From Craspedostauros australis (Eukaryota): 55,712 bases of DNA. The position numbers and the translations under genes were made by a program. The DNA lies in the NCBI GenBank assembly GCA_030167865.1, contig JALAGF010006362.1, forward strand, positions 1-55,712. The letters are read 5' to 3'. The first letter of the stretch is position 1; the number at the start of each line of letters is the position of its first letter. Positions 1 to 55,712 of the stretch are shown here, one piece after another. Under the pieces are notes generated by a model. It was not told the origin of the DNA. It searched no databases and saw nothing but the letters and a program-made list of their open reading frames with translations.

Positions 1-1107
1 AAAGGGTATCACCGCTCGATGGAGGTCGGAGAATTTGGCATTGGTATCCTCAATTACCAAAACTGCGTCATGCAAGGACTTATGTATGGGTTGGAATTGA
101 AGTCGGTGCACAAGGCAAACGAGGAAGCGCTTGACCAGCTGGACACTTACAAACTCAGGGCCTACGAGGGACTGTCAGACAACTATCGCGTCATGTTCAG
201 GGTGATGTTGAAAGAAGATCCAATCGATTGGGACGAAATCGAAGCTTTATCCCGTCGCGATCCCACCGTTGAGAAGTTCGACCCTTCCAATGTACTCAAG
301 GACTGTACGATGTTCTACAGTCGAGGGTATTTGGCGCTCTTCCATCGGCGGTATGCAATGGCAGACCCTTTGTTCTCCAACTTCTGCATCCTCGCCACGG
401 GCAACCCATCAGCATTAACTGCTCTCGCTGACACTTACACCTTGGGCGTCATCAATGCGGAACGATACAGGGAGACAGGGAATCAGCAACACTTAACAAT
501 CTTGCGCAAGAAAACCAAGAAGCTGAAGAAGATGACCAAAGCCAGAGGACGAGCCTGGATCCATCTGGTGCTCATCCTCGAAGCCGAGGACCTCGCTGTC
601 ACCATGAAGAACAAACGGCACTCCAGGATCCAGCATGCCTACAACATCGCGATCCTCGCAGCAATCCGAGCCGGATGCATCCAGGATGCTGCCATGGTCA
701 ACGAGCTGGCAGGAGAGCACTACCTCCAGTGTGGTTCCAAGGACATGGTCGGTGACTACTTCGTGCACGCCGTCGACTACTACAAGGCGTGGGGTTGCAA
801 GATCAAGGTGGACGACGTCATGCAGCGCCGCAAAAAGTTCCTCAAGCATGTCAACGATCCGAACCGCAAACGTCCAGAGGGCCTCACCGACGACGGAAAA
901 GGCAACTACCTCTTTGGAATCACCCGCGACACCTTCACTGGAGCGATCACCACAAGGGGCGCAGGGTTGGAAGCCTTCATCGATGCGGAAGACGGCCCCG
1001 AGCAAGGTGCCGGGGTGCTCGTCTTCGGATCAGAGCTCGGAGATGGCGTGGAGGGATCTGTGGGCCTCGATGAGGATGAGCTCTCCGTCCTCACGGACAT
1101 TGCGTAG
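1..1107 (+). CDS. Partial (5' truncated) C-terminal helical/TPR-like region of a diatom AAA-ATPase/multi-sensor-kinase-like protein
   Basis: The frame is open from base 1 (KGYHRSMEVGE...). Motifs 'LILEAE', 'HAYNIAILAAIRAGCIQDAAMVNELAGEHY' and 'AVDYYKAWGCKIKV' resemble the helical region downstream of the AAA domain in cyanobacterial-type multi-sensor kinases and their diatom homologues. Confidence 0.65.
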   Translation, partial: KGYHRSMEVGEFGIGILNYQNCVMQGLMYGLELKSVHKANEEALDQLDTYKLRAYEGLSDNYRVMFRVMLKEDPIDWDEIEALSRRDPTVEKFDPSNVLKDCTMFYSRGYLALFHRRYAMADPLFSNFCILATGNPSALTALADTYTLGVINAERYRETGNQQHLTILRKKTKKLKKMTKARGRAWIHLVLILEAEDLAVTMKNKRHSRIQHAYNIAILAAIRAGCIQDAAMVNELAGEHYLQCGSKDMVGDYFVHAVDYYKAWGCKIKVDDVMQRRKKFLKHVNDPNRKRPEGLTDDGKGNYLFGITRDTFTGAITTRGAGLEAFIDAEDGPEQGAGVLVFGSELGDGVEGSVGLDEDELSVLTDIA

Positions 1108-3575
1108 GCCACGTGTGAACATTCGGTGGAGGTGATCTATCTTCCTTGCGCTTTTCGCAGATTGAGGAATCAGCACGCACAGCAGTAGGATGATGGTAAT
1201 GGTGATAGTATTAATAGAAGTAGCAGTAATCGCAACGACAGCAGTTGCAGCACGAGTAAAACAAACCATCGTGGTCGGACGCCGCCAAAGCCTGCCCTGC
1301 GGCTCCTTTTGTCGCCTTCGAACCATGCAACAAGCCTCTCTGCTGAGACAGGATGGAAGGCAATTCCTTTCGAACTTGGCCTTCCATCGGTGGATCGACG
1401 AGTGCTCGTAGCTCGTGTGAGCGGGGGACGTGAATGATGTCGAATGGTTGCGTGACAAGTTCTTGTGCCGTGCACGAGTATGTGCATAGCATAGCACTCC
1501 AAACAAAAGGCCTTCGAATGGTTTGAAAGGCTGATTTATGATTACTGGACTGTCGTCTTCTGATTCCTGTGTGGAGGTGAACGATGTCCTGCATGTATCG
1601 TGCGATAGCACGAGACGCCAGTTCTTGATCTTCGTACAGCGGTGGACGGAACAGGATGACCGATGACTCTGACGTTGCTGATATGCTGGTCGACGAAGGA
1701 TGGCGATGCTGAATGATGTTGAGTCATGCGAGAGGATCCAAAGCTTCAAAGAACATGACAGACGACACAGGATGGTGGAGCAGATGCGATTTTGGGCGCG
1801 GGGTTGATGTTGGCGCCATTTGACGATTGGTATCTTTCACCGACTGTCCAGCCACGGATACTGGACGACTCGAGTGACTCCCACATCGACGGACAATCAC
1901 AACGGTTGTTGGGAATCGGGGGTACGCTTTTACACATATAACCAATACTGTCGCACCTCCCAATGGTATCTTCATGACTCATTAGATTCGACTTTGTTGG
2001 TCACACTCGGACTACCTTGTAGCTTGTCCCTCCTCCACTCATCCATCTGTGTCTGGCACCAGGCACGGTCTCGTCCTGCGATAGAGTCTGTCCAGGAACC
2101 GTCATGGAAATGAGAGCGAACCTGGGGATTTGACCACTAGGGATGTATCAGCACATGAGTCAAGACTATGTGCGATACTATCAATAAATCCCAACCATGC
2201 CAACTCACCTCGATGAACAGAAACACTCCAGAGTCACCCCAAAGAGAGAAATGGGAGGAAGGAGAAATGGAGGCAATCCCTTAGTCACCCAAGAGCACGA
2301 ATGACGACATGGCATCAGACAAACATGATTGCTGAGACTGTGGTGGTGGCGCAGGAAGAATGCTGAGGAATCGAAGATCATGTGGGATTGATTGGCCTGA
2401 GACCCATGCTGAGGTACCCATATGGCTGCAAGAAGTACTTCTTGAATGTAGAAGAGGCATGTTGGCAAGCTCTGTGAATGGATACCTTGCGATCGTGGAA
2501 GATGGTGACGGTTGTTCCGATTCTGTTTGCTATTTCATTACGTAGATACTCCAATCCTCTTGGTGTCTCTCGTTGTCTTGCCCGATGCTCTTGGCACGCC
2601 TCTCATTGGTCCGTAGATTGGGTCTCCGACTATGAGTCGGTACGCAAGATGCTTTCTTGCTACTATTTGTATTCTCTCTCTCTCTCTCTCTCAACATCGC
2701 ATGTTCACATTACATGATACTCCATGTTGAATGTGTACTCCACATTCAACACTTTGTTCGTTCACTACTGACTCCTACTCTGTGAGTGCTTGCCACTTGA
2801 ACTCCACCTCGTGTATCCATGATCTCGATTCCCTTTGGTCATTGACTCTTCACCTTCGGCTTCTGACATGGAGACAGATGTCGATGTGGTGACACGATGA
2901 CATCCTGTCTACATCAGCTGTCATCTTCCTGTTACTCCAGATGTCATGTTCCATTGATGATGCGATGGTCTGTCAGATGATATCGTCATCTGGGGTTGAG
3001 TTGGGAGGTACATCGAGCTTCGCTCGATACCATACATTTCCAGTGATGGATGGACGGACGATATGCCTGATCCTCTCAGAAATCGTTGACTGCAAATTTC
3101 CTCCAGAAATTATGCTCATTTTCATGTGTTCCATTTCCACTGTAATTCTGACGAATCACAGCATACTATCGACACGAATATAGTTTTACCGTCCAAGGGC
3201 GTATGAGAGAATAACGGGTGAACGATGCACATATACACGTACATCTCGACATATACACGCATGTACATCTCGTCAATTTCCAACATCTACTATCTCCACT
3301 ACTCGATATTCATGTGCGACGAGTACAGACAAAGTAGAACGCCTCTATACCCGTGCGTAGCAAATGCGATGGATCCGGATGCAACATCAACATCAACATC
3401 AACATCAACGAGTAGAGTGAGTCAACGAATGTTCGAGTCTCTCTTCAGGAATGGAGGCAAGCTGACGCAAGGTAAAGCATGGACGCTGTGAATGTTAATA
3501 ACATTTGTACGATTACGGGATGCATAATTGTACTTGTGGGTTAGTGAAGCGTTCGCGTTATGGCTGTATGACTCC

Positions 3576-5072
3576 TTAGGGCGTGCCCTGCAGGTCGCCT
3601 GTCGTCCCCTCACACATTTCAAAATCGAAGCCAATAGCTTGGAGCTTTCGGACCCTGTCAGCTGTCATGGTGGACGAGTTGATCCCGTTGGCGAAAAGCT
3701 GGTACTGTCGTCTCTGCCGCTTCACCCAAACGGAGAGCTGGGGGTTCTGAGGATATTTGCTGGGGACGTTGCTGTGCCCGTGTCGCGTTTGGAATGCCCG
3801 CAGTTCGGCGAGCTTCTCGTCCCACGCTTTTTCGTGGTAATCCCAGTTGAAATCCAACGATTCGAGAGCGCCGTGTCGCTCTGGGGTGAGAGTTGAGTTC
3901 TTGCCCATCTTCCGAAGTCGATACTGGTATCGCTGTCGTTTCACCCACTGCGCCAGGGGCTGATTTTCGGCCCAGGAGTAGGGGACATCGCAATGCTTGA
4001 AGCGACGTTTGAAGTCGATGAGCTCCGCGAAGCGTCTGTTCCACAGATCTGCCTGATAGCTGCGAAACCTGGTATGCCCTGGTACGCTGGATGCCTGGGC
4101 GACGGTCATCTTCTGTCGCACGGGAGTGCTTGGTGTTCCGACCTTGGCCTCATTAACGGCAACAAACGGCAGTGAGCCGACAGGCTGCTGTTGCTGTTTC
4201 TGTTGTTGCGGCAGCTGCAAACCCAAGGACCGTGAAGAAAAGTCTTGGTTGTGTTGTGAAGGCAACAAGTCTGGCTGCAGCGATCCCAGAGTCTCAGAGA
4301 GCTGTTGCAACTGTGATCCTTGCCGGCGCTGCTGTTGCTGTCGTTGCTGGTGTCGTGGGCTCGGGGCCATCCCCTGCTGCGTGTCCGATAGCAAGGACTG
4401 GGATTGCCGGAACGGGTACTGATCCATGCTCTGTTGCCGCGGCTGGAACGGATCAACGCAGCCGCCGCCGGCGGCGAATGGGTCGGGCTGCAACTGCAGC
4501 TGTTGCTGAGCCACGTATGGCCCAGCAAGGAGCTGTCCATCTTGCTGTTGCGCGAGCAATGGCTGGAGCAACGAGAACATGTCAGTGTCGTTCTTGTACT
4601 CCAGGTGGTTGACATTCGTCAACTTCATGTTGTTCACCACAGCAATGCACGAACTATCAATCGGATTGGGGTTGACATGTGCCACCGCTGTCGTTCTTGC
4701 TGTTGTAGCTGTCTCTGTCGACATTGACGATGTCGTCGTCGGTGGCATAATTGCAGATGTCATGTTGGTTGTAGCTGTAGTTGTTGCTGCAGTTGCTGCG
4801 GCCGCTGCCGTCGTGGCAAGACTCCGCGCGATGTCGGCGAGAGGGTCGAACGGGATGTTGTTGAAATCGGAGTTGCTGGAAATGATGTCCGCTATGGCCC
4901 TCGGAGGATCAGCTGTCGGATCTACGATGCCTCTGTTTTGGCGGATGACCTGGAAGAGACGGTCGTCGAGGTTGGCATCGAGCATCGCATCGGCTGGTCC
5001 CTGGACTGGTAGCTGTTGTCGACGCTGCTCGTGGTCATCATGATGTCGCGGTTGCATTCTGAGCGCTAGCAT
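3576..5072 (-). CDS. Helicase-associated (HA) domain protein with two HA repeats and a Q-rich N-terminus; putative DNA-binding regulator
   Basis: Tandem 'LWNRRFAELIDFKRRFKHCDVP...LAQWVKRQRYQY...LESLDFNW' and 'AWDEKLAELRAFQTRHGHSNVP...LSVWVKRQRRQY...LQAIGFDF'. First in-frame ATG at 5072 (MLALRMQP); the ORF is open to 5306. Confidence 0.88.
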   Translation of the reverse strand: MLALRMQPRHHDDHEQRRQQLPVQGPADAMLDANLDDRLFQVIRQNRGIVDPTADPPRAIADIISSNSDFNNIPFDPLADIARSLATTAAAAATAATTTATTNMTSAIMPPTTTSSMSTETATTARTTAVAHVNPNPIDSSCIAVVNNMKLTNVNHLEYKNDTDMFSLLQPLLAQQQDGQLLAGPYVAQQQLQLQPDPFAAGGGCVDPFQPRQQSMDQYPFRQSQSLLSDTQQGMAPSPRHQQRQQQQRRQGSQLQQLSETLGSLQPDLLPSQHNQDFSSRSLGLQLPQQQKQQQQPVGSLPFVAVNEAKVGTPSTPVRQKMTVAQASSVPGHTRFRSYQADLWNRRFAELIDFKRRFKHCDVPYSWAENQPLAQWVKRQRYQYRLRKMGKNSTLTPERHGALESLDFNWDYHEKAWDEKLAELRAFQTRHGHSNVPSKYPQNPQLSVWVKRQRRQYQLFANGINSSTMTADRVRKLQAIGFDFEMCEGTTGDLQGTP

Positions 5073-8064
5073 CTGCACCCGTTCTTGCTTTGCCTTGGGT
5101 GTTCCTGTTGGTTCCGCTTTTGGTCTCGCTGTTGGTGGTGATGGGATTGTATGGTGTGGGATAACAGAGTACTTGGAGTACTCGTCGAGTATATCGGCAC
5201 GAAACGCAATGAGATGCAACGAATTGAGGTTCGAATGAGACACAAAGAACGGATACTGACTGTTTGTTTGGAGGATGGCTTCTGGCGGTGCTGTTTTTGC
5301 GGTCACGCTGGGTGATGGCGTTGGTTGGCGCTGTTGGTTGGCGCTGTGGTTGGTGTTATCAGTTCAACGAATGTTGTTGTTGCCTTCCTTTCCACGGGCT
5401 GATGGAGTATCGCTTCACTTTCTTGTGTCGTTCTGTCGAAATCTATGGTTGGTTTGTCACGTTGTCTTGTTCTCTTGGAATGCCAGCGTCAGCAGACTGA
5501 CGGGCTTGATGCCTGGCTGGGATGGGAGGGATGGGACGAGGTACTGTATTATGACGATGGTGTTGTGCGTGGTGGTGTGGTAGGAATGGGTGACGATGGT
5601 TGTAATCAATATCAAGGATAAACTTGGGGGATCGAGGATCAGCTCAGAGCACAGATGTGCGAGTTGTGACAGAGAGTTGTTACACTTCGGGACGGGTGGT
5701 GCAAGTATCGTTGAGGAAACCCAGTGCCGTGCTGTTGCTCCGCGTTCATCGGCCTACGGTTGGACCTGTGGCATTCTCCATCGCCCGCGTCAATCCACGC
5801 GAGCGACTTCGCGGTCGATTCTCCACGATGGCTATGATGAGCTTCGTACCATACTCATGCGCGGAGGTACACGTAGCTCGAAGGGTTTGTTTGGTGCTCT
5901 TGTGCTCCAAACCCACCTCAACATGACAGATGGCGCGAGAAGCGCAAGAGATGCACATTCCCTCCTTGGGTGCCAGCACAGAGGTGCGAGAGTCATCGGG
6001 GGCCGGGCCATCCTTCCGCCTTCCGAAAGCCGCGTACTAGTATTCGATGATACAGCGTTCGTCGTGCTTCACCTCCACGATGTCTTGTCGCAGTCGCCGG
6101 AATGGGCGAACAGAGGGAGTTGGTGTTGGCGGCAATCCATGCAAGCAAACGCGTGGAGTGATGACGCATCGGTTGCTGCCCAGAATCAACAAAGTCGGTA
6201 TCACTGCACCTTTGGGGGTATTTTTTTGCTCTTTTGTTGACATCATGTGAGGCAACGATCGTTCGCCACGGACAAAGGCGAACCAACACAACCTCCAAAG
6301 TGTAGTGCCCAAACGCGACCTTTTCATGAACAATTGCAACTTTCGACACGCTTATGCCTGCTCTCAGTGGTAAAAATGTTCGCGCCTCCGTCCACCCACG
6401 CGAACACATTGTAATCATTTAAGCACATCGAGACTGTATGACCCGTTGATGAAGTTGCAACAACATTTATTTACGCATTGTTGAACATGACTTAACCAAG
6501 GGATCAGTAAAGGAACAACGTAGCACTGATTCAGACACGGTTTCACGCCATTTCATGTGTTTTGACTTCTGTTCTGGTGCCTCTCGGACTAGGAAAGGAA
6601 CAAAACAGTTTGCCCAAGCAGGCAGCGGCAATGCCGCCACTCAGAACGCTGACGCATATTCCAGCGCAACAGGTCTGTAGACTATTAATTGCTGATTGTG
6701 TTAACTGCGGTTCTGACGGCAAAACGACCCCCCTCATCATAAATACCAGTATTGTCGTCAAGTATCGCAGAGCATTCTGTGGCATGAGCATCTCTTCGCT
6801 GCACCTTGGAGGCTCCGTGTCCATCAAACGGCAACGCCCCTGGCGCAACATTTGCGCAAACAGATGATCAGAATCTCGTAAGAATTCGTTTGTACTGCAC
6901 CAGTGGTCGCACGTGGTGTTGTTGGCAAGCAGCGAACGAACTGATACTTGATGTTGAGCATGTTTCTGTGCGATGCTAACAATACACTCACACCTGTACA
7001 ATACGATTACGCACGAGTGCTCCTGTTCTGAGAGGACAAGAGCATGAGCGGGCGCTGTATGGAAACGAGGAGTGAAGCGAGCATGGCTGGACTTGCCGAC
7101 AACGACACAACTAAGACAACTGCCCGGAGACACCGAGGAACTCGAGGAGGTGAAGTGCAAGGTTGTGTTCCATCTGTCTCGTATGGTCTTCTCCCGTTCT
7201 CTCTCTCTCTCTTCTCTCGTCAAACTGGCCGTTCGTGTGTGGAGTAGTCTGCCCTTGTTCGGTGGCGAGCATGTCGGCAGTACCAGTCTGGCGAATAACG
7301 CACATCAATCCTGGTGTGTCTGGAGAATGCGATGTGGCCCCACCTCGAACGATAGATGGCACTTATTGTGATTCGATTACCGCTGCGCAGAACGCACCTG
7401 TGGAGATGGGCGAGGACTGCGAGACACTAAATCTACCCTTCGTTGGTTATCACTGCCACAGAATGTTACTATTCTACTCTCCCTTCAAGCCTTCTACAGC
7501 CCAGGGCATATCCATATATGTAGCTTGTTGTTTATGGACACGACTCGTCTCAAGTAGGCCAGACATGGCAATGCCAGTGTTTGGAAGTAGAAGTCAGCAT
7601 CTATCCTTGAGGACCATGGAGCATGTCTGGATGCGTATCAACATCCGACCAGCTTGGGAGCTGTCTTCCCAAGAGGATTGGACAAAGCGCCTGTGAGCAG
7701 AGTACTGATAGTCACCCAGCACGGCAGAGCACGGCAGAATCCAGGTGAATAGAGTCGAGCAACCACGATGAGAACAACGCCTGCCCTTTCTTCTCGCTGA
7801 CTCTCTCGCTCCATATCTCTGGAACGTTCGCGCACGAGCATAGAGAGTCAGAGTACAATAAAATAGGTCGTAGAGCAGCATTGCAACCTATTATAGAATA
7901 TGACTAATAATGCGCCGCAGAGGTTGACTTCCGGGCTGTTTCCTCGCAAGAATGTGAGCGGAGGACGGGTTTCATGCGCCAGCAACAAATAAGAGTAAGA
8001 TTGTCGAAAGCGTGGTAAGACAAGTTGCGAAGAAGACCAGAGACACGGTTCAGCTCGCGCTTGC

Positions 8065-8088
8065 CACGCTCACGCTCACGCTCACGCT
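8065..8088. repeat. (CACGCT)4 microsatellite
   Basis: cacgct x4 read directly from the sequence. Confidence 0.9.
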
Positions 8089-9796
8089 GATACTTGCGCC
8101 ATATTGTACGCGCAGCATGGGTAACGAATAGGCAATTTTAACCTCAGAAAGTAGAAGAGGAGTTGTGGATCGTATCCGTCCTGTCATCGACGTCACGCAC
8201 TTGCACTGGCCTCCAACTCGTCGAGTACGATCAAGAGCAGTGCCTTCAAAACTGTCGGATGGACGGGATGGTCAAACCGAGGGGAGGGGTGTCTGCACTT
8301 GCGCGCGATTACGAGCGCACGAAGGAGCAACACAAGGAGACGATCTCAGTTTGTTCCACTCACATCAATCATTTGTGCCCACTTTGGGATGGCGATGTCA
8401 AGTGGTACCATTCGCCCAAGCACCACACGATGACGCGTCCGAGTATCACCACCTGTACCTGGGCAGACGAAAGATAGAGGAGATGACCCTCAAGGGTGTG
8501 TTAAGCACCCTGTGGACGCACATGAACGCGCAATTAGTATATTCCAAAGCAAGTGCACATTTTCTTCTTTTTCGTTTGGAGAACAAGGAATGGGCCTGTT
8601 GCGTTTTACTTTCTTTTTATCTCTGGGAACCGGGGATTGCGCATTGGGGAACACCACGATCTACTATTTTACGTATGGGGTAGACACATGAACGTTGTGT
8701 GCTCCGCTTCGTGGTGAAGGAAGAGCAATGCCGTTGCTGCATCTGCGAATAGCGGAGTTGCGTTCTGGACACCACTTCTCTAAAACTGGAAGGGCCGAAT
8801 TGTCTCTGGCGAAGAGTTTGCGCCACCCCAACTCCGGTCGGGAGCTGGCCTTGGGCCTCTCACAAGATTCGAAGATCGCGAATCAGTAGCCGCACTGGTA
8901 AGAACGAAGATTGGATAATGCGCGAGCTTAAAATATAACAGATACTCACAATAGATGCGATGCCATGCATCGTTGCAAATGGCTATCTCGCGACGACCGC
9001 GCGTCAGTATTGCTTTACTCTTTCCAGCGAGAGAGAGAGAGAGAGACGGAGAGTAGAGTGCTCCACACTCTCTTCATGCCTAAGATTGCTCTCACCCGTA
9101 CGGTACCAGTGCATGCTCTATCTTGCGGAGGCCTCCACTGCCGAACCCCATACAACTAACAATATTCGTATTCGTACGTTGAGCAGAACTCGTCCGCTGT
9201 GATGGTTCGGAGCGAGAGCGAGGGATAAACCCGACACAGCGGACGCAGACGGAAAGATCCATGACGACACTGAGGCCGTTGTGTGCGCCATGGCAGTGCC
9301 CATGCATTGATTGAGCGAAGGAATGCAACAGATGTGCGTACGAATGGTAGCTGCAGGAGGAGTCGCGGGATACAGCACCGGCAGGTCGTAAGCCACGACT
9401 ACGATCTATAATACACAGCCGTTGTGACTTCAAGTTCACAGCGAGCTACTCCCTGACGCATGCTGCTCCCATGTTTTCATCCATCAGAAGGCATGGATCA
9501 ATGTTTGGATACGAACATCGGACAATACTTGTGTCGCAGATCACCCACTTCCAGGACAAGTCGCACTTGCTTTTGTGTACGAGTAGTAGATTGTGTTCGT
9601 CGTAAGAACGTTGCAAGAGTCACGTGTTCAGAAGTGTGAAGCGATGAGCGGTTTATGTGCAAGAAGGAGGCTGCATCGATCCATACATCTACTCTATCTG
9701 TTTGGACAGACGTCGAGTAGCGCCCAGAGACTGATACTGGTATCATGACTCGCACTTGAACCAGTGAACGGATAGATACCGAAAGCCCAGTCAAGC

Positions 9797-10276
9797 TCAC
9801 ATGGATCCGCTCCTCTTGCGTCTTTCTTCCTCTGCCTCCAAGGCACGCGTTCGCTTCAACTCCATCTCCTCCTTCATGGCGCGGGCGATCTCAATCTTGA
9901 TCTGATCGGATCGTCCCATGCCGTTGTAATTCCCATCCACACGACCGGATGGGTTGGACTTGCGCTTGCCGTACCACTGCTCTCCGGCGCCCATGCGCTT
10001 GAAGAAGAAATCATCCATCACGTCGTCGAAGTCGTTCATCATATTCTTGACGTTCGAGAAGAATCCACCTTCCTTGTCACCTGGCTTTGCCTGCAGTTGT
10101 GCAACGCCGTTCCGCTGCGCGTTCTGATTGAATGCTTTGCACATTGTTGCTGTCGTTGTCGTTGTTGCTGCCGGAAGTGGTGCGAATGCGGATGCGACGT
10201 TCGCATCGCACAGCATCATGGTGGCAACCACCAATGACAGCAGCGTGCGGATCGTCATCTTTGTCAGCCCACTCAT
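9797..10276 (-). CDS. Small plastid-targeted protein of unknown function
   Basis: Hydrophobic signal peptide ending in the textbook 'VASAFAP' motif, a T-rich transit peptide, then a conserved-looking core 'DFDDVMDDFFFKRMGAGEQWYGKRKSNPSG'. ATG at 10276. Confidence 0.82.
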   Translation of the reverse strand: MSGLTKMTIRTLLSLVVATMMLCDANVASAFAPLPAATTTTTATMCKAFNQNAQRNGVAQLQAKPGDKEGGFFSNVKNMMNDFDDVMDDFFFKRMGAGEQWYGKRKSNPSGRVDGNYNGMGRSDQIKIEIARAMKEEMELKRTRALEAEEERRKRSGSM

Positions 10277-10356
10277 GTTTACAGTCAAAGGATCCCTTCT
10301 CTTCGTGTCTTTCCTGATGTCTTCTTGAAATTGCTCAAGAATGTGGTTGGAAAGCT

Positions 10357-10395
10357 TGTTTGTCTCCTGTTTGTCTCCTGTTTGTCTCCTGTTTG
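10357..10395. repeat. 11-bp tandem repeat (TGTTTGTCTCC)3 upstream of the small plastid gene
   Basis: Three exact copies plus a partial copy. Confidence 0.85.
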
Positions 10396-11078
10396 ACTAC
10401 TGTCTGACTGACTACTGCTTGACTGTTGTGGAGGTAAACACGATGTTCCCAATGTGAATGCAGATGTGCATGTGTTGCGATATGATATGATACGTTGCGA
10501 TATGATACGTTACGTTACGTTACGTTGCGTTGATCGTTTGTTTGTTGGCAACACGCGCCGTTGAGTCATTGTATCCATCATCGTCATTGTCGTCGTCGCT
10601 CCCAACATCGCCATTGTCGCTGCGTTTGTTCTGCGAATGATGACGCTGTCGCCGGAGAGCTCGGTGTTGGTGACGCACACATTCGAAGGACGCGTGAACG
10701 ACACGTGACTTGGCACGATTTTCATTCTTCGCGTGTTGAGTCACGTTAATACGGGAAACAAGAAGCACGTATTAAAATTATTTATCATGAATTGGTTACT
10801 GCACTTATGTATCAGGAAGAACGAAACAACAACCACCATCAACCGTCAGCCATCAACGCACAACCAACAATTTCCGCAGAACAATTCGAAGAGCCAACCC
10901 ATCACCATCAGCACCAACCCATCAGCTAAGATCCCAGGAACTCTGGGCTACTCCCCTGATTCAGCAACGTACCTACAATACACAAGAGTGAGCCACCCGA
11001 CCCTAATCCGTATTATTATACTACAGTGCACAATCAGGATCACGCAACCTTCGGTCGAAGCGAGGTCGGCAACTAACA

Positions 11079-12822
11079 ATGAAGACGACGTCCACGTTGA
11101 TCGTGCTTGTTGTGGTCGCCCAGCACGGCGGCAATGGCGCATCTGCCTTCACGCCATCCACGTTATCGTCCACGCCATCGTCTTTGTCAGTGAACAAGAG
11201 GGATCTGTCCGGTGGCAGGATATCGCACATAGGGCAACGCTCACAGCTGGATGAATTCGATGAACGAACACGGAGGCATGCCCAAGGAAGGATTCGGCCG
11301 TGCACCCAGCTGCAGGCTTGGAGGGGCACGTCAGCAATTGAACATGATATTGGGCAATCGCGGTCGATACGCCGTCGGTTTGGCCATGCCATCCCCTCTC
11401 ATGGATCCAGATCAAGAATTCCGAGATCTGCGTCAGCGCTGTCTGGCTGGGTGCAGCAGGATGATGGAGAATGGGAATGGGAGGAGGACGATCCCTCCTT
11501 CTCCAACATTCCGGTTACGTCCACCATCAACACGGGAACAAACATTGACACCACCTCCATCGCCACACCGAAGCTGCCGTCCGGCAAGCTCAAGCCCAAG
11601 CAATCGCTGGGACAGAACTACCTGCGCGATCCCAACACGGTGGCCAAGATGATCCGCGCCTTCCACAAGGACGCCACGCGCAACGAGAAGACCTACGACA
11701 CCATCGTCGAACTGGGACCCGGTGCCGGCGCCTTGACCGATCGTCTCTACGAGAATTACGGACCCGACAAGCTGCAGTGCATCGAGATCGACCAGCGCGC
11801 CGTCGAGTTGCTGGGTGAGAAGTACCCCGACCTCGTCGTTCACCATCAGGATGTCCTGCAGGTGGATTACCCGCAGATGGCCGAGGATATCGGCCAGCCG
11901 CTCATCGTTATTGGCAATCTTCCCTACTACATCACCAGCCAGATTCTCTTCGCGTTGGCCGATGCCAGCCATTTCGGCGCCGTCGATTGTGCCACCGTCA
12001 CCATGCAATGGGAGGTCGGTCAGCGGATGGTGGCACCCACGTGCTGCAAGGTAGGTTTCGTCGTTTGTTCTGTGCTCGTCGGCCAGCATGTCATTTGGGT
12101 ACTTCATGTGTCTGCACTGTGGGGGGTTTGTTGTTGAGTACGAAAAGAAGATGGAGCAGTACATGCTGTCACATTGGCCAACTCATTGCAAAACCGCGAG
12201 CATCACTAATCTCGCCTTCCATTTGCATTCCGCTTTGGTCTATTTTACCGGTATTCTGTGGTTCAATCGTTACGAAACGAATGTCCCACCCAACAACTCA
12301 TTGGTACTCCACAATCTATTCTGCGCCAAACAGGACTATGGCATCTTGAGCGTTGTTTTCCAAACCTACGCGGAGGTGAACTGCCACTTCAAAATCCCAC
12401 CGACGGTCTTCTACCCGCAACCCAAGGTCGATAGCGCTTTTCTGGGCCTCCACTTCCTGGGACCATCCAAGCTGCGTCAACGTCTTGCGGGCGTCGATCC
12501 CATGGATCTGCGACGCGTCGTCACGACGGCATTCCGCCAGAGGCGCAAGACAGTGAGAAACACCCTCAAGAAGCTGGCCGGATTGGAGGATGTGACGCTG
12601 CTCGATGCGGAACCGTTGCCATTGCCGGATAGCGTTATCGCAGCCCGCGACGCCGGAGATGAATTTGCCCTGTCGCAGGAGCTGCCGACGAATTGGGCCA
12701 AGAAACGGCCCGAAGAACTGACGCCCGGACAGTTCGTTGAACTGACACGGTTGTTGCTGGGTGCGAGAGGCACAGATGATCTTGGGCGCAAGGTGTGGAG
12801 GAAGTTGAAGCATGGAACGTAG
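11079..12822 (+). CDS. rsmA: Plastid-targeted 16S rRNA adenine dimethyltransferase (RsmA/KsgA); exons 11079..12050 and 12334..12822
   Basis: 'KPKQSLGQNYL', 'VELGPGAGALT', 'IEID', 'VIGNLPYYITS', 'TMQWEVGQRM', 'YGILSV', 'VFYPQPKVDSA', 'AFRQRRKTVRN', 'RPEEL'. Phase-0 intron AAG|GTAGGT (12051) to AAACAG| (12333). Presequence contains 'GASAFTP'. Confidence 0.93.
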
Positions 12823-13307
12823 AGAGTGAGAGAGTGTCTGTTCTAAAATCAGAATCTGAAAACATCTGCAACACTTACAACATTACTCCACCATTGTATG
12901 ATGTCTTTCTATTGGAACGTGCTCCAGAATGTGCAAATATGTATTATGTTATGTTATGTTGTGTTATATTGCACGTGTGCAACGACGAGTGTTGCACTGA
13001 TGGCCGCTGACTATCAAGGATCGTACTTGCACAACGATGCGGACGAGCTTGTGAAATCTACTATGTGAGATTGGATGGATGTGTGCATACTCGTACGTCT
13101 TCCAGACCCGCTGCCGGAAAGATCTCGAAAGATACCATCACGACACCCACAAGAGGACAACCCATCAAAAACGCACACCTTGCAGGCACCCCAGTATTCC
13201 TGACAGATCTGAGAGACAAGACACAACATACAGTAAGACACCGATGCGATAACTATAATTCATTGAAGAGAGCACGTCACGCATAGTAGTACGACTACAA
13301 TCATATT

Positions 13308-15200
13308 ATGCTTTATATCCCAATGAACGTTGGACCCGGCAGATTCCTTTGTCCACATCCACGCCCTCGTGCAAGTGCAAGTATTCCGCCTATACTGCTG
13401 CTAGCACTGATTGCAACGTCCTCATGTCAGATGGGACGCTCGTGCGCCTTCTCGCGTGCATTTCATGATGCTCATACCAGCAGGCGATGCTTTTTCCAGC
13501 ATCCGCTACCAGCGACGCAGCAATATTGCCGACATGCTCAAGACTTGGGAGTCCCTTTCGCTGGCACCGGCAATGACGGAAGATGGAACTGGTGCAGAGG
13601 TCATCTCCTATCGAATTCCAAGCCAGGCTCGATCTTTGGCGCAGCTTCTCGAGGTTCTCGCACTGCCAGATTCAGCAGCAGCAGCAGCAGCAACGGTAGC
13701 ACCAGCAAGAAGAAGAACATCATCCGATCAACCACCAACGAATCAGCAACGATACAATTCAACCACGCGGGCGCATCTCCGTCGCCTCCAAACGTTCTGC
13801 GGCGTCTACATGAGCATTTGGACTTGGAGGAGTCGTTGGGTGGATACGCTGCCGCTGACGCGGTGCATGCCGAACTGAGCCAAGTATACACCGACATTGC
13901 AGCGCTCATCCATGCAGAAGACGAGCATGAAATTGCTCTGACGGAGAGCGCAACGGTGGCATGGACACGTGCGTTTTATGCCATGGCAGAAATGAAGCGC
14001 AACGAGTTGGAAAAAGCCTCATCAACATCATCGCCATTGTCGCTGCCAAAGCAGAAACCAACGATCCTCATCAGCGATGCTGAATACGCAGCCAACGTTG
14101 TTGCCGTCTGTGATTATGCCACGAGGAACGATTGGAACGTGCTCTCGATTCCATCATCCAAGGTAGCTGCATCGGCATCGGCATCGTCATCGTCATCGGC
14201 GCTGTTCGGAGCATCAAATGATTCAATCGGAGAAGGCGCGACGACAAGCACAGGGATTGTGGATGTGAATGTCCTGGAAGCAATGCTGGAAGGCAGCTAC
14301 GTGTACCGGGTGGATGAGAAGCGCAAAGAGTTGCTGGATCCATCCTGCATCGCCATGGTATGCATCACGCACATCCCGACCAACTCTGGCATCGTCAATC
14401 CGGTAGACAAGATCGGAACTGCAATCGCCAATTTCAATGCACAGCAGGGTGGAGCAACGCCAGCAATCCTCTACTTGGTCGACGCCTGTCAATCTGTGGG
14501 ACATCTGGACGTCGATGTGCAGGAGATTGGGTGTCACGCCCTCATGGCGACGGGTCGCAAATATCTGAGAGGTCCCAGGGGCACCGGGTTTCTGTACATG
14601 CGGAATGACATCGCAAACACCATCCTGCCAAATCACGTGGATCACTTCGGTGTGCCCATTGCGCATGTCCCGACATCCTACCGAGATGGTGTGCTGGTCC
14701 AGGATGCCATCTCCGTGATTCCTCTTCGAGGAGCGCGGCGGTTCGAGTTCTGGGAGTCCAACATCGCATCCCGTTTGGGCCTTGGCGAAGTCGTGAGGTA
14801 CGCATTGCGGAAAGGCATCGATAACATCGAACGGGATATCACGACGCTGTCGTCGGAAATGAGAACGAAGCTCTCACAAATACCAAACGGCGCCGTCATC
14901 ATACACCACCCCAACACAACGACATGCGGCATCGTGACATTCCATGTGAGCGGTATCGCATCCAGTATCCTCAAATACGAGCTATCTCAAAGCGGTTACG
15001 TGACGAGCACGGTCCCGGCAACTTCTACTCCGCTTGATTCCGCCAACGCCGGCGTCCCGGATTTACTGAGGGCGTCCATCTCGTACACCACCACAACCAG
15101 AGAGATCGACGCATTCGTTCGGAGCCTGTCCGATATCATTGATTGCCACTTCCATCCTCATGATGATGATGATGATGGTGGTGGTGCATCTCGTTCATGA
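13308..15200 (+). CDS. PLP-dependent aminotransferase class V / C-S lyase-like enzyme, probably organelle-targeted
   Basis: 'FNHAGASP', 'EIALTESATVAW', 'THIPTNSGIVNPV', 'LVDACQSVG', PLP-lysine motif 'ATGRKYLRGPRGTGFLY', 'ARRFE', 'LLRAS'. N-terminal hydrophobic stretch followed by 'SCAF'. Confidence 0.88.
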   Translation: MLYIPMNVGPGRFLCPHPRPRASASIPPILLLALIATSSCQMGRSCAFSRAFHDAHTSRRCFFQHPLPATQQYCRHAQDLGVPFAGTGNDGRWNWCRGHLLSNSKPGSIFGAASRGSRTARFSSSSSSNGSTSKKKNIIRSTTNESATIQFNHAGASPSPPNVLRRLHEHLDLEESLGGYAAADAVHAELSQVYTDIAALIHAEDEHEIALTESATVAWTRAFYAMAEMKRNELEKASSTSSPLSLPKQKPTILISDAEYAANVVAVCDYATRNDWNVLSIPSSKVAASASASSSSSALFGASNDSIGEGATTSTGIVDVNVLEAMLEGSYVYRVDEKRKELLDPSCIAMVCITHIPTNSGIVNPVDKIGTAIANFNAQQGGATPAILYLVDACQSVGHLDVDVQEIGCHALMATGRKYLRGPRGTGFLYMRNDIANTILPNHVDHFGVPIAHVPTSYRDGVLVQDAISVIPLRGARRFEFWESNIASRLGLGEVVRYALRKGIDNIERDITTLSSEMRTKLSQIPNGAVIIHHPNTTTCGIVTFHVSGIASSILKYELSQSGYVTSTVPATSTPLDSANAGVPDLLRASISYTTTTREIDAFVRSLSDIIDCHFHPHDDDDDGGGASRS

Positions 15201-18200
15201 CCGTAACAACGCGCTGCATGTAGTTGAGGATAGACATTCGATAAAAGTCCATGGCCCTGTAGTGGTTGCGGATACCCTGTTCTCCACGCACAATGAACTT
15301 ACTTTGCAGGTTCGTATCCGTGAGCTGATTCAACCGTTCCGTCAACATCTCCAACGCGCCTTGATGGCTTTCCAAAATTGTGAGCGTGCTTGGGTCGTGT
15401 CGTCGAGCGTACGTCGCGACGTAGGAATGCTTCAAGAACCGCCGCGCGTCCACCAACACCAACATAGCGCTCAAGGCCGTGGACCTGGCAGCACTGCCGT
15501 GACCATCTTCTTCTTCTTCTTCGTCGTCGTCGGCGTTCATGTCATGGTCATCCTTCGCATCTGCGTTGGGAAGTGAAGAGAGCTGACCCATCTCAACCTC
15601 CATGTGATCGGCATGGCCTTGTAAATCGAGGATCTGCTCCGACACAAAGGCCTCTGCTTGGTTGTGCGAGTCGTACCGATCCGATGCGAACAGAGCCCAG
15701 CGTTTATCGCTCGCTTCACTGTCCGCCTTCCCGCCCATGTCCTGCAACGGATCGTAACGATGGCACACATGATCTTCGGAATGGCGACGCAGCTTGGACA
15801 GGCACAGCCAGCAGAACTGCGTGCCGCAATTTTCGCACACCATGTGGTTGCATCCCTGGCTCTTCTCAATTGGGACCTGGCAGCCCGGACATGGCTTGGC
15901 GTGTTTCTTGATCCACAGATCCGACGACTTGAACAATCGATTCCATTCAACGAAATCGGCGCATGCTGCTGGCTGGTGCGGTTCGTTCCCGCAATCGAAA
16001 CAGAAAGATGTCTTGCATTGCGTGCAGGTGACACCAGTGGCAGTGCCCCTGCTGCTTGATTTGGAAGAAGCTGTTGGCGTTGCGCACGTCGCGACCATGG
16101 TGCAATCCGGACCTGGGCACTGCCTGTGCATCGAACTTCTCTGCAAGAACAGCTCAAAGAAGGAACGGTCCCAAGCAAGCTTCATCTTCGGGTTGTGAGT
16201 CGCCATTTCGGTTGGAGTCATGCGCCGGGGACAATTGTGATGTGGGCACGTGGCTTGCAGAAGTTTGGAATGGCCGTCATGCGCCAACGAAGCGATGTAC
16301 TCCGCCGTGCAGGATGTGCAAAAGACATGGTCGCAGTTGGAGATACCAACACGAGGTGTGCTGTGGGTGTTATCCGTGATGTCATCGTAGCAGATTCCAC
16401 ATACAGGGGTGTCAGGGGCAGCCTCCTGGGCCTCAAGTTGTATGTTTGCATCATCTAATTCGACACCGCATGCTGCCAATGCAGCAGAGGCATCACCCAC
16501 GGCGTAAGCTCCCTTCAGTTCACGAACGGAATATTCATTATCGTGCAACAATAACTTGGCCGCATCCAACGGTATGCGATACGTCCGTGCAACATCATCG
16601 CATAGCGATTGCAGTTCCATCTTCAGCATCATGGCATCGCTTTCTACCATCGTGTTGAAGAACTCTGCCTTGCGCATGCACAGCGTCCTCTGCTTCAGCC
16701 TCTTCTGCACTTCGGCGATGGATGGCCCGAGCTTGCGAATGATGCGTTGGACCACGAAATCGGGCTCGTCGTGCAGATAGCTGGCGAGGTAGCATGCTGC
16801 TTCCGGATCCATGCCATCCACGAGATCCGTGATCCAATGCGCCGCCACGATCTTGGCATCTCGTGACAGCGAACTTATGGCACCCAGCAGAGCCGGGAGA
16901 AGCGGGACGATCTTGTGCTGTCGCTGTCGCTGGTGTGTTGTGGTGGCGGTTCGTGCGCCTGTGGGAACGATGCCGAACTCCTTCTGGTACAGCGGCAGGA
17001 GCACCTCCAGGGTGTGCGCTACCGTCGGTTGCATGAAATCCTCCTCGAACATGGCGCATTTCAGTAGCAGCATCGGCATTTCAAAGATGCGCTGCTTATC
17101 GCCGAGGCACGCCGGGGCGAACGTCTGGAGTAGCCGGTGCGCGCACTTTCGGGCACGGACGGAATCGTCGCTGCGGAGGTGCCACTTCTTTTGGGACAGA
17201 CGGCGATCGTGCAGCAACCTGTCTACGTCCCTGCGACGGTCGAATGGAAGCGGGACACCCAGCGGATGTTGCCTGTTGCGATTGCGTTGGACCTGCCGTT
17301 CTATGCTGCTTTCGCCAGCATCAATGACGACGAGCAGAACGTGCCTGCATGCATCGATGGTGGCTCGAGAAACGAGGGACGTTATCGATGAGGTTGTATC
17401 GTTGTTGCCAATGATTCTATCGCCGCCGCAGTCACCGTCACTGGCAGCTGGCACGGATGCTTCGTCCGTATGAGGTTGTGAGTCAGGACTTGTGGATGGG
17501 GTTTGCTCCTTTTGAATTGTTGACTTTTGCCTTGGCCTCTTCTTCGCATCCTTGTGATGCGTCATGTTCCGCCTGGTTGGTCTCGTGTTGCTTGCGACCA
17601 CCTCGTTGTTTGGCGGTTCTCGTACAAAGTGCCGCACAAGAACGTCCATGAACTGCACCGCAAAGTACGCGCTCTTCTTGTTCTGCCCCGCGATGATCTT
17701 GATCAACCCCAACACCAGACGTATCGCGGCATCGTCGATGTTGCTGGGACTGCCATCGGCATTCCTTGCTGCCCATGGCTGCAGCATGATGCGCTCGGAC
17801 AAGAACTTCATCACCCGCGTCGCCACGCCAGATGGCAACGGTGCCCGCTGCAAGGAGTTGCGCTCATCCTCGCCAGGCAGCGGGCCCAGGACGCTCTCCC
17901 AAATGGGGGCGTTGCCCTGCTGGATGTGCTCGTCCAGGGCTTTGTTTTCGCCTCGGTGCCCGACGAGAAGGATGAGGAGGGAAGAGAGCAAGGGCATCGA
18001 ACACAGGAGACGCGTGGTTGGCATCTTGCGTGTGGGGATCTGCGTTGCATCGGGCCGCAGAGACAGTGGGATTGGCGATTCCGACTGAGAAACGAAGGAC
18101 ATCGCCAAGCTGCCGCGCACCGAGTCCGTCGCAGCAAGGAGGATGGAGAGTAGCAACGCCCGATCGTGGTTCCGGCCCTGCAAGAGGCATTGATTCGGAG

Positions 18201-19263
18201 GCCAGATGGCACATCGCAGACAAGCCAGCTGCAGCTGGCGCAGGTGCGACGGGTTGGCGGCGAGGTAGTCACGAGGTACGCAAGTTGTCATGCGCTGTTC
18301 TCCAAGATCCGACATCCCGCTGGCAGCATGCAATGATCGATGCCGATCCCACGAGTTCGGCCAGTAGAGCAGCACGTCCAACAGCAGATGGAACAGACCC
18401 CGGCCGTCCCTGGTCGCCGCCTCGACTGCTTCCGCAGAGATCAGCGACGGCCACGAGGCGAAGGGCTGCAAATGCCAGCCGAAATCATTCCCCGTCGTGG
18501 TCTTGTCGAAGTCGAAGGCGGGCCGGGAGCCGCACATGATTGAGATGGTTGCCAGCAGGATGGAACTCGCCATCTTCCAATGCGTGGCGGCCCTGAACTG
18601 CGTGTCGTTCTCCAGATCGCCATGCAACCTATCCACCAAACGAATTAAAACCGGGAACGTGGATTCTGGCATGGACTCCTCGTACAGCCTCGAGATGCCC
18701 AGCTGCAGGAATGACAGGATCCATGTCAACGAGACCCCACGGCTGCTCTCCACTATGCCCAACAACGACCGCGTCCAGTTGCAGCAGATCATCGTGGCAT
18801 CTCCACGAATGCGTTCCATCGCATGGTTGAGGATTCCGAAGGATTCCTCCCGTATCCTGGAGTGCAGGTTCCCTATTTCCTCTGATCCTCCGAAGTCGTG
18901 GTTCGGGAGCCTCGAAGTTGCGTGGGCAGCTGGTCGAGCGGCCGGTTGAGCCAGATCTGCCTGATTGTCATGATCCTGGCGGCCACGGTCGTTGTCGGTA
19001 ACTCCTGCTGCGAGAACGCCCGACGGCGCAGTGGAAGGCGACCTCCGAGCGTACGAGTGCGAATACATTGCGGATGTGTTTTCGTCGATCCTCCTCATGA
19101 TCTTCGGCAGCAAGTTCGTGAGAACGCGCGGCAGTCGATCATTCGGAGACTGCGCCAAACGGTTCCTCACACGTACGAGGGTCGCAAGCTCATCCTCCAG
19201 CTTCCCTCGCGGACTTGACGGCCCATCCTGCGACAACGATCTTGGGTTCATCATCAACCACAA
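15136..19263 (-). CDS. Ariadne-type RBR E3 ubiquitin ligase with a long ECM29-like helical N-terminus
   Basis: RING1 'CGICYDD...CDHVFCTSC...CPHHNC'; IBR 'CPGPDC...CTQCKTSFCFDCGNEPHQPAAC'; RING2 'KPCPGCQVPIEKSQGCNHMVCENCGTQFCWLC'; Ariadne tail 'ARRFLKHSYV...QGALEMLTERL'. Single 1375-aa ORF. Confidence 0.9.
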   Translation of the reverse strand: MWLMMNPRSLSQDGPSSPRGKLEDELATLVRVRNRLAQSPNDRLPRVLTNLLPKIMRRIDENTSAMYSHSYARRSPSTAPSGVLAAGVTDNDRGRQDHDNQADLAQPAARPAAHATSRLPNHDFGGSEEIGNLHSRIREESFGILNHAMERIRGDATMICCNWTRSLLGIVESSRGVSLTWILSFLQLGISRLYEESMPESTFPVLIRLVDRLHGDLENDTQFRAATHWKMASSILLATISIMCGSRPAFDFDKTTTGNDFGWHLQPFASWPSLISAEAVEAATRDGRGLFHLLLDVLLYWPNSWDRHRSLHAASGMSDLGEQRMTTCVPRDYLAANPSHLRQLQLACLRCAIWPPNQCLLQGRNHDRALLLSILLAATDSVRGSLAMSFVSQSESPIPLSLRPDATQIPTRKMPTTRLLCSMPLLSSLLILLVGHRGENKALDEHIQQGNAPIWESVLGPLPGEDERNSLQRAPLPSGVATRVMKFLSERIMLQPWAARNADGSPSNIDDAAIRLVLGLIKIIAGQNKKSAYFAVQFMDVLVRHFVREPPNNEVVASNTRPTRRNMTHHKDAKKRPRQKSTIQKEQTPSTSPDSQPHTDEASVPAASDGDCGGDRIIGNNDTTSSITSLVSRATIDACRHVLLVVIDAGESSIERQVQRNRNRQHPLGVPLPFDRRRDVDRLLHDRRLSQKKWHLRSDDSVRARKCAHRLLQTFAPACLGDKQRIFEMPMLLLKCAMFEEDFMQPTVAHTLEVLLPLYQKEFGIVPTGARTATTTHQRQRQHKIVPLLPALLGAISSLSRDAKIVAAHWITDLVDGMDPEAACYLASYLHDEPDFVVQRIIRKLGPSIAEVQKRLKQRTLCMRKAEFFNTMVESDAMMLKMELQSLCDDVARTYRIPLDAAKLLLHDNEYSVRELKGAYAVGDASAALAACGVELDDANIQLEAQEAAPDTPVCGICYDDITDNTHSTPRVGISNCDHVFCTSCTAEYIASLAHDGHSKLLQATCPHHNCPRRMTPTEMATHNPKMKLAWDRSFFELFLQRSSMHRQCPGPDCTMVATCATPTASSKSSSRGTATGVTCTQCKTSFCFDCGNEPHQPAACADFVEWNRLFKSSDLWIKKHAKPCPGCQVPIEKSQGCNHMVCENCGTQFCWLCLSKLRRHSEDHVCHRYDPLQDMGGKADSEASDKRWALFASDRYDSHNQAEAFVSEQILDLQGHADHMEVEMGQLSSLPNADAKDDHDMNADDDEEEEEDGHGSAARSTALSAMLVLVDARRFLKHSYVATYARRHDPSTLTILESHQGALEMLTERLNQLTDTNLQSKFIVRGEQGIRNHYRAMDFYRMSILNYMQRVVTVMNEMHHHHHHHHHEDGSGNQ

Positions 19264-20213
19264 CGCACTACGTGCAGATTAATATTATATTATGTGATGT
19301 TATGTGATGTTGTATAATATCTGTATTCGTATTTGTATTGTGCGACAGAGCAGTACGATCCAGAGAGAGGAGTCTCCCAGAGATCAGAATGGGGTGAAGT
19401 GCGACCACAACCCATCAGCACGGTGCTCTGTGGAGCGTTCTTGTTTGGGATCGTGTAGCACAAACGAACGCAAATTGCCTCCACCATCTCCTTCCGCGCA
19501 ACGTGCTTCTCCACGTCTTGGGTTTGATCTCGTTTGGTTGCGTTCGTGTGGGTCGACTCGATTTGTGTTCGTCCATCGAAGAACATCGTGCCAATCGGGC
19601 ATCACGACTCGAACGGGTCTCGAAACAATCCCTGGTTTGGATCCATTGAATCGAGTGTCGGATGCACATGTTTCATCCATGTGGCTTCGATGAAATTGTA
19701 TTCATGAACCAATGTTGTATAACCTGACTGGCGCTGCAGCGATAGCGGTTGCTGCTCACATTTTGAGGCAAACGATCATGAGGCGATTTGGCGAGAGACG
19801 CGGACAGGGAACAAAAGGACCACACAGAGAAGAAATGTCTTTTTTGTGGATTCTCTCAGCTGATGGCATCGCGTCACATCGCATGTCGTCTCGTCGTGCT
19901 GCACCATCACATGATCATCATGAATGATGGTCTGGTGGTCGGATCTCAAAGGGAACAGAGAGGATACAGGTGTGCATGCCCATCGTGTCAAGGACGAAGA
20001 CCCATCAACAAGTCATCCATCAGATCAATCATCAACCGAAGAGGAATGAACATCCAGATCAAACCTGTCATCAGTTCACAAAATCAAGCGACGCGCCGAT
20101 CATCGAATTGTGCAGCGCCTTCGACAACCCATCAGGTCCACCTTCTTCCCTTTCCATTGCATCCCAGCGCGTCTCATCCTCTTCCGAAGCTATCCATCAT
20201 CCATCCATCTACC

Positions 20214-23200
20214 ATGACATTGACAATGCAACGACTGACTACGATCCTTTTGCTGGCGTTCCTCGCACAGCCAGCATCCGCAGGCTTCTTCGATTTGGGC
20301 AAAAGGCAACAGGAAAGCGCCAGCAGCGATGACGCCGCTCCAACAAACGTCGGCATGATCAACGATGCGCGTGTCGCCGATGCCAACACCATCAGGGAAA
20401 ATCGTTTGCCGCCCTTCTTTGATCCATTCTTTGGCATCCCGGCACCCACCTCCGCGCCGACTGATGGGCCCACGGCATCACCAACCGGATCGCCAACCGC
20501 GATGCCCACGATGGCACCGACTGCGTACCCAACAACCCAACCCACTGCCTCGCCCACGAGGTTGCCCACGAGGACACCGACTGGGCTGCCAACTGTGTCG
20601 CCGACACGATCGCCTACCAGGGCGCCAAGCGCAGCACCAACAAGGGCGCCAACAGTATCTCCAACTGGATTGCCAACTGGATTGCCAACTGGATTGCCAA
20701 CTGGATTGCCAACTGGAGTCCCAACGGAGCTTGCTCTCGAACCACCGACAGCAGTACCAACCCGACCTCCAACCGTGCATCCCACTGCTTTCCCAACCGC
20801 ATTTCCAACCGCAACGCCAACGGTGCATCCCACGGCTTTCCCAACTGCATTTCCAACCGCATCTCCAACCGCAACGCCAACGGTGCATCCCACTGCTTTC
20901 CCAACCGCATTTCCAACCGCAACGCCAACGGTGCATCCCACGGCTTTCCCAACCGCAACGCCAATCGCTTCGCCAACAATGCAACCAACAGCAGCACCAT
21001 CCGAGGGTACCGGACCAAGAATTGGAATTACGACCCCGAGCCCTGTGGCAGTCCAAACATCCTCTCCAACCAGTCGCCGCACCATGCTCCCAACCAGCGT
21101 TCCGACTACAACTGTGACGGGCATTCCAACCGCACAGCCTTCTCGCGGAGCAACTCGCAACCCCACTCATGCGCCAACTGTTTCCCCAAATGCAAGTGCA
21201 ACCGCAAATCCTACCTCGAGCCCAACCAAGGGAGCAATCAACACCAGTGGACCAACGGCTGCACCAACAGCCAAGCAAACCTTGATGCCAACGACAACGC
21301 CAACCATGACGCCCACGGCCAGACCCACAACACGACCATCACTCGCACCGACCATCGCGCCAACTAGGCTCCCAACTGCCTCTCCGACGCGAAGCGCCAC
21401 CGCCAGCCCGACCCATGCGCATTCCACGATGCCGACTGTTTCGCGCACCGATGTTCCGTCGACAATGCCAAGCAGCGCAACCCACATGCCAACTCTGTCG
21501 CCAACATGGATGCCAGCTTCGTCACAGACCCACATGCCAACGAACAAGCCATCGGCGTTGCATTCCGTGCATCCATCCGTGTCGCCATCATCACTGCCAA
21601 CCAGACAACCAACAGCAACACCAACCTCCGGCCCCACCACAGCACCGACGGTGTCTCCAACAGCATGGCCCACGTCGAGACCAACGATGGTGCCAACGAC
21701 TGCGCCAACAACTGCGCCAACAACTGCGCCAACAGCGCCAAGTAATGAGGGCGTGACAATCTTGACGAATGCCCCAACGGCAACGCCATCAGCAATGCCC
21801 ACAAGCCAACCAACGGTCGCACCAACTGCATACCCAACGGTGGTGCCAACGGTCCTTCCAACTGCGCATCCAACCACATCCCCAACCACCGCACCAACTG
21901 AATACCCGACAGCACACCCCACAGCATACCCCACTGCCACCCCCACCCGGGCCTCACCTGATGTGGTGACAACTGGTCTGCCGACATCACAGCCAGCTCA
22001 TGCCCCCACAAGCGCACCAACAAACAACAAAATTACCGGAGAGCCCACCGGATCAACCAGCGCAAGCAGAACAAGCAGCCCAACGCAGATGCCGACAGTC
22101 TCTCTCACAACACAACCAACATCGAGACCGACAGCAGCACCAACCGCAGGAACAATTGCTGGACCAACCGCAGCACCGACAGCAGCACCAACCGCAACAC
22201 CGACAGCAGCTCCCACCGCGGCACCAACCGCAGGACCAGCCGCAGGACCAACCGCAAGACCAACCACAGGACCAACCGCAGGATCAACCGCTGCACTAAC
22301 TGCAGGACCGACAGCTGGCCCACCCACAGGATCAACCGCAGCACCGACAGCAGCACCGACAGCAGCACCGACAGCAGGACCGACAGCAGGCCCAGCCGCA
22401 GGACCAACCGCAGGACCAACCGCAGGACCAACCGCAGGATCAACCGCAGGACCAACAGCAGGACCGACAACAGGCCCAGCCGCAACACCCGCCGCAGGAC
22501 CAACCACAGGACCAACCACAGGACCAACCACAGGACCAACCACAGGACCAACCACAGGACCAACCACAGGACCAACCACAGAACCAACCACAGGACCAAC
22601 ATCGGACGCCACCAAGGGACCCACTGGTTCACCATCGATGCCATTTGACCGCACACTCTTTCCAACTGCAGCCCCCACCGTTGCACCAACGGCAAATGTC
22701 GCACCAGGTCAAACTTCGTCTCCCACGACGCTCCCCAATGTGTCAACGACTGCAACACCAACGGCATCGCCAATGGCATCACCAACAGCATCACCAACAG
22801 CATCACCAACAGCATCACCAACAGCATCACCAACAGCATCGCCAACAGCACCGACTTTCCCGACATCTGCGCCAACCCTTCAACATGGTGGCATGCCAAC
22901 AGCATCGCCACAAGCATCAGCTTCGTACACACCAACTGTAATCCCGACCAGTTCACCAACCAGCGGGCTAACCAGCGGGCTAACCAGCGGACCAACCAGC
23001 GGACCAACCAGCGGACCAACCAGCGCACCAACCAGCGGACCAACCAGCGGACCAACCAGCGGACCAACCAGCAGGCCAACAGAATTGTTTGTGCCTCGGG
23101 TCCCCTTGCCGCCAACAGCATCGCCAACCGCAGCTCCAACCACAGCCCCAACAGCAGCTCCTACTTTACGGGTTGTCAATGATTCCACCAGCGAACCATC

Positions 23201-25604
23201 AGTGTCACCAGCCGACCCATTGGTGCCAACAACTTCGCCAACGGCATCACCAACAGCAGCACCAACTGCAGCTCCTACATCACGGGTTGTCAATGATTCC
23301 ACCAGCGAACCATCAGTGTCACCAGCCGACCCATTCGTGCCAACAACTTCGCCAACGGCATCACCAACAGCAGCACCAACCGCAGTCCCAACCACAGTCC
23401 CAACAGCAGCTCCAACAGCAGCTCCAACATCACGGGTTGTCAATGATTCCACCAGCGAACCATCAGTGTCACCAGCCGACCCATCGGTGCCAACAACTTC
23501 GCCAACTGCTGCTCCCACCGCAGTCCCAACCGCTGCTCCTACATCACAGGTTGCCAACGATTTCACCAGTGCACCATCAGTGTCACCAACCGACCCTTTG
23601 GTGCCAACAACTTCACCAACAGCAGCACCAACAGCAGCACCAACTGCAACAGCAACACCAACTGCAACAACAACCATGTCAGGAACATCCCAGTCAACTG
23701 TAGCACCGACTGCGGCACCGACTGCAGCACCCACATCGTCGCCGACAGCAACATACGCTACCACAGCGCCAACCAGCAACAACGATGTTTCGCTCACTGC
23801 ATCTCCAGACGCATCTGAACTTGAAGCACCAACCGGCATGCCGACCAGCATACCGACCAGTTCGCCAACCAGCAACAACGATGTTTCGCTCACTGCGTCT
23901 CCACACGCATCTGAACTGGAAGCACCAACCAGCATGCCGACCAGCATGCCGACCAGTTCGCCAACCGGTGCACAAACTGATTCTCCTGTGTCCAGCGTTC
24001 CGGTAACGCCGACGGCTGCACCAACGTCAGGACCAACAGCAACGATTGGATCAACAACAGCACCAACCACATCCCCAACAACGAGTCCAACTGGAATGCC
24101 GACGTCCTCAAACGCAATCGGTGATAATCCAACAGCATCCAATACAGTGTCGCCGACCAGCACACCCACCAACGCACCGACAAGTCTGCCAACCGGCGAG
24201 CCAACAATTTCACCAACAGCAGCTCCAACTGCGACCTCGCACACTGCCAACCCAACCGCTGGCGCAACTGCCGCACCCACTTCTGCGCCCACATCATCGC
24301 CAACAACTTCTGCGCCGACGGGATCACCGACAACTACGACAGTTGCCACAGCAACAGCGATGCCAACATCGGGAACTGTCACAACTCCTTCACTGTTGCG
24401 ACGATCCGCGCACCGATTCGAATGGGGGCGAGTGGCCATCAGCAGTGTTTCTTGTTCCCACACACTGCCAAGGGCATACATTGACTGTCAGGGCGACGGC
24501 GAGCTTGAAATCATCAACAGGGAACACGCTGCGTGCGAGACGCAAGGCTCCAACCTCGCAATGTGCGACAGCACCAACGAATCCGAAGATGCCACCGTTG
24601 AATTCACATGCACCGGGACTGTCGATAACGACTTGATCGGAAGGGCCCGCATCTTCAAGAGTCAGGCCACATGCGACAACAACGGATCCATTGACCTTGA
24701 TGGCGATGCCATCATGTACTCCAATCTTGGTCGCATGTGCAAGAACGGCGACGAGAATGACAACGGCGTCGGTGACGACACCTTCTCCCTGCGCACCGAC
24801 TACTCCTGCGGTTCATCCCGCTCTGTGAGGAACGCAGACGGCGTCATGTTGTGTGCCAGCGCCGTTCGTCCTCAGGATGGCGACAGCGCAACGCCCTTCA
24901 TTGTCGATGGCATCACCCTCACCAACCCTGATGATGCGACGCGGTGTTCCGAGCAGTTGAACATCCCCGACACAACCGAGCGACGCAACCAGTTGGATGA
25001 GCATCAACTGACATCGACCAACTTCGTGGCCTGGACCTACACCGACTATGGTTTCAAGTGCACCTGGGAGGCACCGTCTCTGACATTGACTTGCGGCGAT
25101 GATGACAACCAAGGCATCATCGACATGAAGCAGGCCTTCGACTTTTGTACGCAGGATGGGTCAAACAAGATCGTCTGCGACAACCCATCTCCAACCTCGA
25201 ACAGCGGGCGTCTCAACCATTTCATGGAGGTGACGTGCTCTGGTGACACCGAACAGTCGATGGATCTCCATGCCAGCACGCCACAAACTCCGTCATCGTC
25301 GACGTCATCCGCAGCAGCAACGGAGGATGACGGAAGCGTGTGCGAATCGAATGGTGTCGCCGTGCAAGGCGTGTCCATCGCGAGGCAATGTGACGACGAG
25401 CACTGGACATCCAGATCGTACTGCGACAACTCAGATCAATACTTCGAACCAAGCCGCGGACTGCCGCTCTGCTTCGATGGCTTCCACTGTGAAGATGAAG
25501 ATGGATGTGACGATGTTTCTGTGAGCAATGTATCCGTCACAGCGACGAACATCGAACAAGGAACCTGCGTGCTTGGAGTGAGCAGGTCATCCATCGGTTT
25601 CTAG
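20214..25604 (+). CDS. Large secreted mucin-like PT-repeat glycoprotein with a Cys-rich C-terminal region
   Basis: Signal peptide 'MTLTMQRLTTILLLAFLAQPASAG' at 20214 (ORF open from 19788), about 1300 aa of PTxxPT repeats, then about 400 aa rich in Cys and Asp. Confidence 0.85.
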   Translation: MTLTMQRLTTILLLAFLAQPASAGFFDLGKRQQESASSDDAAPTNVGMINDARVADANTIRENRLPPFFDPFFGIPAPTSAPTDGPTASPTGSPTAMPTMAPTAYPTTQPTASPTRLPTRTPTGLPTVSPTRSPTRAPSAAPTRAPTVSPTGLPTGLPTGLPTGLPTGVPTELALEPPTAVPTRPPTVHPTAFPTAFPTATPTVHPTAFPTAFPTASPTATPTVHPTAFPTAFPTATPTVHPTAFPTATPIASPTMQPTAAPSEGTGPRIGITTPSPVAVQTSSPTSRRTMLPTSVPTTTVTGIPTAQPSRGATRNPTHAPTVSPNASATANPTSSPTKGAINTSGPTAAPTAKQTLMPTTTPTMTPTARPTTRPSLAPTIAPTRLPTASPTRSATASPTHAHSTMPTVSRTDVPSTMPSSATHMPTLSPTWMPASSQTHMPTNKPSALHSVHPSVSPSSLPTRQPTATPTSGPTTAPTVSPTAWPTSRPTMVPTTAPTTAPTTAPTAPSNEGVTILTNAPTATPSAMPTSQPTVAPTAYPTVVPTVLPTAHPTTSPTTAPTEYPTAHPTAYPTATPTRASPDVVTTGLPTSQPAHAPTSAPTNNKITGEPTGSTSASRTSSPTQMPTVSLTTQPTSRPTAAPTAGTIAGPTAAPTAAPTATPTAAPTAAPTAGPAAGPTARPTTGPTAGSTAALTAGPTAGPPTGSTAAPTAAPTAAPTAGPTAGPAAGPTAGPTAGPTAGSTAGPTAGPTTGPAATPAAGPTTGPTTGPTTGPTTGPTTGPTTGPTTEPTTGPTSDATKGPTGSPSMPFDRTLFPTAAPTVAPTANVAPGQTSSPTTLPNVSTTATPTASPMASPTASPTASPTASPTASPTASPTAPTFPTSAPTLQHGGMPTASPQASASYTPTVIPTSSPTSGLTSGLTSGPTSGPTSGPTSAPTSGPTSGPTSGPTSRPTELFVPRVPLPPTASPTAAPTTAPTAAPTLRVVNDSTSEPSVSPADPLVPTTSPTASPTAAPTAAPTSRVVNDSTSEPSVSPADPFVPTTSPTASPTAAPTAVPTTVPTAAPTAAPTSRVVNDSTSEPSVSPADPSVPTTSPTAAPTAVPTAAPTSQVANDFTSAPSVSPTDPLVPTTSPTAAPTAAPTATATPTATTTMSGTSQSTVAPTAAPTAAPTSSPTATYATTAPTSNNDVSLTASPDASELEAPTGMPTSIPTSSPTSNNDVSLTASPHASELEAPTSMPTSMPTSSPTGAQTDSPVSSVPVTPTAAPTSGPTATIGSTTAPTTSPTTSPTGMPTSSNAIGDNPTASNTVSPTSTPTNAPTSLPTGEPTISPTAAPTATSHTANPTAGATAAPTSAPTSSPTTSAPTGSPTTTTVATATAMPTSGTVTTPSLLRRSAHRFEWGRVAISSVSCSHTLPRAYIDCQGDGELEIINREHAACETQGSNLAMCDSTNESEDATVEFTCTGTVDNDLIGRARIFKSQATCDNNGSIDLDGDAIMYSNLGRMCKNGDENDNGVGDDTFSLRTDYSCGSSRSVRNADGVMLCASAVRPQDGDSATPFIVDGITLTNPDDATRCSEQLNIPDTTERRNQLDEHQLTSTNFVAWTYTDYGFKCTWEAPSLTLTCGDDDNQGIIDMKQAFDFCTQDGSNKIVCDNPSPTSNSGRLNHFMEVTCSGDTEQSMDLHASTPQTPSSSTSSAAATEDDGSVCESNGVAVQGVSIARQCDDEHWTSRSYCDNSDQYFEPSRGLPLCFDGFHCEDEDGCDDVSVSNVSVTATNIEQGTCVLGVSRSSIGF
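20440..24390 (+). repeat. Coding tandem-repeat region: 12-nt PTxx units plus larger 96-150 nt duplications
   Basis: Examples: (CCAACTGGATTG)n near 20661, (GGACCAACCACA)n near 22500, (GCATCACCAACA)n near 22776. 'RVVNDSTSEPSVSPADP' blocks start at 23169, 23283 and 23433, with a diverged copy at 23547. Confidence 0.92.
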
Positions 25605-26000
25605 CTTTCCCGAGAGCACAGACACACTTCCACTTCGGAAGCTCCGCGCCACGAAGCGCCAAGTGGTAAGCGCACAACCCAACAAGAGCACGCCCAACAG
25701 CAACATAGAACAGAATGCTATAATTCATAACTCAACAATCACTTCATGCGAAGACTCAGTAAATGTACATAGGAGTGCCAATGGGAGCTACCTACAGATA
25801 CAACAGCGTTTGCAATGTTACGTAATGCTTGTACACTACGAAACCAATACATGAATTATGTTCTGCTGTGCTCTACGGTCAAGTCCTTGTTGCGCAGCAG
25901 AAAAGAGTGGAGTGCCCAAGTAATGCGGAAATCAATGTCATCGCATTCAATTCCGTTGCATTGCATTGCGTTGCACATGATATCCCATTCCATCACAACA

Positions 26001-27798
26001 CTATATGTGTCCGTAGGACTGCTCCCGATGATGGTCGGCATCAGAGACCCGATCTAACAAGGCGCCGACTCGTTTGCGCACAGTCGCGATCTGCTTGGCC
26101 GTGCCCTGGATGAGAAGCACGCGGCGGTCCTGGTCGACGTGCATCTTGGTACCCGTGGCACGCTGCATGCCGATAATCGTGGCTCCCTTCTTTCCGATGA
26201 CGATACCGACGTGATTCCCCAATTCTATCTCATCGTTCTCGATCTCCGCCTCCTCCTCCTGCAGGCCGGAAGACGTGCCGGGGCGGTTGCGCGCCCAGAA
26301 CTTGGTCTGCCGATCGTTGGAGCCGGTGGCGAGCGTGTGGCCTGCGGGGTGCCATTGCATGTCCCAGATGGCCATGTCGTGCGCGAAGGGCACCTTGGCG
26401 GCGGGCTCCTCCGATCCCTTGGCACCCAGGTTCCAGTAGAGCAGGGTGCCGTCCATGCCGCCGGACGCCAGCACCGACTCGTGCAGCGGATGCCACGCAA
26501 CCGACGTGACCTCCTTGTGATGTCCCTTGAGGCTGACCAGCTCCTTCATCGCGCGGATGTCGTAGAGCTTGATGAGCTGGTCGCGCGATGCCGTGACGAG
26601 CCAGTTGCCGTTGTTGTTCCATGCCACCTTCGTGACCGTGTTCTTGTGCCCGTAGAGGGTGCTGAGACATGCGCCGGAGCGTGGATCCCACAGCTTGACG
26701 AGGTTGTCCTTGCTGCAGCTGCACAACAGGGAGCTCCGTGGGTGCCATTGCACGCACTGTCAACGTAAAGAAGAGAGGGAGCGAACGAGCGAGGGTGGGA
26801 GGTGGTGAGATGCGGCGGGTGAAGCATATTGCTTGCAACCGTTGTCATAATAGAGACCAACAACGGGTATGGCTGAATGAGTGTGTGATGGGCCGAGGCG
26901 ACGAACCATGGATATGCGCTGTGCAAAGTGTGGACTGCAAAAGTGTGAACTGATACGCTGGCACACTGTTGCACTGGCGCACTCGCATTCTGAGCTCTTC
27001 TCATCGTGCTAGAGCACCCGTGCGAACGTGGCACTCCAAACAACTTACCTTGACGTCCCAACCATGACCCTCCAGGATGCGCTCTTCGCTGTGCGTCGCC
27101 CAATCCCACACCCGCACCGTGGCGTCGTCCCCGCAACTCGCGAACTTGGTGTCGCTGGGAGAGAAGCTCATGGCGTGGATGGCCTGGCCGTTGTGGCTGT
27201 CGATCGACTGGACGGGCGCGATGGAGGGCGACCAGTACTTGATGTTGCCGCCGGCGTCGCAGGTGAGGAGGTAGTTGAGATTGTGGCTCCAGCACATGCT
27301 GCGGAAGCTGGCGTCGTGCGCGCTCATGATGAGCTCGAATCCGAAGGTGATGCCGTCCCACAGCGTGAATTCGCCCTCCTGGTTGCCCGAGAGCAGGCGG
27401 CGACCGCCGGGCGTCCATGACAGGCTCATGATGGGCGTGGAGTTCTTGGCGCGCGTGACGTGCGACATGTACGTGCACATGACAGAGGAGGGGTTGGGCG
27501 CCGCAACGGTGGAGATGGGCATGCCCATCAATCGGAGGTGGGAGGAGTGCGGCTGCAGGTACCTGGCGTTGCGGACATGGGAGCTGCGGCACGATGAGAA
27601 GTAGCGTCTGTTGGTGATGTCGATCACTGAGGGCGTGTGGTAGTCCACGCACTTGCGGATCAGGTTGCGCTCCGCCGCCTTCTGCTCGGCATCGTCAAAG
27701 TCGTTGCCGCCGCCACCATGTCCACCTCCGTGTCCTCCACCTCGGGGTCCACCGCGTGATCCACCGCGAGATCCGCTGGCCGGTCCGTGGTATGACAT
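26001..27798 (-). CDS. WDR33: WDR33/Pfs2/FY-like pre-mRNA 3'-end processing WD40 protein with a C-terminal KH domain; exons 27798..27049 and 26756..26001
   Basis: 'RKCVDY', '[35 protein letters not shown]', '[21 protein letters not shown]', '[15 protein letters not shown]', '[14 protein letters not shown]', '[17 protein letters not shown]'. Phase-0 intron with GTAAGT donor at 27048 and CAG acceptor ending at 26757. Confidence 0.92.
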
Positions 27799-28410
27799 CG
27801 TCTCTCTACCGCGCGTGTAGGTCGTAGTAGCAGAGAGTGAATGGTATTATATTATATAATAATATTATATATTAATAGTATTATATCATGTGATAGATTC
27901 AAGTCTACCAATAGAGTAGTCAAGCGTGGCGACCTGGAGTGGGTAAGTACACTCTCTATAGCAGAGAGAAGGTGTGGAGTAATGGATCCGTGTGGGTTTG
28001 GCTGCGCTCTGTTGTGTCATGTTGTGTTGTTTCGCAGCCATGTTTCGTGATCGTGGATCGCGATCCAACGATTGGCGCCAAGAACAGCCACGAAGCCTAT
28101 CGGGGGGAGGCTAGAGACTACGTCTGAGATGGAGCCGATGGCACTCCAGATCACATCACCCAACACCCTTCAAAGCAATGATAAAATACATACGAGCAGT
28201 AGCGAGAGTGCGAGGAGAGTCACACACACACTTGTGGGATCATCCATTCACATCAACTGCATCATATTATATAATACTATTACATCATCATCTTATGTTT
28301 TATTGCGTTGCGTTGGATTGTGCTGGAAACATCTCAATATTGGTTCGCTACGAAGCACCACCTACTAGAGGAGCGTGGCACCACGAGCAGCTGATACAGT
28401 GTGCAGCAAT

Positions 28411-30567
28411 TCACTTGGTCATGCTCCGCTGCCTTGTGACGATGCGCCGCTTCGGACTGATGGTCTGCTTCCAGGCGTCGAGACGCGATAGTCTCCTCAG
28501 ACTACCGCTGTTGTGACTGTTGGCGCTGTCGGCGCTGTGCCTCTGCTGCGCATGGTAATGTCGCAGGTTGCGTGGATCATCCAGAGTTGTGGCACTCACC
28601 CTCGACCCGCGACGTGGATGTGGACGGTGGTGCTGTTCTTGTTCCTGTTCGTGCTCATGTTCGTGTTCATGTTCATGTTCCTCTTCATCTTCGTCGTCAC
28701 GGCACATCGCGATGAAGTCTTCCAGGCTTTGGCCGGATGTGGATATCACGCTTTGGCGATCGGCGCTGCCGGTACCCGTTGCAGATGACATTCCTGTTCG
28801 TGCTATTGTGCCGACCGTGGATGGCGACAGCAGGGTTGGAAGTGGCAAGGCCCGATCAATGCCTTCTCTTTCTGCTGCGCCAACTTCCAATTCAGCCTCC
28901 GTCTGTACCTCCACGCGCTGCAAAGTCAGCGCGTCACTCTCCACGCCAGTGTCCGCATCCATACGTATAGCTCCCGCAGGTGTACTCGGAATTGGAAGCA
29001 CTTCTCTATTTCCCTGCCCGCCTGCTATTCTCGTTGCAGGCACAGGCGCACGTGGTTCCAACGACACTGTCGCTTCCTTCTTTCTCGAAGATCCCTTGAT
29101 CTTGGGCGTTTCCATTCGTTCGAGCGAAACCTGGTTGTCAAGCGACGGCAGATCGAGCTCGTAGGACAACGACCCTTCAATGTCGTGAGTCGTGGGCGGT
29201 CCATCCGTCAGTTCCTCGTCCGATCCATTCCAAGATATGCTCGGCTTTCCATCGTGGTCGCCGTTGCTGAGACTGCCGTGATGGCTGTAGCTGCTCCAGT
29301 CCATGCGCGGACTGTAGCTGTATGAATGTCTGTTGTACGAATTGTTGTTGTATGAATTGTTGCTGTATGAATGGTTGTCAAGATGAAACGTTGGGAACAA
29401 GGACTGATGTTGCGTGGACGGCGCCGTGAGGAAGCTATCATCCCCATCCTGGAGCTGACCCTCCTCGATGGGCTGGATGCTGCCGTACCCCGCCAGGTGC
29501 GACATGACGCTGTCCGTGTTGGAGTTGGTCTTCCGGTGCTTCATGCGCCTCTTCGCTGCAACGCTCTGCCGCACGATCATGAGGGACGTGCGCCTGCCGA
29601 ATTCCGGGTTATCCGCGTTGAGCAGGGGAACGCTGAGCAGCAGATCGCAGCCAAGGCCCAGCAGGACGAAGACGCACATGTAGCCGTACCAGCTGGACAT
29701 GACGCGCCAGTCCTCCCACACGATGACGCCCGTCAGAGCGTTGACAAGGATGATGGTGGTGGCGTTGAGCGGAACGAATCGGGCCTGATCCACCGCGGTG
29801 GACTGCACGACGATGGCGTAGGTGTAGACCGCCCCCGACACGACCTTGATGATGAGGAAGATGATGAGCACGGTCTGGGACGGGCCCAGGATGAAGAAGC
29901 GGCTGACGGTAATGTTCAACGTGAGGGAGGATGCGCGTGCGACTAGCAGGATGGTGAACCTCCGTCTCATCGCGTGCTTCGTGATGTCCAGCGCCAGCAT
30001 GACGCCCGTGCTGAGGGACGCGAGAATGAGCAGAATGAACCACACGATGGAGTACCAATGACGCATGAGGATGCCGACGTGCTGGTCCTCCTGAACGTCG
30101 GGACCCACCAGGGGCAGCAGAATGACGGCCACAACAATGACGTACGTCCCGACCCTCATGTTCTTGGTGAAGTCCTCCTTGAGGAGGATGCCGAAGACCA
30201 GCATGTTGGTGAGCAGCGTCGCAGAGTAGAAGAAAGGAACCACCGCGCTCACAGGACCGAACCAGGGAGCCACCAGATGGCTGAGGATCGAACCGATGCC
30301 TTGCAGCGTGATGTTCCCTGCCAGCGCCAGCAGCTCCTGCCCGTAGCTCATGGCAACGCCCTGTTTGGAGCGAACGGCCGGAACCGCCGTCAATGCCGTG
30401 GCTCCCACTTCGAAGACGCCGCCGATGGCTGCCATTGAGCAGCATATCGGAAGCGACTGGTCGATGTGTACGAATGTCACCTCCATCGTCTTCTTCGCAT
30501 CCTCCTTCTTCTGATCTCCACGTAGCTTGTCGTGTATTGGACAGAGTTGGATTGAGTTATGACGCAA
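28411..30567 (-). CDS. NIPA-like Mg2+ transporter / DMT-superfamily membrane protein with a long disordered C-tail
   Basis: About 9 hydrophobic helices, with 'APWFGPVSAVVP', 'FVPLNATTIILVNALTGVIVWEDW' and 'CVFVLLGLGCDLL'. The start could be 30567 or a downstream ATG near 30486. Confidence 0.7.
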   Translation of the reverse strand: MRHNSIQLCPIHDKLRGDQKKEDAKKTMEVTFVHIDQSLPICCSMAAIGGVFEVGATALTAVPAVRSKQGVAMSYGQELLALAGNITLQGIGSILSHLVAPWFGPVSAVVPFFYSATLLTNMLVFGILLKEDFTKNMRVGTYVIVVAVILLPLVGPDVQEDQHVGILMRHWYSIVWFILLILASLSTGVMLALDITKHAMRRRFTILLVARASSLTLNITVSRFFILGPSQTVLIIFLIIKVVSGAVYTYAIVVQSTAVDQARFVPLNATTIILVNALTGVIVWEDWRVMSSWYGYMCVFVLLGLGCDLLLSVPLLNADNPEFGRRTSLMIVRQSVAAKRRMKHRKTNSNTDSVMSHLAGYGSIQPIEEGQLQDGDDSFLTAPSTQHQSLFPTFHLDNHSYSNNSYNNNSYNRHSYSYSPRMDWSSYSHHGSLSNGDHDGKPSISWNGSDEELTDGPPTTHDIEGSLSYELDLPSLDNQVSLERMETPKIKGSSRKKEATVSLEPRAPVPATRIAGGQGNREVLPIPSTPAGAIRMDADTGVESDALTLQRVEVQTEAELEVGAAEREGIDRALPLPTLLSPSTVGTIARTGMSSATGTGSADRQSVISTSGQSLEDFIAMCRDDEDEEEHEHEHEHEHEQEQEQHHRPHPRRGSRVSATTLDDPRNLRHYHAQQRHSADSANSHNSGSLRRLSRLDAWKQTISPKRRIVTRQRSMTK

Positions 30568-31344
30568 TGCGATGTGAATGCCGTTGTGCCATGTATTCTA
30601 TGATACTACACGAGAATGGTGGAGTAGAGCACCCTGCCGTATTTTGTGTGCTCTATGATCTACGATCTACTCGTGGATACCAGACGAGCACACGCACACC
30701 CCGCAACACAGCGCATGGCCGATTCTGCTGATTTTTATGTGCGGTTTGGTGTCAACAGAAGCTTCAACCTCGTTTCTCGGAACATCAATCTTCGCGCTTC
30801 ACGCCTCCCAACCCTGTCTTTGACCCAGTTCTCTTTCCGTGCAGAACAGCTGTTCGGAGAAACGACGCACGTATACACGCAAGACGTTATATATTCTACT
30901 TAGACACACAATTTCGTCACCCGAACAACAAAAGATGTGACGAATATATCAGAACATCTCACGAATCCACGTTTGTGAATGACCAATACGACTATAAACT
31001 GCCAACACAAACAAGAAACGAAACACAAACGAGACCAAAGAATTCCAGACAACAACAACGAAGAACAAGCCTTGCTCGTTCTCCTCCTTTGTGCAGAGGA
31101 GACGCCACCAGTTTTGTGTGAAAGGTGTCAGATCCTGCGAAGTGCAAATACCTCCGAGCTGCGTACCATACGATCTGTGAGGAGAGAGATCATTGCCTCT
31201 CTTGTGTGTCCGACCATCGACAGAGTACGAGCGTGGTACCTGTGTCTCAGTCTACTCTACGCAAGTATTGCATTCTATTCTATTCTATTCTATTACACAA
31301 TATTATAGAATAATATACCTTCTTTCAATTCGTGGCCAATCAAG

Positions 31345-33213
31345 ATGCAATCCAAGGCAGCCTGTGCTTGTGTGGAGGATGAGCAAGATTGGCCCGAAGG
31401 TGGATGGTGGAGGACGTTGGAGGATGAGGAGTGCCCGATCACGTTGGAGCCGCTGTCGACTTTGCCGTATCCACCGTTTGCGCTCTACAGCAGCCACAGC
31501 AACATCGGGAGCAACATCACAAGCTTCAATGCTGCACAGGCATCGTACTTCGATGGCCTCGCGCTGGCATCGTACATAGTGTCAAGGGGGATCTTTCAGA
31601 ATCCTCTCACCAGGACGGAACTCACGCGCAAGGAATGCCGCAGACTGGATGACTACTTGGAGACCCATTGGTACAATCATGAAACAGACGGAAGTGGCAA
31701 TACTATTGGCAGCGCCCGTGCCAGCGCCAGCGCTAGCGCGAAGGGTGACACAAATCCGAGCAATCACCCTCGAGACGCCACGCATGTGCCAGGATTGATG
31801 AATGCCGACCATCAACGGCAGGGCAGGCTATCCGTCGAAGAGGCGTTCAACCTCAAGAATTCCATCAACGTGCGCATCGCTGGGCCTGCGAACAATACCA
31901 CCACCATTCGTGCGGCGCAGCATGCATCGCGGGGATATTCCCATCCAAGCGAGCAGCATCTTCGACGCATCGGCACGCTGCAGAGCACGGCAACCGCAGC
32001 GTTGGCGGGTCTCTTCGTGTACGGCAACAACCATCGCAATCAGTACCGGTCTCGCTATCGCCGCAGCCGCCTCGGGCGCTTGGGGAATGTCGACCTGAGT
32101 GCCGGCAACCAGGAACAGCGCAGCCTCGAGGTGCCCGAATGGGGATTCGACCTGGATCGTCGGCTTGTCGATTCGTCCGCATATGTGCAGGAGGGTTGGA
32201 CTGTCATCGACGATGACGAGGCGAGGGTGGTGACCACGGAACGTGAAGCCTACGAAGCCGTCCAGAAGGCATTCCCGAGGTTGGCAGCTGAGCAAGATGG
32301 TGCCGACAGCGGCCGTCATAGCAATGGTGCCAACGATAGCGACAATAGCAACGACGTTCAGAATCGAAATGGAAGTGGCAACAGCACGCCACGTTCGGTC
32401 CATGACCAGCAGCTGCTCGACGCGGTACGCACCAAATCCGTGCAAGAACATCGCAAGCAAATGGAAAGATCACGGCAGTTGGAAGCCGCAAGACAGCATC
32501 TTCTGCAGGAGGCTGTGGTTCGCCGTGACGAGCGAAAACGGGAACGGCAACGACAGCGAGAAATGAACTCGGCGCAGCATCAAGCAATCCAAAAGGAGAC
32601 CGAGGAGACCGCCCAGGCACGGGCAGAAATCGAGGCCTGGCGCGATGAGCAATGGGACAAGCTGGTTCTACGCTCGACCGCAGCTGGACAAGAGGAACGG
32701 AAGGCCGGAGGACGCCACACAATTTGTCTGTCCGTGACAACATCAAACGAGGCGAAAGAGTTCCAATCAGGCACGAATTTGTCCGAAAAAAGAGTCCGCG
32801 ATAACGCAAACGGTGAAACTCATGGTGGCGCTGGGAGCAATGGCAACAGCAACGGAAGCAAAACGGATAGTACTTCCCGGAACAATGACAGTGGCGGAGG
32901 CGATGATGGCGGCAATGACGCCAACCATGACATTGATGATACTGACACAAGAACTGCATCCGATGCTGAAGCGAGGAAGAAGGAGAAGGCTGCCGCCAAA
33001 CGAAAACGAGCGAGGGAAAGGAAGAAACTGCAAAAGCGAGAGGAGCGGGAGCTTGCGGAGGCGAAGGAACGTGAGATGGTAATTCTCGCGAAGCAGACGA
33101 AGAGCAAGATCAAATGCACAGCGTGTGGCCAAGGCATGTTGGACTGTGGTTTTGAGAAGCATGGCAAGACGTTTTGCTCACCGAAATGCGCGAGGACCTT
33201 CGCGCCGGCTTGA
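31345..33213 (+). CDS. Hypothetical protein: N-terminal U-box/RING-like domain, coiled coils, C-terminal treble-clef zinc finger
   Basis: 'ECPITLEPL...YFDGLALASYIVSRGIFQNPLTRTELT'; basic coiled coil 'KKEKAAAKRKRARERKK'; 'CTACGQ...FCSPKCAR'. Confidence 0.72.
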   Translation: MQSKAACACVEDEQDWPEGGWWRTLEDEECPITLEPLSTLPYPPFALYSSHSNIGSNITSFNAAQASYFDGLALASYIVSRGIFQNPLTRTELTRKECRRLDDYLETHWYNHETDGSGNTIGSARASASASAKGDTNPSNHPRDATHVPGLMNADHQRQGRLSVEEAFNLKNSINVRIAGPANNTTTIRAAQHASRGYSHPSEQHLRRIGTLQSTATAALAGLFVYGNNHRNQYRSRYRRSRLGRLGNVDLSAGNQEQRSLEVPEWGFDLDRRLVDSSAYVQEGWTVIDDDEARVVTTEREAYEAVQKAFPRLAAEQDGADSGRHSNGANDSDNSNDVQNRNGSGNSTPRSVHDQQLLDAVRTKSVQEHRKQMERSRQLEAARQHLLQEAVVRRDERKRERQRQREMNSAQHQAIQKETEETAQARAEIEAWRDEQWDKLVLRSTAAGQEERKAGGRHTICLSVTTSNEAKEFQSGTNLSEKRVRDNANGETHGGAGSNGNSNGSKTDSTSRNNDSGGGDDGGNDANHDIDDTDTRTASDAEARKKEKAAAKRKRARERKKLQKREERELAEAKEREMVILAKQTKSKIKCTACGQGMLDCGFEKHGKTFCSPKCARTFAPA

Positions 33214-35602
33214 GCGCCACTCCACCAATAGTTCCATAGAGTAGTACTATATCGTATTATTGTAGAATAGAATAGAATATTGTATTCCAATATTACATCA
33301 CAATTGCCAGCAATCGTGAGCGAAATAGGGTGGAACTGAAGGTCACGTGCTCTGGAGTACGACGCGACCAAGAGTACGACCTATGCCTGTGTGCCATTGT
33401 GCTCGTGGGTTCTATCCATCCGCAGAACCGCAACATGAACCCTTTCTCAGTTGTGTCTACATAATGTGGACAACTGGAGTGCATGTCCTCCAGAGACGAG
33501 TACATGTCGACGATAGTACAGTACTCGCACGCGCACTCGGGCTCGTATGGTACGTAGCTCGGATGTGTACCATACGTCCATGTTCACAACCAACAGACAC
33601 AGACGGCATTGCTTTGCAACGTGAAAAGAAGTCTCGAACCTCCAGTGCTGCTTGCGCTGTGTTTGCTATCGCTGTTCCCAGAGGTACTGGAGAGAGGGAG
33701 TACAGATGGTGAGTTTCGCTCATGCAATATTCGCAACCACCAACAGGTGCGCTCCCAGAGCTGATCATATCGGCGGCAATGCGCACAGCATCAATTGTAC
33801 GGATACGCCATGCGAGCTAGCGCACCGTACTCTGCAGAGACTGCGACGCCACAGTTCATGGAGCTACTCTCCAGCCTTGTTCTGCTCCCCCTTGGTGGAG
33901 GATGAAGGTGTGTTAATCACGCTCTTCGTCTAAGAAGTGATTCGGCAGACAAATCCTCGCGCCAGTCGGACTCTGATGGCGCAAGGTGACGCACTCTCTG
34001 GGGTGGATAGGAGAGAAGAGTACGCTGAGCTCGCGAGGGGGAGAAACAAGACAAGAAGCAAAGCTGTTCCACATGGACCGATGAATCGCCTGGCGGCTGA
34101 TGCTGGGATCGATGACAGTTTTTTTACCAGGATGTGGGCGAATGTAACCGCGAGGAGCTTGATTGTCTCCTCGGGAGCAGATAATCCTGAAAAGCGCGGA
34201 TTGTGGCACGATACCGTCTCCAGAGAGATTGCGTGGCATTGGTGGGCTTGCGGACAATCACAAGCAACTTCGAACATGATACGTGCGGTTGATAGGTGTT
34301 GCACTGGTGCTACACGAGACAGTGGCCGAACAAGCCAACCAACACGCAGCGGGACAAGGCAACGAAAGGCAACAAAACAATCGAGCACAGCCAAACTTAA
34401 TCTGGAGATGCAACGGCTAGATTTCGGTGAAATTCTGGGTTCACAAATTCACAGAAAGCGAATCAGCCCAAAGCCACGTGGCCTGGTCAATTTCCACTCC
34501 GTGATGGATGTGGGGGCTACGCGTATTTCCGAGGAGTTGAGCGCGGTGGTCACCGTTTCTGTCTTCGTGAATCGAGGTCTCCTTTCTCGGGAAATCTGTT
34601 GTTCCATCCAAGGAGATGGGCGCTTTCCTTCAGACAGATTTGTCGGAAACGCTTCTGACACATCACGATCAAGGGCGCTTCATGGGGTGTCTCGTGTACT
34701 TTTCGTCTGTTTCGTGGTTGCGTCTGTGTGTCTTTCTGCGTCGTGAGCGTTTTGGCTTTGGCTGTGGTGCGAGTAGATCGGGCGCTGCCAAGACGTCCGC
34801 GCACACACTCCCACGGTTTGTGAATGGACAGCAAGAAGGAGAAAAAGGTTGTGTTGTCCGAGCCGCCTTGTGCTATGCGTAACTGACTCACGTGTTGTCA
34901 ATCCCAACATCGCGTTTGTCAACGGACGTCGGCAGAGATGAGGTGACAGTAAGTGGAGACATCCTTTGATGCATCTTCTTGTCTCGCGACGGCGTCAGCT
35001 GTGCTGTTGGTGCAACATCTGGAGAGATCACCCGAAACTGGTAACGGCGAATGCAATTGCAATTGCATCCGCAAAGCAACCTAAGCTCAGAGGATAAGTA
35101 TGTCTCAACCGTGCGATTCAATTCTGTCCATCTTTCCACCACGAAGCAGCCTCCCCATTCATGATCCTCCGTCTCTCTCTGCGGTCGACAAGTTCCCTTG
35201 GTATAACGCGTACCCGCGAGCAGTTTTCGCCATCATCGTCATCATCATCGGCGTTTTCGCACGTGACACAAGCCACACAATCGCAAACTCTCCAGTCGTC
35301 AGCAGCCCGAACCGCATCCTCGGGCTTACTGATTAAATCAATGAATGTCAATTCGTTCTTCCTCTTGGAATTCCTTCCCAGACATTCATCCGTCCACAAA
35401 AAACAACTCCCCGCGAAAGAAGCCACACAGCACAACCCAACGCAACCTCACCTCACCACACCACACCTCACTACACTACACCACACCTAACCACAGCGCA
35501 CCACACTGGTACATACGCTGCCTTCACACGCCAATCGAATAACCTTTATTCTTCGTACGGCTGCTGTCCTCGTATCGTCGCAACACAGCAGCATTAGCAG
35601 TC

Positions 35603-37504
35603 ATGCAATCGAACACAAGCTTCAATCGCTCTCCCGGCGGCTCCGGCCACGGCCACAGCCTGGAAATGAATGGTGAGGAGCATCCAAGGCTGCAAGGCCA
35701 TAACTTTCTGCCATCACCAACAAGCCTTGCCGCTCACAACATTTATACCAACACCAATCGCAGGAGCAACAACTGCAACAGCAACAGCAGCAGTAACAAC
35801 ACTATTTTCAGCATCCCTGATGCCAATCACAACAGCACCTGGAACAACGCTAACCTCGACTGCCACATCACCATCAGCAGCGTCAACAACAACAGCAACA
35901 ACAACATCGGACCTGGTTCCGCGACTAGCGCAGGTCATTCCTTCTTCAATCGAATCCATACCATGGAAGATGAACGAATCAACCATCCTGAGGATTGGCA
36001 CGACCCTCTCGGGCAATTCCTGATGAGTACTCGATCGGCAGCGCCATCGCAGCAGCAGCAACAACAGCAGCAGCAACAGCAGCAGCAACAGCAGCAGCAA
36101 CAGCAGCAGCAACAACAACAGCAACAACAGGAGGAGCAGCAGCACACACTGCACGCTCTGCCATGCACTTCGTTTGGGTACGAGGAAGGCAACGACTCCA
36201 TGAGCATCAGCGTCAACGATCGCCATGCTGCCGTTCCTGGTGCTGTTGCTGCCGCGGTTAATCAACAAGATTGCATCGATCACAACGACCATGGCATTCA
36301 AAACGAACTCCCAGATGTCCCCATCATCGGCATCGCTTCCATCGATATCCCCAGCGGAGAAGAGCTCAGCAATCACTTCGCGAGCCTCATGAACACGTAC
36401 CCTCCAGGCGACAACAGGAGGCAAGGCCACGGCAGCTACACCATGTACCATGACAGCTTCGCGTCATCCATCGATTCGCAAGCTTCTCCGTTGCACACCT
36501 CCTTCAGCAAGAATCTGCCGAACCAACATCACGCCTCGGAAGAAATGGGGAAACTGGAGCCGTTGTCGCCACGCGCGTTCCAAAGCCGCAGGGACAGCCA
36601 GTTCAGTCAACAAAGCAACGCATCGAGCACCAGGGGAGGGAGCTACGATGCTAGCGATGCTGTTGCAGCCACGGATGCAAGCGCAGGAGGCTCCGTTCGT
36701 CCAGCCAACGCCGCCAGCATTAACACCAGCAATACAGATGCCGGTGCTGCCGGGAACGGCAACGGTGACTACATTGGGGACATGTCCGGGCAGGGCGACC
36801 AGTATGCACAGAACGGCATCTTGGGGCCGTGGAGTGCACGTTCTGCCGGCCTTCTGGGCGACATGGCATTGGATAGCCAGAAGAAGGAGCAGCAGGTGAT
36901 GCAAAAGGAAAGGCAGAGGCCCAAGCGCCCCCTGTCGGCGTACAACATCTTCTTCAAGGAGGAACGATGCAGAGTCCTCGACATTGCACCGGACGACGAC
37001 GATCTCAGCGGTTCCGAATCGTCCTCGTCTCGCAAACGCAAGAAAGTACCGCACGGCAAGATCGGGTTCGAAAGTCTGGCGAAGCTCATTGGGAAGCGTT
37101 GGAAGGCGGCAGACAAGGCCACCATGGAGCACTATCGCGCCAAAGCAGGTGTCGAGATGGTCAGGTACCGACGGGAGATGTCGGAGTACGAAGCCTGGAA
37201 GAAGCAGACGAGCATGGAAAAGGCGAAGGAGATGGCTCAGGACAAGTTCCATTTGTTCGACAAGAAATACGAGGACCGAGGCAACAGCTCAACATCCGCA
37301 CGAAAACATGCGAACGTTACCTCCAACGCAAATCAGATGCGTCAGCTGGACTCTTCAGCTCTCCCCATCGAAAATGCGTCGATCCCAACGACTGGGATGC
37401 TCGGTGAAGCGCTGGCTTTGTCACTCGCAGCAGGCCGCAATCACCCATCGAAGAAGCCGAAGCGACCAAAGCGATCGATGCGGGGGACCAAATCTCACGA
37501 ATGA
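35603..37504 (+). CDS. HMG-box transcription factor with a polyglutamine tract
   Basis: 'RPKRPLSAYNIFFKEER...PHGKIGFESLAKLIGKRWK...YRAKAGVEMVRYRREMSEY', a diatom-style HMG box with an insertion. Confidence 0.9.
   Translation: MQSNTSFNRSPGGSGHGHSLEMNGEEHPRLQGHNFLPSPTSLAAHNIYTNTNRRSNNCNSNSSSNNTIFSIPDANHNSTWNNANLDCHITISSVNNNSNNNIGPGSATSAGHSFFNRIHTMEDERINHPEDWHDPLGQFLMSTRSAAPSQQQQQQQQQQQQQQQQQQQQQQQQQQQEEQQHTLHALPCTSFGYEEGNDSMSISVNDRHAAVPGAVAAAVNQQDCIDHNDHGIQNELPDVPIIGIASIDIPSGEELSNHFASLMNTYPPGDNRRQGHGSYTMYHDSFASSIDSQASPLHTSFSKNLPNQHHASEEMGKLEPLSPRAFQSRRDSQFSQQSNASSTRGGSYDASDAVAATDASAGGSVRPANAASINTSNTDAGAAGNGNGDYIGDMSGQGDQYAQNGILGPWSARSAGLLGDMALDSQKKEQQVMQKERQRPKRPLSAYNIFFKEERCRVLDIAPDDDDLSGSESSSSRKRKKVPHGKIGFESLAKLIGKRWKAADKATMEHYRAKAGVEMVRYRREMSEYEAWKKQTSMEKAKEMAQDKFHLFDKKYEDRGNSSTSARKHANVTSNANQMRQLDSSALPIENASIPTTGMLGEALALSLAAGRNHPSKKPKRPKRSMRGTKSHE
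36050..36130 (+). repeat. CAG/CAA repeat encoding 27 Gln
   Basis: 81 nt of CAG/CAA codons in frame with the HMG ORF. Confidence 0.93.
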
Positions 37505-40454
37505 CCGAAGGGTGCTGCACAGCTGCAGTCATGGTCTCAGGCATTTCACCAGAACCAGTGATCAATGTTGTTGAGCACGAACGGCTGAACGAGCCGCCTA
37601 TCAAAAATACCGGTAATCCATTAGTACTATCACGATCCATACCATCAGGAGTAGCCCACGTAGAGTTGACTCAAGCAGAGGAATTGTCTGTTCTCTTTCT
37701 CGTTCTCTCTCCAAAAGAGAGAGAGAGAGATGGCATTCAACGTTGCCACTGAATCAGCCAATCAATCGCCCAACGAACTGGTCGACGAGGCTAGCAAGGA
37801 TGCCCACTCGTCTGATCAACCAAGCTGTCATCAATCAACAACAACTCATTGGCTTGCGTGGGGCCACGTGTTTGGTGAGGTTCGAGCGTGCTCTCTAGAG
37901 AGCGACGCAATAGCAACACCATACGAGCAATCGACGGCAGTTTCAATGCCACATACAGGATGAATCCATCTTTCCGCCCCCGTTGCAAGTTCAGAAAGCT
38001 CCGAGGCATCGGTTTCACAATCGGTATTGAGTCAGCTTCACTCTTCTCATGCTGTCCGCATCCCATACGCGTACTCGTGCACACCCCTGCATACTATTAT
38101 ATTACGGATAGAATGAAGCGCAGGTTCGAAGGATATCGTAGAAGTTTGCCTTCTTCCTCGTTCCTTCTCTCGGCTTGATGTTGCCGTCCGTTTGCACATT
38201 CATTGTCTGGTTGGCTAGTTTTGATGTTGTGCCGGTTTTCGGGAAAAATGTGACCAGAAACAAACCACGATCAAGAATTGTCCAGCCCTCGCGGCGAAAC
38301 TTTGGTCGTCATTTGTCTGTTTGTGGAGGGGCTATTGATGGGCCAATGATGATGTGGTTCGCCGTGGGAAACGAAGAAAGCGATCGTGACTGGTTGCGGC
38401 AGTTGGCGACGCTGTAATCGTGAACACCGGTCGCGCATGGCTTGTATGGTACAACCGATGTGATTCGACTTCCGAGATAGGTACATCGCATCTGAACACT
38501 ATCGTGGTGAAACAGCGAATGTGAGACATATTCGCTGCGCCAACCGATTTGTCCTCGTTTCTGCGTGAAGCGTGGACTGGTTGGTTCGCGTGTCGATTGT
38601 GGTGGTGGCAACACGGACTTGTGAAGCGTGCACTCTCCGATAGGTACGACAATGCATGATTGTATTCCACCTCTGTTTCCAGCTCGTCTGGGTGGAGAGA
38701 GCGCGGGACACGCACCCTCCGCTGAGATTGCGGCAGAGTCCGAGTAACGCCGTGTTCGGGCCCATCGTGTATTCGCACCCACTCGTATTCGTGCTCCTAC
38801 GAGTGGGCATGCCTGAGTCCAGGGACGGGGAACAGTGGACAGAGGTGGCCGACGATTTCGCAAAGGCGAAGCAACGCAAAGTGTCGAAGGGTCGATTCGC
38901 ACGGTGCGAGCTATGGTGTGAACGGGGACGCCAGATCAGAGGAGGAGGTGGAGGAGCACTCCACGCTGTGCCGCGGATATCGTGCTCCTTTGATTACGAG
39001 TAGTCATCACGAGGTCTTCTTTGTGGTATTTGTACGTACATATGGCTTGATTGGGATCACAGGGCATCGAGTGGTGGTGCGATCGGATGCCAAGTCCTAT
39101 CGGCACCGAGCTATCTGTCCAATGAGCAATAATACTACATGACGCGAACATGTATGGCGTGATGCTCTGTGTATGATCTGCCGCACTCAACTCTGTTGGC
39201 ATTGCATTGGTGCGGTACTCTGGCTGCCAAGACAAGGGCATGTACGAGTCGAGATGCAGGAGAGTGTACATAGAATAGAATAGGAACAATAGATGCCCCG
39301 TACAACATTTCGGGAGACGTTACGGCAGAAAGAAAACGCAACAAGCATCCATCGAGAAAGCCATGCTTTGAACCCGAGATTCTCTTCAGGTTGTCTGTTT
39401 GCTTCCTTGCTTGCTTGTTTGGTTGCTTGGTTCGTCCGTCTGTGTCTCACACTCGAACTATCAAAATCGTCTTGTCGGATTGAGATGGTCTTCGCCAGAA
39501 GCACCCTCGCGAAGACCCAAACAAGGATCAACCTCCGAGAGTAATGAAACAGTCATTCCCGCATCTTCACAAATTCCTCGTTCTCTGTTCATGGAGCGAG
39601 TTGTGCTGCGCTGTAACATGTGGTGGCTTGTACTTTACGGACACGGCACCCGCCTCGGCATCGATTGGGCGTCCTCGGCGCAACATCGCCATTGCCAAAA
39701 AGGCCCGACGGTTCCATGGACGCGGCGAAACCACGAATGCGTTCTCCACATTCTGCCGATGACAAATTGCGCGCAATCCACGACCACATTTTGTCCGAAG
39801 TTGGATTTCACCATTGTTTGTATTCTTAATAGCCTTTAGAGTTAAAGATAGATACTATGGATTATGCCGATTAAAATAAACGCTAATGAAGTATCTCGAC
39901 TTCGCCGACGAGTGCGTCAGTTTGTTCCATGTGGACCTTGTGGCGAGGTTGCTGTTCGCATCGCAAGATCTCGGAGAGGTTATCGGTACAGGAGGGAAGA
40001 TGGTGGTACGTATGTCCGCCGGCCTCCTTTGTATCTGTAGCATCCGTTGGCGCGCAAATAGGGTGCTACGCCAATACCATAGTCGTACTTGTTGTTGTTG
40101 TTGTTGTCGTCGTGGAAGGTTTGGACGCAATCGGCATCTGGAACGGCCATCAAATCCAGCTCGTGCACTTTGAATCTTGTGCTCTGCGATACTATCCGCT
40201 CTGCTCGACCGATACTCTACTCTGCTCCAAACCGACACACACGAACACCATTCGCATCGAAGAACGGAAGAGAAAACTTCCACCGAAGCACATCCCAAAC
40301 CCACAGCAGAACAATTCTTGTTCCCCGCCTCAATTGCCACTTCAGGAGTCATCGTCATCGTCATCGCCGTCGCTGGTTGTTGACATCACCTCGGTTTCTC
40401 ACCTCGATCCTCTCCAGCAACCTTAGCAGTAACAGAAGCAACAGCAACAACAAC

Positions 40455-41507
40455 ATGTTCGCATACAGCCGCACCCTCCTGACGCTGTTCGTGTCCACCG
40501 CAATCCAATCCAGCTCCGCGTGGGTGATCTCCCCATCATCTGTCTCCACGGGTTCCGCCAATACTGCCTCAACCACCACCAGCAGATCCTTCAGCAGGTC
40601 CTTCAGCAGCAGCAGCGCGCTCAGCATGGCAGCCCCAGGCGATGAAGGCTTCGATGAGACCCGCGGAGGCCTCTACTCCATGGCCGACCAGGTGGCTCGC
40701 TTCGCCAAGGCCCAGGAGGACAACAACGAGCGCTTCCTGGACATCAACACCGTCTACAATGGCGGAGAGCTGTCTGGCCGTCGCGTCCTCGTCACCGGCG
40801 GCAACCGCGGCCTAGGCCTCGAGATCGTGAAGGAGCTCGTCGCTCTGGGCGCCACTGCCCTCGTCCTCTGCCGCAGCACCAACTCCGACCTCGAGGCCCT
40901 CGTGGGCAAGTGGAACGTCTACTCCGGCGTCGATGTCACTGACGAGGACGCCGTCAACAAGGCCATCAAGAACGTCAAGAGCGACGGCGGCGCCCTCGAC
41001 ATGGTCATCAACAACGCCGGCTACTTCTACGAACCATGCGAGAAGATCGCCGACAACTCGCTCAACTTCGAGGAGCAGCTCAAGCAGATCAACATCTGCG
41101 CGTTGGGTCCTCTGCGCGTCAACAACGCCTGCGTCAACACCGGCGCCCTGGCCGACGACGCCAAGCTCGTCATCATCACGAGCCAGGCCGGCTCCGTCGA
41201 GTGGCGCTCCACCCAGAACAAGGATGAGGGCGGCGACTACGGACACCACATGTCACGCGCCGCCTGCAACATCGCCGGCGCTCTTCAGGCCGAGGAACTG
41301 CGCTCCAAGGGATACACAGTCATCCTGCTGCATCCAGGATTCAACCGCACGGAGATGACCGCCAAGTACAAGGAGATCTGGGACAAGGAGGGTGCCGTCG
41401 AGCCTACCATCGGTGCCAAGCGCGTTCTGCACGAGGCCATCAACAGCAGTCTCGAGACAACGGGGCAGTTCATCAACTGTGAGGATGGACTGCGCATTCC
41501 ATGGTAG
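40455..41507 (+). CDS. Plastid-targeted short-chain dehydrogenase/reductase (C-factor/CsgA-like) with an atypical active site
   Basis: '[12 protein letters not shown]', 'DMVINNAG', 'IITSQAGS', '[12 protein letters not shown]', '[15 protein letters not shown]'. Presequence '[23 protein letters not shown]' plus an S/T-rich transit peptide. ATG at 40455. Confidence 0.88.
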
Positions 41508-41562
41508 ACCAATTCATCAAATAAAATCATCCATTGATTAATCAATAGTTATGCTACTTGCT

Positions 41563-41610
41563 ATTACACCATTGAGATATTACACCATTGAGATATTACA
41601 CCATTGAGAT
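41563..41610. repeat. 16-bp tandem repeat (ATTACACCATTGAGAT)3 in the SDR 3' region
   Basis: Three exact copies read directly. Confidence 0.92.
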
Positions 41611-41851
41611 TATGCAAGATTATCTCATCGTTCATGAAGAATTGTATTGTGCTGCATTATGATTCAATTACCAGCATGATGGTAAGAATGCATAGATCGT
41701 GCTCTATGATTGTTCAAAGCGCAACACACATTGTCAAGTTCGTACAAGATGTTTACTCTCTATTACGGCCTACATCTATGATAGTCGTAATAGTTGAAAG
41801 TCTTCATCCCAATCCATTCCGAATTCGACTATCACGCACTCTGTCCCATTC

Positions 41852-43840
41852 TTAACCAAATAATTCCTTCGTCATCACCCGATCCGCATTCTCCTTGACG
41901 GTGTTGAGCTGCCCCAGCAGATCGTTGACCTTGACGAATCTATGCCGCTGGCTGGTCAACTGCCGCTGCTTGTTGTTGGCCGAATGATAGATGAGCTGCT
42001 GGGAGAATCGCTCTGCATCGAGGCTCATGATGCGCTGCAGGTTGCAGGCATGGCGCTTGGTGGCCAGATGCATGCCACCGCTCCACCATTCCACGTTGCG
42101 GGCATCCAGTCCATCGAAGCGGTAGTGCGGGGCCTCGTACGGTGGCAGGAACCCGCCGGGGCAGATCTTGCTGTGCCATTCCCAGATCTGATGCCGCGTG
42201 CCCATCCAACCGCCCTGGTTGTTGATGTGGGAGAAGCTCATGGGCGTGGGTCGGCGGTGGGAGAATTGGCTCTTGCGATTCGCACCGTTGCCTTGCTGCG
42301 GTTGCTGTTTGAAGTATCCGTCGTTGCCTGCCCAGTAGTCGCCGTACGCCAGCTGTGGATCGGCGACGCTGGGGCCGCGCTGCAGCACGACCCAATCCAA
42401 CGGCTTGTACTTCTGCTGCTGTTGTTGTTGTCCTGCGTCAGGCATGCGGCGCACGCCCAAGGCGTTGATGTTGGTCTCCCACACGAAGAGCTGGTCCGAA
42501 TCGGGATTGGCCGGCTTTCGCTCGCTGGCGGCCGCCGCCTGTTCCTGCGTCATGAACTTGGCGTATGATGACATGACGCAGCATGCGGCCGGACTGATCC
42601 TGGGCCGGTCCGTGACGGGAACTGGGTCCAGATGCTTCTGCGTACCGTAGTCGCGCTCGTTGAGCAGAACCTCCACGCGCATGAGACCCGGGATGGTGCG
42701 CTGCAGCTGGCCCTTGTTCATGGGGCCGTGAAAGGAAGCGGCCGCCTTCTTGGGATGTTCCAGAACCTCCGGTGCCTCCTCGCGCAGTCGGTACAGCTCC
42801 TGGGTCATGTGCAGGTAGTGCTGCACGTGATGGCCCTTGATGATCATGTCATCCTCGAAGTTGACGAACATGTCGTAGTCGAAGAGGTGATCCCGCACCA
42901 CGAACCTGTGCTGACGCGACAAAGCCTTGATGTTGACGAAGGCCTTGAGCTGATCCTTCTCGTCGAAACCGTACGACACTGGCGAGGCATCATCCCACAC
43001 TCGGATGCCGACCTCGGCAGGCAGCGAGTCGCGCAGCATCTGGTAGCGCTCGGGTTTCATTTTGTAATGGCTGACGAGGTAGAGATCCACGTGGAATCCA
43101 AAATCCAGCATCCCTTGCACGCTCTCCTGCAGGACGGGAATGACGGTATGCTGCAACCGATCGAAACCTTTTCTGGTGGCCCTGCCTCCGGTGTCGTATT
43201 CTGCCAGAGTGGTGACTGTATACAATACGCGCACCTGCTTCTGTTGTTGTTCCTGCTCCTGCTGCTGCTGCTGCTGCTGCTGTAGTTGTGGTGGCGTCTC
43301 ATGGTCCCGGTTCGGCATCTCGATACCAATATCAGCACCAATGGATGATGCATTATCAACGGGAACCTCCATGGACAGCGACAACCTCCGTCTACTTCTG
43401 CTCCGTGATTGCGGGTCCTTGTGCGGATAACGCCACTCATAAGTATCCTCCAGAGCACCATCACGAGGATGAGCACGAGGATGAGTACTAGAACGAGGAT
43501 TGCGCCCATCTCTGGCATCATCGGCGTCCAATTTGTTCTGGATCTCTGTTGGCAGTAGCGCTGGTGGCGCCAACGACGACGATGACAATGACGATAATGA
43601 CGACAATGACGATAATGACGGCATTGTACTGGACAAGCACCAGCCAGCGCGCCAATCATCGGACCCACTGACGGACAGCATCAGCATCAACAGGATCGCG
43701 CATGCCGTCAACGCAGCTGAAAGGATGCTGACTGACGACCATGGCGAAGCTCGCCCTGTTTTGAGATTGACTTCGCTTGGCTCACGATCGTGGGCAATCC
43801 CGTCTTTGCCGCACTCCATCATGTCTGTGTTTCCCCGCAT
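41852..43840 (-). CDS. Type II membrane protein, putative glycosyltransferase (GT-A-like)
   Basis: N-terminal TM 'SVSILSAALTACAILLMLMLSV', low-complexity stem with 'RRRL', then a globular domain with 'HRFVVRDHLFDYDMFVNFEDDM' (acidic motif after a beta strand), 'NNQGGWMGT' and 'LIYHSANNK'. First ATG at 43840. Confidence 0.65.
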   Translation of the reverse strand: MRGNTDMMECGKDGIAHDREPSEVNLKTGRASPWSSVSILSAALTACAILLMLMLSVSGSDDWRAGWCLSSTMPSLSSLSSLSSLSSSSLAPPALLPTEIQNKLDADDARDGRNPRSSTHPRAHPRDGALEDTYEWRYPHKDPQSRSRSRRRLSLSMEVPVDNASSIGADIGIEMPNRDHETPPQLQQQQQQQQEQEQQQKQVRVLYTVTTLAEYDTGGRATRKGFDRLQHTVIPVLQESVQGMLDFGFHVDLYLVSHYKMKPERYQMLRDSLPAEVGIRVWDDASPVSYGFDEKDQLKAFVNIKALSRQHRFVVRDHLFDYDMFVNFEDDMIIKGHHVQHYLHMTQELYRLREEAPEVLEHPKKAAASFHGPMNKGQLQRTIPGLMRVEVLLNERDYGTQKHLDPVPVTDRPRISPAACCVMSSYAKFMTQEQAAAASERKPANPDSDQLFVWETNINALGVRRMPDAGQQQQQQKYKPLDWVVLQRGPSVADPQLAYGDYWAGNDGYFKQQPQQGNGANRKSQFSHRRPTPMSFSHINNQGGWMGTRHQIWEWHSKICPGGFLPPYEAPHYRFDGLDARNVEWWSGGMHLATKRHACNLQRIMSLDAERFSQQLIYHSANNKQRQLTSQRHRFVKVNDLLGQLNTVKENADRVMTKELFG

Positions 43841-44357
43841 TGGGCAGCATCCAGAGCAGAGTAATGGCGATTGTCGACACAAGCCTTGTCTCTAGGTCGT
43901 GTGGTCGTTATACCAAGACTTACTCGTCTGGCAGAGTGCTCTTGGGAGATACAATGGCATGTGCGATCTACTGAGCATGATGAGAGTGGACGCAGACCAT
44001 GGGACACCACATCGTCGATAGTCACAGGACAGCAGCATTGTTGTCTGTTTGTGTTTGTCCAGCAATCAGAATAGGTACTAAGGTAAACGTATACCTAAAC
44101 GTCTCGATATATAGATATACCACATATTGAGTATCATTGTTGATGTCACCAAGAACAATCGTATCTTTTGGCGGAGAACACTTCGTTTTGCTTCGATTTC
44201 CGCGCCAGTGACGAGGACAACAACAGTGTGGATGATGACGGCAGCAACCTCCAACATGACACCCCACATGACAACGACAACGATGAAGTTGATGGTGATG
44301 GTGACAGCGATGATGATGGAACCCATAATCCTCGTGATGGTCTTGAGAACGTCGACG

Positions 44358-45617
44358 ATGACTTGCTTTCAAATGGGCAGATGCTGCCTCGCACTTCTGT
44401 GTGCGTGCGTATTCATGATACATCAGCAAGCGCATGCGTGGAGTCATCACTCCGTTCGACGCCAGCATCAATACCAGCAACATCAGCAGCTGATACACAA
44501 TGGAATATCCGCAGGCGTACCCAGGCTGCATGCCCATGAAGAAGGTGTTGGCCAAGCTCAACCACTTCAAGGACGCTCAACGTCAACACCTTCGTCACCA
44601 TTGAATGCAGCGAAGCCAACAGCAAAGCCAACAGCACCACCCAGCAGACGACATGTCCTCAGCACCGCAGTGTCATTGACCGCAGCACTGGCATCTGGCG
44701 CATTGCCGTTCGGTAGTGGCAGCACTGCCGCTGCCGTCGATTTGGAGTACTTCACGCAATCGGGACGCAAGACCTTCGATCCCAGAGCCACCATCACCGT
44801 TCAGATCGAATCCCCGACGGACAAGCTCGGCCTGCAGCTGGCCGACGCGACGTTGCGGCAGCAACCGATCGTGTACATCGTGGGGACCGCCCCATTCCGA
44901 TCCTCCGCGCAACTCCAGCCCGGCCTCATCCTGCTGGGATACGATTCTGCGGTGCAGGTGGTGCAGCGGATCCAGTCGGGTCCTTGGCCCGTGACGTTCA
45001 CCTTCTTCAATCTGGCCGCTGGCGGCGACGCCTTCAATGACATGGGACAGACCATGGTGACGCCGATGGATGCGCTGAAGCTGGCCAAGCAGACGGAAGG
45101 CAGCGCTGCAGCTGACAGCACCCTCACGCGCATCCCGGCGTCCTCCAACGGCAGCAGCAGCGTCACCACCAAGCCAGCCACTGCAACCACCGGCACAGAA
45201 TTCTCCATAGAGACCATCGAGCGACCGAACCCCAACAAATGCCTGATCCAAACGCGCAAGGGCGACCTGCTGGAGATCGAGTACGAAGCCGCTGTTCTGA
45301 CCGGCACTACGGCATCCCAAGTGTACGACTCCTCCCTGAAGCGCGGCACAGGACAACCATACCAAATGGTGCTGGGCAGCGGCGACATGATCCCCGGTGT
45401 CGATCTGGCTCTGTACGAGATGTGCCCCGGCGAGACGCGCGTCGTCACCATACCGCCACAGTTGGGATACGGCCCACGCGCCAGCAAGCTGTTTCGCATC
45501 CCCTCCAATTCCAGCTTGCGGTGGACCATCAAGCTGATCTCAATCGAGGGGATCGTCCGCGAAGATAGCAACGATGAATTCAGTCGCGACGATCGCGAGC
45601 AGCGGGCGTTGTATTGA
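44358..45617 (+). CDS. FKBP-type peptidyl-prolyl isomerase, probably thylakoid lumen, with a PDZ-like middle domain
   Basis: FKBP motifs 'TRKGDLLEIEY', 'VYDSS', 'LGSGDMIPGVDLALYEMCPGETRVVTIPPQLGYG', 'IPSNSSL'. Signal peptide ending AHA-W, then twin-Arg 'SRRHVL...AAA'. Start at 44358 or 44373. Confidence 0.85.
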   Translation: MTCFQMGRCCLALLCACVFMIHQQAHAWSHHSVRRQHQYQQHQQLIHNGISAGVPRLHAHEEGVGQAQPLQGRSTSTPSSPLNAAKPTAKPTAPPSRRHVLSTAVSLTAALASGALPFGSGSTAAAVDLEYFTQSGRKTFDPRATITVQIESPTDKLGLQLADATLRQQPIVYIVGTAPFRSSAQLQPGLILLGYDSAVQVVQRIQSGPWPVTFTFFNLAAGGDAFNDMGQTMVTPMDALKLAKQTEGSAAADSTLTRIPASSNGSSSVTTKPATATTGTEFSIETIERPNPNKCLIQTRKGDLLEIEYEAAVLTGTTASQVYDSSLKRGTGQPYQMVLGSGDMIPGVDLALYEMCPGETRVVTIPPQLGYGPRASKLFRIPSNSSLRWTIKLISIEGIVREDSNDEFSRDDREQRALY

Positions 45618-46079
45618 ATGCTGTGTGACGGAACCTGCAGTTAGAGAATATTCCATCGACAAATTATACATTCAAGTCTCCTGCTGTTTTGAAGCATTGT
45701 GTTGCTGTGGACGATCAGCCCTGCGCAGCACCAGGCACACTCATGCCGGCTCGTTTTCATGAACGTGACTGATTTGAAGTGTTGATTCACGAGTCGGTAT
45801 CAATTTTGTGTTTGGATTGTGGTACCCCAACCGTTGTGTTGCAACAACGAAATGGACGAGAGGCACAAGACGCAGCAACAAACACCAACTCCAACGCTGC
45901 TGGCCATGGACATTGTCGCCGATCTCGGCACCACATCTTACCATCTATTATACGAACGATATCATATCATATCATACCTGCGACCCAGATCCGAGCAGAG
46001 TTGCACCCAGATTAGTATTCTACCATATTATTGTACATAATACAATCGAGAAGCAGGCCACGGCATCCATAGCAGCACC

Positions 46080-49000
46080 ATGGTAAGCATGTCCATGAGC
46101 TTTGCGTGTTGCGTTGTCGGTTGCGTTTTGTCGGCAGCAAAGCCGTACGGTGCTTGAACCACGGAACGCTGATGCGAATAGCAAGGAGAGCGAAGGTTGG
46201 CTTCATTGCTGATCCATCTGCCATGTGAGGCCATGCACTCACTCACTCAATCACTCGTTGCAACACTCTGCACCGCACAGCCCAACATCAAACGGCGCTT
46301 CGCCGATGATGACCCATCCTCCGGAGACGATGATGACGAAGAAGAGGAGGAGCCGCAGTTTTACCGTGGCGGCGGCAAGTCTTTCCGCATGCCTGGTGGC
46401 AAGGCCTTTCGTCCACCGCCTGCGTACGATGATGACGAGGACGATGATGAGGACGACGATGACGACGATGAAGACGACAGCGACGAAGAGGAAGAGGAGG
46501 AAGCCCCGTCGCAGCCAGCCTACCGCATGGGTGGTGGCAAGCAGCTCAGACCGCCAGGAGGCAAGCAGCTGCGTCCACCTCCATCGCAGCAGGATGATGA
46601 TGATGACGATGATGACGACGACGATGATGATGAGGATGACGAGCTGAAGGATGATGAGCCAATCCGCCCGGTGCAGCGCGGCGGAGGCAAGGCGTTGATG
46701 CGCATGCGCGCACCGCAGGAGGACGACGATAGCTCCAGCGGCGACGAAGACGATGATGACGACGAGGAGGAGGAAGAAGAAGAGGAAGAAAAGCCGAAGG
46801 CACCCGTCCAGACCCAGCGCATCGTTTCGCGTGGTGGTGGCAAGTCCCTCATGAGGATGCAGGCTCCGGAGGAAGACGAGGACGACGACGATGATGATGA
46901 CGACGAATCGGAAGAAGAGGAGGAGGAACCACAGCGTCAGGTGGTGCGTCCCGTGGTGCGAGGTGGTGGCAAGGCTCTCTCCCGCATGACGGCGGCACGT
47001 GGCGGTGGCAAGCAACTGCGTCCACCTGCTCGGGACGATGATGAAGACGAAGACAACGATGATGACGACGACGACGATGATGATGACGAGGAGGAAGAGG
47101 AGGAGGAACAAGAAAAGCCACGCCCAGTTCAGGTGGTGCGTCGAGGAGGCGGCAAGTCCTTGATGCGCATGCAGGCACCTTCCGAAGACGAGGAAGAGGA
47201 AGAATCGGACGAAGAGGAGGAGGAAGACGCAAAACCAGCCACTGTCAAGCCATCACCACCTGACACTGTTGGAACGTCCATCACGACTGCAACCACAGCG
47301 CCGCAGAAGCCCGCTGCAGCATCCACAAGCAGCATCAGCACCCAGAAGCCAAAGATCCAGCCATCGCCACAGGGAGGCAAGCAACTACGTCGAGCACCGC
47401 CACCGAAGGATGATGATGACGACGACGACGACGAAGACCTCGAGTTGGACGACGACGAAGAAGAGGAAGAGGAGGGCCCAGATGATGATGACGATGATGA
47501 TGAAGACTTCAACGATGAGATGGATGTCGACTCGGACGATGGAGGCAAGGTTGCGACCAAGGCAACCAAGAAGGCCCCGTGAGTATCTTCATTGTGTGTT
47601 GGAGATTCAAGGGGATTTGCGTCGCTGCGTCGCTGCGTCATTGTGATGCTGTGATGCTGTGATGTTCATTTGAGGTCTGCGTTGCAAGTGCATAGTCGAA
47701 GCAGTCGTTCACTTCACTTTGCTCCAATTCGCGAATGTCACAATCACTTCTCACAGTAATACGTACATCCTCCACTTGTCCTCATTGTGTTCCAACGCAC
47801 CTCCCCCATTCACAAACACAGACCCAAAAAGAAGGCCCCTGCGAAGAAGGCTCCCACACGACGTGCATCGACAAAGGTCGTCGAGTCTGACGCCATGGAA
47901 GAATCTGATGATGACGAAGACGATGATGATGACGACGATGACTTTGATCATGACGATGAGGAGGAAGAAGAGGCTATCGGTGATGCGGATGATGACGACG
48001 ACGATGATGACATGGATGAATCATCTGACGAAGAGATGGAATTGGACATGGACAAGTTTGACACGCAAACGCTTGTCAAAGATGATGAAGACCAAAAGTA
48101 TCTCGATAGTCTCACCGAAGTGGAACGTGAGGCCATCTTGGCGGATCGGTTCGAAAAGCGCAAGGCTGCATGGGATATGAAGAAGGCCTTGAAGGATGCC
48201 AAGTGAGTTGCGAGCGTGTCATGTCATGCAAAGCTGCTCTGCGCTGTGTTGTGCTTCATCGCGTCCATTTCCATGATGTTGTCCCTCTTTGTGCGCCACC
48301 ATAGCATCTCACAGATGCGTGCAAGAACCACAACTTGCGCCCGTGACGACGATGCCACCGACACTTGCCTTGCTGCATATCGCCAACGTTCGCTCACATT
48401 CTTCTTTCCATGCTATCCCATTGCATTCATGTAGGCGAAAACAACGGGAGGAGAAATCCGCCGCTGCCAAGGTTGACAAGAAACGCAAGGCTCCAGCCAG
48501 CAAGAAGGCAGCAGCGCCGGCCAAGCAAAGCGACGAGGCGGCCAAGAAGAAAATCAAGGACGACGAAGAGCTGGCATTGTCGCTGTCAAGCAAGAGAGAA
48601 TCCGGCCGCAACAAGGATGCCACTGGCAAGAAGGCCAGCAAGCTCAAGGCCTTGGCTGCTTTGCGAGAGGAACGCAAGAAGGCTATGGATTCCAAGGATG
48701 ACTCGGAGGACAGTGACTCCGACTTTGGCGGCGACGACGATGATTCTGACGACGAGCTTGATGATGCCAATGCACTCAAGCCATGGCAGAAGCAGCAGAG
48801 TTCCAAATCATCGCAACTCAACAAGCTGCAAACATCCGACGACGAGCTGGATGACGGCGACGACGACGACAGGGGCTTTGACGATGATCACGACTCTGGC
48901 GATCCCAGCCAACCCGATTCGGGCGACGTCGAGGCCGATCTCCTGTCCTACCAGAAGATCACATTGCCGCGACGACGTCTCGGGCGCTGGTGCAACGAGC

Positions 49001-50106
49001 CGTTCTTCAAAGATGCTGTCAACGATTGCTACGTCAAGTTGTTCATCGGCGTCAACGAGGATGGCAAACGCTGCTACCGTCTGTGCAGAATCGTGGATGT
49101 TTCGACCCACCCAGCGACGTACTCCCTGCCACCAGTGAAAGGGCAGAAGCCCATCGCGACCGATAAGATGCTGCGACTGAAGTTCGGAAAGAACGAGAAG
49201 GAATTCCCCATCCGGTTGGTCTCCGATGCCAAGGTGTCGTCGGAGGACATTGGCCAGTTCGTGACGGCCATGAAGGCGGTCCGCCAATCGGTGCTCACCA
49301 AGCGCGAGGCCAATCGAGTTCGGCGCGTGCAGGACCAGCTGGTGAACAACTACGTGTACACCACGCAGGACATCGAACGCAACCTCCGCGAGCGCAAGAA
49401 GAAAGGCAAGACCGTCTCCAATTTGGGAACGGAAAAGACGCGCGTCAGCATCGCCACGCAGGCTGCCCGGGACCGCGTGGAGGACCTGAAGAATCGCATC
49501 GCCGTGGAAGAAACGAAACCGGACTCGCTGGAACTCCCCAATCTGGAGAAGCTCCTGGACAAGGCCGAGAAGGACTTCGAGGAGCGCAAGGAGGAGCAGC
49601 GCCTCGTGGTGGCAAAGATGAAGAACCGCAAGCAGGCGCTGGCCGGGCGCTCCAAGGACCAGAAGTGGGCCAAGGTGAACCAGCGTGCCCGCCAGGCCAA
49701 TCAGCAGGCCGATATGGTCGCGTACAAGGAGAAGGAGGACGAGACTGTCGGCAAGGACGGCGGCAAGCCCAAGTTCAACCCGTACGCTCGCCGAAAGGTG
49801 AAGCCCAAGATCCTGTGGGAGGTCGGTCAGAAGGACAACGCGGGGCAGGAACCAGACGAAGCGAAGAAGGAAGCGGCGGATTCTAAATCCGGCAAGGGCG
49901 CGCCGCAGACGATCACTCCCAATCTGATCCTCGAACACCATGAAAAGGCAGCAGCGCTGAGCCAATCCCACCAGTTCAACATCGAGGATTCGTTGCTGAC
50001 GCTTTCATCTGGGAGCAGCAGCAAGAAGGGCCGGGATGCCAAACGCGCGCGCAAGGGCATCAGCCTGAAGGAGTACTTCGAGCGCAAGGAGGCAGGGACC
50101 TTGTAG
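46080..50106 (+). CDS. RTF1: RTF1 (PAF1 complex, Plus3 domain); exons 46080..46082, 46281..47578, 47822..48202, 48435..50106 (1117 aa)
   Basis: HMD-like 'DDEDQKYLDSLTEVEREAILADR'; Plus3 'ITLPRRRLGRWCNEPFFKDAVNDCYVKLFIG...YRLCRIVDV...LRLKFGKNEKEFPIRLVSD'; 'FNPYARRK'. Three canonical GT-AG introns join the exons in frame (3354 nt). Confidence 0.88.
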
Positions 50107-51503
50107 TGTGGCGTGGCAAAACCCCGCAGTACAACATGGGAGTGCATGATGTGACGCGACGTGACGTGATGTGACAAGGTACATATGGCATACTCTACAT
50201 CGCATCACAAGCATCAGTCCTGCCAGTCTCTCATGTTGTCCACCATAACACTCTACTCGTATCATACCATTCAAATGATACTCAATGGATACACAACATC
50301 AATTTTATTGGACACAATCGAGAACTTGATGAGCTCCTCGTGTGTTGGAACAGCCGCTTGATGGTTGAGTTGGGCAGGTGAAGAGAAATGGAGTATGGTC
50401 GTTCGATGCAGAATAGTTTGCTCGGGTACTGCACTACGATCTAGTGCGCAACAAACAGACCCCCAAAAATTGGCGATATTTGGCTGCAGTTAGTTGGCCA
50501 CAGATTTTGGACCCGTTTGTCCCAATCTCTGACTTGATGCTGTAGACGATCAATCCAACATATCTTCACATCAATGTAAACTCAAGAGCCAGGGCTATCC
50601 AGGCAAGTAATCACATTACCTTGTTGTTGTCACTATCTTGGTGATCTTGACATGTTTGTTGACCCCCTTGGCATGATTTTCACTGCCTGATGACAGACGG
50701 ACCACCTTTTCATTGGATATGTTGGTATACGGTCGAAGGCAAGACAGAGCAGCAAATGAACCCCTGTTCACAGCCTCAGCAGAGACAACAGAGACGAGTC
50801 ATGATAACCTCACATCACACACACACACACACATACACATACACACACACACTACTCGTATCGTCTCCCGATCATCACAGGATATGTTTAGCTACACATA
50901 GGATTCTATGTGCCTGGTAGGATCTTGCCTCTTTCTTCAAGGATTTCGACTCTCCATCTTTGAAGTCTCCGGACTTAACGGTCTTTGGCTCATTCTGCAC
51001 AAGAGATATCATTACAGAGCCCCCTCGTCGAGTTGGTCACAGCCATGTGGTCTACCTATGTATTGTTTGAGTGCGATGGTGTGTTGGTATGCTTGCTTTT
51101 GGTGGTCCCATGGCAGTCGGAGTCATCTTCGGCCAATTCGATCAGCAATCATGGCGGCAAGTTTGGAGAATTCTGGTTCCATTGGTTGCGTCATCATGAC
51201 GTCAGCGAAAGTTGGAACACTTCCCCGGAACAACTGGGGAGGACCAACCACAAGCCAACCGCATTCGTGAATCATGGAGTGCTGCACGGATCGTATCAGT
51301 GCTTGCTGAGCAAGATAGCAGCAGCCACCAAACTTTAAGATGATATATGTCAATGCTATATGATGCCACAATGGCAAAATGAGTACAGGAAGATGCATAT
51401 GAGCGAAGTCCGGAGAGTTTGGCTATGGTTGATGCTGTTATTGCCCTGTTTTGGTTTGGGACTTACGTAGAAAGTGAACCACAATCTACGCAGCTCTGTT
51501 TTG

Positions 51504-53429
51504 TCATCCAAACGTATCCAAAAATCGCCAAAAACGTTGGCAACAGGTATTTGTTGCAGTCGCTAGCCTCGATTCAAGCAAAGCCAAGGTCTTCACATCA
51601 TGGCCTGCCTTCTGTGCACACTTCAATGCCGTATTGCCAGCTTGGTTCCACACAGGAACACATCAATCTCTTCCAACGTCATCAGATACTCGACCACCGT
51701 CACCAGACCAATCTTCACCGCACTGTGAAGGACTGTGTCTCCGCCATTGTTCATCATGTTCACATCCACCGTCACGTTGCTTGATTCAATCAGCAGCTTG
51801 ATCTTCTCCAGACAGAAATGGCCGTAGACGTAGATTTCGCCAATACTTCCGGTATCGCTTCCGGCATCAGTGTCGGCGCAGCAGATGCAATGCAATGGAG
51901 TATCACCATTACAATTCTGAAGTGTTGCATCCACTGAGTCATGTCCCACCAACTGCTGAAGGGTGGACATTTCACTGTCCTTGTTCATGCATGCAAGATG
52001 GAGAAGCGTGTTGCCAGCACGATTCTGGATGTTTGCAATTGGTTTGGCCTCTTCTATCAATCGTTTGGTGATGACTGTATCTCCCACACGATTGTTGAGA
52101 TGGGAGAGATCGCTGAGGTTGGTGGTGGGGATGAGTTGCTGTTGGATGAACTCGAAGAGGTGGGTGAGTCTGGTGGCGTCACCCAACGGAAAGAAAACGC
52201 CTCTGTGGAAGGCGAGGTGCACAGGTGTGTCACCGTCATTGTTCTGGGTGTTGAAGCTGCTGTTGGTCTTCGACGACTGGAGCAGGTAATCAATGGCGTC
52301 GTGTTCCTGATGCTCGCATGCAACATGGAGAGGTGTATTCCCCCACCTGTTTTGAATCTTGAATAATTCATCGATACTCAACTCGCTGTTGCTGTTGTCT
52401 TTGTTGTTGTCATTGTTGGGTTGGTATTCTTCCAGCAACTGCTTCAAGCAAGGTAAGAGGTCAGAGTCACCGTAAAAGCAAAGGCGATGCAATGGTGTGT
52501 CACTGTCATTGTTTTGGGTGCGAATGTGGTTGTCTGTGTCGATTTTGCCGCAATGGACCAGATACGCAATCATATCCTCAGAACCACGCAGGCGTGTGTA
52601 ACAAGCCTGGTGGAGAAGTGTATCACCATCACTGTTGCAAATGTTGAGATTGACATTGTCACTGATATCATCTGATTCCACCAGGTATCGAACGCAGCTG
52701 ATCTCCATCCTCCGACATGCTGCATACAAAGGCGTGTCACCTTTGTTGTTCTGCTTGTTGATGTTGGCAGCGGCATCAACTTGGGGACATTGCACCAGGT
52801 ACTTCAGCACATCGATGTGTCCTTCTTCGCAGGCATGGTGGAGTAAGCTGTTGCCATCGGTATCATCCATGATGAAGTGGATTCGATCAGATTCCATCAA
52901 GTACTCAACAAGATTTCTCTTTCCGCTCCTGCAAGCGAGATGGAGCAATGTCTGCCCTTTGTTGTTTCGGGCATTGACATCCACATCGCTTCGATCAGAT
53001 TGCATGAAGTACTCAATGGTATCTCTGTGTCCACGCTTGGATGCAATGTGAATTGGCGTATTGCCGTCCCAGTCTGGAATGTTGAAATCCACGTGAACGC
53101 GGTCGGATTCCATCAGATACTTCACGATATCCGTGTATCCTTTACAGCAAGCACGATGGATTGCTGTCATTCCAAAGTGATCCTGGAGGTTGACATCCAC
53201 CTTGATTCGATCAGACTCCACCAAGTACTTCACAATGGCCATGTTTCCCTGATGGGAAGCACGATGGAGTGGTGTATCTCTAAGTTCGTGCACAATACCG
53301 CAAAGCGTGCCCTCCTTGCATGATTCGACCAAGGTCTGCACCAATGCCAAGTTGTTCCAATCGCATGCTTTGTACAATCGCACAAGCCATCTGTCATTGG
53401 GGTCATCACTGTTTCCATTCCAGTTTCAT
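51504..53429 (-). pseudogene. Ankyrin-repeat protein gene with apparent frameshifts near both ends (pseudogene or assembly error)
   Basis: More than 10 ankyrin repeats (DTPLHRA, GMTAIHRA, GNTPIHIA, GQTLLHLA...) in ORF 51623..53383. The ORF has no in-frame ATG upstream of the first repeat. A further ankyrin motif 'NQAGNTALKCAQKAGH' continues in another frame from 51650. Confidence 0.6.
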
Positions 53430-54326
53430 TATGATTGCATCGTAGAATAGATAATGTGCCCCAGCGGATTCATTCAGAGTTGGATGGAAGAGAGAGAGAG
53501 GAAGAGAGGGTGGGTTGCGTCGATGTGAGTGTATGGCAAGTAGAAGCAGATGGCAGTGCCATGTGCGCTCAGCCTGTGGGTTCACATGTACGAGTAAAAA
53601 TGCACACAGGTGCGATCAAGAGGCAGGGGAACAAATGGTAATACTGGTTCTCAGACAGGAAGGTCAACATCAAGTCGTTCATGCAAGGGAGGCTACCACC
53701 ATCCCCGCAGCCACGCAGCCACGCAGCTACCACGTATTCATGTGTTGGCACATGTACGCATCCACTTCGGGAGACGCCAGCACAAGGGCAAGTGCGAGTA
53801 CAAGTAGTGCACTCACATGCGCCTGCGCATGCGCCTGCGCGAAAGCCAGTCGCTGTGTGGGTCGAAAGGTCGTGGGAAGGAGGGATCCATGCTGCGTCGA
53901 CGGCGATCCGTACTCGCAACGATCTGCTCTTTGTTGTTGAGTTGAGGCTTGGACAGCTGCGGCTGTGCGATGTACCAATATGGGTATCAGAAAGGTTGAG
54001 TCCTCTCTCCTCGTATGGATGTATTGTACGGTTTTATATGAACTATTGTAGATGCTCTGCCAGGATGAATGGTTTGGACTTGGAGACGGGTCCGGGTGGA
54101 ATCAATGGAAGTGGTTTGTGGTGTGCAGATCTGTTGATGTTGCCACTGTTTGTGTTGTGTTGTGTTCTGCCAGAGATGTGCATGTTTGTGGTTGATCTTC
54201 GTGTTGGTCATTTCCGTGTTTGGATTCCGATTTGTTCGCATACCTCTAGCTTGACTGATACTAGTGTGTTGTCAACGAAGAATGGTTCGAGTTGAAGTTG
54301 ACCGCAGCCAGTCCATGCTGCTCTAA

Positions 54327-54400
54327 CATGACGCGATCAAGCATGACGTCATTCTACGTCATGTCGCATGACAGTGCACATTGAATCCCGCATGACGTAT
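54327..54400. promoter_or_regulatory. Cluster of CATGAC(GT) / CRE-like motifs
   Basis: CATGACGC (54327), CATGACGTCAT (54342), TACGTCATG (54355), CATGAC (54367) and CATGACGTA (54391), lying between divergent genes. Confidence 0.4.
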
Positions 54401-54990
54401 TCCCACCAACCAAAAGGCGCTGCGACTGTGGGAGCAGCTCCGACCGAATTCTCGTTGACACGACCGACATCAACACAACGCAACGCGACGCGCCGTGGAA
54501 GTTTCCTTTTGGGCGGTTTGCATCTGTCCATTCCTGTCCGCACCTGCAACCCGCAGCTCGCACGGTATCTGTCCATACTCACGTCCTGTTGGATCGTTGG
54601 TTGGAGCGAGAGACACAGGGAGCCATCGCTCGTAACATAGCGGAGAGGTATCTCCACATGGAAGTAGCGGAGTCGAGCAGAGCAACAAGAGAGAGAGAGA
54701 GAGAGAGAGACAGAAGGCAGCAAATGGACAAAGTGCATGATTGAGAAGCAAAAACAGAAGGACTTCTTCAGGTGCTGCATGGATTTGCGTATCACGATTC
54801 CGTCTTCGACAGCTGCCGCGTTCGCAATTCTTCTTGTCCTGCTGTGCTGTGCTCTGTTTCAATCTCCATTTCAATCTGCTTCGGCATCACTGCTACTGGT
54901 TCTGGGGTTGGTGGCGCTGTCGGTACTGGTGCTTTTGCTGGTGCTGGTGCTCAGACGATACCAGCAAGCAATAGAGTATTGCAGCCAGGG

Positions 54991-55712
54991 ATGGCTGATG
55001 GCATAGTCTCCCCAACGAAGATGATGCCTTTTGAGGATAACAGCGACAGCTACAGCGGCGGCAATGGCAGCGCGAGCAACATCCTGATCCCCTGCCTCAT
55101 CTCCTTTGCGGCAGGCGCAGCCACGGTCTCGCTGGCCTGGTTCGGTGCGCAGCTGCAGCGCAAAATCCGTCAGGGGATCGAAGAGCAGCTCAGCCACGGA
55201 CAGACGGAGGAGGATGAAGTCACTGCGGAAGTCCTCAGCGATGGCGACAACACCACCTGGTGGATGAAGAGCGTGGATGATATCAAGTCCAGGATCGGAG
55301 AGCTGCCGCGCAGATCGCATTGGCCGTGGGAGACCATACGCAAGAAGGTCAACAGCGTCTTCCAGGGCGTCAACGGGGATGGCGATGCGATGCACGGCAG
55401 CCAATCCACAGCGTCGCTGTCCTCCCTGTCCTCGACGCAGGAACGCGACGATGCCGCACAACCGCAGCGGGACGACGTGCATGCCAAAGACAAATCCAAC
55501 TTCTGCATCGGCAGCATCTTCGGCATGGACGTCGGCGGCACCTTGGCCAAGCTCGTCTACTTTGAGCAGCAGCGTGGTCCCACCGATTACAAATCCATGG
55601 TGCTGTCGGATCGCACGCACCTGTCCACTCGCGAGCGGTCTTACCATCAGGCGGCGTCGGCGCAGGCGGTCCTCCGGGCACGTCGCGGTTCGGCCGACAT
55701 CGTGCCCGACGA
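54991..55712 (+). CDS. Type II (fumble-family) pantothenate kinase, 3' truncated by the window end
   Basis: Frame translated by hand (absent from the ORF track): ATG at 54991 (MADGIVSPTKMMPFED...), open to the window end, with 'IFGMDVGGTLAKLVYFE' at about 55516-55566, the phosphate-1 motif of type II PanK. Confidence 0.82.
   Translation, partial: MADGIVSPTKMMPFEDNSDSYSGGNGSASNILIPCLISFAAGAATVSLAWFGAQLQRKIRQGIEEQLSHGQTEEDEVTAEVLSDGDNTTWWMKSVDDIKSRIGELPRRSHWPWETIRKKVNSVFQGVNGDGDAMHGSQSTASLSSLSSTQERDDAAQPQRDDVHAKDKSNFCIGSIFGMDVGGTLAKLVYFEQQRGPTDYKSMVLSDRTHLSTRERSYHQAASAQAVLRARRGSADIVPD

Follow-up and report, generated by a model that had tools for sequence, protein, structure and literature searches.

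The RTF1 gene of the diatom Craspedostauros australis encodes a predicted disordered, acidic N-terminal arm bearing a conserved lysine motif array

RTF1 couples transcription elongation with H2B ubiquitylation and with the methyl marks that depend on H2B ubiquitylation. The window analysed here, a 55,712-nucleotide stretch of the Craspedostauros australis genome (contig JALAGF010006362.1), contains an exon whose translation places Gly-Gly-Lys motifs between long runs of aspartate and glutamate. An initial annotation assigned this exon to RTF1 and interpreted it as an array of histone H3 tail mimics. To what gene does the exon belong, and what might its repeated lysine motif do? We show that the gene encodes RTF1, a subunit of the Paf1 elongation complex, in a pennate diatom and that the long motif-bearing arm is a diatom addition to this known protein.

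The RTF1 gene comprises four exons on the forward strand (46080-50106) and encodes a product of 1117 amino acids. Exon 1 (46080..46082, +) consists of the ATG start codon alone, three bases followed by the donor GTAAGC; this separate exon is a correction that lies beyond the range of the initial annotation. Intron 1 (46083..46280, +) is of the GT..AG type with its acceptor AG at 46279-46280, and its splicing is backed by homology: M joined to PNIKRRF across exons 1 and 2 reproduces the N-terminus MPNIKRRF of the homologues P0006 (a complete transcript ORF), P0014, and P0015. Reading through intron 1 unspliced from the ATG yields a short ORF only. Exon 2 (46281..47578, +), whose borders had been placed correctly between this AG and the GTGAGT starting at 47579, spans 432 codons plus two bases and encodes the predicted disordered polyacidic arm with its motif array; positions 46281-47576 (+) translate to 432 residues without a stop. 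Since the length of exon 2 is not a multiple of three, skipping it would shift exon 3 into a frame with a stop at 47890, and retention of intron 2 (47579..47821, +, GTGAGT..CAG) would introduce a stop at 47580-47582. Exon 3 (47822..48202, +) encodes a K/A/P-rich segment, an acidic tract, and, from approximately 48039, the start of a region resembling the histone modification domain (HMD) of Rtf1. Intron 3 (48203..48434, +, GTGAGT..TAG) precedes exon 4 (48435..50106, +), which contains the remaining HMD-like region to approximately 48681, the Plus3 domain at 48952-49272, the C-terminal region, and the stop codon.

The same exon and domain layout occurs in complete transcripts of related diatoms, which supports the 47578/47822 junction by homology. 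RNA contigs of this organism (one run, share 0.07) give a single real match, at 49839-50200 with 100% identity; their other matches are spurious and fall on D/E-codon repeats, and no contig among them spans an exon junction. Open reading frames antisense to exon 2 (46254-47252, 46523-46936, and 47132-47665, minus strand) mirror its GA-rich codons, and a Pfam search of them returned no family above cut-off.

Assignment of the exon to RTF1, as initially annotated, stands on the domains encoded downstream of it. The exon 4 product (P0003) carries Plus3 (Pfam Plus-3, PF03126) at residues 173-279 with an E-value of 8e-24 and 84.7 bits (cut-off 27), and the human RTF1 Plus3 chains in the PDB match the same product with E-values of 2e-10 to 2e-15. 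Residues 11-371 of P0003 are moreover collinear with residues 225-549 of human RTF1 (6ted_R, E 1.2e-8). Yeast Rtf1 HMD chains (5emx/5e8b) match residues 73-112 of the exon 3 product (P0002) weakly, at E 0.011-0.013, and within the HMD-like region the segment LDSL.E.EREAIL..RFEK is nearly invariant among diatom homologues. The Rtf1 HMD is reported to work with and bind Rad6 (PMC10235976) and to crosslink to the nucleosome acidic patch (PMC6895269).

The arm that precedes these domains is a real extension of the roughly 430 residues first described. Aspartate (101) and glutamate (69) together make up 170 of the 432 residues of the exon 2 product (39%), and the 533 residues before the HMD are 41% D/E with a net charge of about -154. 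An AlphaFold2 model of the arm has a mean pLDDT of 44.2, contains no residue at or above 70, and forms no helix or strand. Composition and model prediction together show an intrinsically disordered, strongly polyanionic arm, in which acidic tracts carrying charges of -15 to -25 are set against basic islands of only +2 or +3.

Within these 432 residues GGK occurs 11 times, at exactly the sites first listed between the D/E runs: RGGGKSFR, MPGGKAFR, MGGGKQLR, PPGGKQLR, RGGGKALMR, RGGGKSLMR (twice), RGGGKALSR, AARGGGKQLR, QGGKQLRR, and DGGKVATKATKKA. Chance does not explain this number, which lies far above that of shuffled sequences: 20,000 shuffles give a mean of 0.14 and a maximum of three, and shuffles that hold the D/E positions fixed give a mean of 0.33 and a maximum of four. 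Ten of the 11 sites are copies of one motif, in which G-G-K-x-L/F precedes R, M, or P (GGKx[LF], ten observed against 0.018 expected from shuffling), with the consensus GGKQLR[R/P]P and a Met-rich subtype GGK[S/A]LMRM.

All ten copies lie on the forward strand. Copy 1 (GGKSFRMP, 46371..46394) aligns with copies in P0014, P0015, and P0006. Translation and alignment with relatives likewise define copy 2 (GGKAFRPP, 46395..46418), copies 3, 4, and 8 (GGKQLRPP, 46533..46556, 46557..46580, and 47004..47027), copies 6 and 9 (GGKSLMRM, 46836..46859 and 47148..47171), and copy 7 (GGKALSRM, 46965..46988). Copy 5 (GGKALMRM, 46683..46706) belongs to the Met-rich subtype and is preceded by IRPVQR; its PVQRGGGK.L.RMR is identical across four of four pennates. 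Copy 10 (GGKQLRRA, 47373..47396) aligns with GKQLRR of P0006 and is absent from P0014 and P0015. The eleventh GGK (GGKVATKATKKAP, 47541..47578, +) lacks L/F at +2 and is no copy of the motif; it opens a K/A/P-rich basic segment that continues into exon 3. Tandem Repeats Finder detects in exon 2 no repeat with a long unit, only imperfect D/E-codon repeats of period 3 to period 21 (61-100% matches), so that recent tandem expansion of the array is not suggested.

Homologues place the array among the conserved features of diatom RTF1. Every one of the 23 homologues whose N-terminus extends at least 150 residues ahead of the HMD carries the motif, in one to 14 copies, and the D/E content of these homologues ranges from 19% to 46%. 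Phaeodactylum, Pseudo-nitzschia, Cylindrotheca, Stephanocyclus, Detonula, Attheya, Aulacoseira, and Corethron are the named taxa with the motif, and the RTF1 of Phaeodactylum tricornutum (XP_002182864.1/B7G787, 1031 amino acids) carries the same array. The initial annotation had proposed comparing the motifs with their acidic spacers across diatoms. In an alignment of four pennates, 53 of 88 motif columns are identical (60%) against 46 of 183 acidic columns (25%) and 34 of 200 others. Individual copies are positionally orthologous among these pennates, and the spacers keep their composition while varying freely in length and sequence. A phmmer search of exon 2 against 1.84 billion representatives returned only 49 matches at E<=0.001. 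Of the 19 scanned by Pfam, six carry Plus3, and a similar array appears in only two of the non-Plus3 proteins inspected. The ESM Atlas gave no usable match. Sequence comparison indicates that the array predates the divergence of Corethron, Aulacoseira, and the pennates and has been retained. The best reading of the named hits, all of them diatoms and the sole basis for this point, is that the array is probably diatom-specific. Conservation to this depth speaks for a specific partner of the array in the chromatin biology of diatoms.

The conservation centers on the lysine. At 129 sites selected on GGK alone in 20 N-termini, position +2 is L in 85% and F in 9%, +1 is Q in 57%, and +3 is R in 60%. 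When copies are instead selected on their flanks alone (G?x[LF]R), the lysine column reads K 116, N 1, R 0, in N-termini that contain 558 lysines and 492 arginines overall. An arm with no specific partner, in which a charge-patterned disordered polyanion with basic islands tunes Paf1C solubility, condensate partitioning, or nuclear retention and the motif persists for bulk physicochemical reasons, would fit both the disorder predicted throughout and spacers that are free in length and sequence yet stay acidic; phmmer also retrieves unrelated acidic-tract proteins as weak matches, such as nucleoplasmin-like ones. Bulk charge, however, leaves unexplained why arginine replaces lysine in none of 117 cases, why L/F occupies +2 in 94%, and why copies are positionally orthologous across genera, and islands of +2 or +3 are too small to balance tracts of -15 to -25. 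We therefore consider this reading improbable.

The suggestion that the arginine before GGG forms an RGG box, methylated by PRMTs or binding RNA, draws on the local sequence, where R directly precedes GGGK in six of ten copies. Across diatoms it proved weak: position -4 is R in only about 30% of copies (29-32%) and P in 27-29%, SPAGGK or PPGGK stands in many copies, and an RGG box is accordingly a very unlikely account of the array.

How closely does the motif resemble a histone tail? We built a motif matrix from 186 true copies, which score a median of 22.1 bits with a 5th percentile of 8.6. The proposal that GGK imitates H3K14 and KQL imitates H3K18-L20, and that H3K14 writers and readers such as GCN5 are decoyed by the copies or use them as substrates, has several points in its favor. 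GGK with Arg at +3 (60% of copies) corresponds to H3 G12-G13-K14..R17, the lysine is invariant, the motif sits in a predicted disordered and accessible region, and accepted mimics share as few as four tail residues (G9a ARKT, NS1 ARSK), as reported in PMC6028506. By the matrix, H3K14 also ranks second among histone and ubiquitin lysines, with a score reached by only 0.4% of 5390 background lysines. That score is nevertheless -2.2 bits, far below the true copies, and H3K18 scores -8.2 bits; in a separate matrix built from GGK sites H3K36 scores -7.1 bits. The nearest histone site is not in H3 at all but is H4K8, which at 6.4 bits still falls under the 5th percentile of true copies. H3 shares only GGK and R at +3, and the most informative flank of the motif, L/F at +2, is Pro in H3; GCN5 reads G-K-x-P. 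The Corethron copies read GGKxLxxMY.P and have Arg at +3 in few cases.

The element most like H3, GGKVATKATKKAP, is gapped in the three closest relatives (P0014, P0015, and P0006). Compared by sequence with the PDB, exon 2 gives 12 matches at E<=10, none of them a histone and each lying on an acidic tract (including those of TFIIA, BAP1, and nucleophosmin), and the 13-column motif profile gives no match at E<=10, although HMMER filters are harsh on so short a profile. The likeness to H3K14 thus did not hold, and we regard mimicry of the H3 tail as quite unlikely. The broader idea that the GGK lysines are targets of writers or readers fares better in one part: an invariant lysine fits it in general, and the specific context of H3K14 lacks support. 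Among other known motifs compared by eye (PIP-box, PY-NLS, AT-hook, cyclin RxL, and TFIIS-N-domain), none fits the invariant positions.

A different histone-directed role is suggested by the residues after the lysine. Leu-Arg of GGKQLR might anchor the arm by its arginine in the acidic patch of H2A-H2B while the acidic tracts hold the DNA-binding surfaces of histones; disordered regions that bind histones typically contain long D/E tracts. L-R is the commonest pair at +2/+3, the subtype LMRMR resembles the M-R-L-R pattern of LANA (PMC9040877), and the Rtf1 HMD itself is reported to touch the acidic patch (PMC6895269). Yet an anchor should be invariant, and R stands at +3 in 118 of 188 copies and anywhere from +3 to +5 in 148 (79%), leaving 40 (21%) with none at these positions. 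Because consensus beyond the arginine is reportedly slight in such motifs (PMC10606924), the resemblance is weak, and occupation of the acidic patch could compete with Bre1 and the HMD. A nucleosome anchor of this kind is an unlikely explanation.

Rad6 prefers K48 of ubiquitin, and G-K-Q-L recurs in ubiquitin as G47-K48-Q49-L50, which raises the prospect that the motif lysines are acceptors or decoys for Rad6 recruited by the HMD. FAGKQLEDGR is present in Pfam-confirmed ubiquitin ORFs, the HMD reportedly binds Rad6 (PMC10235976), and the motif lysine is invariant. We demoted this likeness because ubiquitin K48 with its flanks scores -12.4 bits, a value that 4.8% of background lysines reach; moreover, with roughly 30 well-known lysine sites under comparison, chance should produce a match of four residues. 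A ubiquitin pseudo-acceptor accordingly seems highly improbable.

The reading that we favor, as a tentative proposal that may well be wrong, is a multivalent lysine-motif platform on a polyanionic and probably histone-contacting arm of the elongation complex. Such a platform would ride on the elongating polymerase, where the acidic tracts could engage histones displaced close to the site of HMD-Rad6 action through weak electrostatic contacts like those of a chaperone. The lysine of each motif, set within Gly-Gly-Lys-x-Leu, would be offered to a partner specific for lysine; candidates are a reader or an enzyme that adds acetyl, methyl, or ubiquitin, and ten copies might provide avidity or a tunable switch of charge and affinity. 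The motif may thereby act like the Gly-Lys context of histone tails in general, with H4K8 as its nearest counterpart, rather than as a copy of the H3 tail. A more specific version, to which we give little credence, makes the array a set of about ten pseudo-histone tails whose GGKxL sites are acetylated, methylated, ubiquitylated, or read by the H4/H3 'GK' machinery or the machinery that Rad6 serves, forming a moving, multivalent decoy or recruitment platform in which modification gates contact between the acidic tracts and histones as transcription proceeds. The invariance of the lysine could also stem from a structural contact instead of modification, and the very negative charge means that the arm could be mainly a polyanion whose motifs have an unrelated role, such as import or turnover.

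The role of the motif is open to direct testing in P. tricornutum, a genetically tractable model diatom that carries the same array. Published PTM tables, such as those of a Phaeodactylum acetylome study, may already cover the RTF1 lysines. Our literature search found no description of the diatom RTF1 array, and no searchable paper mentions the Phaeodactylum accessions B7G787, XP_002182864, or EEC45600.

Among known systems with alternating charge, nucleolin (at its N-terminus), NPM1, and Nopp140 contain long D/E tracts that alternate with short basic islands. Their islands are K/P/A-rich and variable, whereas in RTF1 a single motif, sharply conserved and with an invariant lysine, forms the island. 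Another likeness is found in the uncharacterized Chromera velia protein Cvel_4347 (P0130, 2338 amino acids), which matches exon 2 with a phmmer E-value of 1e-31 and contains at least 19 tandem units of GGGKVARRPTGFVRGP, each followed by a D/E tract. The two have G-G-G-K-x-small/hydrophobic-R-R-P in common. Cvel_4347, however, has neither Plus3 nor any other Pfam family and is not RTF1; it has Ala at +2 instead of Leu and an additional conserved PTGFVRGP, its sites score 2.7-8.3 bits, under true RTF1 copies, and its near-identical repeats suggest a recent expansion.

Histone mimics, including G9a, NS1, and the H4-like N-terminus of the yellow fever virus core, resemble diatom RTF1 in placing a short lysine motif in a disordered non-histone region, and their tail identity of about four residues is comparable to that of GGKxL with H4K8. 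The NS1 mimic is also reported to bind Paf1 and Chd1 (PMC6028506). They carry the motif once, whereas diatom arrays repeat it 7-14 times, and unlike them the consensus GGKQLR[R/P]P has no tail site within the range of its true copies. Furthermore, the mimics are viral proteins or the enzyme itself, and the array belongs to an endogenous protein of the elongation machinery. The chromatin-binding motifs of KSHV LANA (M6-R7-L8-R9), foamy virus Gag (CBS; Y537, L539, R540), and CMV IE1 are likewise short, disordered, and basic with Leu or Met beside Arg (anchors as given in PMC9040877); in the RTF1 motif, by contrast, Arg is present in 79% of copies, it is Lys that is invariant, and the surroundings are long and acidic.

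Among RTF1 proteins themselves, Plus3 is common to the yeast, human, and diatom forms, the diatom HMD-like segment weakly resembles the yeast HMD, and the stretch after it aligns with residues 222-546 of human RTF1. Yeast Rtf1 has about 60 residues before the HMD. In human RTF1 some 220 residues precede the aligned region; in C. australis more than 500 lie ahead of the HMD, and the extension is therefore distinctive relative to the human protein, as first supposed. In yeast and mouse, chromatin partners are recruited through the RTF1 N-terminus, where an LLALA/LLSLA box is reported to bind the CHCT domain of Chd1 (PMC12390759). In place of this box diatom RTF1 has the MPNIKRRF start and the GGKxL array, a different device at the same end of the protein: a polyanionic arm with about ten lysine-invariant motifs.

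The GGK-bearing exon lies in a gene on the forward strand that is predicted to run from an ATG at 46080-46082 (exon 1, with GTAAGC directly after it) through exon 2 (46281-47578; 1298 bases, flanked by AG at 46279-46280 and by GTGAGT from 47579) to exons 3 (47822-48202) and 4 (48435-50106), both of which keep the reading frame. The spliced coding sequence of 3354 nt encodes 1117 amino acids, and its opening residues, M plus PNIKRRFADDDPS, match the N-termini MPNIKRRF.DDDPS of the three closest relatives, namely P0006 (a complete transcript ORF from Pseudo-nitzschia delicatissima), P0014 (Cylindrotheca closterium) and P0015 (a Bacillariaceae genome bin). Skipping of exon 2 gives exon 3 a frame with a stop at 47890, and retention of intron 2 yields a stop at 47580-47582, directly 3' of exon 2. 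The junction of exon 2 with exons 3-4 is predicted from frame logic, canonical splice sites and the collinear complete transcripts of relatives. Antisense reading frames over exon 2 returned no family above cut-off. An intron 2 retention product would consist of the acidic/GGK part alone; at 47618-47664 this intron carries two perfect 8-base tandem repeats, TGCGTCGC (2.8 copies) and TGTGATGC (2.9 copies).

The assignment of this exon to RTF1 in the initial annotation holds, given that the exon 4 product has a Plus3 domain (8e-24) and aligns with human RTF1 chains. Exon 3 matches the yeast Rtf1 histone modification domain (HMD) crystal chains weakly (E 0.011-0.013), and the matching segment is almost invariant among diatom homologues. 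Judged by sequence, with Plus3 present, an HMD-like segment that matches weakly and the order collinear with human RTF1, the window protein is an RTF1 family member. The genes around it are ordinary eukaryotic ones (FKBP, ankyrin, SDR, IBR-type E3, WD40), including an FKBP-type isomerase just upstream (44115-45614, +), an ankyrin-repeat protein downstream on the opposite strand (51626-53425, -) and an IBR (RBR-type E3) protein (15139-19278, -); the window contains no histone genes. A 1940-codon open frame at 19782-25601 (+) matches the PT-repeat family PF04886 very strongly (2e-57), and since the reverse strand and further frames are open across it too, it is read as a large low-complexity gene or region.

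Translation of 46281-47576 (+) gives 432 stop-free residues (D 101, E 69, P 40, G 33, R 28, K 25) and recovers exactly the 11 GGK tripeptides and contexts first listed. In 20,000 shuffles of all residues the mean expectation is 0.14 GGK (maximum 3), rising to 0.33 (maximum 4) when only non-acidic residues are shuffled; for GGKx[L/F], shuffling predicts 0.018 occurrences and the exon has 10. Tandem Repeats Finder detects no long unit repeat in exon 2 and only imperfect, short-period repeats of D/E codons (61-100% matches), so recent tandem expansion is not suggested. A Ser/Thr/Pro/Ala-rich stretch at 47229-47372 (AKPATVKPSPPDTVGTSITTATTAPQKPAAASTSSISTQKPKIQPSP) separates motif copies 9 and 10 and is missing from P0006, P0014 and P0015, which are gapped in the alignment at this position.

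When sites are picked by GGK alone (n=129 in 20 N-termini), the positions counted from the lysine read G 62% at -3; Q 57% and S 19% at +1; L 85% and F 9% at +2; R 60% at +3; R 32%, P 23% and M 12% at +4; and P 47% and M 20% at +5. Two subtypes emerge, GGKQLR[R/P]P and GGK[S/A/M]L..M, the latter commoner in Corethron (GGKSLRNMYQP) and Aulacoseira. Selection on the flanks only (G?x[LF]R) finds K 116 times, N once and R never, in N-termini that hold 558 K and 492 R overall; the lysine is the motif's most constrained residue. An array of arginine anchors for the acidic patch is accordingly unlikely: the constancy of lysine does not suggest one, nor a simple charge contact, and Arg at +3 to +5, present in 148 of 188 copies, is not universal. 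An RGG box, as first proposed, is highly improbable, with Arg preceding GGG in just ~30% of copies.

Exon 4 as a query matched six long RTF1 proteins and 192 shorter ones (120 of the 192 listed), many of the latter being gene calls that cover exon 4 only. Among the matches listed, 23 homologues have at least 150 residues ahead of the HMD anchor; all 23 contain GKx[LFIM], in 1-14 copies each, the low counts being those of N-terminally truncated gene models, and their N-termini are 19-46% D/E with net charges of -15 to -90. Arm-bearing sequences come from Corethron pennatum (P0161), Aulacoseira subarctica (cluster of P0009), Stephanocyclus meneghinianus (P0114), Detonula confervacea (cluster of P0116), Attheya (cluster of P0108), Phaeodactylum tricornutum (XP_002182864.1 / B7G787, cluster of P0004), Cylindrotheca closterium (P0014) and Pseudo-nitzschia delicatissima (P0006), taxa that, by these sequence matches, cover the breadth of the diatom tree. 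Aligned with P0006, P0014 and P0015, every copy in the window protein finds a partner of its own subtype at the matching position. The proposed check of motifs against acidic spacers favours the motifs, with 53/88 motif columns identical in this four-protein alignment versus 46/183 at acidic residues and 34/200 elsewhere. AlphaFold2 (17-row alignment) predicts neither helix nor strand for the arm, whose pLDDT averages 44.2 and stays below 70 at every residue, consistent with complete disorder. A charge-patterned disordered region that has no partner is, in our estimate, improbable.

The initial annotation had likened the array to the H3 tail around K14. From 186 true copies we built a 12-column matrix and, leaving aside its K column, scored every lysine with it; the H2A, H2B, H3 and H4 genes came from metagenome contigs and the ubiquitin genes from viral contigs, all Pfam-confirmed. 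True copies have a median of 22.1 bits and a 5th percentile of 8.6 bits, whereas H4K8 (GGKGL) scores 6.4, H3K14 -2.2, H2A K37 -5.3, H3K18 -8.2 and ubiquitin K48 (GKQL) -12.4 bits. All these sites fall below the true-copy 5th percentile, and the array is therefore a distinct motif. No background lysine (0/5390) reaches 8.6 bits, in a set whose upper tail is made heavier by the histone genes it includes. H3 shares GGK and R at +3, but its Pro at +2 is absent from the motif; the H4 context is slightly closer, and the first Bacillariaceae copies read GGKGFGKQLR. The element initially singled out as most H3-like, GGKVATKATKKAP (47541-47578), lacks L/F at +2, and the three nearest relatives have a gap in place of the whole element. 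PDB sequence searches gave no histone matches. H3 mimicry, the main claim of the initial annotation, finds no support here, and a true H3 mimic is doubtful indeed; a ubiquitin-K48-like pseudo-acceptor for Rad6 is more improbable still, given the ubiquitin score.

GGKVATKATKKAP opens a K/A/P-rich segment in which 9 of the 23 homologues (among the matches listed) carry an AT-hook-like core, [RP]GRP[RKPAG], just ahead of the HMD (P0004, P0005, P0007, P0069, P0073, P0100, P0103, P0114, P0116); the window protein (47541-47890) has KKAPTRRAS there, with no GRP.

An exhaustive phmmer search with exon 2 against 1.84 billion representatives found just 49 proteins at E<=0.001, with Plus3 in 6 of the 19 matches scanned with Pfam. 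Many short matches carry the motif and resemble N-terminal fragments, and some align on acidic tracts alone. Among the non-Plus3 matches read through, two other proteins bear a similar array. P0130 (Chromera velia Cvel_4347, an alveolate protein of 2338 aa; phmmer E 1e-31) is not an RTF1 and has no Pfam family; it repeats GPRGATSFATGTKSGGGKVARRPTGFVRGPIPT plus a D/E tract in at least 19 near-identical units over residues ~1000-2338, and its N-terminus shows a Cys/His pattern that is RING-like by eye. P0166, a metagenome protein of 1051 aa, has four units GGK.F(R)NVSTGKQ[LF].P.P with an acidic tract at residues ~140-300, three of which, at 11-16.5 bits, score like true RTF1 copies; they are joined to an unrelated C-terminal part that has a weak C1-like zinc-finger match (E 0.001, under the cut-off). 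It is possible that the two motifs form a portable module.

Diatom RTF1 thus carries, N-terminal to its HMD, a disordered, polyanionic arm with ~10 motif copies in which Gly-Lys is invariant and Leu near-invariant two residues on. That lysine is never replaced by arginine suggests lysine-specific chemistry or recognition, and the motif lysine could be a site for acetylation, methylation or ubiquitylation or occupy a lysine-specific pocket. Acidic tracts of this kind hold histones in chaperone tails, and those adjoining the HMD might contact histones there. The Rtf1 HMD is reported to act with Rad6 at the nucleosome face (PMC10235976, PMC6895269). Lysine constancy and acidic tracts beside the HMD lead us to favour, tentatively, an arm that contacts histones and serves as a multivalent platform, centred on lysine, for docking or modification, a function that we infer.

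Conservation of the arm and constancy of its lysine stand out, and the arm's function is open to testing in Phaeodactylum. The literature on Rtf1 in diatoms and on Phaeodactylum accessions yielded no published description of the arm; supplementary PTM tables may bear on it. In exon 4, an acidic, Leu-spaced segment inside the HMD linker (48556-48585, DDEELALSLS; DEELARKLAG in homologues) resembles by eye the LLALA/LLSLA box that binds Chd1 from the N-terminus of yeast and mouse Rtf1 (PMC12390759); it may be that box relocated, or a coincidence. The diatom extension itself differs from the N-terminus that holds this box. By the lenient standard of the accepted histone mimics G9a (ARKT) and NS1 (ARSK) (PMC6028506), the four-residue likeness would be compatible with mimicry, with no positive support for H3 specifically; those mimics are single-copy, whereas the diatom extension is an array.
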